Positions 1 through 64,000 of a stretch of 64,000 nt of DNA are shown in pieces; within the stretch, counting starts at the first letter, position 1; each line of letters begins with the position of its first letter. The notes under the pieces are model-generated. The model saw only the letters and a program-made list of their open reading frames with translations, did no database searches and was not told the DNA's origin. The stretch covers positions 5,065-69,064 of the IMG/VR virus record IMGVR_UViG_3300010391_000120, one strand, 5' to 3'. The DNA comes from a virus. Made by a program: the position numbers and the translations under genes.

Positions 1-47
1 AAACAGAAATTAAAGACATTAGACAAACAGAAGAATATTTATATCAT

Positions 48-2195
48 ATGAACTATCGTGATTTCTATAAAAGTAATAAGAGCCCTTGGAAGAAGTATCT
101 CCATCTTCTTCCCGAAGGTGTAGACCCTAAAGAATTTGAAATGGGTTTTAAAGATGAATTTGATGACCATCCACAAGCAGGACCAGAAGGGGCTGCTAAA
201 ATTGCTGTTCAGCATCTTAAGAAAAACCCTAAACATTATACCATCTCTAAAAAGGCTGGTCTTGAAGAGAAAGAACTACTTAAGGGAATTAATCTTGAAG
301 ATTGTGCTTGTGACGATGGACTTCCAAAAAGACCAGATGGTGCTCTAGATATAGAACACGATGGAAGACCTATACACTTATCTAAAATTATTCAGGTTGG
401 TGCAGAATTTGGTCAAGGACCTGCTACTGGAGAATTAAGTGGTTATAGTGCCATAGGAGTTAAAGATAGTTCTCAAGGTAAAGATCAATCCAAAGATGGA
501 GAAGGCGTTCATGTTTCTGGAGATAACGATAAAGAACCTATTACCGCTGGTGGTAAAGCAGTTGATTCCTCTATAGCATCAAAGAGTGTTGGAGATAAGG
601 TAGTTGCTGGTGGTGGACAAAAACAGGGTGGTCCTAATACTAAGGGCAGTATCGCTGGTACACCAAAAGCTGGTGGAGAAGAAGAAGGAACTCTTTCTCT
701 TCAAGAAGCAAAATCTAAGCTTCGTGGTATGGTAAAAGAAGCTCTCAAGGAAATCAAGTTTGATAAGAATAGTGGTAAGTGGGTAAGGCTTACAGAAGGT
801 GGTCATAAGGCTGGTTGTAAATGTGGTTTCTGTGCCAATAAAGGTAAGTTTGGTAAGAAGAAAGATAAAGAAGAAGATGAGGGTACAGATAAAAAGGATA
901 AGAAAAAAGATAAAAAGGAAATGGATGAAAATACAGTTAATATGAAGATGGGACCATCTTATAAAACTGTACAACCACGCATGTATCAAACTGCTGAAGA
1001 TGACTGGGCTCGTAGAAATCAATATGACCCAGAGATTACTGAGGTGTATGACCAGGAAGAGGAGAATTTAGCAAAAAGTCGTTATAATGAACTTGTAAAT
1101 GCTCAACGCAATCTTTCTGAGACAGAAATGGTTGAAATGAAGTCGGTTCGTGAGAGATTGGAAAAGATAGATATAGCTAAGAGAAACCAAGGTTTATCTA
1201 AAGGTGGTATAGATCCTAATGTATATGAATCAAGTAAGTATGATAATACATGGGAACCGAGTAAATATGTTGGTGCCAAAGATAAAAGTAGATGTAAATC
1301 TTGTGGTAAAGTGTTGAAATCTTTGGGTGGTATATGTAAATGTAAAGATAGGAAAGATGAAAATACAGTAAATATGAGAATGGGGCCATCTGGTAAGGTG
1401 GTTTCCAAAACTCAAGCTAGAGTTCAACCTGACGATCAAGCCAGAACAGTTCAATATCAACGAGATATGACTGAGTATGGTGCTCCAACAATTGAACCTG
1501 AAGTAGATCCTGATATTGATCCTGGATATCCTCCTGGTGTAGATCCAGATAGAGCTCCTGCTCAACCTGATGAACCACAAGTTCCGGATCCACTGCAACC
1601 AGATAGACCTGGTATTGCACCTAATCCAAGGGGTTATCATAAAGAAAGTACAAAAGAACCATTTGAACCAGGTCCTGGTCCTTCTTATGAAGATAAACAA
1701 GAATATCTTGGTGGTATTCATAAAGATCTTCAAGCTCAAGGTGTAGAAAGAGTCCCAGAAACAGAACTTACACCGGAGGATGAAGAAGAATTGAAAAAAG
1801 ATAGAGAATTTAATCTTCCGTATAAAGGATATCGTGGTGCTTATACAGGTTATCGCAAGCTTTCTAAATTAGCTTCAAAAGAACCTATTGCTAATGAAGC
1901 TGGTGGAGGTGCCGTTCAACATTCAAGTGGTAGAACTGCAAATGATATGCCACAAATCGTAAAGAATCGTCATCGGGGTGATATTGATGAGGCTAAAAAT
2001 GGTGAAATAAGAGAAGGTATTCGTGATATTGGTAGGAAAATTAAAAATGCTGTATTTCCATCTTGGGATGGTAGATGTGTTCATTGTGGAAGATTAATTC
2101 CTAAAGAAAAACAAGATCCAAATTGGAAATACTGCAGTAATAAATGTTTGAGTAATAATAAAGAAAGAGCGGCCAGACACGTAGGATACTATTGA
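48..2195 (+). CDS. Large low-complexity phage protein, probably virion/head-associated (DUF5661-like N-terminal domain)
   Basis: N-terminal EFEMG..DE..H......AAKIAVQHLKKNPKHYT resembles DUF5661; internal repeat DENTVNM(K/R)MGPS...DD(W/Q)AR..QY; Cys knuckles; TATTTATA motif at 36-43 just upstream. Confidence 0.5.
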   Translation: MNYRDFYKSNKSPWKKYLHLLPEGVDPKEFEMGFKDEFDDHPQAGPEGAAKIAVQHLKKNPKHYTISKKAGLEEKELLKGINLEDCACDDGLPKRPDGALDIEHDGRPIHLSKIIQVGAEFGQGPATGELSGYSAIGVKDSSQGKDQSKDGEGVHVSGDNDKEPITAGGKAVDSSIASKSVGDKVVAGGGQKQGGPNTKGSIAGTPKAGGEEEGTLSLQEAKSKLRGMVKEALKEIKFDKNSGKWVRLTEGGHKAGCKCGFCANKGKFGKKKDKEEDEGTDKKDKKKDKKEMDENTVNMKMGPSYKTVQPRMYQTAEDDWARRNQYDPEITEVYDQEEENLAKSRYNELVNAQRNLSETEMVEMKSVRERLEKIDIAKRNQGLSKGGIDPNVYESSKYDNTWEPSKYVGAKDKSRCKSCGKVLKSLGGICKCKDRKDENTVNMRMGPSGKVVSKTQARVQPDDQARTVQYQRDMTEYGAPTIEPEVDPDIDPGYPPGVDPDRAPAQPDEPQVPDPLQPDRPGIAPNPRGYHKESTKEPFEPGPGPSYEDKQEYLGGIHKDLQAQGVERVPETELTPEDEEELKKDREFNLPYKGYRGAYTGYRKLSKLASKEPIANEAGGGAVQHSSGRTANDMPQIVKNRHRGDIDEAKNGEIREGIRDIGRKIKNAVFPSWDGRCVHCGRLIPKEKQDPNWKYCSNKCLSNNKERAARHVGYY

Positions 2196-2218
2196 TATGT
2201 TATGTATAAAGAAATATT

Positions 2219-3328
2219 ATGCCTCTAAAGGAATTCATAGAAAAGTCAAAAAAAGCTCACGGCGACAAATATGATTACTCCAAATCAAATTATGTTAATA
2301 AAAATACAAAGATAGAAATAATTTGTAAAATTCATGGATCTTTTTTTCAAATACCAAGACAACATTATCGTGGTAATAATTGTCCAAAATGTTCCCATAA
2401 ATCATTAGATAAGAATTCTTTCATTTTAAAATCTCAAAAAATTCATGAAAATAAGTTTGATTATTCAGATGTAGTTTATAATAAAATTACAGAAAAAATA
2501 AAGATACAATGTAATAATTGTAATTCATTTTTTTATCAAACTCCAGACAATCATCTACGAGGTCATGGATGTCCTTATTGTAATAAATATGGAATATTAA
2601 CTAAAGAAATATTTATTAAAAAAGCAATAAAAAAATATAAAGATAGATTTAACTATTCTTCAGTTGAATTTGTAAATGGAAAGACAAAAGTAAAAATTAA
2701 ATGTAATGTATGTAATTCTATTTTAAATCATACACCTATAAATCATTTAATGAGAGGCGGATGCAAAACGTGCGCTTATAATCAAAAAAGAGATTCTAAA
2801 GAGAATTTTATTATAAAAGCAAATAAAATTCATAATAACCATTATATTTACAATAAAATAATTTATAAATCTAATTGTCAAAAAATTGAAATAATTTGTC
2901 CAAAACACGGAGAATTTTGGCAAACTCCAAATAGTCATTTACAACAAAAGGCTGGGTGTCCAAAATGTGGAAAAAGAATATCTAAACAAGAGGAAAATTT
3001 TTTAAATTTTCTTAAAATACCCAAAAGACAATTATATATAAATGGATTTTATTTTGATGGTTATGATCCTGAAACAAATACTATTTATGAATATTTAGGG
3101 GATTATTGGCATGGAAATCCCAAATGCTATAAAAAAGAAGATTTAAATGAAATCACTCATAAAACTTTTGGTGAATTATATAATGAAACTGGTAAAAGAT
3201 TAAAAAAATTAAAAGAAAATGGTTATAATATAAAATATGTATGGGAAGAAGATTGGCAAAAATTTATAAAAAATAATCAATGTATAGAAAATCCTATAAA
3301 AGAATTTAATATAGGTGATTTAATATGA
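2219..3328 (+). CDS. Putative homing endonuclease (tandem Zn-ribbon repeats + C-terminal Vsr-like/PD-(D/E)XK domain)
   Basis: Repeats of HGDKYDYS..Y..KIEIIC..HG.F.Q.P..H..G..CPKC; C-terminal DGYD...IYEYLGDYWHGNP...YVWEEDW. Confidence 0.8.
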   Translation: MPLKEFIEKSKKAHGDKYDYSKSNYVNKNTKIEIICKIHGSFFQIPRQHYRGNNCPKCSHKSLDKNSFILKSQKIHENKFDYSDVVYNKITEKIKIQCNNCNSFFYQTPDNHLRGHGCPYCNKYGILTKEIFIKKAIKKYKDRFNYSSVEFVNGKTKVKIKCNVCNSILNHTPINHLMRGGCKTCAYNQKRDSKENFIIKANKIHNNHYIYNKIIYKSNCQKIEIICPKHGEFWQTPNSHLQQKAGCPKCGKRISKQEENFLNFLKIPKRQLYINGFYFDGYDPETNTIYEYLGDYWHGNPKCYKKEDLNEITHKTFGELYNETGKRLKKLKENGYNIKYVWEEDWQKFIKNNQCIENPIKEFNIGDLI

Positions 3329-4461
3329 GTGATTATGATAAAAATGAAGGATTAAGTTTTTCTGATGTTTTTAATGATGATCAAATATCCGCGGAACAAC
3401 GCCCTCCCGAAATGCTCAGACCAATGGAGGAAACCGATGTCCCCATCCAGGCTAAAAACCTTTTTGCGGGACTTTGGGAAAGCGACTTGCTTACCGAGAC
3501 TCATCTTCAGGATCTCTTCCACGCAACAGGTGAGTCCAATCTACTGCAAATACTTAAGGATGATTCCTTAAAACTTGCTTTTGCTGGCGGAACCGAAGCT
3601 GATTTATTCTACAATAAAGGTTATCAATTCTTCTTGTCCACAATGAGACAGAAGTATGGTAATTACGCTAGAGATATTGGTAAAGAAACAGGTTACATCA
3701 AATATAATGTTATAATTCATCTTGATGGTAGTGCTTTGACTGCTGCTGGATTTAAAGTATTTCCTATTGATTATTGGAGTCATGGGCCCGAATATTCTGA
3801 GCAAGAAGAACGAGTGGTTTCTAATAAAGATGAAATAACTCCTCTTAAAAAGTTCATAAAAGATGTTCATGTATATATTTCTACAGATTTAAAACATCAA
3901 CCAACTATAGAACGAATTCATGAAATTAGTAATATAGCTCCATCTAAAGGGATTAAAGTATATTTCTATAAACCACAAGATGTTCAGTATTTTAAAGCGC
4001 AAAGAACCGAAAAAGCCGTAACTGATGTAAATAAAATCCTACCTCCAGCACAATTGTCCCCAGATGATATAGAACACAAGGAATGGATAAAAACTCATTG
4101 TGGTAGGCATGATAGAGATAAATCTACATATCTTCACTCTTTTATGAGAATATATAACCACGATTATTCTCAGGTTGAGAAATTTCCTGATAGTAGTGTT
4201 ATGAAATGGCTTCTATGGTATCCCCATGATGCTATATCTCAATTATTTTGTGATGCTCATAACTACAAACCCAAACACATTTCTGTATTCCGTGATATTG
4301 TGGCGGCAATTAAAAAAGAAGGATTAAAAACATTTAGAGAACTTATAGAGTTGGTAATGAAACGAGAGAAAGAAAGATATAAAAAACAGCAAGAATTGGA
4401 GGATTTAAAAGAAATACGAGAGTATAAAAGACAAGTTGAAGATATTATGAAGACGAAATGA
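3325..4461 (+). CDS. Putative ADP-ribosyltransferase-fold protein with acidic N-terminal leader
   Basis: Motifs LFHAT, FLSTMR and EQEER in ART-like H-S-E order, following a leader ending LLTE. Confidence 0.4.
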   Translation: MSDYDKNEGLSFSDVFNDDQISAEQRPPEMLRPMEETDVPIQAKNLFAGLWESDLLTETHLQDLFHATGESNLLQILKDDSLKLAFAGGTEADLFYNKGYQFFLSTMRQKYGNYARDIGKETGYIKYNVIIHLDGSALTAAGFKVFPIDYWSHGPEYSEQEERVVSNKDEITPLKKFIKDVHVYISTDLKHQPTIERIHEISNIAPSKGIKVYFYKPQDVQYFKAQRTEKAVTDVNKILPPAQLSPDDIEHKEWIKTHCGRHDRDKSTYLHSFMRIYNHDYSQVEKFPDSSVMKWLLWYPHDAISQLFCDAHNYKPKHISVFRDIVAAIKKEGLKTFRELIELVMKREKERYKKQQELEDLKEIREYKRQVEDIMKTK

Positions 4462-4487
4462 TTGCCGTCTAATATTTATATACATAG

Positions 4488-4916
4488 ATGAAACCTGAAA
4501 AGAAAGAGGAATTTAAACTCAATCTAGCCGAGTTATTTAAGCATCTTCAGGAGGAGCTTAAATTAAGATCGGTTCCTAAATTATTTTTAGTGGAAGATCA
4601 AAAAAATGCTGATAAAATATTAGGAAAAACAGGTTATTATGATCCATCTAAAAGAGAAATTCATTTATTTATAACTGATCGTCATCCGAAGGATATACTT
4701 CGTAGCTTTAGCCACGAATGCGTCCATCATTGGGACCATGAAAGAGGAAAATTAGATAATTCTAATAACACTGGTCATGACCCCATGTATGCTCAAAATA
4801 ATAAAGAACTAAGGGAAGCTGAAAAAAGGGCCTACATGCTTGGAAACCTGTGCTTTCGCGATTGGGAAGATTATAAAAAAGAAAAAGATAGAAAATCTGG
4901 TAAAAAAGGTGTATAA
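4488..4916 (+). CDS. Zincin-like metallopeptidase (HExxH)
   Basis: TGYYDP...I.LFITDRHPKDILRSFSHECVHH and downstream EAE; TATTTATA at 4473-4480. Confidence 0.7.
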   Translation: MKPEKKEEFKLNLAELFKHLQEELKLRSVPKLFLVEDQKNADKILGKTGYYDPSKREIHLFITDRHPKDILRSFSHECVHHWDHERGKLDNSNNTGHDPMYAQNNKELREAEKRAYMLGNLCFRDWEDYKKEKDRKSGKKGV

Positions 4917-4922
4917 TATTTT

Positions 4923-6038
4923 ATGATAAGAATATCAAAAGAAAAATTTATACAAAAATGTAATAAAATACATAAAAGTAAATATGATTATTCTTTATCT
5001 GAATATGTAAATAATAAAACAAAATTAAAAATAATATGCCCCATTCACGGAGAATTTTTAATGAGACCCGATTCTCATTTAAAAACTTCAGGATGCAAAA
5101 AGTGTTCTCAATTTAGTAGAAGATATACAAAAAATGAATTTATAATAGAAGCTAATAATATTCATAATAATAAATATGATTATTCATTGGTTGAATATAA
5201 AACCAATAAAATTTCGGTTAAAATAATTTGTATAAAACACGGAGAGTTTTTAATGAGACCTGATTCTCATTTAAATGGTCAGGGATGTAAATGGTGTGGA
5301 GTAGAAAAACGTTCAGTAGAATGTATGAAATCTACCAAATCATTTATAGATGAATGTGTAATCATTCACGGAAAAAAATTTGATTATTCAACTGTAGTTT
5401 ATTTAGGACCGAATGAAAAAATAAAAATAAAATGTAATAAATGTAATTATATATTTGAACAAACTTCTGGTAATCATTTATATAATGAGCAAGGGTGTCC
5501 AAAATGCTTTAACAATCTCAAAATGACAAATGAATTATTCAAAGAAAAGGCAGAAAAAATTCATAAAAATAATCTATATGATTATTCTTTAGTTAATTAT
5601 ATAAACACTTCAACTCCCGTATTTATAAAATGTAATAAATGCAATAACATTTTTAAACAAAAACCAAATGATCATTTAGGTGGACACGGGTGTTCTAAAT
5701 GTTTTCATATTATTAGTAAAAATGAAAGTAAATTTTTAGATTATTTAAATATTGAAAATAGACAAGAATACGTAAAACCATATAGAGTTGATGGTATAAA
5801 GGATAATGTTATTTATGAATTTCTCGGAGATTATTGGCATGGAAATCCTGAAAAATATAATCCAAATGATATTAACAAAAGATCTAAAAAAACATTTGGC
5901 GAATTATATAGTAGAACTGTGGACAAATTTTTCAAACTAAAAAATGGTGGATATTCTATAAAATATATCTGGGAATCGGATTGGAATAATTTTAAAAAAG
6001 GAAATTCCATTTTTCCAAATATAAAGGAGTTCATCTAA
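4923..6038 (+). CDS. Putative homing endonuclease, paralog of 2219..3328
   Basis: Same Zn-ribbon repeats and VDG...IYEFLGDYWHGNP...IWESDW C-terminus. Confidence 0.8.
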   Translation: MIRISKEKFIQKCNKIHKSKYDYSLSEYVNNKTKLKIICPIHGEFLMRPDSHLKTSGCKKCSQFSRRYTKNEFIIEANNIHNNKYDYSLVEYKTNKISVKIICIKHGEFLMRPDSHLNGQGCKWCGVEKRSVECMKSTKSFIDECVIIHGKKFDYSTVVYLGPNEKIKIKCNKCNYIFEQTSGNHLYNEQGCPKCFNNLKMTNELFKEKAEKIHKNNLYDYSLVNYINTSTPVFIKCNKCNNIFKQKPNDHLGGHGCSKCFHIISKNESKFLDYLNIENRQEYVKPYRVDGIKDNVIYEFLGDYWHGNPEKYNPNDINKRSKKTFGELYSRTVDKFFKLKNGGYSIKYIWESDWNNFKKGNSIFPNIKEFI

Positions 6039-6547
6039 TGAACATTCATTATGATCAAAAATCCGGAATAGGTTCAGTTCCTGATAATCAATCTGTAGAT
6101 TATAAAGGATTTAAAGCTTGGATGGCTCCTGATATGTTTCTTCGGTTAGCTAAAAAAATATTTATTGACCCTCAAGATACCACCTATCTTTTTCTTAAAA
6201 ATGCCATTAAACATGGTAAACCAATAGGATCTCCATTTTTAAGTATAGAATGGGATATTTCTAAGAGAGTATGGAATATTTGGGATCACGAAGGAAGACA
6301 TCGTGTTCAAGCTATTAAAGATTTATGGCCCAATGAATCAATTGAAGTTCATATCTTCCCTGGAAGTGGTATTAGAGCCAGAGATATAACTCCTGATATG
6401 CTACAAAGTTTTATGAGTGGTGTATCCGCTCAGGATAAAACATTTGTAAAAAATCCTACTAGTGAAATAGAGTGGAAAGGACAAAAAATTACTCCTCAAT
6501 CACAAACTGGTGCTCCTCCACCTACTTCTCCTCCAATGTTTGAATAG
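6038..6547 (+). CDS. ParB/Srx-like domain protein
   Basis: PIGSPFL...IWDHEGRHR motif (GxHR of the ParB/sulfiredoxin fold). Confidence 0.55.
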   Translation: MNIHYDQKSGIGSVPDNQSVDYKGFKAWMAPDMFLRLAKKIFIDPQDTTYLFLKNAIKHGKPIGSPFLSIEWDISKRVWNIWDHEGRHRVQAIKDLWPNESIEVHIFPGSGIRARDITPDMLQSFMSGVSAQDKTFVKNPTSEIEWKGQKITPQSQTGAPPPTSPPMFE

Positions 6548-7053
6548 AAAATCCACCACTTCAACAAAGGTTATCTCAAGCTCACGATAAACTATACCAA
6601 CAATTCCAAAAGATATTGAATAAAGAAAAACCATGCAAATTTGATAAAAAGGGAGGTTGTGCTGGAAGTCATGCTGGTTTTGTTCAACCTAAAGATGTTT
6701 GTTGTGGTGGTTGTGAACATCATGGAAAAAAAGGATGTACAACTCAGTCTCTAGGTTGTAAGGCTTGGGCTTGTGGTTATATGAGACCAAATCTTAGTCC
6801 AGAAGCTCAAAAACAGTGGGATATTCTTAAAAATAAAACTTATGATAGTGGAATGTCAGGGATTAGAGTTACAAAGGAAGAAGAAATACAAAATGCTCTT
6901 AATAGGATTAAGGGGAGAGTATTTCTTATGAGAAGAAAAAGGTGGATAGAGAATTATTTATCTACTCATCCTAGAGCCACTGAATATAATGCTTGGGATG
7001 CTTGGGATGCTTTTGATAGTGCTTATCCTAATAGAGAACTTCCTCCAACATGA
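6544..7053 (+). CDS. Cys-rich hypothetical protein (frame open from 6544; possibly fused to the upstream ORF)
   Basis: PC...GC...CCGGCEHH...GC.TQSLGCKAWAC; frame extends upstream of 6616 as IENPPLQQRLSQAHDKLYQQFQKIL. Confidence 0.55.
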   Translation: MENPPLQQRLSQAHDKLYQQFQKILNKEKPCKFDKKGGCAGSHAGFVQPKDVCCGGCEHHGKKGCTTQSLGCKAWACGYMRPNLSPEAQKQWDILKNKTYDSGMSGIRVTKEEEIQNALNRIKGRVFLMRRKRWIENYLSTHPRATEYNAWDAWDAFDSAYPNRELPPT

Positions 7054-7349
7054 AAAAAGAATATCCAAGTCCTCATGGAACCCAAAAGGTTTCGTTTCCA
7101 TATAAAGGAAAAAACGTAGCTTATTTACATGGATTGTATGTAAATCCGAAGCATAGAGGTAAAGGTGAAGGAAGAGATATGATGGAAAGAATTGCTGCTG
7201 ATGCTGATGGAGGTAATATAATTCTTTTACTTCATACTAGAGAAGATATGAAACCATTTTTTGAGAAATGGGGGTTTGATGAGGCACGAAAAACCAAATT
7301 TGGAATTTTAATGTTTAGACAACCAAATAGAAAAACAGGACTAGTATGA
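7050..7349 (+). CDS. GNAT-family acetyltransferase
   Basis: LYVNPKHRGKGEG acetyl-CoA motif A and FFEKWGF. Confidence 0.85.
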   Translation: MKKEYPSPHGTQKVSFPYKGKNVAYLHGLYVNPKHRGKGEGRDMMERIAADADGGNIILLLHTREDMKPFFEKWGFDEARKTKFGILMFRQPNRKTGLV

Positions 7350-7807
7350 GTGAAGTTAAAATTATCACAGAAGGACAGGAAGAGTTTGAAGAGTATCCTG
7401 ATATGACTACAAGTGTGGTTCCAGATTTCACTCAAATATTAAAACAACGAATAGTCCCCGCTATCCAGCCTAATCTTCCTGGTTTCGACCCCCACCAGAT
7501 GATGGTTAAAAAACACAAAATTGAAACAGGAGAAATAGCCCCAGATTCAGTTCCAGAAGTTAAATGGCCAGATAAAGATATTAAAGCTTTAGAAGAGTTT
7601 TGTAAGCAGTATGGGATTGTGGGATTTAGTAGTAAACTACATCCATCTGTTGCTTTAGCTTTTTTAAAAGATAAAATGGGATTATTTGATAAACCATTAT
7701 CCGAAAGAATCCCGATTGGTTATGAAAAAACAGGCATAAAGAACATTTATAATTCTAATTATCCTTATAATAAACCTGATGATAGAAGGAAAATTATAAG
7801 TGGGTAA
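7346..7807 (+). CDS. Hypothetical protein
   Basis: 153-aa ORF, ATGA-coupled to the GNAT gene. Confidence 0.6.
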   Translation: MSEVKIITEGQEEFEEYPDMTTSVVPDFTQILKQRIVPAIQPNLPGFDPHQMMVKKHKIETGEIAPDSVPEVKWPDKDIKALEEFCKQYGIVGFSSKLHPSVALAFLKDKMGLFDKPLSERIPIGYEKTGIKNIYNSNYPYNKPDDRRKIISG

Positions 7808-7808
7808 T

Positions 7809-7967
7809 ATGACAAATGGAATATATAAAGTTGTAAACAAGATATCTTGTAGTGTTGATACTCCTACTGTACAGAGTGTAAATTTTCCGTACCATCACCC
7901 CTTCAATATTAATGTTAACTACCCCTATCAATATCCCACAGATAAACGAGTGGTTTTAAATGGATAA
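7809..7967 (+). CDS. 52-aa ORF: GIY-YIG-like start fused to a copy of the upstream gene's C-terminal motif
   Basis: Manual translation MTNGIYKVVNKISCSVDTPTVQSVNFPYHHPFNINVNYPYQYPTDKRVVLNG. Confidence 0.45.
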   Translation: MTNGIYKVVNKISCSVDTPTVQSVNFPYHHPFNINVNYPYQYPTDKRVVLNG

Positions 7968-8008
7968 TATAGAATATTATTTCTATATATTATTAGAAAA
8001 GATTTAAT

Positions 8009-8980
8009 ATGAATAAGTTTATAATGTATTTAATGTCAGCTATCACTCTTCCTACTTTAATGGGATGTTCTAGTCTTTTAAAGAATAATGAAGGAATTTT
8101 TGGAAAATCTAGTAAAAATACTGCTGCTGCTGCTTCAGATATAAGAGACATAAATACTAAATTAGCTGAAACAGATCAAACACGTTTAACTCATATCGGT
8201 GCGTGGTCAAAAGGTGTAGAATACTCACTAGATAAATCCACTAATAGAAATGAACCAGCAATATCAACTGCCAAGACTATTAATACTAGAGTTGAAGAGT
8301 TAGCAAATAAACCTGAGATGGAAGAACTTAAACAAGTTTATAAAATTGTAGATTCATTCCTAACTAATACAGTCGAAGGTCAAAAACTTTTGAATAAAAA
8401 AGATAAGGAGATTATACATCTCGAAGATACCATTACTGAATTAAATCAAGAAAAACAAGATGCGATCAAAATATATACTCAAATTGCTGAAGCAAATGCT
8501 GCTAAAGCAGATCAATATAAAACAACTATACAACAATTAGATGGTAACTGGGGTATAAACGCGATGTGGTACGGCATTAAGAAATTTTTCTCTCGCATAG
8601 CATTAACTTTAGGTATTTTAACAGTTCTCTTTATTATACTGCGTATTTTGGCAACCACCAATCCAATTGCGGCATCAATATTTGCTATTTTTAATCAAAT
8701 TGGAAGTTGGTTAATTAATATGTTAAAAGGCATATTTCCCAAGGCTGCATCTATATCTGGTCTAGTTCCTCATACAGATTTTCAAGGATATAAAACTACC
8801 CTTACTAAGATAGTCGATGCTATCGAAGTTGTCAAGTCTAAAGAGGCAACTTTAAAAACTACTAATCCTACCCAATGCATTAGTATAAGTGATTTATCCA
8901 CTGAAATAGCAAAATCCTTCGATTCTGCTGATACTGCTCGTGTAGATGATACAAAAAAAAGTCTACTCTGGAAACTATAA
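8009..8980 (+). CDS. Lipoprotein with coiled coil and C-terminal transmembrane segment(s); spanin-like candidate
   Basis: Signal peptide with lipobox LMGC, helical periplasmic region, hydrophobic IALTLGILTVLFIILRIL. Confidence 0.5.
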   Translation: MNKFIMYLMSAITLPTLMGCSSLLKNNEGIFGKSSKNTAAAASDIRDINTKLAETDQTRLTHIGAWSKGVEYSLDKSTNRNEPAISTAKTINTRVEELANKPEMEELKQVYKIVDSFLTNTVEGQKLLNKKDKEIIHLEDTITELNQEKQDAIKIYTQIAEANAAKADQYKTTIQQLDGNWGINAMWYGIKKFFSRIALTLGILTVLFIILRILATTNPIAASIFAIFNQIGSWLINMLKGIFPKAASISGLVPHTDFQGYKTTLTKIVDAIEVVKSKEATLKTTNPTQCISISDLSTEIAKSFDSADTARVDDTKKSLLWKL

Positions 8981-9051
8981 AGTAATATAATATCTTGAGT
9001 TTTTAGCAAAAATGAGTGATATTAAGATAAGTATCACTACATATAGATTAT

Positions 9052-9345
9052 ATGAAATATTACATAAATGACACAACAGTAGGTAAGTACGTTTATTTTA
9101 CTAAAATAAATGAATTGGTTTCTTATTATGATAAGTTTATTCCAAGAGCGTATAATATGACTAAACCTCAATTTATACAACATTTAATTGACCTTGGCCA
9201 TGGATATGATGATGGAAAAGGAGTTATGTTGACAAGAGCAATCACTGAAAATTATAACGTCGGCGTTCTTAGAAACGATGGTAAACACGAACGAACAGAC
9301 ATCTTTGAAGCTACCAGCTTTACAGATGAAGGTTACGGAGACTAA
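9052..9345 (+). CDS. Hypothetical protein
   Basis: 97-aa ORF in operon context. Confidence 0.55.
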   Translation: MKYYINDTTVGKYVYFTKINELVSYYDKFIPRAYNMTKPQFIQHLIDLGHGYDDGKGVMLTRAITENYNVGVLRNDGKHERTDIFEATSFTDEGYGD

Positions 9346-9372
9346 TAATATTTTCCGTAAAAATGTTACGAG

Positions 9373-10983
9373 ATGGTCAACTTTGAAATAAAGTGGTCAG
9401 AGCCATATAAAGTCCAAGATAAAGATGGCGTTGACAAGTGGAGAAGGCATTGGATTATACCTCCTCTCAATCGTTCTTCATTCTTTAATTTTTGGAATCG
9501 TCAGAAATATAAGTTGTGGAGTGAAGGATTCTCTGTAGCGAAACAAGACACAGAATGGGTTGTATATGAAACTAAACTGTGTATTGAAAACTTCAAGTCA
9601 TTCAAAGGCACTCCAACACCAAAAGTAAAAGAAGAAGATTTTTGGCTCCCACCCTATAAAGTTAAAAATGAATCTGGGTTGAGGCCGTGGCAGGTGGAAA
9701 CTATATCATCTTTGGTTCCCATAATAAATAAATTTGGTGCTGCTGTAGATGGATCAGAATTAGGAACAGGAAAAACTTTTTCTGCTATAGGAATTGTTAG
9801 AGAATTAAACTGTCTATTTGTAGTTGTTTGTCCTAAATCCATAAAGCATCAATGGGAAAATGTAATATGTAATCACTTTAAATTAAAAGATAAATTATTA
9901 GGAATTATAAATTATGAACTTTTAATTAGAGGCAGACCTGATTCAGAAATTGCTTCTTATATAACTAATAGAAAAACGCATAGAGAAAAATTTACATGGA
10001 AAATTCCAAGAAATACTATAATTTTGTGGGATGAAAGTCATAGATTAAAAAATTTTAAAACCAAAAATAGTAAATGTTGTATGGAAGCATTTAAACAAGG
10101 TTACAAAATGTTATTTTTAAGTGCTTCATTAGCATCTACTCCATTGGAGTTAAGAACTGTGGGAACAGTATTAGGACTTTTTAAAGGCGCATCAGCATAT
10201 TATCAATGGTGTTATGATCACGGTGTAAGCAAAGGGCACTGGGGCTTAATTTTTGATAATGATCCGATTAAATTAAAGAAAATACATAGATATATTTTTA
10301 TAGAAAGAGGAGTAAGAAAGAAACGAGATTTAATTCCAAATTTTCCTGAAACAGAAATTATTGTAGATTCTTATGATTTAGATGAAGAAAATACAAAAAA
10401 AATAAATCAAATTTATTCTGAAATGAAACAAGAATTAAAAATCATAGAACAAAAAATAAAGAATGATGGTGAAAGTGAATTGACGATTAGATTAAGAGCA
10501 TTACAAAAAACCGAAATTTTAAAAATACCACTGATTGAAGAAATGATATTAGATTCTGTTGAATCAGGAATGTCAGTAGTTGTGTTTCTTAACTTTTCAG
10601 CATCTATTGAAGCTTTATCTAAAAAGTTAAATGTAAATTGTATATATGATGGTAGAGTTGGAGATAAAAAACGATTAGAAAATATAAGAAAATTTCAATT
10701 GAATGAAGAAAAAATATTAATAACTAATAGTGGAGCTGCTCGTGAAGGATTAAACTTAGGAGATGAACACGGGGGATTTCCTCGACTTTCGATTATTTCT
10801 CCAAACGATTCTGCTCAAAAAATGAAACAATGTTTAGGGAGAATTCATCGAGAAAATTCTAAAAGTAAAAGTGTACAAAAACTGATTTATATTTCAGGTA
10901 CTGCTGAGGAGGACGTTATGAAAAATGTTCAACAAAAAATTAGTAATATTGATTTAATTCACGATGGAGATCTTAAAATTTAA
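9373..10983 (+). CDS. SF2 (SNF2-like) helicase
   Basis: LRPWQ, GTGKT, VVCP, DESH, LSAS, AREGLNL, QCLGRIHR motifs. Confidence 0.9.
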   Translation: MVNFEIKWSEPYKVQDKDGVDKWRRHWIIPPLNRSSFFNFWNRQKYKLWSEGFSVAKQDTEWVVYETKLCIENFKSFKGTPTPKVKEEDFWLPPYKVKNESGLRPWQVETISSLVPIINKFGAAVDGSELGTGKTFSAIGIVRELNCLFVVVCPKSIKHQWENVICNHFKLKDKLLGIINYELLIRGRPDSEIASYITNRKTHREKFTWKIPRNTIILWDESHRLKNFKTKNSKCCMEAFKQGYKMLFLSASLASTPLELRTVGTVLGLFKGASAYYQWCYDHGVSKGHWGLIFDNDPIKLKKIHRYIFIERGVRKKRDLIPNFPETEIIVDSYDLDEENTKKINQIYSEMKQELKIIEQKIKNDGESELTIRLRALQKTEILKIPLIEEMILDSVESGMSVVVFLNFSASIEALSKKLNVNCIYDGRVGDKKRLENIRKFQLNEEKILITNSGAAREGLNLGDEHGGFPRLSIISPNDSAQKMKQCLGRIHRENSKSKSVQKLIYISGTAEEDVMKNVQQKISNIDLIHDGDLKI

Positions 10984-10994
10984 TATATATTATT

Positions 10995-11720
10995 ATGAAA
11001 TATATTAGAAAATGTATACAATGTGAACAAAAAATAATTATAAATTCGACTTCTTCATATTATGATTCTATAAAAAGATATAAAAATTATATTTGTAAAA
11101 ATTGTAGAAAATTAAATACTATTCTTAATAGACCAAAAAGAGAAGAATTATTTAAATTATGTCCAAAATGTGGAGAGAAACAAACTTATCTTAAAAGAAG
11201 CAATTTAAATTTAGCTATTAGAAAAAATGTAGAATGTCGTAAATGTTATAGAAAAAAATGCTTAGAAATTAAACAAACAGAAAAATACATAAAACAATGT
11301 CCGGTTTGTAAAAAAGAATTACATTATCCCAATAAAACAAATTATATAAGATCAATAAAAGAAAACAGTGTATGTAGAGGATGTATAAAATTTATTAAAA
11401 AATATAATCCTAAATATAATCCCAATTATAATGAAAAAGCTTGTGATTTTATGGATTTGATAAACAAAGGAAAGGGATGGAATTTGAAACATGCTAGGAA
11501 TAATGGTGCCGAAGTAATGATACTGTGGTATTATCCGGATGGTTATGATAAAGAAAGAAATATTGTTTTCGAATATGATGAGTTTTATCATAATCAACCT
11601 AAACAAAAAGAAAAAGATATTTGTAGAATGAACGAAATAATTGGACATTTACATTGTAAGTTTTACAGATATAATGAAAAAACAAAAGAATTTAAAGAAT
11701 ATGAAGAAAAAACAATTTAG
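10995..11720 (+). CDS. Putative homing endonuclease (Zn ribbons + EDxHD/Vsr-like domain)
   Basis: CxxC repeats; YNEKAC...WNLKHA.N.GAE...PDGYDKERNIVFEYDEFYH. Confidence 0.75.
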   Translation: MKYIRKCIQCEQKIIINSTSSYYDSIKRYKNYICKNCRKLNTILNRPKREELFKLCPKCGEKQTYLKRSNLNLAIRKNVECRKCYRKKCLEIKQTEKYIKQCPVCKKELHYPNKTNYIRSIKENSVCRGCIKFIKKYNPKYNPNYNEKACDFMDLINKGKGWNLKHARNNGAEVMILWYYPDGYDKERNIVFEYDEFYHNQPKQKEKDICRMNEIIGHLHCKFYRYNEKTKEFKEYEEKTI

Positions 11721-11993
11721 TGATGTTTATTCATCAGACAAAATTTATTTGATAGGTCATCGTGGTAATAATTTTTTAGATACTGGATTATTTGATATGT
11801 GGATAAAATGGTATTTTGGTTATATTAAAAATAGTATTAAGAAGAAGGCCAGTCATGAAAAGTCATAGTCATAAGCACAAATATCACGATACTGGTAAGC
11901 TTGTTTATCTTGAGTATGGTGGATATCAATTTCATTATGAACAACAATGTAAATGTGGAAGAAAGAGATTAAGAAAAGGAAAAAGAAAATTAT

Positions 11994-12392
11994 ATGAAGA
12001 ACTCTATGAGATCGAAACTGAAAAGAGTCGTAGTTAAGTGCTTGGATTGGATAGAAGAATTTGATATTGATCCAAATGTATTTGACGACATTTATATGGA
12101 AGCTGCTACTAGAGCTTTAGAAAAAAGAAAAGATGGAGAGAAGTTTCTTGTAACTGTGGTAATGGAAACTTACATTAAATCTGATGTTAAGAAATCACAA
12201 AAGCATTATGTTTATAATACATATTTTGTGTTAATTAACGCTGCTTTACATTTTAAAGCAGAAATGATGAGGTTAAACTTTCTAAAATCACATGGTATTG
12301 ATTTGAGAAAAGAGAGTCTTAAAGGTGACGATAATGGAACAGAATCAAATAACTCAATCAATCCAACATCCCCTCCAACTTCCTCGAATTAA
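11994..12392 (+). CDS. Hypothetical protein
   Basis: 132-aa ORF. Confidence 0.55.
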   Translation: MKNSMRSKLKRVVVKCLDWIEEFDIDPNVFDDIYMEAATRALEKRKDGEKFLVTVVMETYIKSDVKKSQKHYVYNTYFVLINAALHFKAEMMRLNFLKSHGIDLRKESLKGDDNGTESNNSINPTSPPTSSN

Positions 12393-13077
12393 TAGAGATA
12401 AAGTTTTGGGTATTCTAATTAAGCATTTTGATCAGCTAAAAAAGCAAATCAATGATATTAGAAATGAAAAATTAATTGATACTTTACAATTTCCCGAAGA
12501 ACAATTAAAAAAAGTTGAAGTTTTATCACCTCCCCACAGATTAAAAATTAATAAAGGTTGGCGTCCACTTTCAGAATTAGAAATAGATGAAGCTCAAGCT
12601 GCTACGGAAAATGCTACTGAAGCAGCAAAATATCTTGGTATAGATTATCGCACATATAAAAAATGGTGTAAGATACATAATAAATGGAAAATTAATCCTT
12701 GGAGGAAAGGTTTTAAGAAAAAATACTGGGATCCAAATAAAGGTAAATATCCACTTAATCAAATACTTGAAGGAAAATTTCCAAATTATCCAGTTTATAG
12801 ACTTAAAGATTTATTAATTCGCAGCGGTTTAAAAAAAGCTGAATGTGAAGTTTGTGGTTTTAATGAACACAGGATTACCGACGGTAAAATGCCTTTGTTA
12901 GTTAATTTTATAGATGGCAACGAAAAAAACCGCAAATTAGATAATTTACAAATTCTTTGTTATTCTCATTATTTTCTTCAAGGAAGAGGATATATTAGAC
13001 AAGGTAAAGTTGAATTTAATTTTAAAGACCCGGACAGACTTCAAGGTTCTTCTCATAAAATAGATGCAAGATTTTAA
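12325..13077 (+). CDS. HTH + degenerate HNH-like domain protein
   Basis: ATEAAKYLGIDYRTYKKW HTH; CEVCGF...LLVNFIDGNEKNRKLDNLQILC, with the usual HNH His replaced. Confidence 0.6.
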   Translation: MTIMEQNQITQSIQHPLQLPRINRDKVLGILIKHFDQLKKQINDIRNEKLIDTLQFPEEQLKKVEVLSPPHRLKINKGWRPLSELEIDEAQAATENATEAAKYLGIDYRTYKKWCKIHNKWKINPWRKGFKKKYWDPNKGKYPLNQILEGKFPNYPVYRLKDLLIRSGLKKAECEVCGFNEHRITDGKMPLLVNFIDGNEKNRKLDNLQILCYSHYFLQGRGYIRQGKVEFNFKDPDRLQGSSHKIDARF

Positions 13078-13109
13078 GTTATACTACTGCTTGACGATAT
13101 TTATAGTTA

Positions 13110-13568
13110 ATGAATCAAGAAGTAAATCATATTCTATCTAAAGAAGGTATTTTAACGACATTTTCTATAGCAAAAAAGGTCGCTAAAAAGGACATTCTTA
13201 ATCTTCAAAAGCAGTTAGAATTAGCTAAATTTAAAACTTCGAAATTTAAAAAAATCTTTGCTGAAAAAATGTTGGAAGAAACAAAAAAAGCATTTTTAGA
13301 TCATAAGATTCCAGGTTTAATTGTTCCAGGTCAGAATATTCCAGATGAAGAAAAAAGAAAAATGATGGAATTAACATATTTTGCTTCGGTAGTAGCAAAA
13401 AAAATTGGAGAGAAAAAGATTAATAAATTTCATTCCTGTTATATAATAAATGCGATAGTAAACATGTTAGGATTAACAGAAAGTGATTTTGATGAATTCC
13501 ACAGGAAGTTTTCTAAATACAAAGACGGATCAGAAGGATCTGGAACCTCAGACCAAGTGGATTTATAG
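13110..13568 (+). CDS. Hypothetical protein
   Basis: 152-aa ORF preceded by TATTTATA (13098-13105). Confidence 0.55.
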   Translation: MNQEVNHILSKEGILTTFSIAKKVAKKDILNLQKQLELAKFKTSKFKKIFAEKMLEETKKAFLDHKIPGLIVPGQNIPDEEKRKMMELTYFASVVAKKIGEKKINKFHSCYIINAIVNMLGLTESDFDEFHRKFSKYKDGSEGSGTSDQVDL

Positions 13569-13668
13569 TGAATGGTTCAAAGAGTGGGAATATTTGTCTA
13601 AAGGGGAATATGGAAAATAAAATAACTTTACAAATAACACTATAATGATATATTAAAGTAGAAAAGAT

Positions 13669-14472
13669 ATGGTTATGAAAATACAAAATCAATTCGAGAA
13701 ATTTTGTCCTAAATGTGGCAAATTACAATCTTATTCTCGAATTGATTCTTTCAAATTGGCTATCAAAAATGATAGTATCTGTAATAGTTGTTGTCAAAAG
13801 GGGCACAAAGTTTCTTCCGAAACAAGAGAAAAAATTGGAAATTTTCACAAAGACAAACTCAGATCCAAAGAAACTTGTGAAAAAATGAGTATATCTACAA
13901 AAGGAAGAAAACTTTCTACAGAACATATAGAAAAAATTCGTAAATCATTAACAGGAAGAAAACTATCACAAGATCACATTAAAAATCGAAGTAATTCCCA
14001 AAAAGGAAAGCCATATCCGATAGAAGCGAGAATGAGAAATAGTATATCTATGAAAGGCAGACCCAGTTGGATAAAAGGAAAACATCATACGGAAGAAACA
14101 AAATATAAAATAAGAATTGGTGTAATAAATAATTCAAAAAAGAGAAATATTTTTCCATATAAAAAAAGTTATAATCCAAAAGCTTGTGAATATCTTAATA
14201 AATTAAATGAAAAATTTGGATGGAATTTACAGCACGCAGAAAACGGTGGTGAAATAGAATTATATGGGTATTTTGTTGATGGTTATGATAAAGAAAGAAA
14301 TATAATTATAGAGTATGATGAATGTAATCATAATAGACCAAACAGAAAAGAAAAAGATATAATAAGGCAAAATAATTTAATTGAAAAAATAAATCCTACC
14401 TTATTTTTAAGATACGATGAACAGTGGGACAGATTATATGATTGTAAAACACATTTAGAAGTAAATAAATGA
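13669..14472 (+). CDS. Putative homing endonuclease (NUMOD3 repeats + EDxHD/Vsr-like domain)
   Basis: SSETREKIG, HHTEETKYKI NUMOD3 motifs; WNLQHAENGGE...VDGYDKERNIIIEYDECNH. Confidence 0.8.
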   Translation: MVMKIQNQFEKFCPKCGKLQSYSRIDSFKLAIKNDSICNSCCQKGHKVSSETREKIGNFHKDKLRSKETCEKMSISTKGRKLSTEHIEKIRKSLTGRKLSQDHIKNRSNSQKGKPYPIEARMRNSISMKGRPSWIKGKHHTEETKYKIRIGVINNSKKRNIFPYKKSYNPKACEYLNKLNEKFGWNLQHAENGGEIELYGYFVDGYDKERNIIIEYDECNHNRPNRKEKDIIRQNNLIEKINPTLFLRYDEQWDRLYDCKTHLEVNK

Positions 14473-15518
14473 ATAATATAGCGTTAATAACAGGTGCTAA
14501 TGGAATGGATGCTAAAACTTTAACTCATTTATTATTAAGTAAAGATTATAAAGTTATTCTCACCTATAGGAGAAATTCATTTTTTGATGAAAAAAATATT
14601 AAATCTTTATTTAAAGATGATTTAATTAAATATCCAAATTCTAAATTAGAATGTGAAGTATGTGATATATCATGTCAAAATAGTGTAATTGAATGTGTTA
14701 AATCTACAATTGAAAAACATAGTAGAATAGATGAAATATATCATTTAGCAGCTATGTCTCATGTAGGCAATAGCTTTAAACAAAAAGAATTATCAATAAA
14801 TGTTAATGGTCAAAGTCATTATTATTTTTTAGAAGCATTAAAGAACCATAGTTCAAAAACGAAATATTATGGAGCAATGACTAGTGAATTGGTTGGAGGT
14901 ATGATAGATGGATCTTTCAATGAAGAATGTAAATGGAATCCTAAATCTCCATATGCTATAGGAAAAGCATTAGGTGCTCGGTGGATAGATTTTTACAAAG
15001 AATCTGATGATTCTAAACTTTTTTCATGTTATGGAATACTTTTCAATCATTCTAACATTTATAGAAATTTTGATTTTGTTATAAGAAAAATTACGAACAC
15101 AGCAGCTAAAATATCTTTAGGAAAAGAAAAAAACTTAAAATTAGCTCATTTAAATTGGGCCAGAGATGAACATTGGTCAGATTTTGGATGCGAAATGATG
15201 TGGATAATGCTTCAACAAAAGAAACCACAAAATTTTGTTATAGGAAATGGTATAACTCACTGGGGAGAAGAATATGTTGAGTTAGCATTTAATCATTTTA
15301 ATTTAGATTGGAAAAAATATATAAAATTTGATAAAAATTTAGTGAGGCCAAATGAAGTTATAAGGCTACAGGCAGATAGTTCAAAAGCTCAACAATTATT
15401 AGGATGGGTTCCAAATAGAATATCATTTAAAAAACACATAGAATTATTATGTGATTATGATATAAAATTAGAAAAAGGAGAAAATCCTTCGTGGTTTAAT
15501 ATATTTGATTTAAAATAA
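14469..15518 (+). CDS. gmd: GDP-mannose 4,6-dehydratase
   Basis: ALITG, DEIYHLAAMSHV..SF, TSEL, PKSPYAIGK, GILFNHS, FVIRKIT, RPNEV..L.AD.SKA...LGW. Confidence 0.9.
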   Translation: MNNIALITGANGMDAKTLTHLLLSKDYKVILTYRRNSFFDEKNIKSLFKDDLIKYPNSKLECEVCDISCQNSVIECVKSTIEKHSRIDEIYHLAAMSHVGNSFKQKELSINVNGQSHYYFLEALKNHSSKTKYYGAMTSELVGGMIDGSFNEECKWNPKSPYAIGKALGARWIDFYKESDDSKLFSCYGILFNHSNIYRNFDFVIRKITNTAAKISLGKEKNLKLAHLNWARDEHWSDFGCEMMWIMLQQKKPQNFVIGNGITHWGEEYVELAFNHFNLDWKKYIKFDKNLVRPNEVIRLQADSSKAQQLLGWVPNRISFKKHIELLCDYDIKLEKGENPSWFNIFDLK

Positions 15519-15607
15519 TAAAAAATAGATTACCAATCTATATATTATTAACGAAATCGCCTGTATGAGGCGCTTTTAAAATCAAAAAATTGAAAGTTTA
15601 AGTTTAT

Positions 15608-16291
15608 ATGAAAAAAAATCTTACGTACATTATATTCGTCGTTGATCGTTCTGGTTCAATGAGTTCCATCTGTAAAGACATGATAGGCGGCTTTAATGCG
15701 TTTATCAAAGAACAACGCAAAATCAAGGGAGACTGTAAAGTTTTCTTTTATCAATTTGATACAGAATACGACACTGTTTATGAGAAAGTCAACCTAGACA
15801 ATGTTAATGATTTGGATGATAAAACCTATGTTCCAAGATGGGGCACTGCTCTTTATCCTTCTCTTGGTAAAACCATTGAAGATATAGGTAAAAAACTATC
15901 TTCTATGAGAGATTATGAAAGACCAGAAAGAATATTGTTTGTAACGATTACTGATGGTATACACAATTCAAATCTTAGTCATATAAATGGAAAGCAACTT
16001 AAATGGAATGAACCTTTTCATCAGTTTACTTCTGATCAAGTAAAGAGTATGATTGAACATCAAACTCAGGTTTATAATTGGGACTTTGCCTATATAGGGG
16101 CTAATCAAGATACCTGGGCTGTAGGTAGTGGGATGGGGCATACGAAGGGTACCACCCTATCATATGTTGCTAGCGCAACAGGTACATCGAATATGTGGGA
16201 TAAACTATGTGGTAGCACTGCTACCTATCGTTCATCTACCACAAAAAAGAAGTTTACTTTTGAGGAAGAAGAAACAAAGACAAAATCTTAA
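15608..16291 (+). CDS. von Willebrand factor A domain protein
   Basis: MIDAS DRSGSM, GTAL, ITDG, YIGANQD. Confidence 0.9.
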   Translation: MKKNLTYIIFVVDRSGSMSSICKDMIGGFNAFIKEQRKIKGDCKVFFYQFDTEYDTVYEKVNLDNVNDLDDKTYVPRWGTALYPSLGKTIEDIGKKLSSMRDYERPERILFVTITDGIHNSNLSHINGKQLKWNEPFHQFTSDQVKSMIEHQTQVYNWDFAYIGANQDTWAVGSGMGHTKGTTLSYVASATGTSNMWDKLCGSTATYRSSTTKKKFTFEEEETKTKS

Positions 16292-16328
16292 GAATTATGA
16301 ATTTCAACAAGATTGTTGATAAAATTAG

Positions 16329-16371
16329 AAAGGGATTTAGCCGATACTTTACTTCGGTTAGTCTCTTTTTT
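16329..16371 (+). terminator. Intrinsic terminator ending the + strand block
   Basis: AAAGGGATTTAGCCGA / TCGGTTAGTCTCTTT stem followed by T-run. Confidence 0.65.
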
Positions 16372-16484
16372 GTAAAAATCAATGAAACTTTTATTTACTT
16401 CAACCTCAACTACAGTCCCGTCATTCTCCCTTACTTGTATTACAACAGTTTTTAATTTTAACATACAATCATAACTATAATAGA

Positions 16485-16516
16485 AACAAAAAAGCTCGTC
16501 GTAAACAACGAGCTTT
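16485..16516 (-). terminator. Intrinsic terminator ending the - strand block
   Basis: AAAGCTCGT / ACGAGCTTT inverted repeat with adjacent A-run. Confidence 0.7.
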
Positions 16517-16523
16517 CATTTTT

Positions 16524-17189
16524 TTAATCGTCGATGGTTAAAAGGAACGGCTTCCATGTAGGATGTTTTACTTCCCTGATCATTGCTGACAGAGGAATTG
16601 GAGGCGGAGCCTTCGGTTGACGAATTAGTTTAAGTCCAACTTCATTATTGAATCTATTACCCTTTTCAGAGTTGACTTTCTTATGAGTAATAACTAAGTT
16701 TTCCCATGTATCTCTACCACCCTTTGATTGAGGTATAACATGATCTATTGTTCCATCTTCACGACGAAGTTTTACACCTTTATATTGATCAATACCATTA
16801 TCACGAATCCAAATGGCTTCTTTTGATGGTTTACCGCGAAATGTTTTTTTAGGCATCTTATTGAAGTTTTTAGCAATAAGAACTGTCGGTACACGCATTT
16901 TTTTCAGTCCATTAGAATAATGAACTGCATCATCTTCTTCCCATGAACGAATTGGGAGCTTTAACCACTCATCCCAATTACAAGGAATGATTGATATTGG
17001 ATTTCCTGATGGGGCACCATATTCGTCTAATATATAATTGCCTTGGTCATCCTTAACATAATCAAAGTCGAGGGCTGTAGCAGAAAGACCTGCAGCTAAA
17101 TCAACAATAGCCCGACCTACGGAACTGAATCCCACAGGTTGCCATGCTTTATTTAACTTTAGGACTATTACTTTGTTAATAATGTTCAT
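16524..17189 (-). CDS. HNH endonuclease (McrA-like family)
   Basis: VLKLNKAWQP N-terminus; IWIRD...QY...TIDHVIPQSKGGRDTWENLV...N.EKGN. Confidence 0.85.
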   Translation of the reverse strand: MNIINKVIVLKLNKAWQPVGFSSVGRAIVDLAAGLSATALDFDYVKDDQGNYILDEYGAPSGNPISIIPCNWDEWLKLPIRSWEEDDAVHYSNGLKKMRVPTVLIAKNFNKMPKKTFRGKPSKEAIWIRDNGIDQYKGVKLRREDGTIDHVIPQSKGGRDTWENLVITHKKVNSEKGNRFNNEVGLKLIRQPKAPPPIPLSAMIREVKHPTWKPFLLTIDD

Positions 17190-17225
17190 ATCTTATTCTA
17201 TCACACAAATAAAAAAAGTCAAGTT

Positions 17226-17887
17226 CTATAGTATTTCATCTACAAGACCGAACTTCAAACACTCTTTAGCACTCAAAAATAGATCATGTTTTAGAAGCTC
17301 TTCAAGTTGTTTTGCTTTAAACTTGCTTTTCTTTAAATATACACTTTTAATCAAAGTCATATCAATTCAAGATTTTTGATTTCATCTTTGAATTGCATAT
17401 AGTTTCCCCATAATCCAGAACTTACTTGATGAATAAGCATACAAGAGTTCTTTGTAATAAATCTCTGGTGACCCGCTGTAGAGAGGAGGGTAGCTCCGCT
17501 GGCCACCACCCCCTCACAAAAAGTATGGATGGGTACTTCATTATTCATAATTCTATCTACAGACGCCATCGAAGCGAATACATCGCCTCCATCAGAACAA
17601 ATATGAACTTCAATAGGAGGCGGAGAAACGAGATTATAGGTCAGTTGTATAATCTTCATTTGTTTGGTTACATTATCAATTTGCTTATTCAGTGTTAAAA
17701 TGGTATCTTTGGAAATATCTGTATAGAAATAAATCTTATTTCCTTGTGGTTCGCCTTCCATTTGAGGCTTTTCAAATGAAACCACTTTTTGATCTTCATT
17801 TTCAGCCGCTGTTTCTGTTTCATTTCTCCAAATACGCATATAAATGTTCCTTTGGTTGCTATTATGGTTATAAATAGAATGGCCCAA
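17226..17887 (-). CDS. clpP: ClpP-like protease, split by a 1-nt frameshift at ~17358
   Basis: ICSDGGDV, GVVASGAT (Ser) and MLIHQ (His) in 17357..17887; C-terminal MTLIKSVYLKKSKFKAKQLEELLKHDLFLSAKECLKFGLVDEIL (Asp motif) in the -1 frame at 17226..17360. Confidence 0.8.
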
Positions 17888-17914
17888 ACCTTTTGCTTGG
17901 TTTGAGCCATTTTT
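17878..17914. terminator. Hairpin/terminator
   Basis: AATGGC.CAAACC / GGTTTG.GCCATT inverted repeat followed by T-run. Confidence 0.45.
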
Positions 17915-18056
17915 GATTTTTTTTTACTTTAATATATTTTCTGTTTCGTATATAGTTAGCTTTTTTTCTTCCCAAATGGCATACCATTTAAAAATTAAAA
18001 GTCAATAAATTGTTATTCTGGTGTAGTTTCCACCTTTTGATTCATATTTATACCAT

Positions 18057-18827
18057 ATGAATATAACAGATAAACAATTTAAATTTGCGAAAGAAAATGT
18101 AAACCTAATATCATGTAGGTCTATGGCAAAAATGTTAGGCACAACTTATAATATTCTAAGATATCAATGTTTGAAACGTGACATTACATTTCCAAAATAC
18201 AAAAACAATGGAAATATTAATCTTTTCTATAATATTGATAAACCACAAATTGCTTATTTACTTGGATTTTTTTGGGCAGATGGATGTATAAGAACTGGTC
18301 AAACAGGTATAGAAATATCTATTTTATATGATGATGGAGTGCGTTTAGAAAATACTATACAAAATCTAATAAAATATAGAAAATACATTAGAAAAAGAGA
18401 AGGAAAAAGAAAAACATTAACTTTAATAATAAATGATGTATTACTTGTAAAATTATTAAAATCTCAATTTGATTTTCATAATAAAAATTACCATTTTTTT
18501 AATCTATTGACTATTCCTACTCAATTAAAAAAATATTTTTTAAGAGGATACTTGGATGGCGATGGTCACATAGCACAAACTAAAGTATCTTTTTCAGCAT
18601 CCTATGATTGCGACTGGAATAACTTTATATTACTACTTAAAAGTATCGGAATAGTAGAATATAAAATTAGAAAATATATTGCCAAAGAAAATCACAAATC
18701 ATCTACAATGATAATAAACTTAAAAAATAACTCGTGTAAACTATTAGAGTTTATTTATGATGGATATGAAACTGATGGTATAGGATTAAGCAGAAAATAT
18801 AACTCCTTTAAGTTGTATTATTCTTAA
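18057..18827 (+). CDS. LAGLIDADG homing endonuclease (free-standing, opposite strand to neighbours)
   Basis: AYLLGFFWADG and FLRGYLDGDG motifs. Confidence 0.9.
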   Translation: MNITDKQFKFAKENVNLISCRSMAKMLGTTYNILRYQCLKRDITFPKYKNNGNINLFYNIDKPQIAYLLGFFWADGCIRTGQTGIEISILYDDGVRLENTIQNLIKYRKYIRKREGKRKTLTLIINDVLLVKLLKSQFDFHNKNYHFFNLLTIPTQLKKYFLRGYLDGDGHIAQTKVSFSASYDCDWNNFILLLKSIGIVEYKIRKYIAKENHKSSTMIINLKNNSCKLLEFIYDGYETDGIGLSRKYNSFKLYYS

Positions 18828-19095
18828 TCCCAATAGGTAGGTTTGTTAAAATCTACACAATTGGCAAATCTTTCATAATCCCACATATAGATACCAATTT
18901 GGTCACTGGGTAAATTGTGTGATTTATCATTAGCAGGCACAACTACACAAGTGTTTCCTGGTCCAGCAACTTTTTCATATTTTTCGGTCCATCGTTTTCC
19001 GTGAAGTTTTTGTATATCTTCAAACAAAACGTATGATATTCCATCATATTTTCGTGATTTTAAACGCTTTATTTTTTTATTAGTAGTCATAGATA

Positions 19096-19389
19096 TTAAA
19101 AAAGTCCCATCTTTAAGTAATCCCATTTATCTTTTGGAAATTGATCACTTCCTTCTTTCCAACCTTCCGTTTTTAGATCGGAAATAATGTGTTGTTTAGC
19201 AGCTTTTGCTGCTTCATCTCCCCATCGTTTTCTTACTTCATTTATTCCGGTTTCGTGATGTCTTAATCTTCGATGGTGGATACCATATTCTGGCCATTCA
19301 AAAAATTCATCTAACCATTTATGAACTTCACAAAAGGGGTTTCCAAATAAAGTTACCGATTCGGCACAATGTTGATCAAATGAAGGCAT
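19096..19389 (-). CDS. His-rich small protein (DUF6915-like)
   Basis: HCAESV..FG...VHKWLDE...HRRLRHH..GI...A.QHII.DL pattern. Confidence 0.55.
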   Translation of the reverse strand: MPSFDQHCAESVTLFGNPFCEVHKWLDEFFEWPEYGIHHRRLRHHETGINEVRKRWGDEAAKAAKQHIISDLKTEGWKEGSDQFPKDKWDYLKMGLF

Positions 19390-19694
19390 ATCGTTATATT
19401 ATGAGACATTTCATCCCATAATATACCACAGGAGAGGGGGCAAGTCAAACTCTATCAGTGAGGATACTGATAATTCTTAGAACACTTACCACAGAGAAGA
19501 AAATCATTCCACAGGGAACCACTTGTCCATCCATCTGGCAGTAAATGTTTCTGTAAACCCACATCACGCTTCATCCAATATACGCGTGATTTACAGTTGA
19601 GACAATTTACGAAAACTTTACTACCACGAAACTCAATACCACTGGGGCAGAGTCCTTCCATAATATTATTTTATTCTTATTTCATTCAAAATAA

Positions 19695-19982
19695 TTAATA
19701 ATAATAACCCCTAGTGCCTTCCCATTGAATACTTTTTTTGCCATCGCTCCACGTAATAATCTCTGCATATTTCCCCAGGTTAACAGCAACGCGGGCTGGA
19801 ATAACTACCATAATACTTTCAGTTTTTATTTGTGTATAAGTATTCTCTCTATAAGAAACAGTGATTGATTGGGCATCTATTATTTTTCCCACAGAAACCG
19901 TAGAGACAACTGTAGGGGGTTTGTTAGAAAAGGTACACCCGGCCAATAACAAACAAATTGATATTAAAATAAAAAGTTTCAT
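19695..19982 (-). CDS. Putative lipoprotein
   Basis: MKLFILISICLLLAGC lipobox. Confidence 0.7.
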   Translation of the reverse strand: MKLFILISICLLLAGCTFSNKPPTVVSTVSVGKIIDAQSITVSYRENTYTQIKTESIMVVIPARVAVNLGKYAEIITWSDGKKSIQWEGTRGYYY

Positions 19983-20474
19983 AATTTTTCTGTTGAATAT
20001 ATTACGGTATAATAATCCTACTTTTTTCTCGTTTTTCCCAGCCCGCTTTTAACATATCTTCCTCAGTAAGAATAGATATATCATCCTTATTAGATAGAAA
20101 TAGAACTGTAACCTTCTTAGCTTTAAGCAATTCAAATCTTGGCTCCAAAACATGCTTAACCACTCCCATTTGAAACTTATAAGCATACTCAGGTTCCTCT
20201 GAATTGACCCTAATCATCAAAACCGAGTTTGGTTTTACATTATCAAGATCTAATTGTTTACCCCATTCAAGAATACCATCCACTAAAGGATTAGGCCTTA
20301 CTTCTTGGGCAACAACCGTTTCACCTTTTTCAGCCTTCAAATCGTTTTCAACTTCAACTTGAATATCAAGCACCATTTGATCCGCTAATTTCTTCTGTTC
20401 TTCGTTCATTTGTATTTTCTTTCTTTTTTTCTTTGGATTTATTCCAACTTATAATTTATTTTACATTTTTCTTA

Positions 20475-22076
20475 TTATCCATTCTGATCACCAGCCTCCA
20501 TTATTCTAAGAAATTCATCAATTTCAGCAGCTACCTCTCCGATAGCTTCGTGTGCAGGAACATAAGCATTTTCGGCAAATAAGTTTTGAGCTATATTAGC
20601 TTCGGCCACCACTGGTATATTTTCCACAGGTTCTGCAGCTTGGCCAAACAAGTGATCAAAGTGTTGAGCTAAGACTGCATCGTCAGCAGGTCGCCGTCTT
20701 TCATTTTCAATTTCACGCATAATTCCTTGAGCCCTATCCAATATACGATTATCATAATGAGCCTCGCCTTCCCCAACCCTACGATTTATTCCATCTTCGT
20801 CACGCAATCTTCGCATTGCTTCATTGGCATCTGCTCTGTGTTGATCCTGACGATGCATCTCAACTTCAACTCGGCCTATATTTTGGTTATTGTTAGGTTG
20901 AATACCATCATCAAGGTCAATAGCATTCTGTAAACGATTACCATAAACCACTCGGGCATCATCTACTCTAGCTTGAAATGCCGCGTATGCTTCTTGAGCA
21001 GGTTGTTGAAAAAGTTGATCTTCAGCAACTGCTTCTACAACTCCAGGCATCGGAATACCAGCATGTTGAATTGCCGGCGCCACTTCTGGGGCAGGAGGTA
21101 ATCCACGTATAAGCGGATCCCATTCTCTCCACTCCCCAGCAGGAGCGGGTCTCCCCCCTATTGCAACACCACGATTAAAATTTCTTCTGCGTGGCCTTGG
21201 TTCATCAACAGCATCCAGATGTTGAAGTGCTATAGGTTGTTCAACAAGTGCTGGTCTTATAGCTTGTTCATCTACTGGTCTATTGCGATTGACATAACCA
21301 TAACCCTCCCAATTACCATCAGTCTCTACTTCTGCCCTTACACACGGAACAAACAGAGGATCATGGTTAAATGGAACCTTCATCTTTTCACAACTCTTAT
21401 CATCTTCATCATAATCGCCTGACTTGGATTTTGCCCAACAATCCGAATTGTTAAGAGAATAGGCAAGAAATTTGGTTTGATCACTAGAAACAGTAAAACC
21501 ATTGCTCAAATACTTATGAAGATGCCTCATTAAAGATTTGTATTTAGAAATACTCCAAAATACAATTTGTTTCTTGGATAAATCATCTACAGAAGTTTTT
21601 CCTGTAAGAAAGTTTTTTCCATCCCAACCAAATTGGCACACGGTAAAATCAAAACTATTCAATAACTTGGCGAGTGAACTATAATGAGCCACGTTAATGA
21701 ATTGAATATCTACAGTCTTATTAAACTTTTTGCCTTCGTTTACATGATACTTGTAAAGCGTATTCCACTTCTTTTTAGTTTCGCTGATAACATTTTTAAC
21801 ATATGGAAAACTTCTCATTTTTATGGTAAGTTCCTCAAATTGCTTTTTGCTTTTAAAAAATACATCAATGTCGCATTTTTCCAGTGGTTCCTTATTAAAG
21901 GTTCTCCATAGAGAGCCCCCAGCAATCCACGGACCCCCCTCGCTTAAGGTTGGAAAATGATGAAGAACTCTAAATAAATCGGATTCCGCAATGTGCGGAT
22001 AATCCGTTAAGTTTATAGTAGCCATTGCTGGTTCTGGATCCTTCCAAGAAATACTTGTTGATATAGTATTACTCAT
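20475..22076 (-). CDS. Pol-beta superfamily nucleotidyltransferase (CCA/poly(A) polymerase head-like) with long disordered C-terminal tail
   Basis: WIAGGSL...DIDVFF and FDFTVCQFGWDG motifs; last ~300 aa low complexity. Confidence 0.75.
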   Translation of the reverse strand: MSNTISTSISWKDPEPAMATINLTDYPHIAESDLFRVLHHFPTLSEGGPWIAGGSLWRTFNKEPLEKCDIDVFFKSKKQFEELTIKMRSFPYVKNVISETKKKWNTLYKYHVNEGKKFNKTVDIQFINVAHYSSLAKLLNSFDFTVCQFGWDGKNFLTGKTSVDDLSKKQIVFWSISKYKSLMRHLHKYLSNGFTVSSDQTKFLAYSLNNSDCWAKSKSGDYDEDDKSCEKMKVPFNHDPLFVPCVRAEVETDGNWEGYGYVNRNRPVDEQAIRPALVEQPIALQHLDAVDEPRPRRRNFNRGVAIGGRPAPAGEWREWDPLIRGLPPAPEVAPAIQHAGIPMPGVVEAVAEDQLFQQPAQEAYAAFQARVDDARVVYGNRLQNAIDLDDGIQPNNNQNIGRVEVEMHRQDQHRADANEAMRRLRDEDGINRRVGEGEAHYDNRILDRAQGIMREIENERRRPADDAVLAQHFDHLFGQAAEPVENIPVVAEANIAQNLFAENAYVPAHEAIGEVAAEIDEFLRIMEAGDQNG

Positions 22077-22482
22077 TTGCGTTCTTTTTTTGATGTTTCT
22101 TATAATTTTCTAACAACTTTTTTATATTTTCAGCTCCTACTGGGTTCATGCTATGAACCTGATAATCGGGCAGTGGTAATTTCTTTCCTTTACAATATTC
22201 TATTAAATATAAAGCACAATGATAACCCGTTTTTTCCTCATATTTGTCATATGGTATCTTATCATATTTTGGCAGTGGTTCCTCTTGTTGTAAAGCTTCT
22301 AATATATCAAATATTGCGTAGTGTTCCGGCCCGAGATCATGATCAAAACTTATAAAATCAGGTAAACCACGTTCCTTTATAGTTTTTACAAACTCTTTAT
22401 AGTTCCTAACCACGGTCCATGTCCTAATATCTTTTAGAAAGGTATTAGGAACCCGGAAATCATCAAGAAATAGCGAATACAT
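22069..22482 (-). CDS. Cyclic-phosphate-processing receiver (cREC)-like domain protein
   Basis: LFLDD.R.P, ISFDHDLG, TGY.CA.YL, VHSMNPVGA.NI. Confidence 0.8.
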   Translation of the reverse strand: MYSLFLDDFRVPNTFLKDIRTWTVVRNYKEFVKTIKERGLPDFISFDHDLGPEHYAIFDILEALQQEEPLPKYDKIPYDKYEEKTGYHCALYLIEYCKGKKLPLPDYQVHSMNPVGAENIKKLLENYKKHQKKNANE

Positions 22483-23239
22483 AATGAAAATCTATTCCAT
22501 TTTTAAGTTTTCTATAAATTGTACCTCTATCTACATTTTTATCATCGGCAGCTTGTTGTATTGATTTCCATGTTTTAATAATATTTCCATTTTTATCAAA
22601 CTGAGCAATAGGTTTCCATCCTTTAGGAAGTTTTGACTTAAACTTATCTATATCCTCAACATAACACCATTGATAACCTTTTATATAATTTGTTTTTTTA
22701 CGGCAAGCCATAGAAATATTTTGTCTTGATATTCCCATAACATTTTCTACTTCTAAGCATGATCCAAATCTTTTGATTATATTTCCATCAATGTCTATCT
22801 GATAAACCGGTTTATATTGAGATTCGCTTATTTTTCGTTTGGTTTCTTTTGTTTGTTTATTCCCCCTGTGAGAACCGCTTAATCTTTTCAATGTCTCTTT
22901 TGAAGCTTTACATCCAAAACGGGGTAAATCTGCTATCGGAGACATATTATATCCATATTTTCTATTATAACTTTGATAACGATCCATCCAGCATTGCTCT
23001 CTATCTATCAAATGCGGTATATCAATAAACTCCAATACTTCAAATTCAAATACATCAATTCCATGTTTATTAAATGACGATTGTAAATGTTTGTTGGGGT
23101 GTTGATTTCTTCGCAAACGATTTCTATGAGCCTTCCATCGCTTCCTAATATTTACAGAACTTCCGACATATAATTTTTTATTTAACTTATTTGTAATTTT
23201 ATAGATTCCGCTTTTGTTTAATTCGCTTTTAGTTCTCAT
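22463..23239 (-). CDS. GIY-YIG homing endonuclease with NUMOD repeats
   Basis: SGIYKITN...YVGSS...RW..H...H.NKHLQ.SFNKHG; NUMOD3/NUMOD1-like C-terminus. Confidence 0.9.
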   Translation of the reverse strand: MRTKSELNKSGIYKITNKLNKKLYVGSSVNIRKRWKAHRNRLRRNQHPNKHLQSSFNKHGIDVFEFEVLEFIDIPHLIDREQCWMDRYQSYNRKYGYNMSPIADLPRFGCKASKETLKRLSGSHRGNKQTKETKRKISESQYKPVYQIDIDGNIIKRFGSCLEVENVMGISRQNISMACRKKTNYIKGYQWCYVEDIDKFKSKLPKGWKPIAQFDKNGNIIKTWKSIQQAADDKNVDRGTIYRKLKNGIDFHYVFAIS

Positions 23240-23581
23240 ATAGTATAACTATAGAGAACCGAATCTAAATCGAAACTATATTAACTAAAAATAAATTATA
23301 TGGCATCACCCTTTACTATAAGTGTAAAATCGTTCTGTGTCAAATTGTTTCTGGCTTCTTCTGCGGTTCCACCAAACTCATAGTAATCGGTGTCTGGCAC
23401 CCTTATAAACCCATCAGGTATAATGTCCTCGTGTCCTAATTCGTGTAAAGGCACTCCATCCATAACAAACTCATACCAACTAATGTCCTTACCATTATAG
23501 AATTGCTTTCGTGGATGAATAATAACATGAACAGAATCCGGGTCTGGAGCCGCATTCCAATATTCTAATTTAACTCCTATA

Positions 23582-24697
23582 CTCATATTATTCTACAATA
23601 GTTATTTTTGATCGCTTAAATTTTTCCCTTTCAATTTCATTTTTTATCAAAGCATTTCGCATTTCTACTGCCTTGTTATAATCAACCAAAGATGTATAAT
23701 CGGGCCAAAACCAACATCCATCATACCGATCTCCATCATACTGATCATACATCCAAAAAAATAAACACCACGTTCTAACACAATATTTATCGCCTTTTTT
23801 AATTATTTGTACTTTCATTTTCTTTTCTTTATTTTGCTTTCATAAACTCTACCACTTATATTATCTAAATTGATATAGTCATCGCAGTGTCGTTCCCACA
23901 ATTCTTTTTCTTTACTTTCGCGACTTCTTTCATGTAAAATTTGAGCAAATCCTAAAGAACCGCAACCAATATCGGTTCCTTTTTCTATTTCATCATCTAA
24001 TACCAACATCCATTCTACTTTTTTTGGAAAATATACCAATGCTTCCCCACCATTTGTGGTTTCTTTTATTATATAAACATTAGTGATAATGGCTCCATGT
24101 GAAATACATCCAATATCTTCATTTTTACCAACTTTATATCTTATTTTTCTCATATTATTCTACCCAAATAGTGTAGTCTTTACCATCAAACTCAAACCCT
24201 TCATCCTTTAGAAGTTTTATGGCGTCCTGTTTTGACTGGTCTCTACTTTCAGAGAAAACTTCTTCCTCAACACGATATGACTTTCCAGACTTACCTTTAA
24301 TGCCTATGCTTACCCTATATCTGTATTTCTTTTCCGCATCCTTCATTTATATTTCCCCTTTATTTTATAAGATAATTCAGATGCTTCACTGAAAAAATCT
24401 CCAATCTTATCAAATAACCAAAAGATAAACATTCCTGGCCAATTTAAAGGTATTAAAATCCAAGCGGTTATATATAACAATATTTTTCTCATATTATTCT
24501 ACGATAGTTATTTTTGATCGCTTAAAAATTTCATCTTTTATCAAATTATTCCGCATTTCTACTGCCTCGTTATAATCAATCCAAGATGTATAATCAGGCC
24601 AAAACCAACATCCATCATACTGTTCATACATCCAAAAAAATAAACACCACGTTCTAACACAATATTTATCGCCTTTTTTAATTATTTGTACTTTCAT
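23582..24697 (-). repeat. Near-identical duplicated small gene (23588..23818 and 24494..24697) with a thrice-repeated junction
   Basis: Both encode MKVQIIKKGDKYCVRTWCLFFWMY...KRSKITIVE; junction CTCATATTATTCTAC at ~23582, ~24149 and ~24488. Confidence 0.9.
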
Positions 24698-24701
24698 ATT
24701 T

Positions 24702-25350
24702 TTACTTATTGTTTTCTAACTGCTGAGTTTGTGTTGGAGTATTAACCGGAAAACTAAAATATGTTTCCGGAGTTGTATTATTACAAAAAAATACCCACAC
24801 CAAACATATTAAAAATAACATTATAGGAAAAACACAAACTTTACGCCACTCACCTGGTCCGGCGTCCAGTGAATAGTTAGAAGATATAAATAATGCCACC
24901 AATGATGCTATAAACATCGCAACAAATAAAAATATCTTAAGCGTTAACAAAATAGAAAGTAATAATGACATAATTTTATTGATTACCCAATTTTTTCTTT
25001 CAATTTGTTTTATTGCTTCTTCTGATGCTGCCATGATAACATACTCTTTTAAAGTATTCAAATCCTTTTCAGTTGTGTTGGATTTAACTTCTGCTGATTT
25101 TACTACATCAGCAATCTTTTTGATTGAAGCAACACCATTTACTTTGAGTGTTTGAGCATCACTAATATATCGTTTCAATACTGGTGTAAGATCATTAGCC
25201 TTTACAATAGAAACTGGAACAGACCCTAATTTATAGGACATTCCACCTTGAGTTGAGACAAAGATTTGTCCATCTATTTGTTTAGAACAACCACACAAGA
25301 AAAGGGCGATTGCTATGAATAATGTTGATACTATTATGTTTTTTTTTCAT
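24702..25350 (-). CDS. Putative lipoprotein/membrane protein; signal peptide out of frame at an A9 run
   Basis: Removing one A after ATG (25350) gives MKKNIIVSTLFIAIALFLCGCSKQ, in frame with 24702..25298. Confidence 0.55.
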
Positions 25351-25432
25351 TTTGTTTGTTTATGTTTTAACCGAAATTGTAGGGGTGCTTACCACCCGAA
25401 AAGAAGAAGAGCCCCCTTGACAGGTGGAACGC

Positions 25433-27329
25433 TTATAATCCTGTCTTTTCTGCGGGAAATTCTTCCTCATATGGAATTGGTATATCCATTGGATTAGGCT
25501 CCCAGACAGCCTCTATTTTAATTGCCGGCGTATCTATAAGAGACTTTCGGTGTCTTTCCCACCATGACCGAGACTTTAATTGTCCATCCACCAATGTTCT
25601 GCTCCACTTCTTATGGCATAAAACATCTACGCAGACTAATAATTCATTGGGTTTCGTTACCAAAATATATCAATGTTGAGTGGTTGACCATCGAAGCGTA
25701 TTCGGAAATCCTCGTTTACTCCGAAACCATTTTGCTTTAATATAGCAGTTATTTCAAGGAATTGATCGGGACTTAGAAAAAAGGTTCCGGTGTTATAACC
25801 ACCTAGACTAGTGGCATATACTTTTCCTTGAACATTAGCCACTTTCTTTCCACTTCTAGCCATAGTTCTTATAGTTTCTTCAACTGAACGGAGCATTTCA
25901 TCTCTCCAATCTTGAGGAAATGGTATTTCTACATTATTTACTAGTTCTCTGGCTTGATCAACGGTTATCATAGATAAATAAAAACTCCTTATGTCTCAAT
26001 GTAAGAAGTATAACACACTTTTTATATCTGTCAAGTCCCCTCATCTTCATCCAAATGATCAAGGGGGTAATATGGTTCTATTTCTTTTGGTTCGTCACTC
26101 TGTTGATTAATAATATCATTTACTAATTGTACTCTTTGCTGAGGGTCATAGCCGCCGACAAGATCGGGGGTGGAGCAAGTTTCCTTGGCAATGTCAATCA
26201 ACATTAGTAATTGTTTTTCAGATATTTTCATTAAATCCAATCAATTTCCATTGTAGCGCATTCTCCCAGTGGGGTTGCTTTTTTATGCCCTTCATCCCTA
26301 TAGATTAAAGTACGCTTCATAAAAACACGTTTTTCTAGTGGAATAGTTTCTAATCTTGGTCTAGCAATCATATAACCCCAATCTTCTCCATCACTTCCTC
26401 TATAATGAACATACAATTCCTTTTCAGGATTAAGAGATTGTAATTCTTTTATCCAATCTTTGACTTTCATAATTAAAATGGATTTGACCAACCTTGTTGC
26501 TCAAAGATTACTCTTGATATGTAATCAGCATCACCCTTTAGAATAAGAAATGGTATCTTGTGCTTATGAAGCAAATAAGTAGATGACTCTCTTAAGTCAT
26601 ATAATATAACATCTGTTTTACCATTGAATGCCTTCACTTCACTGATACAAACAGCCGACCTATAACTGATATTATAAGCCTTTAACTTTTCCTTTAAGGC
26701 TGGTTTCACCCAGCCATCAAGTAATAGAATTGTCGTTGGTTTTTTCATTTGGAAATTGCTTTTCTATTGGCGAAAGTGCCACATTATTATAAAATGTAGT
26801 AGCAATATCACTTACAAATCTCCTAATCTCAATGGTAATCAAATCCTTTAACAGATTTTCATAGGCAGGTTTAGTTTCGGTACTATAACCCATTCCTTCC
26901 AATATTTTTATAATTTTATCAGCACTCTGATAACATTTTTCTGATACTTCTTTATTCATATATCGTAAAATACAATTTTTCTTTCTTTTTCCAATTTCAT
27001 TACTCTGAATGCTTTTCTGGCAGATCTTAATAAGCGAGAACCGCTATCTCTAATAATTTTAATGTCTGGATGGATTTTCCATTTATCTTTCATAATTGAT
27101 TTATTAAATCTCCTTCCCAGCCGTCTGGTTCATCAAGCTTTTTGATATACTTTTCTACAATATCATCTGGGTATATTCCACAATCTTCAGCAAGACCAAG
27201 AAACATTCCATCAAGCCCATTGACAGGACCTTCTCGTTCCCTTCTACGCATTTCTTTTAGTATTTCCTTGCGGAAAGGTCTTAATTTTTCGTGGTAATTT
27301 ATTCTATCCATCATACCACGATGATTCAC
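25433..27329 (-). other. Run of short, tightly packed hypothetical ORFs (69-104 aa)
   Basis: Co-oriented overlapping ORFs typical of phage early accessory regions. Confidence 0.6.
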
Positions 27330-27603
27330 ACAAGGTAGCGTTATCAGAAGGTAATTTCAATTTATTTAATTTCTCTTTGACGCTTTCCTTGAATTGTAAT
27401 CCGGTTTCATCATCCTTGATGCTTGAATAACTTCTACCTATTGCTATAGTATCCCAAGGTGTCCATTTAACCTCAAGCCCTTCCTCTTTTGCTTTTCTTT
27501 CTAATTCGTTAATATCTTCATAATCACTAGTATTCAGACTAATACCGAATATACAAAATGAAGATGAACTACTATTACTTACAAATCCTTCTCTTATTTT
27601 CAT
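27304..27603 (-). CDS. Member of the jumbo-phage 'MKIRxGFVSNSSSSSF' protein family
   Basis: N-terminus MKIREGFVSNSSSSSFCI. Confidence 0.7.
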   Translation of the reverse strand: MKIREGFVSNSSSSSFCIFGISLNTSDYEDINELERKAKEEGLEVKWTPWDTIAIGRSYSSIKDDETGLQFKESVKEKLNKLKLPSDNATLCESSWYDG

Positions 27604-27604
27604 A

Positions 27605-28267
27605 TTATCTCATTACACCATTTACTAAATCTTGTAATAAACTTGTCAATGCTTTATATACTTCTACTGTCTTTTCAGTATCCACCTTAGCATCGTGCAT
27701 TTCATTTTCATCAAATGGTATACCAAAATATTTAACTAATGATTCCAGACTACAGGATAGATTTGATGGTAATATACCACCATCTACAAGAAAACCAGCA
27801 GAAGCTTGAGTATCTCTTAGCCTGTGAGAAACAAACTTTTCCCAGGAGCCACGACAAAGTAGAAATTGAACAACCTTATCTCTATCACCCTTTACATTGT
27901 GGCCTAATAGATAGGCCTTTGTCTTACCATCGGAAGTTATCTTTGATAACCACTTGTATAACATTGTGCCTGCATCCCTGTATATGATAGCTTTGGTATC
28001 GTGAACCTTCAAGTCAATACGATTGACATTTAGGGCTTCGCCACAAACACGATAAATACCATCGTCTGGCTTTAGAAGAAGATAGAGATCATCTATCTTG
28101 TTAAACTTTTCATCTAGGGCAAGGAAATAGGCCGATAACAGGCTGTAATCAGTTCCAATTCCACCGGTTTCTACATCAAGTGCGATAAACATAGGACTAC
28201 CATAACACCATCTAAGGGTTTTGTCAAATAGATTTTTTATAGAGAGAGCTGCTCTATTTAGAGTCAT
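27605..28267 (-). CDS. DEDDh 3'-5' exonuclease (DnaQ/RNase T-like)
   Basis: ALDVETGG, AL.VNRID, GHNV.GD, DT, HDA..D motifs. Confidence 0.9.
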   Translation of the reverse strand: MTLNRAALSIKNLFDKTLRWCYGSPMFIALDVETGGIGTDYSLLSAYFLALDEKFNKIDDLYLLLKPDDGIYRVCGEALNVNRIDLKVHDTKAIIYRDAGTMLYKWLSKITSDGKTKAYLLGHNVKGDRDKVVQFLLCRGSWEKFVSHRLRDTQASAGFLVDGGILPSNLSCSLESLVKYFGIPFDENEMHDAKVDTEKTVEVYKALTSLLQDLVNGVMR

Positions 28268-28712
28268 GCATTAAAATCTCTCCTAATAATTCGCCATATA
28301 ATGGCTCGTCTGCCCAAAGTCCCGCCTAAATCTGCTTATACCAACTATAATTCCAAGTGGACACAAAAGGAAATGAGAAAGAAAAATGAATATCATTTCC
28401 CAGAAGCCAAGACCCCAGATATGGTTGGTCATGCGGGTCGCGTATATAGCCCAGATGAAAGCGGTTGACCAGTATAGAAAAGCCATATTATTTTATAAAA
28501 TTATAATAAACCAAAGAGCAAGTAAACACGAACATATACAAAATGGAATGAGAGACCATGAGTTAGTGAATGGAAGAAGAAATCCACTAACTATTGCTCC
28601 ACAAGCCAATATTTTTGCTACTCCAATTTTTGCTTCATCACTCATATTATTTATATTTTGACAAATTGTGATTATACGCTTACATTTAGTATGTGGATTT
28701 ATATTTATTTAT

Positions 28713-29336
28713 ATGACTAAAACATGTACAAAATGCAATCAAGAGAAACTGGTTAATGAGTTTAGTAAAGTTAAACAAAAGAGTGATGGTTTGTCCTCTC
28801 ATTGTAGAGAATGTTGTAAACTCAAGTTTAACAAATGGCTGCCTAAAAATAAAAATCATATTAAAGAATACCACAAAAAATACGTCATAGAGAATAAACA
28901 AAAAATAAGAGAATACAGAATTAAAACAAAACAACATCGTGCGTTATATATGCGTGAGTGGAGAGAAAAAAACAAATATCATATTGGAAATTATAAAAAA
29001 GAATATCATAAAAACGTAAATAGTAAAAATATAAATTATAAAATAATACACGCTTTGCGAAATAGATTAAGACAAGCATTAAAAACAAATGTAAAATGCG
29101 ATAATACTAAAAAATTAGTCGGTTGTAGCATAGAGTTTCTTAAAAATTATTTAGAAAAACAATTTAATAATAGTATGACTTGGGATAATTATGGTAGAAA
29201 AGGATGGCATATAGACCATATCAAACCTTGTGCTTCTTTTGATTTGTCTCAAGTAGATGATCAAAGAAAATGTTTTCATTATACTAATTTACAGCCTTTA
29301 TGGTGGTTAGATAATTGTATTAAAAATAAATATTAG
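28713..29336 (+). CDS. HNH-type homing endonuclease with N-terminal Zn finger
   Basis: KTCTKC...C.EC; LVGCS...LEKQF...MTWDNYG..WHIDHIKPCASFDL...CFHYTNLQPLW..DN..K. Confidence 0.85.
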   Translation: MTKTCTKCNQEKLVNEFSKVKQKSDGLSSHCRECCKLKFNKWLPKNKNHIKEYHKKYVIENKQKIREYRIKTKQHRALYMREWREKNKYHIGNYKKEYHKNVNSKNINYKIIHALRNRLRQALKTNVKCDNTKKLVGCSIEFLKNYLEKQFNNSMTWDNYGRKGWHIDHIKPCASFDLSQVDDQRKCFHYTNLQPLWWLDNCIKNKY

Positions 29337-30475
29337 CGATCTCCTTTCATACAATTCTTAATATCTATTCTTGGATAGTTGGGATTCCCCAAACCTGTTA
29401 TGCCATTATATAAAAATGTTATTTTTCATCCCACCCAATTTTCTGGATGTTTAAGAATATCTATTTTTTGATCTTCCGGTCCTCTAAATGTAGCATCAAA
29501 TTCACGACCATCTTCCATTTTTAACGTGGCAGTAGCCGCAAAATTAGAAGCATTACCATTACCTTTATGTATTGTGATAACTGTGGCTTCTGCATCTTCC
29601 TCAGGCTTAATTTTAATCAAATCGTTTGTTCTCTTATGTTGATATGGGGCATTCCAATTACGAACTATTGCGCCCTCATATCCCTCTCTTACATATTCAT
29701 CATAGATTTCATACACTTCTTTTAAGGAATGCGCCGTTTTGAACGGGACCGCTACTGTATAAGGTATATCTTTTAATAAAGCATTTAATGCTAATCTTCT
29801 GTGCCAACATCCGGTTTCTTCCTCGGTTGTCTCAAACCCATAACAATCATAAACATATAATCTAACTATTTTTTCAGATTTTTCTAACAATTTATCTGTA
29901 ATATTTACAGATGTTCTCAAAATGGACATCAATTCGTTTAATTCATATCTATATAAATGATTGTATCCTTCCGAATCAATCACCAAATCTGGATATTTCT
30001 CAAAAAGTGGTTCTAATGATTTAACAATATGTGGTATAGTTAAATATTTTTCTCCTTTTCTCGTAAAGGCTCCGTTTCTGGTAAAAATAACTCGACCGCC
30101 ATTATATTTTCGGTCAACCATACACGGAAACTTAACATGCTTTGTTCTATCGTGTTTGGAGTTTACCAACGGATAAGCAAGCATTGGCTCAACAAACTTT
30201 ACTTTGTTAATATCCTTAATGTTTTTCCAATAACCACCACTTTTCTGCTTCTTTTCCCATCTTGATTTGGCTTCTGAATAAGCCTGCTCCTCTGGTGTAG
30301 TTTCGTTGGCTCTGCCAAGATTTTTGCCTTCGCAGACTGTCCACTCACTGGTAACATGACCAAATCCCTGAGATCCAGTTATAGTCCGAAAGCGGTTTCC
30401 TACAACCTGCATTTCATACTCAAGAACTTTGCCGTTATTTCCTAAACCGTATAAGATTTCTAATGGTTTATTCAT
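29333..30475 (-). CDS. ATP-dependent DNA ligase, with in-frame TGA at 29426-29428
   Basis: PMLA, RKYNGGR (adenylated Lys), IDSEGY, YVYD, GYEGAIVR, KRT.DLIKIK; frame continues past TGA as KITFLYNGITGLGNPNYPRIDIKNCMKGDR (motif VI region). Confidence 0.9.
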
Positions 30476-30479
30476 TATA

Positions 30480-31753
30480 CTAATAAGTCATTTCCTTACC
30501 TTCAAACTCTTTCAGCACTTCTGGCAGTTTTTCGGTGGTTTTCTTCTTAATTGATTTTTTCTTTACTGCCTTTTTGACTTTTGGGACTGCTAGCTTTAGA
30601 AATGCCTTATCCTCTTCACGATTATAGTCATAGTATCCATTATAGAACCAATTATAAAAATCATCTTCTATAGTTAAGACCTTGGCATAATCATATGCAT
30701 AAGGTTCATACATTGCTGGATGAGTATCAATCACTTTTCTATATGGGCAGTTAAAAACTTCTCCCTGCCTTGCTAATTCTTGGCCCTGATCATAGACCTG
30801 GGTAAACAATTCTATATACTGTCCGTTTTTCGATGGGTTATACATAAATTATTGATTATTTCTTATTCCAAGGGCTGCAAATCTATCTCTTAAAAGAGGT
30901 CCTGCTACTTCTTGTGCTTCCTCATTTTGCCATTCTATTCTATCTTTATATGGTTTCCAATCAATCGTTTGTTGTAAATAATGCCACGGAATATCATCCC
31001 GCCATTCTCCTTGAACTTCAATCATATCTAAATCAAGTTCAATCAAATAAAGATTGGTATGCTTTCCAATTCTACCAGCAAATCTTTCATTTTCTCTTAT
31101 TCTATCAAATGGAATGTAAGTCCAAGTAGTAAGAGGTCCCTTAAGTGGATTACAGCGCCCTACATAACGACAATATAAATCCTCTTGAACAAATCCTAAA
31201 GTAGTATTCTTTAGCCCAGAATTTCTAGCAACATATTTCCATAGCAAATGATGGTCGATTTTTTGGAATCCACCAATTTTTTCAAAATCAATATCGTGAA
31301 TATGGTTTGTGCGAAATTCCCCAAAACAAATACTGTATTCTAAACTATAAATGTCCCATCCTTTAGAAAAACATTCTAATAAATGAAAGAGAGGATAGTT
31401 GAATGGTTTCGTTGTGAAAACATTTGTGGCAGGAAAATCCCTGTATTTTTGAAGTAAAGCAGTTGCTTCGGCTCTGTTCATAGCATTCTAAATAATTTAG
31501 TTCTGGTAGAACGACAATAACTCCATGTATCAGTAAATCTTCTTAAATGGCATCGAGGCGATAACCACGAAACAGTTTTAAGTTCCAGTGGACTATAACA
31601 TTCTCGGCATTTTATTTTCCATGTAAAATAGAAATCGCCTGTCTCCTTACACTTTTCTTCGTAGTCTAATGACTGGCTTATCCATAGACAAGTCAAGTAA
31701 ATGGCCCGAAGAAAAGGAAACGGTGTTAAATATGAACCTTTGAAATCTCCCAT
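30480..31753 (-). other. Three hypothetical ORFs (30480..30845, 30849..31481, 31478..31753)
   Basis: Co-oriented and downstream of the promoter at 31763-31790. Confidence 0.55.
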
Positions 31754-31778
31754 CTTGAACTTATTATATCACAGACTT

Positions 31779-32591
31779 TTATTTTGTCAAGGGGGTGGAA
31801 TAAATCTGTGTAAGTTTTTTATGATTTTCACTATACCGCCAAAATTCGGCAGGATTTAAAATTTCTATGATTTGTTGTTGACGGATTTCATCTTTCTTTT
31901 TTTGAGAAGGTTTTTCGTGTTTAGGCTCGTCATATTCTACAATAATATTTTTATTTTTATCATAACTATCTAAAAAATATCCATATATTTCTATTTCCCC
32001 ACCATTAAGAGCGTGTTGTAGATTCCATCCTCTTTCTTTATTAAGTTTATCAAAGTATTCGCAGGCTTTTGGATTATAATTAGTATAGGGTTTTATTCTT
32101 TTTTCTTTTATTCTTTTTATTGCCGACAATCTCATTTTATATTTTGATTCGGCCGATGGTTTTATTCCTATGTGAGATTTAGATATTTTCTTTTTTGTTT
32201 CTTCTGTGTGAGATTTGCCATACCAAAAAGATTTGTTTCCTGTTTTTCCATAATTAGGATTATTTTTTCCACTACGATTTTTTCCATACCAAGGATTTTT
32301 TTCTCCTGATATTAGACCTTTATGAGAAATAGATAACTTTAATTTTGTTTCTTTTGTGTGATTTATACCTATATGAGAAATTCCAATTTTTCTTTTATGC
32401 TCTTCCGATTTTAATTTTCCTTTTTTAGAACAACTTCCACAAAGATTTCCTCTTTCTATAGATCTATCTAAATTATATTTTCGGCTATATGATTTTTCTT
32501 TCCCACATTTAGAACATTTATTTATCCATTTCTTTTTGTTTGTAGTATTTTCTAAGTTTTTCTGCTCTAATTCTTTTATTATGTCGTTCAT
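31779..32591 (-). CDS. Putative homing endonuclease (NUMOD3 + EDxHD/Vsr-like), paralog of 13669..14472
   Basis: SEEHKRKIG, HTEETKKKIS, GEKNPWYGK; WNLQHALNGGE...IIVEYDEPKH. Confidence 0.8.
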   Translation of the reverse strand: MNDIIKELEQKNLENTTNKKKWINKCSKCGKEKSYSRKYNLDRSIERGNLCGSCSKKGKLKSEEHKRKIGISHIGINHTKETKLKLSISHKGLISGEKNPWYGKNRSGKNNPNYGKTGNKSFWYGKSHTEETKKKISKSHIGIKPSAESKYKMRLSAIKRIKEKRIKPYTNYNPKACEYFDKLNKERGWNLQHALNGGEIEIYGYFLDSYDKNKNIIVEYDEPKHEKPSQKKKDEIRQQQIIEILNPAEFWRYSENHKKLTQIYSTPLTK

Positions 32592-32664
32592 AAAATCTTC
32601 TTTGTCTAATACGATTTTGTTCTCGTATTTCTTCTTTGGTCCGATTTAATTTTTTGCGCCCCAT
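32518..32664 (-). CDS. 48-aa highly basic peptide overlapping the endonuclease 5' end
   Basis: Manual translation MGRKKLNRTKEEIREQNRIRQRRFYERHNKRIRAEKLRKYYKQKEMDK; TATTTATT motif immediately upstream. Confidence 0.55.
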   Translation of the reverse strand: MGRKKLNRTKEEIREQNRIRQRRFYERHNKRIRAEKLRKYYKQKEMDK

Positions 32665-32923
32665 AGTAATAAATATAACGTTAGGATATAAAACGTTAGA
32701 AAATTATCTCATTATATCATCTTTTGAAAACCATATGAAATCCTTTTCAAAATCATAAAAATGAATACATTCAAAACATTTAGAATATGCTCTAATATAT
32801 TTTCCGCTTTTTAATATAAATGGCTTTCCCCGGAACTCATAATTTATCCATTTCTTTTTTAATTCGTCGGAAATGTGTATATTACCTATACTTCCTGTCA
32901 AATCTATATTATTAGTGATTTCA

Positions 32924-33634
32924 TTATTCATTTTCTACCAACTTCCATTTATACTTTTCATAAGCTTCAGCACACCACGGATATAATTCCTTAAATATAT
33001 CATACATTGCTCGAGCATATATTTGTATTTCTTCTTGAGCATGCTTATCTAATCTTAAAGAGAAAAATCTCATAAGATTGTTCAGGTCCCAATTAGAATA
33101 TATTTCTGTATAGAGATTTTGTGGTAGCACCATTCGAGCCATTTCACGAGCAATACCCGCCTCAATCATTTTCTGATACAAATAATAGCTACTTTCACAA
33201 TGTCTCTTTAAGTCACTTGTAGCATCCACGGTATCACGGCCATAAGAAAGATAAGGTTTCCAATTTTCTTCTTTAACGCTACTTTGTCTATCTTTCGTAT
33301 CTTGTTTTCTCCAAGTATTCGGAATGTAAAACTCATCAATCATTTCAATGTATCTTGCTGATACTTGATTTAATCTTTGTGTTCTATGTCTAACCATTTG
33401 AGCTTGGACAAATAGTGGAAGTTTAATGTTATAAATAACTGAACATTGCTCAAAGGGAGAAGTGTGTCTATGCTTCCACAGATAAAATAATAGTTTCTTG
33501 TCTGCTTCATCGCCTTTTGATGGTGATTTATATGATATTCTGGCTGCTTCTACTATTCTCTTATCAGTTCCAAAATGGTCAATAAGGCGAACAAAACCTT
33601 TATCTAAAACATTTATAGTATAACCCTTTTTCAT
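32924..33634 (-). CDS. thyX: FAD-dependent thymidylate synthase
   Basis: AARISY, HTSPFEQ, QMVRHR...NQVSARY, AREMARMVLP, LR...HAQ.EI. Confidence 0.95.
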   Translation of the reverse strand: MKKGYTINVLDKGFVRLIDHFGTDKRIVEAARISYKSPSKGDEADKKLLFYLWKHRHTSPFEQCSVIYNIKLPLFVQAQMVRHRTQRLNQVSARYIEMIDEFYIPNTWRKQDTKDRQSSVKEENWKPYLSYGRDTVDATSDLKRHCESSYYLYQKMIEAGIAREMARMVLPQNLYTEIYSNWDLNNLMRFFSLRLDKHAQEEIQIYARAMYDIFKELYPWCAEAYEKYKWKLVENE

Positions 33635-33642
33635 GTTATAAA

Positions 33643-35928
<2,286 letters not shown>

Positions 35929-35971
35929 ATATTACTATACCATGAGTTTTTCTAATGTCAAGGGGGTGTGA

Positions 35972-37846
35972 TTAGATTTCTTCTTTTACAACGGGGGCCT
36001 TACCAAATCCAACACCAGCTCTAAAACCTTTCGGACCTTTCTTGTAATCACTACTGCTGATTTTAACATCCGTCATTTCACGAAGCCTCTCAACGGCATC
36101 AAAGAATGGCATTTCAAAGCACATAACTGATATTACTAATTCAGCACAAGCAGCAAATGAAAATCCTTCTGTAGCATTTACCCATTTCTTTAACTCATGT
36201 CCGTCAATTTTGAGTTTCTTTTCAAAATACATTTTACGAACCTTATCAGGCGGCATGTCAATTTCCATTACTCTATCAAATCGCCTTGGGCGAGCAATAA
36301 GTCGTGGATCAAGCTTTTCTGGATAGTTTGTTGTATTATGTTGAAACAATCCTTCCCCAATAAATGTTTTGGTTGTTGTACTAAGAGCTACGACTGGCCC
36401 ATTGCCAATTTTTTTCACTGAAACTACTTTTTCATACATACAATTTCCACCTATCCTAACATCTTCCCAAGCATCTTTTAATCGTGGATGATTTAATAAT
36501 CTTATCGGTCTGAGAGATCCAAGAAGTCTAAGACTTCCCCATCTTCCACCATTTATTTGTAAATCGTGAATTTGTTTGTAAAATTCAGATTTTGGAACTA
36601 ATCCGCCTCCACTACATCTTTCTTTTTTTCTTTTATAAGTAGCAAAATCAAAGTTTCGATTTTTTAATAATGATTCCATAACACCGATTAAAGGTCCTTC
36701 CGATTGAGTCCAACAGGCTTTAAATGTGTGTCTTTTGGATGATGATACCGAAATATTTAGTGATCCTTCAGCGTCAAACTGACCAGCTAAATATCCACCT
36801 TCATATGAAGTATCCAATTTCCACGGCTTTCCCGATGAAACAATACAATCTCCTATCTCCATCTCATCAACATATTTCCACACATGAGATTTATTTTTTC
36901 CTCGTTTTATTAGAAAGGGATGTTTTTCGCTTACTATAATATTTGTTCCAGAATCAGTTATTATTTGAAATCTAGGTTTTGTTATTATTCCAGTAGATGT
37001 TACCTTCGCCGTTCTATATTTACGTCCTAATCGTTCTTTAACATGCCATCCACATATAGCATTTTCATCAAAAGCAATAAGTTCATCTCCAACTTTTAAG
37101 TCTCCTGCTGGCTGCCAAGTTAAATCGGTTTTTAGAATTAATGTTTCTGGTGCTGGGCACGCTATATTTAATACCTTATCAATTTGATTTTCTCCGTCGA
37201 GTAAAGTTAAAATTTCGTCCTCCCCGTATTCGTCAACAATCGCATCAATATCTTCAAATAAACACACTACAGGTCTGTCTGGCTCTACCTTGCGGTAATT
37301 TGCTAATCCATCATTAAATACGCTTGGATGGTTGGTGCATTGAAATACTAATCCATCCGAATTGACAATATCGGCAATAATCTGTTGAACCAAACAAGTT
37401 TTACCTGATCCAGCAGGTCCGTGTAATAGATACCCACGGCGATGTAAGAAACCGTGAAACTTAAACTTGTCGCCTTTGTTCCAGAATATGGTTATCTCTT
37501 TTAGAATCTTATCTGAAACCGAATCAGGGAACCTAAGTAAATCATCTACACAAATAGTCTTACGCTCGAATACAATGCCATGGTTCTGACTCGCATAGAT
37601 ATTATAAATACCTTTCTCTAATTTAGGAAAGGTAAATGAAACTGGTTTGTAGGTATTAGGTCCACAAATTGACCATTGAACTAAAGCAGTTATATCGCCT
37701 GTTTTCCCATTTTTAGGATGGGCAGGGTCGCCATATCCTTGATTAAAAGTTCCTGCTGGTGGTGGGGTTTTACTTTCTTTAGCAGAAAGATCGGAAACAT
37801 TTTTACCGAATTTTTCTAAGCCGCTATCAGAATCAATTATCTTCAT
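35972..37846 (-). CDS. AAA+ ATPase (BCS1-like) containing an intein
   Basis: RRGYLLHGPAGSGKT, LFEDID, LTLLDG, (A)TTNYPEKLDPRLIARPRRFD. Confidence 0.9.
   Translation of the reverse strand: MKIIDSDSGLEKFGKNVSDLSAKESKTPPPAGTFNQGYGDPAHPKNGKTGDITALVQWSICGPNTYKPVSFTFPKLEKGIYNIYASQNHGIVFERKTICVDDLLRFPDSVSDKILKEITIFWNKGDKFKFHGFLHRRGYLLHGPAGSGKTCLVQQIIADIVNSDGLVFQCTNHPSVFNDGLANYRKVEPDRPVVCLFEDIDAIVDEYGEDEILTLLDGENQIDKVLNIACPAPETLILKTDLTWQPAGDLKVGDELIAFDENAICGWHVKERLGRKYRTAKVTSTGIITKPRFQIITDSGTNIIVSEKHPFLIKRGKNKSHVWKYVDEMEIGDCIVSSGKPWKLDTSYEGGYLAGQFDAEGSLNISVSSSKRHTFKACWTQSEGPLIGVMESLLKNRNFDFATYKRKKERCSGGGLVPKSEFYKQIHDLQINGGRWGSLRLLGSLRPIRLLNHPRLKDAWEDVRIGGNCMYEKVVSVKKIGNGPVVALSTTTKTFIGEGLFQHNTTNYPEKLDPRLIARPRRFDRVMEIDMPPDKVRKMYFEKKLKIDGHELKKWVNATEGFSFAACAELVISVMCFEMPFFDAVERLREMTDVKISSSDYKKGPKGFRAGVGFGKAPVVKEEI
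36335..37159 (-). mobile_element. Intein (275 aa) with LAGLIDADG-type endonuclease
   Basis: Begins C(PAPETLILK...DLKVGDEL), block B VSEKHPF, YLAGQFDAEGS, ends FIGEGLFQHN before +1 Thr; excision restores LNIA-TTNYP. Confidence 0.92.
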
Positions 37847-38264
37847 AAGGTGTATAACAAATTGGTTTTAATTTTACCAACCAATTATAACACCTATGGG
37901 GGGGATTGTCAAGAAGTTTGGTTAATTTCTTGAAAAATTTGGTTGGCCAAAATTAGAAACTGCTTTTATCCATTCGATATCCGCTTGTTCTTTTGTACAA
38001 TGCGTTTTATTCATTATTCGTTCGATGAATATTTGATAAAGTTCTTTCAGTTTTTTCTGTAATTCTGGTGATGTATTATGAAAAGCTAGATTATTCCAAA
38101 TATCATCATTCTCTCTGACTTTTTTCGGCTTACGCATTTTATTCTTGGTAGGCTTATTCTTGGTGATTTTAACCTTTTGCTTTTTGGGTTTTCGCATTTT
38201 ATACTTCTCGGTGAGAATTTCCAGAAGCAATTTTGCCAGTTGAGTTTTATTAGGAATCATATTA

Positions 38265-38812
38265 TTACATTGCCACATCGGCACCTTCAAAGTATTTTTT
38301 AATAGCCAGTTTACAACAGACAGGATTAAAATTATATTTTGAGATGTATTCGTCTAACATTTTTTCTATTTCTTCTTTGCTTTTCCCACTATTTTTCGTG
38401 TTTTTTACAGCAAAGTCCGCCTTAAACATTTCATGCTTAAAATCTTCTCTGTTTTTTGGCTTGGAAGTATCTTTAGTGGTATCATAGCTTCTTCCTGAAA
38501 ACTCTCCTTCTGGAGAATATCCAGTTTCTCTTTCAGCGTATTCATCATCCGGACCACTTTCTGCTTCAAAGGTTCCGGGTGCTACCTTCTTAATAAGTTT
38601 ATTAAAATCTAGTTTATTTAATGCCCAATTAACATGAGGCATCAAATCATCACCATATTTTCCAGCAAACTTTTTCTTGACTAATGAGAGTAATACTTTT
38701 CTTGTAAATGGTTCTTCTTCATCTTCCGCAAATAAATCAATTAGATAGTTTTCTATATCTGTTGTTAATGCTCGTCTTTTGGTTTTTCTTCGCGTGGAAC
38801 TTCAATAGCCAT
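38265..38812 (-). CDS. Hypothetical protein, apparently frameshifted near 38770
   Basis: ATG 38812 (after TATTTATA) reads MAIEVPREEKPKDEH*; the -1 frame LTTDIENYLIDLFAED... is continuous with 38265..38645. Confidence 0.5.
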
Positions 38813-39122
38813 ATTATTATAAATATGTAGAAATAAAGCAAATCCTTCTCTTATATAGAGAGGGGGGTAGCCCCCCCCCTTAATCTAAATCTCTACATCG
38901 CAGATCATCTTCTGCTAACCCAACGCTAAGAAAATAATCAGCTACAGCATCATAAGCTAATTTGTCTATGACACCGCCTTCAATTTGGGCATCGCAATTA
39001 GGACAACATTCATCAACTATATGATAATCATTAGGACTTTCCGCACTGATTATGAGAGTTGCTTCAGATTCACAATAAGGGCAGTAATATGCCACACTTA
39101 CTTCTTCATTCATAATGTTCCT

Positions 39123-39416
39123 TTATTCATTTTCTACTTTAACTGAACTTGGTTTTGATACTATTTTTGCTCCTCTTACCCCATTAACTTGATCCCCAAC
39201 ATCTGCCCAATCTTCGGCAAATAGGAGAGTAAGATTAACATAAGTTTTACCATCGCCAAATCGAATGACATATTCAGCTTGCTTTTTTTCCTTATCATTA
39301 GTAGATTGATTTTTACAAACTACAACAGCTTTCGTTCCCCAAAAGTCTCCTTGGGGAGAACAACTGGTCAGAAACAGGCACAGAGATAGCAGTGGTATTA
39401 GATATAATATTTTCAT
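39123..39416 (-). CDS. Putative lipoprotein
   Basis: MKILYLIPLLSLCLFLTSC lipobox. Confidence 0.7.
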   Translation of the reverse strand: MKILYLIPLLSLCLFLTSCSPQGDFWGTKAVVVCKNQSTNDKEKKQAEYVIRFGDGKTYVNLTLLFAEDWADVGDQVNGVRGAKIVSKPSSVKVENE

Positions 39417-40112
39417 AAATTACTTTTTTAACGATATTTTCTTTTTGATAGATCTATTTAACTCCTCAATAAAAGGCATCATTTTTTGTAATCTTTCTAA
39501 GTCTGCTTCGTGAGCAGTTTTTTCGTATCATTATTTTTATTTGTTTTCATAAACTCCTTTATAAGCCGCTATGTATAATGTTTACCCGGAATGGGTCGCT
39601 TTCCACAGCATCAATCTGGCAATTTGGTTTTTATAATCCTTTCTGCTTTTTCTTTAGTTATAATCTTTGCTCCAATGTCCTTTACCTCTTTTAATGTATA
39701 ATCCAATCCTCTAACATTTCCATAATGTAATGAATATCCTTTTTGTCCGTTTAATGGAAAGCAGAAGATAAACTGATAATCAAGATTGTAGTAATATTGC
39801 GTCATTTGTTTCAGGTATAATTGATGTCCTTGGCCTTTATTTCCTTGAGTCTATAGGTGGTATGTTTCGCTAAACCCCCTAATTGACCACGCATTATGTA
39901 AGGGGCGATTTCCCCATTTATATATTCAACAGCGTAGTATTTCTCCCCTTCCCTAAAAATGTCTCTGGTATAGTTATTCCCGTTGTCATCGTTTTCGCAG
40001 TAGTCAGTAATAACATGCTGTGCTCCTTTTATCCATTTCTTGATTTTTTGTAATGTCATAGAACATTGGAGAAGTATTTTTTTGTCTCTTTTCTCCCTTT
40101 CCTTATGATAAC

Positions 40113-40303
40113 AGAATATCACGTTTTCTTATAATGTCAATGGAGAAGTGGCCAAAAAAAGGCATTTTGTTGGTTTTCTTAGGAAAATGAAGGATTTTTG
40201 TGGTCATTTTTAGCCATTTGCTGTAGATTAAAGACACTTTCTGGATACAGGATATAGAAAAAAGTTGATGGTCCCTTGACATTTTTGGTTTCTGATGTAT
40301 AAT
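40113..40303. promoter_or_regulatory. Divergent sigma70-type promoters at the major strand switch
   Basis: - strand TTGACA(40140-35)-16-TATTCT; + strand TTGACA(40276-81)-16-TATAAT(40298-303). Confidence 0.75.
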
Positions 40304-40575
40304 GGTCTTAGAATGAGTGATAAGACAAGATTTCAAGATACACCAAGGGAGTTGCGGATTAGGTTGAAATGCTCTCTTAAACTCTCTAGTATGGGAGATA
40401 TTAGATTCTTTCACGAAAAAACCGAAGGTGGTAAACAGGTTTTGACGGCTACATTGAGCAGCGACAGAGAAACCCTTGATGTTTCTCTATTTATGGATAG
40501 AATTAAGAAACTTGCTGCGGACTCAAAAACTTGATATTTTTTGTTTTTGAGATATAGTTATTGATATAATTTTAT

Positions 40576-40651
40576 GAGGCAGTAACTCAGTTGGTAGAGT
40601 GCCATCCTTCCAAGTTGGCTGTCGTCGGTTCGAGCCCGATCTGCCTCTCCA
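40576..40651 (+). tRNA. tRNA-Gly(TCC)
   Basis: Cloverleaf: GAGGCAG/CTGCCTC acceptor, loop CT-TCC-AA, TTCGA, encoded CCA. Confidence 0.93.
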
Positions 40652-40656
40652 TTTAA

Positions 40657-40730
40657 GCGGGATTGGTTTAGTGGTAGAACAGGAAATTGCCAATTTTCAG
40701 GCGGGATTTCGATTATCCCATCCCGCACCA
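40657..40730 (+). tRNA. tRNA-Gly(GCC)
   Basis: GCGGGAT/ATCCCGC acceptor, loop TT-GCC-AA, TTCGA, CCA. Confidence 0.9.
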
Positions 40731-40961
40731 CTTTAATAAAATTAAGAAGTAAAGTTTTATCATTTTTGAGGAAACACTTTGGGTGCTCATTAAAAGTAGA
40801 TTATTGTGATAAAAGATTTAATGAGTGGTTAGAAGATTTAGAAAAATATAAAACCAATTTTTTGAATAAATGGAGAAATATTCCTAAATCGCCTTCAATT
40901 ATCCCCATTCTTCTCAATCCTCATTCTCTTAATAGTCCTTTTATATAAAATGATTAGGCAG

Positions 40962-40989
40962 TTGACATTTTCTAAACCTGTGATATACT
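40962..40989 (+). promoter_or_regulatory. Early promoter upstream of tRNA-Cys
   Basis: TTGACA-16-(TGA)TATACT. Confidence 0.8.
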
Positions 40990-41015
40990 TATTGTGAGAG
41001 TGAGAGATTTTAGAT

Positions 41016-41091
41016 GGGTCAGTTGCCAAATGGGAAGGCGGCTGTCTGCAAAACAGCGATTGAGTTAGTTCGATTCTAACCTGGCCCTCCA
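41016..41091 (+). tRNA. tRNA-Cys(GCA)
   Basis: GGGTCAG/CTGGCCC acceptor, GCTGT-CT-GCA-AA-ACAGC, U73, CCA. Confidence 0.92.
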
Positions 41092-41100
41092 GATTTGAAT

Positions 41101-41176
41101 GGTGGTATTAGTGTAAGGGTTAGCACTTTAGCTTGTGGAGCTGAAAGAACCAGTTCGAGCCTGGTATGCCACCCCA
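41101..41176 (+). tRNA. tRNA-His(GTG)
   Basis: G-1:C73, GTGGTAT/ATGCCAC, loop TT-GTG-GA, CCA. Confidence 0.93.
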
Positions 41177-41180
41177 ATTA

Positions 41181-41361
41181 CGTCGCGGTCTTAGAGGATA
41201 ACGGCAAAGCATCAATGGCGTTTTAGAGAGCAGTAGGTGGAAAGTTCGATCTAAAACGATTACAGCGATACGTCAGGTGGCAACCTGGGGTAGTTACGTG
41301 AGCCGCCCTTTAATGCTAGTTGTATGTTAAGACACGGGTGCGATCCCCGAAGCGACGATCA
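41181..41361 (+). ncRNA. ~180-nt structured RNA with tRNA/tmRNA-like 3' end
   Basis: CGTCGC/GCGACG terminal stem, GTCTTA/TAAGAC, T-arm-like CGGG-TGCGATC-CCCG, internal CGTTTTAGA/TCTAAAACG and CAGGT/ACCTG. Confidence 0.6.
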
Positions 41362-41365
41362 GTTT

Positions 41366-41444
41366 GCGGAAACAGCATAAATTACTAGATTCATTACTAT
41401 AGTACGTTGCTAGTTATGAATTATAGAGTTAGGGTCGCTACCGC
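41366..41444 (+). ncRNA. Possible small hairpin RNA within the tRNA array
   Basis: GCGG/CCGC ends, ATTCATTACTA/TAGTTATGAAT imperfect stem. Confidence 0.3.
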
Positions 41445-41454
41445 CTTTGATTTT

Positions 41455-41547
41455 GGGCCTGTAGCTGAAAGACAGCCGGTTGCCTTATAAACAACTTAAT
41501 CGCTAGATTGGCGTAAGACTCAGGAGCGTTACCTGACAGGCCTACCA
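41455..41547 (+). tRNA. Atypical tRNA, anticodon TAT (Ile), long variable arm
   Basis: GGGCCTG/CAGGCCT acceptor, GTTGC-CT-TAT-AA-ACAAC, CGCTA/TGGCG variable stem, T-loop AGCGTTA, ACCA. Confidence 0.7.
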
Positions 41548-41555
41548 TATTTATT

Positions 41556-41668
41556 GGGCCAGTGGCGAAAATAGTTAAACGCACCAGAGACCCTGGGATC
41601 AAAATGTGAAGGGTGTGCTTCGTTAAAGTTTTGATTATGTATAGGTGTAATTCCTATCTGGTCCACCA
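41556..41668 (+). ncRNA. tRNA-like RNA with truncated anticodon arm and very long variable arm
   Basis: GGGCCAG/CTGGTCC-ACCA, Leu-type D-arm GCG..CGC, CCAG-AGACC-CTGG, GATCAAAA/TTTTGATT arm, ATAGG-TGTAATT-CCTAT. Confidence 0.7.
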
Positions 41669-42119
41669 ATTTAAGTATGAACGCTGAAAAATGTGATTGT
41701 TTGGCGAACTTTATGAAAGCCCAACGAGATATAATATCTCGGCATTTGGACGAACATAAGTATTTACGGCATATTGACGATAAAGAGGAAGCGGTTAGTA
41801 CATTTATTGAAGATTACGGATGGTTGATCCGGGAAATGTATTGTGTAAATATTTGTGGAAAGCGAACCACTTGTGAAATTGCCAATAAATTAAGTGCTAG
41901 TGGAGATTTATTAAGAGATCATGTTAAATAGGCCAAGAAATTATGACTGTGTAGAATGCTCTCATAATACGCATCCTAGAAATATGAAAATGGATTATGA
42001 AACCGAGGAGCAATTTCAAGCGAGAGAAGAAGCCCGAAAGCGGGATGAAGAGCGGAAGAAAAGTTTAGAAAAAGAGGCAGACAAGGCCATATCCGATTGG
42101 ATTAAATCTTGTTCATAAT

Positions 42120-42208
42120 GCTACCATGGCGGAACTAGGCAGACGCAGAAGTTTTAAGAACTTTTTCCTGTAATGGGAGTGTGGGTTCAATTCCCTCTGG
42201 TAGCACCA
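42120..42208 (+). tRNA. tRNA-Leu(TAA)
   Basis: GCTACCA/TGGTAGC, loop TT-TAA-GA, variable arm, TTCAA, ACCA. Confidence 0.92.
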
Positions 42209-42210
42209 AT

Positions 42211-42328
42211 TTTAATGGGTAACGGTGTGTGATTGAAAAATTACGCATGGCTGCTTAAAGCTGAAATGGCAAGGCGGTATATCCGAGGGTTATAGGCCCG
42301 AGACCCGCCAGCAAATGTGCCCATTAAA
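42211..42328 (+). ncRNA. Structured non-tRNA RNA between the two tRNA-Leu genes
   Basis: TTTAATGGG/CCCATTAAA closing stem, TGTGTGATT-GAAA-AATTACGCA hairpin, GGCGG/CCGCC enclosing GGGT/GCCC. Confidence 0.55.
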
Positions 42329-42331
42329 AAT

Positions 42332-42415
42332 GCCACCGTGGCGAAATTGGTAAACGCGGCAGTCTCAAAAATTGCTGGAGAAATCCTTGAAGCTTCAAGA
42401 CTTCCGGTGGCACCA
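42332..42415 (+). tRNA. tRNA-Leu(CAA)
   Basis: GCCACCG/CGGTGGC, GCAGT-CT-CAA-AA-ATTGC, variable arm, ACCA. Confidence 0.9.
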
Positions 42416-43239
42416 ATTTTTTATTGACTTTTAACAAAAATGTGGTATAATACATTATGACAAAGCAACAAAAAGAAATATTAGAATACAAGAGGGAAAT
42501 TAAAAAACTCAAAAGGGATAACTTTCTTCTAAAGGAAAAGGTTAAGAAACTGGAGAGGGAAAATCTATTAGAATTGGCTAATCAACGTACTGATTATAGG
42601 GGTGCTATTGATAGAATTGTTGAACTGGAGAAGGAAAATCTAAAGTTAGATGATAAATTAGACAAAGCAGCCCCAGTTAGAAAACAAAAATACTAATATG
42701 AAAAAGTCAAGTGCTTTGATATGACGATTCCAATAGAAAATCAGATTTTAATGGTTTTATATACATTAGGATTGATATGAAAAACTGGTATGATACGAAT
42801 TATCCACGGGATTCTAGGGTTATATGCGTAGTTAAGTCTAATAAAGAGATAGTAGGCAAAGTGCTTATAGAGGATGAAGATTCCTATGTATTTCTTTCAG
42901 AGTTAATCTCAAAAGCAGGTGACTGCGAATTAGATTACGAAATTAGTCAATAAGAAAGATTGACATTCTGAAATTGTGTAGTATATTTACTACTATGAAT
43001 GAATTGACGCAATTAAAAGTAAAAGATGAAACCACTGGTAAGATTTATCGCCTTATTGGTTTTTCTGTCGGAGGCGATGATCGTGCCGGTTTTCCAGTAA
43101 ATCAAATTATACTATATAATGATGCTGACCGAATACGAATTACAGTAAATGACCCTCTGGAAATGAAGCGGTTGACCCTTATCAGGGAGTAAGTTGACAT
43201 TTTTCTGCCTTGTGATATACTTATAGGGTAGGTTTTAAT

Positions 43240-43317
43240 GCAGCCGAGGCACGAATTGGATTAGGCTCCTGTCCTCTAAACAGGCTTTAGTGGGTTCGAC
43301 TCCCGCCGGCTGTACCA
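43240..43317 (+). tRNA. tRNA-Arg(TCT), atypical (C33, weak D-stem)
   Basis: GCAGCCG/CGGCTGT, CCTGT-CC-TCT-AA-ACAGG, D-loop AATTGGATTA with A20, TTCGA, ACCA. Confidence 0.75.
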
Positions 43318-43324
43318 TTTTTAA

Positions 43325-43403
43325 GATGCTGTACCGGACCTTGTTTCCTAAACAGGTAACCGTAATTGGATTTATGTCGGTTCAACTCCGACCAGCATCG
43401 CCA
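43325..43403 (+). tRNA. D-armless tRNA-Arg(CCT)-like RNA with D-loop motif in the variable region
   Basis: GATGCTG/CAGCATC-GCCA, only TACCGG before the anticodon arm ACC(T)TGT-TT-CCT-AA-ACAGGT, then AACCGTAATTGGATTTAT, GTCGG-TTCAACT-CCGAC. Confidence 0.75.
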
Positions 43404-43434
43404 TTTCCATAATCTTCTCTATATTTATTATCAG

Positions 43435-43794
43435 ATGAAAATATCTGATATTAAACCAATCATACTAGAATTGATTTCTGAAACTCTGCCAAAAGAGTTT
43501 GCTTTAATCGTTGGAATTATTAGTATGGATGGCAGTGATATAGAGGCTATTAAAGGGACTAGCACCACTTCTCATAAATCCCTTAAAATGAGGCACGGAT
43601 ACCCGTGGAGATATAATGAATTATCAGATAATCTTTATTGGCGTCAAGAAATGCCACCAGAAAAGCATAGAGAGATGGTTAAAAAGTGGTTGGAAGATAA
43701 AGGATATAAAGTTAGACATGAAATAGATTTAGATAATCTTCCAGCAGGAGAATATCATATTGAAATGTGGAATGATGCTCATGGGCGATACTAG
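43435..43794 (+). CDS. Hypothetical protein with head-protein-like N-terminal leader
   Basis: True start probably ATG 43435 (the ORF-track start overlaps a tRNA); MKISDIKPIILELISE leader; TATTTATT at 43422-29. Confidence 0.55.
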   Translation: MKISDIKPIILELISETLPKEFALIVGIISMDGSDIEAIKGTSTTSHKSLKMRHGYPWRYNELSDNLYWRQEMPPEKHREMVKKWLEDKGYKVRHEIDLDNLPAGEYHIEMWNDAHGRY

Positions 43795-44533
43795 ACCTTA
43801 ATAATTTTTCCTTTAAAAGTACGTTTTCTTCTTCTAATTGTTTTATTTTTTCATCTCTCCACTTTGTAACATTTTTTGAATTTTGACTTTTAGTAACCCA
43901 TTTACAATTTTCAGAAGAATATCCTAAATATGGATTTGTCCTATCTATGGACAATCCTTCTTTATATCCATTATTATCAGCCCATCTTTTAAAATTTGAA
44001 AAATTTTCCCATTCTTTACATACTTTTATTCCCTTTTCTCCATATAAATAATAATTTGAAATATTAGGGTTATTACATCTTTTTAACATTCCAAACCACG
44101 TAGAATATAATTTAGTCCCTGAATATCCATGCTTTAAATTTATACATCTTAATAAATAAGCGGTTTGACACCCACATGATTTGCTTTTTCCTTTTTTGAT
44201 TACATCTGAGTTTACTTCTTTTTCTATTCCACAAACACATTTAACTTTAACAAATGTATATTTTATAGATTTATCAGAATTTACTAATTTTCTAAATGGA
44301 TTAGAAATTATTTCCCAAAAGCCATATTTATCCCCGACTTCCAGATTTTTATAACGTCTTATTTTTCTTTTTTTTATTTTCCCAATATCTCCACATTCTT
44401 TCTTCACAGATTCGCTTTTTATTTCGTTGATAATATCTTTTGCTTCGGATATTCCACTGATTTCTAATTTCTTCTCTGGTTCGGTTAAGTTTTTTTCTTC
44501 CCATATATTATCCAATGTTAATATTTCATTCAT
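43712..44533 (-). CDS. Putative homing endonuclease (HNH/AP2-associated phage family)
   Basis: C.CG...G.SKSCGC, KHG.S.TKLY.TW.GM.KRC.NP...Y..YG.KGI.VC.EW..F.NF..WA..NGY..GLSIDR...GYS.ENC.W. Confidence 0.85.
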   Translation of the reverse strand: MNEILTLDNIWEEKNLTEPEKKLEISGISEAKDIINEIKSESVKKECGDIGKIKKRKIRRYKNLEVGDKYGFWEIISNPFRKLVNSDKSIKYTFVKVKCVCGIEKEVNSDVIKKGKSKSCGCQTAYLLRCINLKHGYSGTKLYSTWFGMLKRCNNPNISNYYLYGEKGIKVCKEWENFSNFKRWADNNGYKEGLSIDRTNPYLGYSSENCKWVTKSQNSKNVTKWRDEKIKQLEEENVLLKEKLLRSSIAHEHHSTFQYDILLLEDYLNLFHV

Positions 44534-44574
44534 GTACTATAATTACATAGTGAAAACAAAAAAAGTGAAAATAA

Positions 44575-45057
44575 TTAAAACAATTCACTAAAATTTAAAA
44601 TATCTTTAATGTAATTAAGAATTTTTTCTTTACTTTCATTAGTCAATTCCTTACATTCTATTTTATGAAAATCAAAAAATTCTTTAAATTCTTTACATTT
44701 TTCATATTCTTTGATATAAATCACTTTTTGTATATCTAACGCAGCAATATTTTGACAACATTTTATACAAGGACTTTGAGTAAGACACATTGTATGACAT
44801 TCTCCCTTAGTTAAAAAGGCACATAAATTTGATTCACAATGAATAAAAAAATCACTTTTTTTCTTTCGATTGTCTTCTAAACACATCCAATTAGGCATAA
44901 TTGCTCCTGGTTTTAATCCATTATAAGATGCTCCTAAAATTCTTCCATCTTTATTTAATGCTATTCCGCCTATTTTTGTAAAAGGGTCCTCGCACCTACT
45001 TTTTGCCATAAGTGCTAATAAGCATCCATATTCCTCAAATGTAAATCTATTTTCCAT
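44575..45057 (-). CDS. dCMP deaminase
   Basis: RCEDP.TKIG, YNG, IHCESN, TQSPCIKC zinc motifs. Confidence 0.88.
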   Translation of the reverse strand: MENRFTFEEYGCLLALMAKSRCEDPFTKIGGIALNKDGRILGASYNGLKPGAIMPNWMCLEDNRKKKSDFFIHCESNLCAFLTKGECHTMCLTQSPCIKCCQNIAALDIQKVIYIKEYEKCKEFKEFFDFHKIECKELTNESKEKILNYIKDILNFSELF

Positions 45058-45132
45058 CTATACAATATCTATCAGGTATGCTAATTTGTCAACACCTATT
45101 GACAAATAAAAAAATGGTGATATACTTTCACC

Positions 45133-47409
45133 ATGAGAATAAAAATTGAAAAAATTGGTGAGGCTCAAGGTGGTTTACCGGCAAATGATAGGCAATTACA
45201 CATTGACGGGCAGATACAAGATGGGAATGTCTCATTGCCCATTAACTACACTGTTGAAGGCGAATTGGCAGGCACTATCGTTGTTGGCAAGCCTGTTGTT
45301 GTGAATAGAGACACTCGTAATGGAGTTAAAGTTCCTGGCATCTTTAACACAAGCGAGGTTCAAACCATAGCACCAAAAGTAAATGGTGGCACTTTTCACA
45401 CTCGTAATTCTGTGTATAATTTTCGATTTTTGGATAAATGATAACTAAAATAGAACATCGAAGGATTTTAGAAGAATACAATGCTCTAATTTCCTACGCT
45501 TCAGGGAAATATCAAGGAATATCTATTCTTCACGATCCTTCTTTGGCAAGAAATCTTGAGTGGCTTCGGGATTCATATGTAGAATTATATGAAAAATGCC
45601 GTAAGTTAAGTAAAAAGAAAAAAAAGCAAATGAGAAAAACCGGTGAACATCTTTTCGTGCCTTGTGGTGGATTGCCACGATGTGCGACTTGTGGTTGTGA
45701 TGAAGATGATGCTTTTGTCGGCGGCGAAAAGTGCTCTTACGATAGACGAAATAAATGAAACCAACAGCAAGAAATACATTTGTAGTAGAAATTGACGCCC
45801 ATTTATCTGATGGCCCTGAACGGAGTGCCGTTAGTAGGTGACTCAATCTCCAACACGCAGGCAAAGAACTGATACCACTCAATGAAAAGTGTTCACAAGC
45901 GCACAAAGACGCGGCATGGCACCTTAATGCTTCTCATAGGATGCGATTGAAATTTAAGATAAACAAACAAGGCCATTGGAAATTTATAAAGATTTTGTGA
46001 AACCAAAGAAAAAATTGAAAAGATTTTCAAGAGCTACGGTGATTGCTTATTATCTATCAATGAATACTCGCAAAAATGCCAGAAAATTTGCGTGGGTAGA
46101 TCGTGGTCCTTACATAATATCAAAGCCTTAATATGACATTTACACAAAAAGATTTTGCTTCTCTCCGCAATTTTCAGAAACGAATGGAGCAGGAGTTTGG
46201 AACAACTGCTTATACTGGAACCGATTATGCTACTATTCTGGTTGATTATTCTACAGAGTTAAAGGATATGATTAGGCCAATGTCTGGTGTTCAACATCTT
46301 AACTTTGTTCTAAAGGTTCTTGGTTGCCGAAGTTGTAAGACAACTAAACAAGCCTTTTTATGCTTGGAAGAACAAGATGATTTTTTGTGTGATACTTGCT
46401 TAGGAAAGAAAAAGAAAGTTAATTTTGAGAATAAAGAAACTTTAAGAGAAACAAATCTAAAACTGCCGGAAGTTAAACCAGAATGATTAAAACGCCGCCT
46501 CCATCCTATCGCTTGGGGGACAATCTTAATTTCTATTTGGGTAATAGAGATCAAATGCTTTGGGTGATAGTTATGGATAATATCAAAGAAGATCTTGGTG
46601 GCAAACCAACAGATGAAGAATGTGAAGCAGAGTTAAAGCGTCTATGTGAACCAAGCGTAAGACACTATCTTGAATGTCAGTGTGCTATTTGTAGATAATT
46701 TAATATGGATACATTAAAAGCAGCTCCGCCGCGGCCGCCGATTGTAACGAAAACATTTGAAGTGTGCTTTGACAAAGAGCCTACTCAAAATGAAATAAAC
46801 TGCCTTCAACAGGAGGCAGGGATCTGGCAAAGTCATAAAGTTATTAAAATATATCCTTCTAAATGCACTACCACAAAAGTTGCCAAGTTTTGGACTCTTA
46901 GTTTTGATGTTGCGGAAACAGACTGGATGTTCTGGTGCGGTTTTCTGGCTGGCAAGAAATGGAGAATAAATGTAGATAATCGAGATGTTCAGTTGAAGGA
47001 AAAGGATAGACAAGCGGGTGAATATGGCGTTCAGATTTAGAGTATGAAAGATGGATACAAACTAATTAAGCAGGTAACGGAATTGTTCAAGCTTGAAGTT
47101 GCTGAAGATTCTTTATTTGGATTGCTGTATCCCACCGATTCGGTATTCTCTTATGGCAGACCAGCACTTTGTGTATATGCCAATGTCAACAATAACATTG
47201 AAGGCAAAGGGCCGTCTTTCTTTGCCTGTATTCATAGTATAGATGATGCTGGTTGTTCTATCTATGGTCCAGCAGAAGAAGTAGAAAAGGCAAAAAAGAG
47301 ATTGGTTGCCTTTGCTGAGTTTCTTCGCAATCTTCAATATGCTTGCCCAACCAAGGATAAACTTAGAGAGTTTTGTAAAGATAACTATTTACAGGAAGAT
47401 TACTGGTAG
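45133..47409 (+). other. Run of short hypothetical early ORFs downstream of promoter 45099-45126
   Basis: Tightly packed 70-120 aa ORFs; includes 45755..46000 with an in-frame TGA at 45839. Confidence 0.55.
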
Positions 47410-47411
47410 AG

Positions 47412-47439
47412 TTGACAAATAAAAAATCCGTGATATACT
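47412..47439 (+). promoter_or_regulatory. Early promoter of the NAD salvage operon
   Basis: TTGACA-16-(TGA)TATACT. Confidence 0.8.
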
Positions 47440-47532
47440 TTTTGTGTAAGTGAAATATACTTATACTTGTAATAACCGAGATACAAATAAGGTTGCTACA
47501 ATCAGAAAACCAAGATAAAGATAAGGTAAATT

Positions 47533-48453
47533 ATGAAAACAAAGTTAGAAACCGCAGAAGTCGGGATTATAATCGGGAGATTCCAGATCCCCGAATTACA
47601 CGAAGTCCACAAAGAAATCATTCAACGAGTTATTGACTCTCACCCCCGAGTTTTGCTATTCATCGGCTTAGCTCCTGATTCTTGCCGATGCACCTATAAC
47701 AATCCTTTAGATTTTGTGACCCGTAGAGCCATGATTCAGAAGGAATACCCCAATATTGAGATTCATTACATTAAAGACCAGCCCGAAGATTCCACTTGGA
47801 GCAAAGATTTAGACACTCAAATCGGCAATTTCACCGGCGTAGGGCAGAAGGTTGTTCTATATGGCGGCCGAGATTCCTTTATCCCCCACTACAGCGGCAA
47901 ATACCCAGTGGTTGAACTGGCCGCTTCTAAGATTGTTTCTGGTAAAGAAATCCGAAAGAATGTTGGTATCAAATCCAAGAATACAGCAGAGTTTCGTGAA
48001 GGCGTTATTTGGGCGGTTGAAAATCAATGGCCGTCTGCTCTACCTACTGTTGATATAGCAATTATTGACAGAAATGGCCGAAGGCTATTGCTTGGAAGAA
48101 AACCAGGTGAAAGCCAAAGGCGTTTTCCAGGCGGTTTTGCCAAAGAAACTTCTTTGTGTTATGAGGATGATGCTAAGAGGGAAACCGCAGAAGAAACCAG
48201 CCTTGAAGTGGACAATATCACTTATTTGGCAAGTTTTAATATAAATGATTGGCGTTATCGTAATGAACGAAACAAGATTAAGACATTGTTTTTCGTTGCC
48301 GATTACATTTATGGTTCTCCTGTAGCAGGTGATGATCTTGCTGAAATTATGTGGGTATCATTTGATGATTTAAGGAAAGTGGATATTCGACCTGGCCACC
48401 GGCCTTTGATTGATTGCCTTATTGCTTGTTTACTCAAAAACAAAATGATGTAA
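47533..48453 (+). CDS. nadM: Bifunctional NMN adenylyltransferase / ADP-ribose pyrophosphatase (NadM-Nudix)
   Basis: IIGRFQ.PELH.VH, NPL.F..R, SG.EIR; Nudix PGGF......E.DAKRETAEETSL, AGDDL. Confidence 0.9.
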   Translation: MKTKLETAEVGIIIGRFQIPELHEVHKEIIQRVIDSHPRVLLFIGLAPDSCRCTYNNPLDFVTRRAMIQKEYPNIEIHYIKDQPEDSTWSKDLDTQIGNFTGVGQKVVLYGGRDSFIPHYSGKYPVVELAASKIVSGKEIRKNVGIKSKNTAEFREGVIWAVENQWPSALPTVDIAIIDRNGRRLLLGRKPGESQRRFPGGFAKETSLCYEDDAKRETAEETSLEVDNITYLASFNINDWRYRNERNKIKTLFFVADYIYGSPVAGDDLAEIMWVSFDDLRKVDIRPGHRPLIDCLIACLLKNKMM

Positions 48454-48460
48454 TAATAAG

Positions 48461-48898
48461 ATGGAATATACAAAGATTACAGTTGCTTGTGCTTTGAAAA
48501 ACGGAAACAAAGTCTGGGTGTCTCAAAGAGTTAATACGCCAAACTTTGCTGGAAAGTGGCAGTTTCCAGGCGGTAAGTGTGATGATTCTGAAAATCCTAT
48601 TAACGCTGCTTTGCGGGAAGTTAAAGAGGAAACAAACTTAGATGTTGATATTAACCGATTGAAATATCTAAAAGGCATCTATAATGACCCGACGACATAT
48701 GCTTGTTATGTTTACTATATTGATTTGAATGATGCTGAGTTTCCGGTTCGCACCGAAAACACAATGACAGATTGGGTGCTTCTTCCTATTGAAGAAGCAT
48801 TGAAAAAAGATTTGATGCCAGGATTAGATAAAGCATTGGAAATGCTTAAAGATCAAAGATACTGGTATTATGGTAAAATGAAAAATGAAAGAAAATAA
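48461..48898 (+). CDS. Nudix hydrolase (MutT-like)
   Basis: GKWQFPGGK.D.SENP.NAALREVKEETNL Nudix box. Confidence 0.9.
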   Translation: MEYTKITVACALKNGNKVWVSQRVNTPNFAGKWQFPGGKCDDSENPINAALREVKEETNLDVDINRLKYLKGIYNDPTTYACYVYYIDLNDAEFPVRTENTMTDWVLLPIEEALKKDLMPGLDKALEMLKDQRYWYYGKMKNERK

Positions 48899-49107
48899 AT
48901 CTGATTACGTTAAACGTATAGTTAAATTGGCACAACAATCTGGAGCTAGTGATGTTCCAACAGGAAGATTGCTTGTTTGTTATAAAGAATGTGGATGGCA
49001 CTATACCGGAACAAATCTTTGTGGTTGGCCATTTGGAAAATGTGATGAACGTATAAAACGGAAGTGAAAAAATAACTCCTAGATACAAGATAAGGAGCGA
49101 AAACAAA

Positions 49108-50640
49108 ATGAAAAACGCAACAAAACGAAAAAAGGCGACACGCAATATTGTAGTGCCGGATGAAGTAATAAACTTAAGCAATCGGCTATTAGCTGATGCT
49201 GCACCAGTTCTAATCAAAACTGGCTGTCTTAGTGAAAACATTTGTTTAATGACGGATTCATATAAAGAAAGTCATTGGCTTATGTTACCTGATAATACTC
49301 AATCTGTTTATTCTTATTTTGAAAGCAGAGTGGGTGCTAAATATCCATATACGGTATTCTTTGGATTGCAAATGCTTTTGAAACGATATTTTTCAGGGAT
49401 TGTAGTAACCCAAAATGATATTGAAGAAGCTGATGCTTTCTGTAAGGCTCATTTCGGTATGGACATCTTTAATAGAAAGATGTGGGAAAAAATCGTAAAT
49501 GTTTATGGTGGTAGATTGCCTTTGATAATTAAAGCTGCTCCGGAGGGATTATCAATACCAATAGGCAATGTAATGATGACTATTGAGAATAAAGATCCGG
49601 ATTGTGCTCCTCTTACAAATTTTGTAGAAAGCGTAATTTCTCAAATTTGGCATGCATCTAATGTGGCAACCATAAGTAGAGATTTAAGAGTATATATGGA
49701 AAGATCTTTTGAAGTAAGTGCCGATACAAAAGATTTATTGCCATTTCTATTACACGATTTTGGACTAAGAGGAATTTCAGGAATTGAACCTGCTGGGATG
49801 GGTGGAGCAGGACATTTGGTAAATTTTATGGGAACTGATACTATACCTGCTATTATTTATGCTCAAAGATATTATAGCGCTAAAATGGTAGGATTTAGTG
49901 TTCCTGCCAGCGAACATAGTATTATGACGGCTCTTGGAGAAGAAGGAGAATTTGAAACTTTCAAGAGATTGATCAAAAAATTCAATAAAGGTATTCTTTC
50001 TCTTGTTTCTGATAGTTACAAAATTACCCGAGTATTGATTGAATATTTACCATTATTGAAAAAAGAAATTCTTGACCGTGATGGCAAATTGATTATTAGA
50101 CCAGATTCGCCAAGAGAAAAAGGTGATACAGCAGCAGCTCAAATTTTATGGATTGCCAATGAATTGGAAAAAATATTTGGTTCCACAATAAATAATAAAG
50201 GATACAAAGTCCTTAATCCAAAAATTGGAATAATTTATGGTGATGGAATAAAGCCTGATGAAATTAAAGAATGTATTAAGACTCTTGTTCTCGCTGGATG
50301 GTCTGCTGAAACCTGTGTTTATGGAATGGGCGGCGGATTATTGCAATCGCATACGAGAGACTTGCAGCGCAATGCATTCAAATGCAGCGCACAAAAAAGA
50401 AATGACCAATGGTATGATGTATTTAAGAAACCTTTAGATTTAACAAAAGTATCTAAAGCCGGAAAACTAAAGTTAATATGGAATGAAGGCGTTCATGGAA
50501 AAGTATTAATTACTGTTCCTGAAAATGACCCGAGAGAAGATGTGCTTCAAGTTGTTTTTGAGAATGGCAAATTAACTAAAGAATACACATTTGATCAAGT
50601 TAGAGAAAATGCCAAAAAGAAATTGCTTAATGAAGTATGA
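49108..50640 (+). CDS. nadV: Nicotinamide phosphoribosyltransferase (NAMPT)
   Basis: TDSYK.SH, YSYFESR, LHDFG.RG, HLVNFMGTDT, SVPASEHS, VSDSY, IRPDS, YGDG, GMGGGLLQ, RD...AFKCS. Confidence 0.95.
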   Translation: MKNATKRKKATRNIVVPDEVINLSNRLLADAAPVLIKTGCLSENICLMTDSYKESHWLMLPDNTQSVYSYFESRVGAKYPYTVFFGLQMLLKRYFSGIVVTQNDIEEADAFCKAHFGMDIFNRKMWEKIVNVYGGRLPLIIKAAPEGLSIPIGNVMMTIENKDPDCAPLTNFVESVISQIWHASNVATISRDLRVYMERSFEVSADTKDLLPFLLHDFGLRGISGIEPAGMGGAGHLVNFMGTDTIPAIIYAQRYYSAKMVGFSVPASEHSIMTALGEEGEFETFKRLIKKFNKGILSLVSDSYKITRVLIEYLPLLKKEILDRDGKLIIRPDSPREKGDTAAAQILWIANELEKIFGSTINNKGYKVLNPKIGIIYGDGIKPDEIKECIKTLVLAGWSAETCVYGMGGGLLQSHTRDLQRNAFKCSAQKRNDQWYDVFKKPLDLTKVSKAGKLKLIWNEGVHGKVLITVPENDPREDVLQVVFENGKLTKEYTFDQVRENAKKKLLNEV

Positions 50641-51559
50641 ATTTATCTTCATTAGATAATTTATTATGAATTTCTATTAACTTATCAAAGTCAATCCAAC
50701 ATTCTCCTCGTTTTTTCAAGTTGACAAAAGCAGGCAATATTTGAAGGTTGCAAATAGATCCTATAATTCTGGGGTCAATTTTTTTCTTGAATCCCTCGCT
50801 TATAGAATATACATGATCTAAATGATAATTTTTTGATCTTGAATATAATTTACACAAATCTTTCTTATATTTGGTAAATGACCTACTGGTATAATTTACC
50901 ACTTTGCGATAATAATTTTCATATTCATTTAATAATTCATTAGTCATTTTTCTACCTGTAGAAATAAGAAATTGCTCAAATTCCTGTGTCTTGCTATAGT
51001 TATCTACTCCATGTTCTTCTATCATTTTTTTCTTATATTTTTTCTTAAATTCGTCAGTTTGATAATAATAAGGCACACCATATTTTTCTAAATAATATTC
51101 TTTTCTTTTGAAGTCTGCTAACTGATACTTGCTAATTCCTAAGAGTGGATCTATATTAAACCAATGATTTCTTAATTTCTCAATGACAGATGGCACTTTA
51201 GAAATATTATTTACCCCATACATTTTCATTAAAGTATTTTTGCTTTTCAATAATATTTCTTGAGATTGCATTGGCCAATCTACCCCAAAGTGTTTCTTAC
51301 AGGTCATTCTTTTTTTCTCTTTAATTTCCGGAATTTGAGAAACATTTTCTACACCATATTTTTTCTTTAATGTAGAAATGATTTTTGATTTTTCTAATTC
51401 TCCATGCAAATTGGATATATGACCATATTTTTTGAGATTGGTTTGTTGTTTAGACTTTAATAAACAATTTTTAGCACCACAAGTTTTTAAGTAAATATTT
51501 TTGCAATTTTTTACCAATTTTTTCTCTCTTATATTACATATTGGACAAATGTTATTCAT
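50627..51559 (-). CDS. Putative homing endonuclease (KKYGV repeats + HNH-like C-terminus)
   Basis: Repeats of T..KKYGV.N.SQ; YHLDHVYSI..GF...IGS..NLQ.LP...N..K. Confidence 0.75.
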   Translation of the reverse strand: MNNICPICNIREKKLVKNCKNIYLKTCGAKNCLLKSKQQTNLKKYGHISNLHGELEKSKIISTLKKKYGVENVSQIPEIKEKKRMTCKKHFGVDWPMQSQEILLKSKNTLMKMYGVNNISKVPSVIEKLRNHWFNIDPLLGISKYQLADFKRKEYYLEKYGVPYYYQTDEFKKKYKKKMIEEHGVDNYSKTQEFEQFLISTGRKMTNELLNEYENYYRKVVNYTSRSFTKYKKDLCKLYSRSKNYHLDHVYSISEGFKKKIDPRIIGSICNLQILPAFVNLKKRGECWIDFDKLIEIHNKLSNEDKFILH

Positions 51560-52115
51560 ACTTCATTCTATATGACTATAAATATAGTTCAATTTCTCAA
51601 AATCGTGAAAAATATAGGGACTTGACATATAGAAAAACTCTGATATACTGGAGATATAAATGGCAGTCAAACTGGCAAAACGAAAACCGAAGTGGCTACA
51701 GAAAATCTCTGCGGATAATGTTGCTTCTGCTAATCGCTCCAGACAAGCCAGATTTGAGCTTGTTTTAGCTAAATTGGAGCTTGAACAACTCATTGAAGGG
51801 CTTAATGACAAATATAACACTAATTTTGATATGAGTGATATATTTTTAATAACTCAAGAAGAAGAGCAACAAGCCATTGATACGGTAGAGGGCGACGAAG
51901 ATGATGATGAATAAGATAAATCCGGCCGCAGTTCATACGCCCAAAGGTTATCGGCGTTTGAAAAGGGGGGAACTTTTGCGTGAAGGAGATTTATTCTTAC
52001 ATTGTATTGATTTGACATGGCAGCCTGTTTGGTCCGTATTCACAATAAACAATTTTTCAAATTGTATTCGCCCAATTAGGCTCTTGGCCGAGCATATTTC
52101 TTATAATGATTTTTT

Positions 52116-52913
52116 ATGAAAATTGGATTGGAATTTGAAGGCGTTATTAGAAGTTATACCACTGGCGAAATTACCCGCTGGTCAAAGATTCCTGATGAGG
52201 CAAGAATGGCTATCAAAAAGGCAATGTTTATTCGCAGGAAAAAAATTGAACCTTGCGATAGATATGACGCTCTTGCTGAAGTTAGAACGCCTCCCATTGA
52301 AAATCCGACAGCAGAGAAGTTGATAACTGCTTTATTTACGGAAATGGAATCCGCCACCAATGCTTTTGTATCCAATGGTTATTTCATTCAGTGGTTTGAG
52401 CAGCCTATTCCTAAAGAGCTTCACGATGAAATACGGCATGACAAAGTTTTGGCAGACCCAGATGGCAAGAAAGATAAGATAACTTATACCATTAAAGATG
52501 GTATAATGACTGAATATAGGAGCGAAGGTAATTTGTTTAGAGGCGGCGGACTTCATATAAATGTTAGTTCAATACCTCAAGTGTTTGCTGCTAGTGTAGC
52601 AGTCGGCTTACATGGTGGCTTACGGCATCTTCGTGAAAAAGGAAAGTTTCAATCTCATTATAGAAACAATCTGCTTTTCAGAATTAAACAGGGGGATGAA
52701 TGTAGTTATTATGGAAAGTTCTTAGAACGCAGCGGCGAGCATGTTGTAGAATATATGTCGCATGGCTTTAATGTTCCAAGTTTGAAAGGTTGGCAGAAAG
52801 AATTGGATCATAGTGTAAATAAAGGAAATGATTTTCCGCCTAAGTTTGAATGGGCTTGGTTTATTGCTAGACATTTACAAAGATATTTTGAATCGGTGAA
52901 GAACTTCAAATAA
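52116..52913 (+). CDS. COOH-NH2 ligase (glutamine synthetase/amidoligase fold), divergent
   Basis: KIGLEFE, LAEVRT.P, RGGGLHIN, FRIK...VEY motifs. Confidence 0.65.
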   Translation: MKIGLEFEGVIRSYTTGEITRWSKIPDEARMAIKKAMFIRRKKIEPCDRYDALAEVRTPPIENPTAEKLITALFTEMESATNAFVSNGYFIQWFEQPIPKELHDEIRHDKVLADPDGKKDKITYTIKDGIMTEYRSEGNLFRGGGLHINVSSIPQVFAASVAVGLHGGLRHLREKGKFQSHYRNNLLFRIKQGDECSYYGKFLERSGEHVVEYMSHGFNVPSLKGWQKELDHSVNKGNDFPPKFEWAWFIARHLQRYFESVKNFK

Positions 52914-53618
52914 TATGATAAACAGACCAACATTATCCTTTTACATAGAATACAAATTAGTAATTAAATCTACAGGGGAAGTTTTGTCGAATCATCAAGT
53001 GCGTGCGAACGGTATAAAAGAATTGAAAAAAGCAATGCGGTATTGGGAAGGAGTAGTCAAAAAGTTTCATGGTAATAAAACCAAAGTTGTTTGGGGCGAT
53101 ACATTTCAAGTATCTAAAATCAAATTATGAAAAATTACCGAATAGGTTTAGATGTAGCTGGTAATATTCAGTTTGTATTAGATATACTAGCTAAAGACTT
53201 CTTTGAAGCAGCAGACGAATGGGCAAGAATTACAGGTCACGAAGGCGAATTATTTGATAGGAAAAAATATACATATTTTGGATGGCATATATTGGTAGTG
53301 AAAGAGCCATCTTTGGAAAGAAAGGATAAATCTAATCCATTTCAATATTGATATGATTACAAGACCACGGTAAAAAATAAATGGTTGTTTGGAACCTGAC
53401 TGGCAAGCGGAAGAAAATCGTTATCCTATTAGATGTATCATTACTAATTTGTTTGCCACTTCGTTAAATGGAATAAACTCTTGTCCATTCTGCGGTAGTG
53501 AGTTTTCTACTCCGCCTCTAAGTAGAGAAGAAGCCGCAATGTCTACCAGACATGGAAGGGGATGCGTTTGGGTAGAAGCATTAAGGCTTTTTGGCGTAGA
53601 AGTTAATCAAAAATAAGA

Positions 53619-54299
53619 GTGAATACTTTTTTGCCATATCCTCCAGACCAAGACGGCTCCAGTGGTTTCTGGTCTTTTCGTAATTCTGCCCATGTATTAG
53701 ATAATAAACGGCTTAACAAGCAGACGGTAGAGGCTTTACAGATTTTGGACGTTCTATGTGGTAGGGTAGCCGCTTGGCACCATCATCCCGCAGTGTTACA
53801 ATGGAAAGGCCATGAATGGGCACTTTTGGATTATCTTACTGATATGTGCCTTGAGTGCATAGATGATAGGCATTTCCAAAACTCAATTTATCGTAAAACA
53901 AATGCACTTCGTGAAGAAATCCCGGTGGAATCTTCTATTGATATGCCTCCTTGGATGGGAGATAAGGATTTTCATGCGAGTCACCGATCTCGCTTATTAT
54001 TCAAAGGCCGTCAGGATGTTGCTTTAGCAGCCCTCAAAGAGTATCATCAATTCAAAAGTTTTGCTGATGTTAAGTTTTGGCTCGTATCTGATTTTTGTTC
54101 ACTGGTTATTAGTGATTCATTTGTCAAAACTAACGTATTTACTAACAAAGATTTAGAAAAGATTGAAATGTGGCTTGGGTTAAAGGACGTGAACATCGCT
54201 CCTAACTACTATGCCCAATTCAAATGGGCAGAAAAGGATAATATTCCTTATGTTTGGCCTGTAACCATAGCGAAACTACGAGAAAAAATTGAAGTATGA
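53619..54299 (+). CDS. Pyrimidine-dimer DNA glycosylase-like protein (MSMEG_6728/DenV superfamily)
   Basis: TFLPYP, SA.VLD.KRL.KQ.VEA.QIL, HPAV.QW.G, PPW.G...FHASHRS.LL.K, PYVWP. Confidence 0.85.
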   Translation: MNTFLPYPPDQDGSSGFWSFRNSAHVLDNKRLNKQTVEALQILDVLCGRVAAWHHHPAVLQWKGHEWALLDYLTDMCLECIDDRHFQNSIYRKTNALREEIPVESSIDMPPWMGDKDFHASHRSRLLFKGRQDVALAALKEYHQFKSFADVKFWLVSDFCSLVISDSFVKTNVFTNKDLEKIEMWLGLKDVNIAPNYYAQFKWAEKDNIPYVWPVTIAKLREKIEV

Positions 54300-54596
54300 G
54301 ATATAAATGTTATTGGGAAAAATGGCACGAAGGAAAATATAATAGGACCCGGAAAATGGTTACATCTGCTCTCACAGCGTGCGGATATAAAGAAATTCCT
54401 ACTTGTAATGGCGGTGACGATGATAGAATTATTATGGATACAAAAAGAAAAGAGTGGGCGTATTTTGAATATGGATTTACGCCATTTGCTTGTGATGAGG
54501 AAAACTATCCTACTGATAGAAACTTAACATACTGGTATAGGCATTCACGGTAAAAGGGACTTGACAGAAAAAAAATCTCTGATAGACTTGAGATAT

Positions 54597-54866
54597 ATGG
54601 GTAAACAAAAGAAACAGATTGGTGTCTTTGGAAAAGCGACTGTATTCAAAGCACCTGTGAAAGTAGGGCAAGAAAATGTTACCATAACATTTCCGAAAAC
54701 TATTATGGATTACATTCATGCTGAAGATGTTATTTTCTGGTCTCCTATAAACGGCGTAATCCAAATCTGTGGCGAGCAGCCACATATGGTAATACCGATG
54801 CTTTCAGTAAATGAAGATGCTTTTGTGCCACAAGATGATGCTCTTCCTGTGGTTGAAAGAGAATAA
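54597..54866 (+). CDS. Small protein with AbrB/SpoVT-like pattern, first gene of the ligase operon
   Basis: VKVG....TITFPK.I......D.I.W....G.I.I pattern; promoter TTGACA(54561)-16-TAGACT just upstream. Confidence 0.4.
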   Translation: MGKQKKQIGVFGKATVFKAPVKVGQENVTITFPKTIMDYIHAEDVIFWSPINGVIQICGEQPHMVIPMLSVNEDAFVPQDDALPVVERE

Positions 54867-54897
54867 CTAATAACAATAAACCAAATATAGTCTCCCT

Positions 54898-55791
54898 ATG
54901 GCTGGCGAATTAGATTTTACGATGGGTGCTGACCCTGAGTTTTTATGTGTGGATCGTCGCACAATAATTGACAGTGGCGCTTACACAAACACCAACAACG
55001 AATTAGGCAGCGATAATAATGGTGTGTTGTTTGAAGTGAGGCCCAGCCCTTCTACTGACCCAGTAGATATAGTCAATAACATGCACGACATTTTCGCTCG
55101 TTGGTTGACCGCCAACAAAGATTTTACCAAATTGAAGTGGTTAGCAGGTTCTCATTATGCTGACCAAAACATAGGCGGACATATTCATTTTGGTATCAAA
55201 CCAGCAAAAATTCCAACCGCTACAATCGCTAATGTGCTTGATAACTATATCGGATCTATTACGATGCTGCTTGAGTCCCGTAACCAAGGATTGAGGCGGC
55301 GTCAAGGTAACTATGGCCGAATGGGGGATACTCGGCCGCAGACTTGGGGATTTGAGTATCGCACTTGTGCTAGCTGGATTACTTCTCCATATGTTTCAGC
55401 CGGCGTCCTTTGTTTGGCAAAAACGGTGGTTTGGGAATTTGCTAACAATACTCGTTTCACTCCACGGCAGTTTATGACCGCTGAGGATTTTTCCACGATG
55501 AATACTGATAAGGTTAGAGCGGAGTTTCCGGAATTGTGGAAAGATATTACTTCAATGAAGTTATATCAGCAATACAAGGTCTATATTGACCTGCTCTATT
55601 TCTTAATCAAAAAGAATTACACTTGGTTTCCTAATTCAAGCATGAAAGAAGCTTGGGGTTTGGTTGACTTAACCAAAGCATATGAAGATAAAATCAAGTT
55701 AAATGTAATTTGGGAACGCTTTAAGCAAGAGATTGACACTAATGGTTGTGCCATAACCGTTCCTGTGGAACGGCCACATCGTTATCGGTAA
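54898..55791 (+). CDS. Phage phiEco32-like COOH-NH2 ligase (type 2)
   Basis: TMGADPEF, FEVRPSP, IGGHIHFG, RR..NYG..GD.R.Q.WGFEYRT..SW. Confidence 0.9.
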   Translation: MAGELDFTMGADPEFLCVDRRTIIDSGAYTNTNNELGSDNNGVLFEVRPSPSTDPVDIVNNMHDIFARWLTANKDFTKLKWLAGSHYADQNIGGHIHFGIKPAKIPTATIANVLDNYIGSITMLLESRNQGLRRRQGNYGRMGDTRPQTWGFEYRTCASWITSPYVSAGVLCLAKTVVWEFANNTRFTPRQFMTAEDFSTMNTDKVRAEFPELWKDITSMKLYQQYKVYIDLLYFLIKKNYTWFPNSSMKEAWGLVDLTKAYEDKIKLNVIWERFKQEIDTNGCAITVPVERPHRYR

Positions 55792-55993
55792 AATATATGA
55801 AAATGAAAAAATGGAAAGTTTCTTATACATCCTGGCGAGAAACTTGGTCTGGCCATGATCAAAATGACGGCGACTGCGAAGAAATTGTTAAAGCTAAAAC
55901 CCGAAAAGGTGCTATTAGTAAAGTAGAGAAAAAAAACTTTAGTGGAAATTGGTCCCATAGTATTTGGGGAACTAACTGTAATGCTGAGGAAAT

Positions 55994-56473
55994 ATGATTG
56001 AATTTAGCGAAAAAGATTTTCAATTAGCAAAGATTCGCCGGGAATCTAAGTTATTCAACCTTCAAACCGGCCAGCCATTTCGGGTGTGTGGATTGAGGAC
56101 GAAGGGTAATTCACTAATTCATATATCATATAACTATGATACAGTGGGCGAGAATTTTGATGAACATATGGCCATGCTTGTTGATTTCTGTAAGAATAAT
56201 AACATTGAACTTAAATGGGAATCCGGTGCCGGCACCCCGAAAGTCTGTATCGGATTACGCCGTGACTTGAGGGACCATATTCTTCTTTGTTCGGCAATTC
56301 TTCAAACTATTGTTTATTGCCTTGAAGGGCAACTGAACATAAATGGCAAAGAGAGGATAAATGGTATTCCTGCTTTTCCTAACTCCCGAGGCGTTGTAAA
56401 GAAGCAAAGGACTGAGTTGCCTGTGGTTGAGCGTGAAGATTATGACGATGCTGATGGCGACGACAATCGTTAA
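55994..56473 (+). CDS. Hypothetical protein with acidic C-terminus containing LPVVERE
   Basis: 159-aa ORF between the ligase and the GATase. Confidence 0.6.
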   Translation: MIEFSEKDFQLAKIRRESKLFNLQTGQPFRVCGLRTKGNSLIHISYNYDTVGENFDEHMAMLVDFCKNNNIELKWESGAGTPKVCIGLRRDLRDHILLCSAILQTIVYCLEGQLNINGKERINGIPAFPNSRGVVKKQRTELPVVEREDYDDADGDDNR

Positions 56474-56512
56474 TTTAATTATGACTAACAAAAATATGAA
56501 AGGAATGCTATA

Positions 56513-57325
56513 ATGTGCCGGATGGCTGCCTTCCCCCCAAACTTCCCCCGTGCTGAAGCACTCGAAATATTGAAAAATTTCGAGAATAACAACACGGATG
56601 GAACTGGAGCTGCTTGGATTGAAGGGAAAAAGTTTGTGGTTGAAAGATACCCAAAAAGTTTGACCAAAGTGATTCGCAAGCATCGTTTTCTTCACCATAT
56701 GCCCCATCCGGGTTGGACCATAGCTCACCTAAGAGCGGCTTCAAAAGGTGATGTTTCTTTGGTAAATACTCACCCGTTTGTAGCTGGAAAGTTTGCAGTT
56801 TGCCATAATGGAACTTTTAGCGAATTTAAGATTGTCAAACTTGCTTTGGGAAATAGGGTTAAGTTTGAGGGAGAAACTGATACCGAAGCGGCTGCCCATC
56901 TTATCTCTGTGGCCGGACCTAAACGGTTTTCAGAAACAATAGACTTTTCTGGTGTCTTTCTCGCCCTAAATATTCGCGGCGATTTATGGGCCATTAAGAC
57001 AAGTGGCGACTTGGAAATCCAAGCATTACCAAAGGATAAGGTGGTTCTTTGCTCAAAGTTTAATCCCAGTGAATATCCTGGGTCAGACGAAGCACAAGTC
57101 GGTTGGTATCATATGGACAATGAAGGAAGATATATCAAACACAAGAAAGTGCGTGATAACGCTGTCACCTATCATCGTCCTACTTCTGCTTGTGGAACTT
57201 TCGGACCTGGAAGTAATCCGCCTTGGGCTCCTTCTAATGTTAGTTGTCATACCATTCGCGATCCTGATGGTAGAGCTCTTGCCCATCGTGGTATTTGGCC
57301 TTATAACACTTATGAGGGGGACTAA
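56513..57325 (+). CDS. Class II (Ntn) glutamine amidotransferase
   Basis: N-terminal MCRM, N.DGTG, AHLRAAS.G, NTHPF, HNGT, GETDTE. Confidence 0.92.
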   Translation: MCRMAAFPPNFPRAEALEILKNFENNNTDGTGAAWIEGKKFVVERYPKSLTKVIRKHRFLHHMPHPGWTIAHLRAASKGDVSLVNTHPFVAGKFAVCHNGTFSEFKIVKLALGNRVKFEGETDTEAAAHLISVAGPKRFSETIDFSGVFLALNIRGDLWAIKTSGDLEIQALPKDKVVLCSKFNPSEYPGSDEAQVGWYHMDNEGRYIKHKKVRDNAVTYHRPTSACGTFGPGSNPPWAPSNVSCHTIRDPDGRALAHRGIWPYNTYEGD

Positions 57326-57562
57326 GTTATGAATCATCCTAAAAAAGTCGTTGTTTATCATAAATTAAGCCGGTGCTTTTGTCGTAATGCTAACACTGGC
57401 CCTGAAAATAATAAAGATTTATTTTGTAAATATCCAGAAGATGCCTATGATTTCGGCTCTCTTAATTCTGCTAGAAATTGGGCAGATGCCTCTGGATTTA
57501 CCAGTCTGGTAGTTATGATTGTGGCCTCTTGACAAATAAAAACTCTCTGATATACTCTCAAT

Positions 57563-57889
57563 ATGAATCAAGATCAACTAATTCGGTTCCTGATGGACAA
57601 CATTGATGCTGAGGCATTAGCAGAAGCTAATCGTCAAGGATCAACAATCATGTATTTCGCTGGTGTCGCTCAGCGTTTTCCAAATACAAATCCAGCGGCA
57701 AATCCACCCAGGCGAGTTGCTCAAGTTGCTCCTGCGAATCCTGTGGCTCGCATGAATGTTCGGCAACCTGCTCCTCAAAACGAAGAAATCAATGAAGCCC
57801 TTCCTGCTCCGGCACTGGCTCGTGCGCCAGGTCGACGCAATCCTCGGCCAGGTAACGAGAACGATACCGTTCGCGTGGGCCGCCTGTAA
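57563..57889 (+). CDS. Lys-free, Pro/Ala/Arg/Asn-rich disordered protein
   Basis: 108 aa with no K or C; leaderless start 6 nt after the -10 of promoter 57529-57556. Confidence 0.7.
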   Translation: MNQDQLIRFLMDNIDAEALAEANRQGSTIMYFAGVAQRFPNTNPAANPPRRVAQVAPANPVARMNVRQPAPQNEEINEALPAPALARAPGRRNPRPGNENDTVRVGRL

Positions 57890-57926
57890 ACCAATAATAA
57901 GAACAATTAGAAAAAACACAAAACAT

Positions 57927-58697
57927 ATGGACTACCTATTATACCATGCCAACAGCTCAGTCACGGGACGAGAGCTTGTTCGACAACTCGGAATCAGCGG
58001 CGGTGCAGACAGCCCTGATCGTCGGCCCCAAAGATTAGTGCGATGGGGGAATCGTTCGGAAATCCGCTTCAACGCAGTTGGCGGAGTGCTGAACAAGAAA
58101 TCAGCTCTTAATGATGCCTCGAACAAAGGCCGTTCATTGGAGTTATTGACCGCAGCGGGAATCAATGTTCCCCCTGCTGCTACTCGGTTTGACGGCGAGT
58201 TGCTTGTTGGACGCACTGAAACTCATGTTGGCGGGGAAGGGTTTTTCCTCGTCACCAGCCAGCGTGATTTTGAGTTGGCTCGGGATCACTGCCATTGCAC
58301 CCACTTTATGAAATACATTCCTACTCAGCGGGAGTATCGGGTCCATGTGTTTCAAGGGCGAGTTATCGGCTCGGGTGAGAAGCTGATGGGCGAGAACGCC
58401 ACCAGCCTTCATATTCGCAATGTGGGCACGGGCTGGACATTCCGCTATAACCAAGCGGAGCGCATCCCCAATGACATTCAGAATATTGCCACCGAGGCAA
58501 TGCAGGCTCTTGGCCTGGACTTCGGTGCCGTAGATGTTCTGAAATCGGTAAACAATAACTTTTACGTGTTGGAAGTCAACACGGCGCCAGGGTTAGTCGC
58601 AGTTGAAGGTAGGGGGCGGGGCCGGGAAGTCACGGATGGCCCTATGTTCCAGTCTTATCTGGATGCCTTCCGCAATTGGTTGGAAACTGCCCGTTAA
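57927..58697 (+). CDS. ATP-grasp ligase (RimK/phiEco32-like)
   Basis: VRWG, NK...L..L...G..VP, H.GG.G, EYRVHVF, ALGLDFGAVD, LEVNTAPGL; probable start ATG 57927. Confidence 0.9.
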   Translation: MDYLLYHANSSVTGRELVRQLGISGGADSPDRRPQRLVRWGNRSEIRFNAVGGVLNKKSALNDASNKGRSLELLTAAGINVPPAATRFDGELLVGRTETHVGGEGFFLVTSQRDFELARDHCHCTHFMKYIPTQREYRVHVFQGRVIGSGEKLMGENATSLHIRNVGTGWTFRYNQAERIPNDIQNIATEAMQALGLDFGAVDVLKSVNNNFYVLEVNTAPGLVAVEGRGRGREVTDGPMFQSYLDAFRNWLETAR

Positions 58698-58715
58698 TCG
58701 GGCACTTGGTTCAAA

Positions 58716-58743
58716 GATTGTCCGGCCGAAAGGCCGGACAATC
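58716..58743 (+). terminator. Perfect 12-bp GAAA-tetraloop hairpin after the ATP-grasp gene
   Basis: GATTGTCCGGCC-GAAA-GGCCGGACAATC followed by a pyrimidine tract. Confidence 0.7.
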
Positions 58744-59476
58744 CTCTCTTTATATGATTACTCCAATTTCAAGACCGATAAAGCCTGCTCTTCCTGAAAT
58801 ACAATACATTCCATTTGTGTCTGTAACGGAATATGGCAATCATGGTGGCAGGGTCAAGGAGAGTCATTACAAGAAATATGGGCATTATTGCCAAGTAGTG
58901 ATGGTTTCTCGTAGCGATATTGAAGGTTTCAATAAAACTGGATTTAGAATGTTTGGTATTATGCCAGGAACTTTAGGTAGGCCCTGGACCGGTGACCCTG
59001 AAGCAAGGCGGAAAGATTTGCGGAAGTTTGCTGGTTATCCTCAATTCAATTTTGGAATGTATTACGATTTGGATTATCTGCTTTTCATGGATGATGTTAT
59101 TGAATATAACCATCACCAGCGAAAGTTTGAGGACATTCGTTCAGCAAGAGATTTCGTAAAGCAACACAAACATATATGAAATACACAATTCCAGTAGTCA
59201 CCCGCACTCAAGATAATGGTGATGGCGGTTATACTACCAATGCCTATAATACGGAAGATGAACTAATTGCTGACCATCCTAAATCAATGGAATGGGATAG
59301 TAAGGCAGAGAAAGAAGTGCCCGTGGCATTGTCTCAGGAAAAGCGGGACGCCATTTTGAATGAGGATGATCCCTATGAAAACGGCTATATTGGTCGGGAT
59401 GAAATCGTTATTGAAATCGTGGATGGTGTTGCGAAACTTTCTAAACCGCTTAGTTTCCACGCCGGCCAATAAGTCA

Positions 59477-60208
59477 ATGATTAGAATATTAACAATAGGA
59501 AGCGAAAGAAAGTTTGTTGACCGTCTTGGTTATACGACTTCTTGCTATTTAACTAATAGTGTTGAATCATATAATCGGGATGTAGTCATTCGATTTGGAA
59601 ATAGCCAAGCGGCATACAACCATGATCGTTTACCGACTGACTTTAGAAATGTCTTAAATCCAGCAAAAGCTATTTCTTCTAACATTGACAAAATAAATAC
59701 CAGAAGGAAATTGTCAGCAGTTGTTTCTACACCCAAAACATTCTACAAATATACTCCTAATCGTGGTGTGTTTGTTATTCGCCATCGTGGTCACGCTTCC
59801 GGTAGTGGTTTTCAAGTGAGAGAATCGAATGGAGTATCTATTCGCCTTCGTGAAGGTGGCGAATATGCCAGTGAATATGTAAGAGGCGATGAATACCGAG
59901 TCTGGTTTGTTGGTAATAGGACAATGAGGGCATTAAGATACTCTGCTACTGGTATTACTTCACGCTTTCCATGTAGAAGTAAGTGGTCTTATGAATATTG
60001 CGATAATGTGCCTACCGATTTACATAATCAAACTCTATTAGGAGCAAGGACTTTAGGACTTGATTTTGGTGCTGCTGATGTTATACGGAGTAATGGAAGA
60101 TGGTATTTTTTGGAATATGATACAGCACCAAGTATTGATACGGCAACGCTACGAAGGTTTTTCAAGAATAATTTTGATAGGCTAATTCGTGAAAGATTTA
60201 GGATTTAG
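59477..60208 (+). CDS. Second ATP-grasp ligase
   Basis: VIRFGN, DK, H.SGSG, EYRVW, LGLDFGAADV, LEYDTAPSI; probable start ATG 59477. Confidence 0.85.
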   Translation: MIRILTIGSERKFVDRLGYTTSCYLTNSVESYNRDVVIRFGNSQAAYNHDRLPTDFRNVLNPAKAISSNIDKINTRRKLSAVVSTPKTFYKYTPNRGVFVIRHRGHASGSGFQVRESNGVSIRLREGGEYASEYVRGDEYRVWFVGNRTMRALRYSATGITSRFPCRSKWSYEYCDNVPTDLHNQTLLGARTLGLDFGAADVIRSNGRWYFLEYDTAPSIDTATLRRFFKNNFDRLIRERFRI

Positions 60209-60223
60209 AGAGGCCAAGGAGCC

Positions 60224-60274
60224 ACAAGAGGCCGCTGACTGCTATCGGGAGACTATCAGTTGGTGGCCTCTTGT
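60224..60274 (+). terminator. Long hairpin after the second ATP-grasp gene
   Basis: ACAAGAGGCCGCTGACTG / CAGTTGGTGGCCTCTTGT 18-bp stem with G-U pairs. Confidence 0.6.
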
Positions 60275-61239
60275 CATTTTATGAAAAAAGAAGTAATTAT
60301 TAAACTTTTAGAAAATGTCTTAACAATAGATGGCAGAGGCCGGCCCGGCAAAGCTCGATTATTACTTTCATTGATTGAAGAATCACCTACACTTGTTCTT
60401 TTAACCGCCATTAAAGAAATAGGTGAAAGAAAGTGGTTCTAATGATTAAAGTTTACGAAAAATATATTTCTGGTAAATGTGAACGGTTTATTGAATGGGA
60501 AGAAGATTTAATTCACCCCATAATGCGGTGCCATTTAATGAATATTTCAGATGGAGCACAATTCCATTGGCACTCATGGGCAAAGTTTTCGTTTAGACTA
60601 CCTGTCTCTGGTTCCCTCGAAATCCTACAAGGTAAAGCAAAAGCAGTTTATGAATTATATACTACAAAACAATGGTCTTGTGCTTGTGGTAAATGTAGAG
60701 GATTGAAGTTTAAGGATATAATTTGTGATAAGTGTTTTGAACCTACCAAGCTTGGTTATCTTACTAAAGAAGTAAGTCCCTGGTAAATGATTGTTGGGAT
60801 TTAATTGCTGTCGTCCCATAAATACTTGACATAATAGAAATCTCTGATATACTTCTACCAGTGAAAGCAATAGAGGCATTATGGGCTATGACAGAAGGTG
60901 AGAATGTTTCGTTGTATTGGCCAGATTGTGAAATATTTCAATTAGTTGGACTCAACGCTATTGGACTATTTTACCCTGATTATTCAGAGCTTGAGGCCAG
61001 TAGAATGACAACCACTGACTTTTTGAAATTTTACCCTGATGCTGAATTTGTAATATACGAAGAAAAATGATGTGATTTGGAATTTCTTTAATAATTTAGA
61101 TAATCGGTTCTATGAGGAAACTTTTATTCGCCATTATTTTGGAAATAAAAGTAAAAATCAATTAGGAGATTTATTCCATGTTATTATGTTACGGATGGCG
61201 GATATAATTAACAGTCTGAAAAACGCTTTAAGATTTAAC

Positions 61240-61310
61240 AAATAATTTTCTCGCAACAACCGGATCGCAAGGCGGGTAGTGTGTCCAAAACATTATCCGT
61301 CCTTTTTTTT
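61240..61310 (+). ncRNA. Structured 3' element, copy 1
   Basis: CGCAACAACCGGATCGCAAG + GCGGGTAGTG-TGTCCAAAA-CATTATCCGT hairpin + T-run. Confidence 0.6.
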
Positions 61311-61441
61311 GTTTGTGGCAAAATATCCAACACTTCTTTTTTAAGGGTATTGACATATAAAAAATCTCTGATAGAATTGACCAGTAATCGAAAGAACGCT
61401 TACATTATGTATTATACGAAACAAAAAGATAGAATCAATAA

Positions 61442-62029
61442 ATGAAATCACTAATAGTAGTTGGAGCCTTAATTGGCCTACTGGTCCTAACAGCAGTTAT
61501 CTTCGGAACGATGGCTGTTTCTTTCCACAACAAAGAAGTCCGACTCCGTAATCTTATTACGGCAAAGCAAACCGACAACAAAAGCGAAATGGATGCAATG
61601 TGGAAAATCATTGACCAAAACGCTCAAGTTACCGTGCTACAGAAAAATGCCCTCATGGACATTTTTAACGGTTATGCTGAAGCACGAACTGGCAACGATA
61701 GTTCTGCTTCTCTGATGAAATGGATTACAGAATCCGTCCCCAATGTTGATCAAAGCACTTATACAAAGTTAATGAATACAATCACTGCTCAACGTGAGGG
61801 GTTTAAGTTTCGCCAGAAAGAGATTCTTGACTTCAAACGAGAGCATGACAATTTGATTACTACATTCCCCAATGTAATCTTTGCCACAATCCTTGGGCGC
61901 CATAAGATTGATGTTGTAATCGTCACGAGCACCCGCACCGAAAACGCCTTCAAAACAGGCAAGGACGACGACACAACTCTACCAGGCATGAAGCAAAACT
62001 CTGTGCCGGCTGAAACTACTGTCAAATAA
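61442..62029 (+). CDS. Membrane-anchored helical protein (LemA-like phage family)
   Basis: N-terminal TM helix; WITESVPNVD...Y.KLM.TI...REGF...Q....D. Confidence 0.6.
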   Translation: MKSLIVVGALIGLLVLTAVIFGTMAVSFHNKEVRLRNLITAKQTDNKSEMDAMWKIIDQNAQVTVLQKNALMDIFNGYAEARTGNDSSASLMKWITESVPNVDQSTYTKLMNTITAQREGFKFRQKEILDFKREHDNLITTFPNVIFATILGRHKIDVVIVTSTRTENAFKTGKDDDTTLPGMKQNSVPAETTVK

Positions 62030-62092
62030 CTTCTACGCAATAACCGGGTCACAAAGCGGCGGGAGCGTCCAAAACTCTCGCCGCCCTTCTTA
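62024..62092 (+). ncRNA. Structured 3' element, copy 2
   Basis: CGCAATAACCGGGTCACAAA + GCGGCGGGAG-CGTCCAAAA-CTCTCGCCGC hairpin. Confidence 0.6.
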
Positions 62093-62127
62093 AAAAATAA
62101 ATAATAATAACATAGAAAGTCTCCTTT

Positions 62128-63468
62128 ATGTGGTTCTTTTGGGTATTCTCTCTGGTCCCTATCCTCGCTGGCATTGCCCTTCTTTACTTTGATAAACGTA
62201 TCACTTGGAAAGAAATGCTCGGTGGTAGTGCCGCTTCTCTTGCTTTAGCCGGATTATTCCAATTATTGGCGTCAATCGGAATGACGCATGATATTGAAAC
62301 TTGGTCTGGCCTAATTACACAAACAACTCATTATGGCCAATGGGTTGAAGAATATGAGCAGATGCACACTCGCCAAGTCGCTACTGGTGTAGATAAAGAT
62401 GGGAATACTACATATACAACTAAAATCTATTATACAACCGAGCACGCTACCCATTATGAGCATTGGGGTGTTGATAGAAACTTTGGAGCAATAGCGGATG
62501 ATCCAGAAGTAGATCAATCATTCTATAATCAAGTCAAATATAATTTTGGTAATACTATTGATGAAACCGGAGAACAAAGTTGTAGTCACGGCGGCCACTA
62601 TGACGGCGGAGATAGAACTTACTATGTTAGCCATAACAACACCGGCTACAAATACCCCGTCACCATAACAAAATCATTTGAAAATAGGGTGAAGGCTGCA
62701 CCTACTTTGTTTTCATTTGTCAAAGTTCCCACAAACATATCAGTATATCCTTGGCCAGAAAACCCCGATTGGAATAATTCAGGAAGGGTAATAGGCACAG
62801 CACAAAACTTCATTCATACAAGAAATTGGGATATTCTCAATTCAGATTTAGGGCCACGAAAAAAAGTAAATCTAATCATTGTAGGATTTCCAAGCGGATA
62901 TTCAATGGATATTGCTAAATATCAAGAAGCTAAGTGGATTGGTGGTAAGAAGAATGATTTAGTTATTTGCTTTGCTGGTGGTTCTCAAACTGAACCTGCT
63001 GAGTGGACTTGTGTTTTCGGATGGACAGAGAAAACTTTAGTTAAGTTAAATCTACAAGATATTTTCACCAAAAATGCAATCAATGATGATATTATTCCGA
63101 AAGTAGAGAGCGAAGTATTGGGGAATTATGAGAAGAAGAATTGGCATAAGTTTGACTATATCACCATTGAACCGCCTACTTGGTCATATTGGGTTTATTT
63201 GATTGTGATGATTCTTGTTCAAGGCGGATTATATTTGTGGTTCCACTTCAACGAATTTGATAATGACTCTTTCAATAAGCAAGTTGATTACAAAGGTGCT
63301 GAAGAAGAAGTTAAGAATAAACTTTATCGTAAATTGAATGGGGTTAAAGCATTCTTTATCAAACCAAAGCCGGCTCTTTCATCTTCACCCTGTCTCCCCG
63401 GACCATGCCGAAAATTACCCCCATCCTATCATCCTCAAAAGAGAAGTGGCAAAAGAAACTTTCGATAA
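62128..63468 (+). CDS. Multi-pass membrane protein (phage family usually paired with the LemA-like gene)
   Basis: Two N-terminal TM helices, large soluble domain with LGP.KKVN.I and W.GGKKND, C-terminal TM. Confidence 0.65.
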   Translation: MWFFWVFSLVPILAGIALLYFDKRITWKEMLGGSAASLALAGLFQLLASIGMTHDIETWSGLITQTTHYGQWVEEYEQMHTRQVATGVDKDGNTTYTTKIYYTTEHATHYEHWGVDRNFGAIADDPEVDQSFYNQVKYNFGNTIDETGEQSCSHGGHYDGGDRTYYVSHNNTGYKYPVTITKSFENRVKAAPTLFSFVKVPTNISVYPWPENPDWNNSGRVIGTAQNFIHTRNWDILNSDLGPRKKVNLIIVGFPSGYSMDIAKYQEAKWIGGKKNDLVICFAGGSQTEPAEWTCVFGWTEKTLVKLNLQDIFTKNAINDDIIPKVESEVLGNYEKKNWHKFDYITIEPPTWSYWVYLIVMILVQGGLYLWFHFNEFDNDSFNKQVDYKGAEEEVKNKLYRKLNGVKAFFIKPKPALSSSPCLPGPCRKLPPSYHPQKRSGKRNFR

Positions 63469-63518
63469 GACTATTGACACAATAGAAAACTCTGATAAAA
63501 TCTGGAGAAATAAGTGAT

Positions 63519-64000
63519 ATGACAGAAATACCTGTAGCGGAAACTCTGAGGCAGAAGTTAAACCCCTTGCCTTATGCGGCTAATTTGAATATGGGCTGTG
63601 ATCCGGAGTTTTTCTTTACCAGAAAAGGTAAAGTTATTGGTTCAGAAAAAGTTTTGACAAAGGGGGAACACAAAGCGGATACAATATGGGGCGGCAAGTT
63701 TATCGTGGATGGTGTCCAAGCAGAATTAAACCCCACACCTTCGACCTGCCGAGCGGGGGTTGGTAATGCTATTCGCCTTTGCTTTCAGGATCTTCACAAT
63801 AAGATTTTGAAAAACCAAGCAGATCTTTCCGCCGACTTCTCGCAATGTATTGAAGTTGACCAGGCTGAAATGGATTCGCTGAGTGAGAAATTCAAAGTTT
63901 TTGGCTGTGCCCCAAGCACCAACATTTATAATGAAGGCAAATGTAAGACTAGCGTAATTACCGTTGACCCGAAGAAGTATCTCGGCCGCTCTGCTGGTGG
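63519..64000 (+). CDS. phiEco32-like COOH-NH2 ligase (type 2), truncated by the window end
   Basis: Manual translation: MGCDPEFF, DGVQAELNP, FGCAPS.N.Y, GRSAG; promoter TTGACA(63474)-16-TAAAAT. Confidence 0.88.
   Translation, partial: MTEIPVAETLRQKLNPLPYAANLNMGCDPEFFFTRKGKVIGSEKVLTKGEHKADTIWGGKFIVDGVQAELNPTPSTCRAGVGNAIRLCFQDLHNKILKNQADLSADFSQCIEVDQAEMDSLSEKFKVFGCAPSTNIYNEGKCKTSVITVDPKKYLGRSAG

Follow-up and report, generated by a model that had tools for sequence, protein, structure and literature searches.

A lysine-free arm on a nucleotidyltransferase of an uncultured giant phage

A nucleotidyltransferase (NTase) gene of an uncultured giant phage, related to the anti-defence gene encoding Gad2, encodes a long and mostly disordered C-terminal arm from which selection has removed every lysine and, in this phage, every serine, threonine and cysteine. 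The gene lies in a 64,000-nucleotide stretch (here the window) of IMG/VR record IMGVR_UViG_3300010391_000120, positions 5,065 to 69,064. Relatives with such tails form one clade of uncultured giant phages, throughout which the lysine exclusion is conserved. Our tentative reading is that the arm is kept free of acyl-acceptor residues because of the phage's own ligase chemistry; this mechanism is inferred.

The gene and its surroundings

The features referred to below, in coordinates of the window, are as follows.
20475..22076 (-), the whole gene, a 533-aa Gad2-family NTase with a Lys-free tail; its start overlaps the stop of the upstream cREC gene by 8 nt.
21432..22034 (-), NTase catalytic domain (aa 15-215), with motifs GGS (aa 53-55), DIDVFF (aa 69-74) and FDFTVCQ (aa 142-148), and conserved D69, D71 and D143; AF2 pLDDT is above 90.
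21321..21431 (-), Lys-rich acidic linker (aa 216-252, ...AKSKSGDYDEDDKSCEKMK...), holding the last K, S, C and T of the protein.
20478..21320 (-), K/S/T/C-free tail (aa 253-533), net charge -21.
21006..21320 (-), disordered part of the tail (aa 253-357; pLDDT below 50), with short conserved motifs WEGYGY (21294-21311), Arg-rich RPRRRN (21180-21197), GEWREW (21120-21137) and AGIPMP (21045-21062), which recur in homologues P0002-P0008.
20646..21005 (-), helical module of the tail (aa 358-477), with predicted helices at 358-387, 397-426, 438-460 and 463-477 and a conserved core at aa 419-459; conserved in homologues P0002, P0003 and P0154.
20496..20555 (-), C-terminal amphipathic helix (aa 508-527), after which the last residues, ...AGDQNG, are not conserved.
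22069..22482 (-), upstream gene with a cREC receiver domain (PF20274, E 6e-23), for which the 8-nt overlap makes translational coupling likely.
54898..57325 (+), core of the amide-ligase cluster: a phiEco32-like COOH-NH2 ligase (54898-55791), an ORF of unknown function (55994-56473) and a class II glutamine amidotransferase (56513-57325); syntenic in loci L085, L086, L110 and L111.
57563..57889 (+), ORF 57563, a 108-aa protein with 0 K, 0 C, 1 S and 13 R, a conserved N-terminal 40 aa, a variable linker and a conserved C-terminal D-x-V-x-V motif.
57927..58697 (+), RimK-like ATP-grasp ligase directly downstream of ORF 57563; ATG 57927 is the likely true start.
59360..60208 (+), second ATP-grasp-like gene, a paralogue of 57927 and the type found in the relatives G002 (a complete relative) and G003.

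The cREC gene is not a conserved neighbour. It is adjacent to the NTase only in the window, lies 3-5 kb upstream in 5 of 80 IMG/VR loci, all with short-form NTases, and is 28 kb away in G002. Clade B loci have instead a Zn-ribbon gene upstream, and downstream a membrane protein followed by a gene of about 685 aa that looks NadE-like by eye.

Residues excluded from the tail

The original prediction, that the 281 residues after Thr252 contain no K, S, T or C and that this is very unlikely to be chance, is confirmed, and the exclusion is broader than was proposed. The last K is at residue 233, the last S at 228, the last C at 245 and the last T at 252. The head (aa 1-252) has 29 K, 26 S, 16 T, 5 C and 5 R, whereas the tail has 29 R, 40 A, 28 E and 22 D. 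K, S, T and C together make up 22.9% of the 12,938 residues in the window's ORFs of 150 aa or more, which gives a probability of about 10^-32 for 281 residues, and among 110 ORFs of 80 aa or more the next-longest such runs are 59 and 50 aa. The Lys-free region spans 300 aa (234-533), or 56% of the protein, and satisfies the published criteria for a lysine desert, a continuous Lys-free region of at least 150 aa or at least 50% of the protein (PMC13696103).

Base composition does not explain the exclusion. GC3 of the tail is 23%, 96 of its 281 codons are one mutation from Lys, and 208 of 281 are one mutation from K/S/T/C. AAA/AAG codons occur 0 times in frame but 23 and 12 times in the other two frames; the corresponding counts are 0/11/26 for ACN, 0/4/52 for Ser codons and 0/6/24 for TGY. 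The constraint therefore acts on the translated protein, and a nucleotide-level cause is rejected.

The only close homologue, P0002, is 44% identical in the tail and has 340 aa without K, S or T and with a single Cys. In 35 representatives of the tail-bearing clade, which are under 50% identical to each other, the 5,973 residues following each protein's last Lys hold 376 Arg, compared with 700 Lys in 7,116 head residues. Because this count is circular, we also counted from the end of the domain, which gives 6 Lys in 5,015 residues, all within positions +31 to +36. Nine more distant family members with extensions have 36 Lys in 464 residues. Of 80 IMG/VR loci, the nine bearing tails (five distinct sequences) have K-free tails of 85-174 aa.

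Ser and Cys are also excluded in many members, and Thr only in the window's nearest relatives. Tails rich in Thr have 0-2 Ser (for example 0 S/23 T, 0/26 and 0/27), with binomial P from 4e-3 to 3e-10 across the 11 tails tested. Many homologous tails nonetheless carry normal Ser and Thr, at 8.5% and 10.6% respectively in clade B. Normal K/S/T/C in homologous tails had been named in advance as grounds for refutation; by this criterion the Lys part survives, and the S/T/C part is specific to one lineage.

The exclusion is not a property of the proteome. Low-hydrophobicity, disorder-like segments elsewhere are 10-12% Lys: 530 K in 5,424 aa in G002, and 222 K in 1,827 aa in the window's own contig. 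K-free runs do occur in Ser/Thr-rich fibre proteins of G002, but those lack Arg as well. A Lys-poor design for translation under tRNA-Lys depletion was also rejected, since the head is 11.5% Lys with no shift to Arg.

Relationship of the head to Gad2 and to CCA-adding enzymes

The N-terminal domain is homologous to the experimentally validated Gabija anti-defence protein Gad2 of Bacillus phage SPbetaL7 (PF26128). Alignment of the family profile (A1) to this protein with hhalign gives a probability of 98.2%, E 5.3e-14 and 29% identity over 141 columns, pairing aa 46-202 with Gad2 aa 24-168; the AGG[SA], DxD and FDFTVC motifs are shared. The pol-beta-type catalytic motifs, hG[GS], DxD and a third acidic residue, are present: among 30 aligned sequences G53, D71 and D143 are invariant and G54 and D69 are at 90% or more, with Ser55 read from the alignment rows. 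Assignment to PF26128 comes from a precomputed annotation and from ESM Atlas clusters. The similarity does not extend to the C-terminal half: the alignment stops at Gad2 aa 168, and the C-terminal 232 aa of Gad2 hold 26 K (11%), 11 S, 10 T and 3 C, with a longest K-free run of 23 aa. Anti-Gabija activity of the window protein could at present be inferred only from this homology.

The predicted structure of the head has the fold of the head domain of class II CCA-adding enzymes, A-adding enzymes and bacterial poly(A) polymerase. The top eight Foldseek hits in the PDB are CCA-adding or tRNA-processing enzymes (E 3.9e-5 to 1e-4), and the best matches include 5hc9, 3h37, 4wbz, 1vfg and 3aql (E 4e-5 to 8e-4), at about 15% identity. 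The neck, body and tail domains that hold tRNA are absent, and after aa 215 the model is disordered or made of isolated helices. Residues 410-460 have pLDDT of about 89 in the full-length model but only 68-77 when the tail is folded alone; the latter model has a mean pLDDT of 51, too poor for a fold search.

Sequence searches gave little. A Pfam library lacking PF26128 yielded no family at E<=1 for the full length or E<=0.1 for the head, including no PolyA_pol (PF01743) match, and PHROGs gave only weak NTase or unknown families. Searches of 50,697 phage records with tblastn and megablast gave one weak hit, Klebsiella phage 05F01 (E 7e-4), and no DNA match. A tblastn search with the distant member P0112 found 15 records, none of them a Bacillus SPbeta phage, and Gad2 was therefore located through phi3T and SPbetaL7. 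A PDB sequence search gave only 2la3_A (E 0.33). Tail-only searches found two proteins of near length, the query itself and P0002, and no shorter stand-alone form among 117 candidates. A scan of genome contigs found one distant NTase, in an Opitutaceae MAG, which says nothing about the host.

A second protein under the same exclusion

ORF 57563 had been said to resemble the tail in composition, and this likeness is real. The 16 proteins of its family (1,776 aa) hold 0 K, 0 C, 20 S (1-3 per protein, mostly one conserved Ser) and 219 R. An ATP-grasp gene lies directly downstream in 5 of 6 metagenome loci, as in the window, and the sixth contig ends 40 nt after the match. G002 lacks both this ATP-grasp type and ORF 57563. 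Neither ORF 57563 nor the 715-aa protein has relatives in IMG/VR. The tail and ORF 57563 share no detectable sequence similarity or motif: BLASTP gave E 24, and an HMM of the ORF 57563 C-terminal Arg-rich motif scored 1.4 bits or less on 35 NTases. A predicted complex of the 57927 ATP-grasp with ORF 57563 gave scores of 0.00, 0.47 and 0.00 without controls, and counts neither for nor against binding.

Tailed NTases co-occur with the ligase cluster: PF14395 is present in 4 of 5 IMG/VR records with tailed NTases, and in the window, but in 0 of 10 records with tail-less NTases. This co-occurrence is confounded by ancestry, as the NTase-to-ligase spacing of 28-36 kb in the records G000, G002, G003 and G005 shows one syntenic lineage. 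In the window the NTase gene is not adjacent to a ligase, lying about 33 kb from the cluster and on the other strand.

Interpretation

In the tail-bearing clade the Lys-rich C-terminal half seen in validated Gad2 is replaced by an acidic, mostly disordered arm that carries its positive charge only as Arg and bears short conserved motifs plus a helical module. What the analysis establishes is that selection forbids Lys in this arm across the clade, forbids Ser and Cys in many members and Thr in the window's nearest relatives, and does so specifically for this protein. All that follows on mechanism is inference. The forbidden residues are the side chains that accept acyl groups (amine, hydroxyl, thiol), and the arm would therefore operate next to an activated carboxyl or acyl donor without being covalently captured. 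We favour as the donor, with a probability of roughly 0.35, the phage's own carboxylate-activating ligases, that is, the COOH-NH2 ligase, amidotransferase and ATP-grasp cluster. ATP-grasp enzymes make acyl-phosphates, and Lys, Ser or Thr on the same flexible chain would attack these to form isopeptide or ester rings, as in graspetides. A client or partner that must stay linear, or must pass the acyl group to an outside amine, would be purged of those residues. In this view ORF 57563 is the primary client, and the NTase arm a second client or a desert-protected partner. Phage ATP-grasp ligases are predicted to add peptide tags to proteins (PMC4431377). However, no physical or genetic link between the arm and any ligase has been shown, and the head is 12% Lys, such that the protein as a whole is not protected. 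Moreover, clade B tails are rich in Ser and Thr, and G002 has a K-free tail without ORF 57563 or its ATP-grasp; that module therefore cannot explain the universal Lys ban.

The interpretation offered in the original prediction is partly supported. The suggestions that the head is an NTase, that the desert is translated and selected, that the missing residues are the acceptor set and that ORF 57563 is alike in composition all hold, the last lying inside the amide-ligase cluster to which a link had been suggested. The proposal that the tail is a tag conjugated through its C-terminal Gly is rejected, as C-termini differ among homologues (G, A, E, F, W, R, I and others) and the model shows disorder plus helices, not a ubiquitin-like fold. 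Its further suggestion, evasion of an E1/E2-type defence of the unknown host, remains a conjecture and is weighed below.

Of the alternatives, the least improbable, though unlikely, is that the arm reaches or binds a host machine attaching something to Lys, such as ubiquitin-like conjugation of the Bil or CBASS-Cap2 type or another Lys-modifying defence, and is therefore kept free of acceptors, like lysine deserts in eukaryotic ubiquitin-system components. The order of exclusion, K, then S/C, then T, matches canonical and non-canonical ubiquitin acceptors (PMC13696103; PMC6769291), bacterial Ubl systems conjugate to phage proteins (10.1101/2023.09.04.556158; 10.1101/2023.09.26.559546), the head belongs to an anti-defence family, and a desert with lysines clustered in the N-terminal domain is the layout described for UBQLN-type proteins (PMC13696103). 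Yet no phage-encoded deubiquitinase or E1 was found (Prok-JAB and ThiF each in 0 of 5 related records), the head is Lys-rich, other disorder-like regions of the same phages are Lys-rich too, which argues against a proteome-wide adaptation, and this reading leaves unexplained why a small protein inside the ligase cluster obeys the same rule. Self-protection of a tethered arm from nucleotidylation by its own enzyme is somewhat less likely still. The arm is always fused to the NTase, the catalytic triad is conserved, SPbetaL7 Gad2 is toxic when expressed (10.1101/2023.05.01.538930), and protein hydroxyls are NTase acceptors; but the universal ban is on Lys and not on hydroxyls, Tyr and His are kept throughout, and ORF 57563 has no NTase.

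A functional preference for Arg over Lys in a disordered arm that binds RNA or forms condensates, with no covalent chemistry involved, is about as doubtful. It draws on the 8.4% Arg of clade A arms, the conserved RPRRRN / RRNRR motif and the resemblance of the head to tRNA 3'-end enzymes, but predicts depletion rather than zero Lys in about 6,000 residues; clade B arms have only 4.3% Arg and are acidic yet equally K-free, and the Ser and Cys bans are not explained. Escape from a Lys-specific protease that cuts exposed disordered chains would fit the restriction of the desert to the disordered or extended part, but is very unlikely given the Lys-rich disorder-like regions of the same phages and the Ser/Cys/Thr bans, and no such protease was identified here. 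Chance, low-complexity expansion or compositional drift is refuted by the statistics given above, although the arm is low in complexity and variable in length.

Among described systems, eukaryotic lysine deserts in ubiquitin-system proteins (Slx5, UBQLN1/2 and others) likewise have a long, conserved Lys-free disordered region with the remaining lysines concentrated in the N-terminal domain (PMC13696103; PMC10169902; PMC10665810), but the present case is a bacteriophage protein with no known ubiquitin system, and its ban extends to Ser/Cys and, in this phage, Thr. Clients of ATP-grasp peptide ligases include ribosomal protein S6 with RimK, LysW with LysX, tubulin tails and graspetide precursors; S6, LysX and tubulin are named in PMC4431377. 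ORF 57563 is similar in being a small protein encoded next to a RimK-like ATP-grasp, and the arm is an acidic, disordered, Lys-free tail like those of tubulin, whereas graspetide cores contain the acceptor residues (Thr/Ser/Lys) that are missing here; any modification is inferred by analogy.

A more speculative and unlikely possibility is that this clade runs its own protein-tagging or protein-ligation system, built on ATP-grasp and carboxylate-amine ligases instead of E1/E2 enzymes. ORF 57563, with no Lys or Cys, usually a single conserved Ser and its C-terminal motif, would be the tag or carrier, and the NTase a component or target adaptor whose arm is kept acceptor-free so that it is never tagged itself, the same logic as lysine deserts in eukaryotic ubiquitin ligases. 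The universal Lys ban would then follow the carboxylate-amine ligase core found in all lineages, and the extra Ser/Cys(/Thr) ban the additional ATP-grasp plus ORF 57563 module.

Lysine deserts are currently documented as a ubiquitin-system phenomenon in eukaryotes, and the only phage case discussed in a 2026 review is in Mycobacterium phages, where GC bias is a stated alternative explanation (PMC13696103). Here the desert lies in an AT-rich phage (the head is 35% GC), which removes that confound; it is conserved across about 35 diverged homologues, is specific to one protein in a Lys-rich proteome, and grades from K, to K+S+C, to K+S+T+C, making it a clean natural experiment on why a protein must not carry acyl-acceptor residues. 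It sits on a member of the Gad2 family, whose mechanism is still unknown (PMC12904381), and the unrelated small protein next to an ATP-grasp ligase that shows the same rule gives a direct experimental handle on the long-predicted protein-modifying role of phage amidoligase clusters (PMC4431377).

Composition of the tail

The ORF on the minus strand at 20475..22076 encodes a protein of 533 aa, in which the last Lys is residue 233, the last Ser 228, the last Cys 245, and the last Thr 252. Residues 253-533 (281 aa) contain none of these four residues and end in ...AGDQNG, and the observation made in the original prediction therefore holds. The head (aa 1-252) contains 29 K, 26 S, 16 T, 5 C and only 5 R, whereas the tail contains 29 R, 40 A, 28 E, 22 D, 21 G, 21 V, 20 N, 20 P and 19 Q, with a net charge of -21. 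K, S, T and C together make up 22.9% of the 12,938 residues in the ORFs of 150 aa or more in the window, so that the probability of 281 residues without them is about 10^-32; the next-longest such runs among 110 ORFs are 59 and 50 aa.

Base composition does not account for the absence of these residues. The tail is 44.7% GC compared with 35.1% in the head, but this difference derives from first codon positions (71% GC), and GC3 is only 23%. Ninety-six of the 281 tail codons are a single substitution from Lys and 208 of 281 are a single substitution from K, S, T or C; 23% of all non-synonymous single-base neighbours encode one of the four. The trinucleotides themselves are common in the other two frames and are absent only in the reading frame, with counts (in frame/other two frames) of 0/23/12 for AAA/AAG, 0/11/26 for ACN, 0/4/52 for Ser codons and 0/6/24 for TGY. 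The constraint is therefore on the protein, and the possibility that the tail is not translated, which had been set beforehand as a refuting condition, is answered as far as sequence can do so.

Relationship to Gad2

A search of a Pfam library that does not contain the PF26128 model found no match, and PHROGs gave only weak nucleotidyltransferase (NTase) hits. Precomputed annotation lists PF26128, which the ESM Atlas names Gad2, Gabija anti-defence 2. We therefore compared the protein with the validated Gad2 of Bacillus phage SPbetaL7 (OQ921347.1, 109563-110765, annotated "Gad2"). A profile of 30 family members aligns to Gad2 using hhalign with a probability of 98.2% and an E-value of 5e-14, with residues 46-202 aligned against Gad2 24-168, and the GGS, DxD and FDFTVC motifs are shared.

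The AlphaFold model has a confident head (aa 15-215, pLDDT >90), followed by a predicted disordered stretch (220-350, pLDDT <50), helices at 358-477 (with 410-460 at about 89), a second disordered stretch, and a C-terminal helix at 508-527. Foldseek places the predicted head next to class II CCA-adding and A-adding enzymes, bacterial poly(A) polymerase and TENT5 (E-values of 4e-5 to 1e-3). Gad2 is 400 aa long, is predicted to be an NTase, is toxic on expression, and is needed by SPbetaL7 to resist Gabija (10.1101/2023.05.01.538930); a 2026 review still lists its mechanism as unknown (PMC12904381). Gad2 itself has no desert of this type, its C-terminal 232 aa containing 26 K, 11 S, 10 T and 3 C.

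Conservation of the lysine-free tail

An exhaustive HMMER search identified 1,180 relatives at E<=1e-3, of which the best 150 were examined; most are NTase-only proteins of about 200 aa. Every member of the closest group that has a C-terminal extension lacks Lys in it. In 35 representatives, each less than 50% identical to the others, the 5,973 residues following the last Lys contain 376 Arg, whereas the heads contain 700 Lys in 7,116 residues. A non-circular count was also made, starting 30 residues after the end of the NTase domain; this gave 6 Lys in 5,015 residues of 33 proteins, all six within +31..+36. As controls within the family, nine more distant members with extensions have 36 Lys in 464 residues. 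Of 80 IMG/VR loci, 9 (5 distinct sequences) carry Lys-free tails of 85-174 aa, and the other 71 have at most 72 residues after their last Lys.

A maximum-likelihood tree of the NTase domains places the tailed proteins in one clade (support 93/94). Within this, Clade A (12 rows, family members P0001-P0013) has long, Arg-rich, Ser-poor tails, and Clade B (26 rows) has shorter, Arg-poor tails. Clade A tails are S 0.9%, C 0.2%, T 5.1% and R 8.4%, and those of Clade B taken together with family member P0036 are S 8.5%, T 10.6%, C 0.6% and R 4.3%. Tails that are nearly or entirely free of Ser but rich in Thr occur in both clades, for example with 0 S/23 T, 0/26, 0/27, 1/28, 0/17, 0/13 and 0/13, and binomial P ranges from 4e-3 to 3e-10 across the 11 tails tested. 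Thr is nearly absent only in P0001 and P0002, and is low in P0004, P0005 and P0008. The hierarchy of exclusion is thus K (always), then S and C (often), then T (only here). The C-terminal residue is not conserved, so the suggestion that the tail is a tag conjugated through its C-terminal Gly is not supported.

The contig containing the window is a 69-kb fragment with a CheckV completeness of 20%, and is syntenic with IMG/VR giant-phage records of 189-365 kb. In the complete relative G002 (365 kb, 33% GC), low-hydrophobicity segments of 50 aa or more contain 530 Lys in 5,424 residues (9.8%), and in the window's own contig they contain 222 Lys in 1,827 residues (12.2%), even with the NTase tail included. 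The other long Lys-free runs in G002 are Ser/Thr-rich fibre repeats that lack Arg as well, together with one very acidic, Arg-containing run of 192 aa (74 D+E) in a 530-aa protein encoded next to the structural genes (G002 352431-354023, in locus L105). A pressure acting on all exposed chains of the phage is therefore unlikely. The 715-aa protein encoded at 48-2195 (+) in the window is homologous to a 615-aa protein of G002 (43% identity). At aa 455-531 it carries a 77-aa Pro/Asp-rich stretch with no K, S or C, a length that we estimate is beyond chance for a 69-kb contig (P about 8e-4); BLASTP shows no G002 counterpart for most of it, the main alignment ending at query aa 476.

A second lysine-free protein family in the amide-ligase cluster

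Genes of the amide-ligase cluster in the window.
54898-55791, phiEco32-type COOH-NH2 ligase
56513-57325, class II amidotransferase
57563-57889 (+), Lys-free small protein (ORF 57563)
57927-58697 (+), RimK-like ATP-grasp
59360-60208, second ATP-grasp-like gene

ORF 57563 lies between the amidotransferase and the first ATP-grasp gene and encodes 108 aa with no Lys. The 16 proteins of this family (that of the window and 15 homologues at 45-74% identity) total 1,776 residues with 0 K, 0 C, 20 S (1-3 per protein, mostly one conserved Ser), 117 T (1-14 each) and 219 R. They share a conserved 40-aa N-terminus, a variable linker rich in A, P, R, N and Q, and a conserved C-terminal D-x-V-x-V motif. In 5 of 6 metagenome loci an ATP-grasp gene of the 57927 type follows directly, and the sixth contig ends 40 nt after the match; in 5 of 6 the amidotransferase precedes, and the sixth starts 198 nt before the match (the family was noted in the window and at loci L109-L114). 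The family looks like a ligase client, carrier or tag of no described family. The related giant-phage records G002 and G003 have the ligase, the amidotransferase and the 59360-type ATP-grasp, but neither ORF 57563 nor its ATP-grasp. A local GC peak (44-50% compared with about 33% for the window) spans 57001-59000 over the cluster, and its proteins have 4-6% Lys and 9-12% Arg, which suggests a different or more recent origin for this block.

The NTase tail and ORF 57563 share composition but no sequence or motif similarity. PF14395 is present in 4 of 5 IMG/VR records with tailed NTases, the exception being a record that is 30% complete, and in 0 of 10 records with tail-less NTases, four of which are at least 90% complete. 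The tailed records share an NTase-to-ligase spacing of 28-36 kb, so they are one lineage and the association is not independent evidence. JAB or E1 genes were found in 0 of 5 records.

Other genes of the window

A cREC (cyclic-phosphate processing receiver) gene overlaps the NTase start by 8 nt. cREC also lies 3-5 kb upstream of tail-less NTases in 5 of 80 IMG/VR loci, and 28 kb from the NTase in G002. An ORF directly upstream of the cREC-NTase pair appears GIY-YIG-like by inspection, and is one of many homing-endonuclease-like genes (DUF4379 zinc finger, NUMOD3, HNH). The Nudix-domain and nicotinamide phosphoribosyltransferase genes lie close together and resemble a phage NAD+ salvage or reconstitution pair; in Clade B relatives (loci L001, L004, L006 and L007) the tailed NTase gene lies just upstream of a ~685-aa gene that by inspection looks like a glutamine-dependent NAD synthetase.

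Additional features of the window.
22069-22482 (-), cREC gene
22463-23239, ORF directly upstream of the cREC-NTase pair, GIY-YIG-like by inspection
2219-6038, 13669-14472, 16524-17189 and 31779-32591, other homing-endonuclease-like genes
35972-37846 (-), AAA-type ATPase gene interrupted by an intein (Intein_splicing match at aa 289-504)
40576-42415 (+), cluster of six tRNA genes, Gly-TCC, Gly-GCC, Cys-GCA, His-GTG, Leu-TAA and Leu-CAA, with no tRNA-Lys among them
47533-48453 (+), Nudix-domain protein
49108-50640 (+), nicotinamide phosphoribosyltransferase (NAMPT_N + NAPRTase)

Comparison with known systems and interpretation

The closest known systems are Gad2, which has the same catalytic domain but a different C-terminus; the head of class II tRNA nucleotidyltransferases, with which only the predicted fold is shared; and eukaryotic lysine deserts, which have the same architecture and the same logic. 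In the lysine-desert literature that could be searched, phages are mentioned only in the case of Mycobacterium phages, with GC bias as the stated alternative (PMC13696103). Searches for Lys-free phage or anti-defence proteins found nothing else, and searches on Gad2, which did not extend to the supplementary tables of Gad2 homologues, found no description of such tails. The observation of a Lys-free arm on a Gad2-family NTase is robust.

The analysis demonstrates strong, protein-specific purifying selection against Lys, extending to Ser and Cys and, in this phage, to Thr, which acts on a mostly disordered arm bearing short conserved motifs on a Gad2-family NTase; it also demonstrates that an unrelated small protein paired with an ATP-grasp ligase shows the same rule. 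What this selection reflects is a matter of inference, as is any activity of the NTase or modification of the arm. The interpretation offered in the original prediction, of an arm selected to escape modification or itself a tag, and possibly linked to the amide-ligase cluster or to evasion of a host E1/E2-type defence, is partly supported. Evasion of a host Lys-directed conjugation system is possible but unlikely, and we regard avoidance of self-nucleotidylation and an Arg-specific RNA-binding or condensate role as somewhat less likely still. Escape from a protease is doubtful, and chance can be all but dismissed.

The banned residues are the acyl acceptors, from which we infer that the arm works beside an activated acyl group and must not capture it. 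We tentatively favor the phage's own carboxylate-activating ligases as the source, with a probability of roughly 0.35, because of ORF 57563. No interaction was shown, however, and several observations weigh against this reading: the NTase gene is 33 kb from the cluster, Clade B tails keep Ser and Thr, G002 has a Lys-free tail without the ORF 57563 module, and the head is Lys-rich. ATP-grasp enzymes make acyl-phosphates, and in graspetides they join Lys, Ser or Thr to Asp or Glu of the same chain. Phage ATP-grasp ligases have been predicted to tag proteins (PMC4431377), and in the view favored here the arm of this Gad2-family protein would be kept free of acceptor residues because it works beside the acyl groups that the phage's own ligases activate.

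What the first reader, a model, noticed from the sequence alone, without database searches (positions are those of the whole stretch)
52116..64000. Expanded amide-ligase cluster with Lys-depleted components: candidate phage protein-conjugation system
Seen: three COOH-NH2 ligases (52116, 54898, 63519-), a class II GATase (56513) and two ATP-grasp enzymes (57927, 59477). The ATP-grasp proteins contain only 6 Lys in 256 aa and 8 in 243 aa by hand count and are Arg-rich, whereas typical proteins here are very Lys-rich. The gene directly upstream of the first is Lys-free. Established: ligase + GATase + ATP-grasp neighbourhoods occur in phiEco32-like phages with no product defined, to my knowledge; this ligase fold includes the Pup ligase PafA; lysine deserts mark components of conjugation pathways. 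Inference: these enzymes attach amino acids or peptides to protein amines (host targets or cell envelope), and K-to-R drift avoids self-modification.
Basis: partly seen in the sequence, partly recalled or inferred. Interest (0 to 1): 0.85.

Follow-up and report, generated by a model that had tools for sequence, protein, structure and literature searches.

The report
Phage amide-ligase cluster with lysine-free partner
A giant-phage gene cluster of amide-bond-forming enzymes carries an inserted two-gene unit, a small disordered protein that never contains lysine plus its own ligase, which probably marks a peptide- or protein-directed ligation system whose product is still unknown.

Summary
The region encodes three glutamine-synthetase-fold carboxylate-amine ligases (52116, 54898, 63519, the last cut by the contig end), a stand-alone class-II amidotransferase (56513) and two paralogous RimK-like ATP-grasp ligases (57927, 59477). 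Their lysine counts are 6 of 256 and 8 of 243, as reported. The 108-aa protein upstream (57563) has no lysine.

It is an expanded phiEco32-type amidoligase cassette on a jumbo-phage fragment. Related jumbo phages share a five-gene core. In this lineage an autonomous unit (phage promoter, Lys-free protein, ATP-grasp 1, hairpin) sits between the amidotransferase and ATP-grasp 2.

After GC control, lysine depletion is strong for the Lys-free protein (0 K, 219 R in 16 homologs) and for ATP-grasp 2, whose Arg codons are mostly AGA/AGG. It is only marginal for the GC-rich ATP-grasp 1. It is absent from the ligases and amidotransferase, and from ATP-grasp 2 orthologs in phages that lack the insert.

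I read the Lys-free protein as the macromolecular substrate of ATP-grasp 1. Protein conjugation remains unproven.

I looked up no notes from other genomes.

The parts
52116..52913 (+). Carboxylate-amine ligase of the glutamine-synthetase/GCS2 fold. It belongs to no Pfam family; 39 representatives were found in 1.84 billion proteins.
   Evidence: (invariant E6, E8, E55, E95, R142, H147, R183, E212). An ortholog lies in L024 (58% identity).
54597..54866 (+). Small conserved protein (89 aa) that opens the core cassette. It ends in LPVVERE. A promoter-like site lies at 54561-54588.
   Evidence: Orthologs sit directly upstream of the PF14395 ligase in L004, L006, L007-L009, L024 and L030. Promoter. 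Start codon checked. No Pfam hit.
54898..55791 (+). PF14395 phiEco32-like COOH-NH2 ligase type 2.
   Evidence: 1.4e-47. Orthologs at 32-72% identity in L004-L010, L024 and L031.
55994..56473 (+). Conserved 159-aa protein of unknown fold. It has a disordered C-terminal tail carrying ELPVVERED.
   Evidence: Orthologs lie between the ligase and the amidotransferase in L004-L009, L024, L029-L031. The model has pLDDT 65.5, and residues 129-159 fall below 50. No fold match at E<=1e-3.
56513..57325 (+). Stand-alone class-II (Ntn, Cys-2) glutamine amidotransferase/amidohydrolase without a synthase domain.
   Evidence: (GATase_4 33.7 bits against 23; GATase_6 33.9 against 27). Orthologs at 47-76% identity.
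57329..57532 (+). 67-aa ORF present only in the lineage that carries the insert.
   Evidence: Found in L024 (52% identity) and L026 (partial). No Pfam hit.
57529..57556 (+). Phage early-type promoter, TTGACA-N16-TATACT with an extended TG.
   Evidence: The same TTGACA...TCTCTGATATACT element precedes the Lys-free gene in L024, L026 and L027. Ten such sites occur in the window.
57563..57889 (+). Lys-free, Arg-rich protein predicted to be disordered. It has a conserved ~40-aa N-terminal segment, a hypervariable P/A/R/Q/N linker, and an invariant C-terminal D-x-V-x-V-x-x-[L/Y/F].
   Evidence: 16 proteins, 1,776 residues, 0 K, 219 R; Atlas model pLDDT 0.26.
57927..58697 (+). ATP-grasp ligase 1 (RimK-like). 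It is a GC-rich gene (GC 0.53, GC3 0.58) with 6 K and 24 R.
   Evidence: The start at MDYLLYH is fixed by homolog N-termini.
58716..58743 (+). 12-bp GC-rich hairpin with a GAAA loop that closes the inserted unit.
   Evidence: Hairpins with different but still pairing stems follow the gene in L024, L026 and L027.
58754..59179 (+). 141-aa ORF of unknown function in the variable spacer between the two ATP-grasp genes.
   Evidence: Ortholog in L026 (67% identity), with a fragment in L028. No Pfam or PHROG hit. Start checked.
59176..59472 (+). 98-aa acidic protein (pI 4.4) ending in FHAGQ, abutting ATP-grasp 2.
   Evidence: Three orthologs (window, L027, L028) all end in F-H-[A/G]-G-Q. No further relatives were found.
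59477..60208 (+). ATP-grasp ligase 2, the core-cassette paralog. It is AT-rich yet has 8 K and 31 R (pI 10.1).
   Evidence: (best solved relative is RimK 7qys, E 2.3e-4).
63519..63998 (+). Third carboxylate-amine ligase (phrog_3815), truncated by the contig end. A promoter-like site lies at 63474-63501.

Best explanation
The region is a jumbo-phage version of the phiEco32-type amidoligase cassette. It has two layers.

Layer 1 is shown. It is a core shared with related jumbo phages:
- a small protein (54597)
- the PF14395 ligase
- an unknown 159-aa protein
- a stand-alone Ntn amidotransferase
- RimK-like ATP-grasp 2

Two further GS-fold ligases lie nearby (52116, 63519).

Layer 2 is also shown. 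It is an autonomous transcription unit inserted between the amidotransferase and ATP-grasp 2. The unit consists of a phage early promoter, a Lys-free disordered protein, ATP-grasp 1 and a hairpin.

The mechanism is inferred. The Lys-free protein is the macromolecular substrate, either scaffold or tag, of ATP-grasp 1. Like RimK or LysX acting on a protein C-terminus, the ligase would phosphorylate a carboxylate in the conserved D-x-V-x-V-x-x-[L/Y/F] end and join it to an amine. Lysine is purged from the flexible substrate and thinned from the two ATP-grasp enzymes that handle it, because nearby epsilon-amino groups would compete as nucleophiles for the acyl-phosphate. Such competition would cause self-cyclisation or auto-modification.

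The acceptor is not determined. It could be an amino acid (C-terminal extension), a protein lysine (tagging) or an envelope amine. The GS-fold ligases and the amidotransferase would add or trim further amide-linked groups.
For: 1. Module anatomy.
- In 4 of 4 loci that hold DNA upstream of a close ATP-grasp 1 ortholog (window, L024, L026, L027), the Lys-free gene lies directly upstream. The same promoter precedes it and a covarying hairpin follows the ligase.
- Jumbo-phage relatives L004-L010, L029, L030 and L031 have the amidotransferase followed directly by ATP-grasp 2, with no insert.

2. Lysine avoidance in the partner.
- 16 homologs at 45-74% identity have a linker full of indels, yet hold 0 K among 1,776 residues against 219 R.
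- 26-37 of about 110 codons per gene are one step from a Lys codon.
- GC-controlled z-scores are -2.9 to -3.4.

3. Invariant C-terminus. D101, V103 and V105 are invariant, and the last residue is L, Y or F in 16 of 16.

4. The enzyme is RimK-like. RimK-type enzymes acting on protein C-termini is established knowledge that I recall, not something I tested.

5. ATP-grasp 2.
- It is Lys-poor only in the lineage that has the insert: K/(K+R) is 0.21-0.33 in the window, L024, L025, L026 and L027, against 0.63-0.69 in L004-L010 and L031.
- It uses AGA/AGG for 17 of 31, 19 of 29 and 18 of 27 Arg codons in the window, L024 and L025.

6. ATP-grasp 1's close clade (19 proteins) has Arg where the next clade (18 proteins) has Lys at positions 15 and 36. 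It keeps K67, K152 and K206 in 19 of 19.

7. Complex prediction gave weak support.
- The score was 0.35, against 0.01 for the best of 3 controls.
- That mark was reached by 58 of 80 solved complexes and 2 of 110 mismatched pairs. At 0.60 or under, it was reached by only 7 of those 80 solved complexes and by both mismatches that passed.
- The runs agree in at least 18% of contacts, and the partner's pLDDT is at least 35.
Against: - There is no biochemical evidence of any kind.
- The co-occurrence of the insert with Lys-poor ATP-grasp 2 is a single evolutionary event (one clade).
- After GC control, ATP-grasp 1's deficit is only z -1.6 to -1.9, and 5-7% of background ORFs are lower.
- A model based on the gene's own codon-position composition gives P(no Lys) of 0.04-0.085 per Lys-free gene, so one gene alone is not decisive.
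- The complex score is weak, and no interface was returned.
- Across the wider ATP-grasp family, K/(K+R) mostly sits at the locus background. Only the window lineage, L017/L049, phage Paul and L062 fall in the lowest tenth. TC6's enzyme is Lys-rich at 0.72. Lys-poverty is therefore not a general requirement of this chemistry.
- The C-terminus does not end in Glu, unlike RimK's and LysX's substrates (recalled).
- In the window's ATP-grasp 2, the Asn of the E-x-N motif is Asp.
Confidence: 0.4

Rival explanations
1. The cassette makes or modifies a small molecule or a cell-envelope component, for example an amidated or peptide-decorated wall precursor that blocks superinfection. This is what was suggested for phiEco32. 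On this reading the lysine bias has no link to the chemistry. ATP-grasp 1 and its partner are GC-rich imports, and ATP-grasp 2 simply drifted.
For: Two papers cite Iyer et al. 2009 for a cell-wall or superinfection role, or a secondary-metabolite role, of phage amidoligase plus GATase. I saw only passages (PMC10580990; PMC11706807). GS-fold ligases, Ntn amidotransferases and RimK-family enzymes commonly act on small molecules (established knowledge, recalled). GC explains about half of ATP-grasp 1's deficit. Core-cassette orthologs in other jumbo phages show no lysine bias.
Against: ATP-grasp 2's Arg excess is encoded largely by AT-rich AGA/AGG in a gene with GC3 of 0.24-0.40, against the mutational direction. 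The Lys-free family shows 0 K against 219 R despite a fast-evolving linker. ATP-grasp 1 has dS of 1.0-2.3 between relatives yet keeps GC3 at 0.56-0.70, so it is not a fresh unameliorated import. The unit also uses the phage's own promoter type. None of the enzymes was screened for export signals or membrane segments.
Confidence: 0.3
2. The enzymes conjugate amino acids, peptides or a protein tag to lysine amines of host or phage proteins, and lysine loss protects the machinery from self-modification.
For: All of the lysine-avoidance data above apply. The ligase fold is shared with PafA and Dop (Z 8.6 to 4bjr_B; 9cku). The PafA ligase is known to self-pupylate (PMC4783102, abstract in the listing). 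Lysine deserts are reported in ubiquitin and Pup pathway components (PMC10665810 and PMC10169902, abstracts). A second small protein next to ATP-grasp 2 ends in [A/G]-G-Q in 3 of 3 orthologs.
Against: The PafA resemblance is at superfamily level only; no Pup-ligase family hit was found. The GS-fold ligases themselves are not Lys-poor. The Lys-free protein ends in R-L, N-Y and the like, not in G-G-Q or G-G-E. The review seen stresses that the link between lysine deserts and conjugation is still hypothetical in prokaryotes, with GC as the main confounder. No target is known.
Confidence: 0.15
3. The Lys-free protein is not a substrate. It is an Arg/Pro-rich effector or regulator, such as a binder of host machinery. 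It avoids lysine to escape a host lysine-directed modification or proteolysis, and the adjacent ligase acts elsewhere.
For: The protein is predicted to be disordered (partner pLDDT 36-38) and very basic (pI 11.0). It is driven by an early-type promoter. Lysine-poor phage and toxin proteins have been interpreted this way (PMC13696103, passages).
Against: This reading does not explain why ATP-grasp 2 loses lysine in the same lineage. It also does not explain the strict pairing with ATP-grasp 1 in one transcription unit or the invariant extreme C-terminus.
Confidence: 0.1
4. The pair is a graspetide-like RiPP system. The small protein is a leader-plus-core precursor that the ATP-grasp enzyme cross-links through side chains.
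For: The layout fits: a conserved N-terminal segment, a variable linker, a conserved C-terminal 'core', and an adjacent ATP-grasp enzyme.
Against: The family has no lysine, so no lactam can form. The Thr next to the invariant Asp is replaced by Ala or Arg in 8 of 16 members, so an ester partner is not conserved. The enzyme's best matches are RimK-type, not microviridin-type. No protease or exporter gene is adjacent.
Confidence: 0.05

Closest known systems
phiEco32-type phage amidoligase cassette (Kuravirus such as phage Paul, and Paundecimvirus PA11/TC6; predicted by Iyer et al. 2009; not characterised experimentally as far as my searches show)
   Same: A PF14395 ligase, a further carboxylate-amine ligase, an Ntn amidotransferase and a RimK-like ATP-grasp lie on one strand, with small ORFs before the ATP-grasp. 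ATP-grasp 1 hits 313 phage records at 35% identity or less.
   Different: No PF12224 Amidoligase_2 member and no gamma-glutamyl cyclotransferase is present. The amidotransferase is 270 aa, against 562 aa in Paul. There are two ATP-grasp paralogs and three GS-fold ligases. The Lys-free protein has no counterpart: Paul's two small ORFs hold 6 and 7 Lys. The PF14395 protein has no tblastn match in 50,697 phage records at 1e-5.
RimK / LysX family ATP-grasp ligases acting on a protein C-terminus (ribosomal protein S6; LysW carrier)
   Same: The closest solved relatives of ATP-grasp 2 are RimK structures (7qys E 2.3e-4, 7qyr, 5zct, 4iwx). ATP-grasp 1 passes the RimK Pfam cut-off. A small partner protein with an invariant C-terminal end is encoded next to the ligase.
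   Different: The partner ends in a hydrophobic residue, not Glu. The strand Lys that RimK uses (V-I-K) is an invariant Arg in both phage families: R102 in 20 of 20 and R96 in 58 of 58. No activity has been shown.
Pup-PafA/Dop tagging
   Same: The logic is shared: a small disordered protein, an ATP-dependent carboxylate-amine ligase, and a possible amidohydrolase. The 52116 model aligns to PafA and Dop at superfamily level.
   Different: The Lys-free protein is not homologous to Pup and lacks a G-G-Q/E end. Its paired enzyme is an ATP-grasp, not a PafA-type ligase. No proteasome or Mpa genes were seen. The host-range context (a phage with 33% GC) is not actinobacterial.

Membership tests
PF14395 COOH-NH2_lig (phiEco32-like ligase type 2) | Pfam HMM score above the gathering cut-off (25 bits) | tested here: met
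   54898-55791 scores 162.5 bits over profile positions 1-254 of 254. The genome search gives 162.8 bits.
PF14395 COOH-NH2_lig (phiEco32-like ligase type 2) | The same criterion applied to the third ligase, 63519-63998 | tested here: inconclusive
   No Pfam hit for the 160-aa fragment. It matches phrog_3815 at 1.9e-10 and aligns to the 54898 protein at E 1e-4. The gene is cut by the contig end.
Glutamine-synthetase/GCS2 carboxylate-amine ligase superfamily (for 52116) | The shared fold | tested here: met
   The model has pLDDT 91.8. Foldseek gives 1tt4_A at E 7.4e-5. VIA-align gives Z 9.6 (2ojw_E, rmsd 3.9, 179 aligned) and Z 9.5 (1r8g_B, rmsd 4.3, 193 aligned), with 160 chains at Z>=8.
Glutamine-synthetase/GCS2 carboxylate-amine ligase superfamily (for 52116) | Sequence-profile membership in a named family (GCS2, Amidoligase_2, COOH-NH2_lig) | tested here: not met
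   None of 35 family members has a hit at E<=0.001. The best are GCS2 at 0.06 and COOH-NH2_lig at 0.074, in one member each. A PDB profile search returned 0 matches at E<=10.
Class-II (Ntn) glutamine amidotransferase | N-terminal Cys nucleophile and a Pfam GATase_4 or GATase_6 score above the cut-off | tested here: met
   The protein starts MCRMAAFPP. GATase_4 scores 33.7 against 23, and GATase_6 scores 33.9 against 27.
Class-II (Ntn) glutamine amidotransferase | A fused or adjacent synthase domain that receives the ammonia | tested here: not met
   The protein is 270 aa and only the GATase domain matched, at residues 25-140. I infer that it may act as an amidohydrolase.
ATP-grasp, RimK-like | Pfam RimK score above the cut-off (21 bits) | tested here: met
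   ATP-grasp 1 scores 27.7 bits. ATP-grasp 2 has no Pfam hit, but is a paralog (E 4e-12) and its family profile hits RimK 7qys at E 2.3e-4.
ATP-grasp, RimK-like | Conserved nucleotide- and Mg-binding residues (strand Lys, E-x-R, D, E-x-N) | tested here: inconclusive
   E136-x-R138, D203 and E216-x-N218 are conserved (E136 in at least 90% of 58, the rest invariant) in ATP-grasp 1's family. The strand Lys is Arg in both families. The window's ATP-grasp 2 has E-Y-D instead of E-x-N.
phiEco32-type amidoligase cassette | Co-linear PF14395 ligase, second ligase, Ntn amidotransferase and ATP-grasp | tested here: met
   Window genes lie at 54898, 52116/63519, 56513 and 57927/59477, all on the + strand. 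This compares with Paul and TC6.
phiEco32-type amidoligase cassette | An Amidoligase_2 (PF12224) member and a gamma-glutamyl cyclotransferase, as annotated in phage Paul | tested here: not met
   Neither hit appeared among the 20 window proteins scanned.
Pup-type tagging system | A small disordered modifier ending in G-G-Q or G-G-E | tested here: not met
   The Lys-free protein is predicted to be disordered but ends in R-L, N-Y, G-Y and similar in 16 of 16 members. The neighbouring 98-aa protein ends in [A/G]-G-Q in 3 of 3, but its Atlas model suggests a fold (pLDDT 0.70).
Pup-type tagging system | A PafA/Dop-family ligase and a proteasome or Mpa partner | tested here: not met
   No Pup-ligase Pfam hit appeared in the proteins scanned. 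The similarity to PafA is at fold level only. The rest of the phage genome is not available, since the contig is about 20% complete.
Graspetide RiPP | A core peptide with conserved Thr/Ser or Lys donors paired with Asp/Glu | tested here: not met
   There is no Lys in 16 of 16 members, and the Thr after the invariant Asp is replaced in 8 of 16.
Lysine desert (absolute criterion of 150 residues, as quoted in PMC13696103) | A continuous Lys-free stretch of at least 150 residues | tested here: not met
   The longest Lys-free runs are 61 aa in ATP-grasp 1 and 77 aa in ATP-grasp 2. The Lys-free protein is wholly Lys-free but only 108 aa. Criterion wording comes from the passage.

The most novel reading that the evidence does not exclude
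The Lys-free disordered protein is a phage-encoded protein tag. Its logic is analogous to Pup or ubiquitin, but it is unrelated in sequence and uses an ATP-grasp enzyme rather than a PafA- or E1-type enzyme. ATP-grasp 1 would activate its conserved C-terminus and attach it to lysines of host or phage proteins early in infection. The tag carries no lysine so that it cannot be chained or cyclised, and the two ATP-grasp enzymes have shed surface lysines to avoid tagging themselves. The GS-fold ligases and the Ntn amidohydrolase would prime, extend or remove the tag.
Probability: 0.12. Interest if true: 0.9.

Novelty: new variant of a known kind. Interest (0 to 1): 0.6.

Why it matters
The phiEco32-type amidoligase cassette is widespread: ATP-grasp 1 alone matches 313 phage records. 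In the papers I could search it still has no defined product.

This lineage offers a handle that the classical cassettes lack. It has a dedicated small partner protein with a sharp sequence signature: no lysine in any of 16 homologs and an invariant C-terminal motif. A natural contrast also exists, because sister phages without the insert have a normal-lysine paralog.

If the partner is the ligase's substrate, the system becomes directly testable by intact-mass and blot assays. It could reveal either a carrier-protein-based biosynthesis or a new protein-tagging chemistry in phages.

It is also a clean prokaryotic case where lysine loss can be separated from GC bias, through AGA/AGG-encoded Arg in an AT-rich gene. 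The lysine-desert literature itself names GC bias as an open problem.

Tried and rejected
Searches that found nothing:
- Megablast of 52000-64000 against phages: no match.
- tblastn of the PF14395 protein against phages: no match.
- The search for related loci with ATP-grasp 1 alone in viral contigs: none confirmed.
- The ATP-grasp 1 'middle clade' alignment A5 in viral contigs and in genome contigs: none. I therefore could not learn whether that normal-lysine clade lacks the Lys-free gene.
- Alignment A6 in prokaryote genomes: 46 loci, all at 35% identity or less over most of the protein (the higher figures are short segments), so no close cellular source.
- The 98-aa [A/G]-G-Q protein: no relatives in viral contigs or phages, and Atlas scores of 0.79 or less.
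- Atlas for the Lys-free protein: no usable feature hit.
- Rfam on 51000-64000: 0 matches.
- The 159-aa core protein: model pLDDT 65.5 and no PDB fold match at E<=0.001. Its function stays unknown.
- Pfam on ten further ORFs: only a weak LemA hit below cut-off, DUF7487, and two weak zinc-motif hits (E about 0.05) for 53389, far below their cut-offs.

Ideas rejected:
- Family-wide lysine depletion of this ATP-grasp family. Locus-background percentiles are mostly 0.2-0.9.
- A 313-aa form of ATP-grasp 1 starting at 57756. Homologs start at M-x-Y-[I/L]-L-Y-H, and the upstream frame overlaps the conserved Lys-free gene. P0080's 100-aa extension looks like the same kind of over-call.
- Recent unameliorated transfer as the sole cause of ATP-grasp 1's GC. 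Its dS is 1.0-2.3 with GC3 kept high.
- The codon-position composition test is partly circular and weak: P is 0.04-0.085 per gene.
- The PVVERE motif as a conserved feature of the core. Far-clade orthologs of 54597 and 55994 lack it, though ATP-grasp 2 tails there carry VPVVE-like strings.

Literature limits:
- Iyer et al. 2009 was not held. What I say of it comes from two citing papers (passages) and from recall.
- Supplementary files were not consulted.
- The statement that no product is defined rests on searches.

Full report
**Context.** The window is the last 64 kb of a 69-kb viral contig that is estimated to be about 20% complete, so it is a fragment of a jumbo phage. The window end is the contig end. 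GC is 0.26-0.39 over most of the window and rises to 0.43-0.45 at 56-60 kb. All genes discussed here lie on the + strand.

**Checking the observation.** Pfam and PHROG scans gave these results:
- 54898-55791 is a PF14395 phiEco32-like COOH-NH2 ligase (162.5 bits).
- 56513-57325 is a class-II amidotransferase domain (GATase_4 and GATase_6 above cut-off). The protein begins M-C.
- 57927-58697 is RimK-like (27.7 bits; phrog_2599 at 3e-41).
- 59477-60208 matches phrog_2599 (8e-11).
- 63519-63998 matches phrog_3815 'COOH.NH2 ligase' (1.9e-10).
- The two ATP-grasp proteins are paralogs (26% identity, E 4e-12).
- The third ligase aligns to the first over the G-x-D-P-E-F start (E 1e-4).

The 52116 protein had no family hit. 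An exhaustive search found only 39 representatives, and none of 35 aligned members matches a ligase family at E<=0.001. Its AlphaFold model is confident (pLDDT 91.8). The model matches YbdK/GCS2, gamma-glutamylcysteine ligase, glutamine synthetases, Dop and PafA: Foldseek best E 7.4e-5 and VIA-align Z 9.6-8.4 with 160 chains at Z>=8. The invariant N-terminal E-x-E and the later E, H and R residues are those expected of this fold. 'Three COOH-NH2 ligases' is therefore right.

The hand counts are exact. The two ATP-grasp proteins have 6 K with 24 R and 8 K with 31 R, and the 108-aa ORF at 57563 has 0 K with 13 R. The window background is 9.9% Lys.

**Anatomy from relatives.** An alignment of ATP-grasp 2 homologs retrieved jumbo-phage contigs of 100-365 kb and metagenome contigs. 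In L004-L009, L029, L030 and L031 the order is small protein, PF14395 ligase, 159-aa protein, amidotransferase, ATP-grasp 2. The last two genes are adjacent. L010 lacks clear homologs of the two small proteins.

Only the closest relatives carry the extra genes between the amidotransferase and ATP-grasp 2. These are L024, L025, L026, L027 and L028, whose ATP-grasp 2 is 47-72% identical to the window's. The extra genes are the 67-aa ORF, the Lys-free gene and ATP-grasp 1, followed by a variable spacer.

The inserted unit is self-contained. A TTGACA...TCTCTGATATACT promoter lies 6-9 nt before the Lys-free ATG in the window, L024, L026 and L027. The window holds ten promoters of this type. A GC-rich hairpin follows ATP-grasp 1 in all four loci, with different but still pairing stems.

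The wider kinship is with phiEco32-like and PA11/TC6-like podophages. Their cassettes read ligase, hypothetical, Amidoligase_2, amidotransferase, small ORFs, ATP-grasp.

**The Lys-free protein is a real gene.**
- Four loci and 16 database proteins share a conserved ~40-residue N-terminal segment, a hypervariable P/A/R/Q/N-rich linker with many indels, and an invariant end, D-x-V-x-V-x-x-[L/Y/F].
- The 16 proteins hold 1,776 residues with no lysine and 219 arginines. L027's copy has one Lys, at position 2.
- The C-terminal motif occurs nowhere else in the loci I then held, L002-L069, or in the window.
- The protein is predicted to be disordered.
- The alternative long frame that would extend ATP-grasp 1 upstream is not supported. 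All homologs start at M-x-Y-[I/L]-L-Y-H.

**Is the lysine depletion explained by GC?** I regressed K/(K+R) on GC for 376 ORFs of at least 100 aa, taken from the window and 17 related loci. The slope was -1.22 and the residual sd 0.137. Residual z-scores were:

| Protein | Residual z |
|---|---|
| Lys-free protein | -2.9 to -3.4 |
| ATP-grasp 2 (window, L024, L025) | -3.1, -3.1, -3.0 |
| ATP-grasp 2 (L026, L027) | -1.7, -2.0 |
| ATP-grasp 1 | -1.6 to -1.9 |
| PF14395 ligase | -0.6 |
| Amidotransferase | +0.1 |
| 52116 ligase | -0.3 |
| 159-aa protein | -0.9 |
| Third ligase fragment | +1.5 |
| ATP-grasp 2 in insert-free phages | -0.4 to +1.1 |

Codon usage separates the two ATP-grasp genes.
- ATP-grasp 1 encodes 22 of 24 Arg with CGN and has GC3 of 0.56-0.70 in every relative. 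GC accounts for roughly half of its deficit.
- ATP-grasp 2 has GC3 of 0.24-0.40 and encodes 17 of 31 (window), 19 of 29 (L024) and 18 of 27 (L025) Arg with AGA/AGG. Its Arg excess runs against the local AT pressure.

Within ATP-grasp 1, the close clade (19 proteins, K/(K+R) 0.14-0.30) has Arg where the next clade (18 proteins, 0.33-0.52) has Lys at positions 15 and 36. It retains K67, K152 and K206 throughout.

It is about half met for the third.

**Limits of the signal.**
- Neither enzyme has a lysine desert in the 150-residue sense. The longest Lys-free runs are 61 and 77 aa (criterion).
- Across the broader family, the ATP-grasp gene mostly sits at its locus background.
- Clear outliers beyond this lineage are L017/L049, phage Paul and L062. 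In those loci the neighbouring amidoligase-type ligase is also Lys-poor. In Paul, four cassette proteins are among the seven lowest of 40 ORFs of at least 150 aa, with 63 of 79 kb examined.
- TC6's ATP-grasp is Lys-rich.
- The coincidence of the insert with Lys-poor ATP-grasp 2 is one evolutionary event.

**Other features.**
- dS between ATP-grasp 1 orthologs is 1.0-2.3, near saturation, yet GC3 stays high. The gene is therefore not simply a fresh import.
- Both ATP-grasp families carry an invariant Arg where RimK has its strand Lys.
- The window's ATP-grasp 2 has Asp in place of the E-x-N Asn.
- Complex prediction for ATP-grasp 1 with the Lys-free protein gave weak support:
  - The score was 0.35 against 0.01 for the best of 3 controls.
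  - That mark was reached by 58 of 80 solved complexes and 2 of 110 mismatched pairs. At 0.60 or under, it was reached by only 7 of the 80 solved complexes and by both passing mismatches.
  - The runs agree in at least 18% of contacts, and the partner's pLDDT is at least 35.

**Mechanism.** The best-supported reading is that the Lys-free protein is the substrate of ATP-grasp 1. Its conserved C-terminal end would be the site of acyl-phosphate formation. Lysine would be selected against wherever a flexible epsilon-amine could reach that intermediate. This explains three things together:
- the absolute lysine avoidance in a fast-evolving disordered linker;
- the strict pairing of the two genes in one operon;
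- the lysine loss in the paralogous ligase only where the partner exists.

It does not say what the acceptor is. A RimK-like C-terminal extension, a LysW-like carrier role and a Pup-like tag are all compatible. The earlier literature suggestion of a cell-wall or metabolite product for the core enzymes is not excluded.

**Comparison and novelty.** The enzymes are members of known families, and the cassette is a known kind that has been predicted but not characterised. Three things are new here: the inserted promoter-to-hairpin unit with a lysine-free partner family, the expansion to two ATP-grasp and three GS-fold ligases, and a lineage-specific lysine loss that can be separated from GC. I found no paper describing such a partner protein. 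Iyer et al. 2009 and all supplementary files could not be read, and they may bear on this claim.

**Earlier notes.** They concern the self-contained GC-rich cassette and the PVVERE tails. I tested the first and it holds. I tested the second partly. The motif is kept in L024 but not in far-clade orthologs, where similar strings occur in ATP-grasp 2 tails.

Noticed in passing
window 47533-50640: An NAD-salvage trio lies just upstream. It comprises a cytidylyltransferase-like protein fused to Nudix (47533-48453), a second Nudix-looking ORF judged by eye (48461-48898), and a nicotinamide phosphoribosyltransferase (49108-50640; phrog_448 at 4.8e-148). In L010 an NAMPT homolog lies 2 kb downstream of the cassette.
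   Followed up: partly
window 40276-61377 (ten sites): A conserved phage promoter, TTGACA-N16-TATACT/TAGACT with an extended TG and often TCTCTGATATACT, recurs ten times on the + strand. Copies lie before 51660, 54597, 57563 and 60861, while the site before 63519 has TAAAAT as its second hexamer and is not one of the ten.
   Followed up: partly
window 54843-54866 and 56407-56430; tails of P0011-P0016; L005, L006: A short (L/V)PVVE(RE) string sits in disordered C-terminal tails of different cassette proteins in different lineages. In the window and L024 it is on the 54597 and 55994 proteins. In the insert-free clade it is on the tail of ATP-grasp 2. This may be a docking or substrate motif.
   Followed up: partly
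window 59176-59472; L027:1484-1801; L028:466-741: A small acidic protein directly before ATP-grasp 2 ends in F-H-[A/G]-G-Q in all three copies found. This recalls the G-G-Q end of Pup (recalled). Only three orthologs are known.
   Followed up: partly
window 57927-58697 and orthologs in L024, L026, L027: ATP-grasp 1 keeps GC3 at 0.56-0.70 inside AT-rich neighbourhoods, although synonymous divergence between copies is near saturation (dS 1.0-2.3). The Lys-free gene shows lower pS (0.40-0.51) than its neighbours. Something other than recent transfer maintains the composition.
   Followed up: partly
alignments A1 and A6 (ATP-grasp families): The strand lysine that RimK uses (V-I-K) is an invariant arginine in both phage ATP-grasp families. 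This holds in 20 of 20 and 58 of 58 sequences, including Lys-rich members.
   Followed up: partly
L002 and L116 (Escherichia phage Paul): In this phiEco32-like phage the ATP-grasp (10 K, 32 R), Amidoligase_2 (9 K, 27 R) and two flanking hypothetical proteins are among the most Lys-poor of 40 large ORFs, at uniform GC. Two unrelated proteins (22172-23206 and CPT_Paul_076) are even poorer.
   Followed up: partly
window 53619-54299: A T4 DenV-like pyrimidine-dimer DNA glycosylase domain (PF03013, 1e-14) occupies the N-terminal 82 residues of a 226-aa protein that sits between the first and second ligase genes.
   Followed up: no
window 50627-51559 (- strand): A lone minus-strand gene has very low GC (0.26) and 16.5% Lys. 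It matches DUF7487 (1.5e-22) and interrupts the + strand block. It may be a mobile insertion.
   Followed up: no
window 61442-63468: A LemA-like protein with a hydrophobic N-terminus (phrog_1383, annotated as virion structural) and a 446-aa protein with hydrophobic ends (phrog_2087) follow the cassette. They also follow it in L010 and L026.
   Followed up: no
window 40576-42415: A tRNA cluster was called by ARAGORN: Gly-TCC, Gly-GCC, Cys, His, Leu-TAA and Leu-CAA. Other first-reader notes describe odd tRNA-like elements here, which I did not examine.
   Followed up: no
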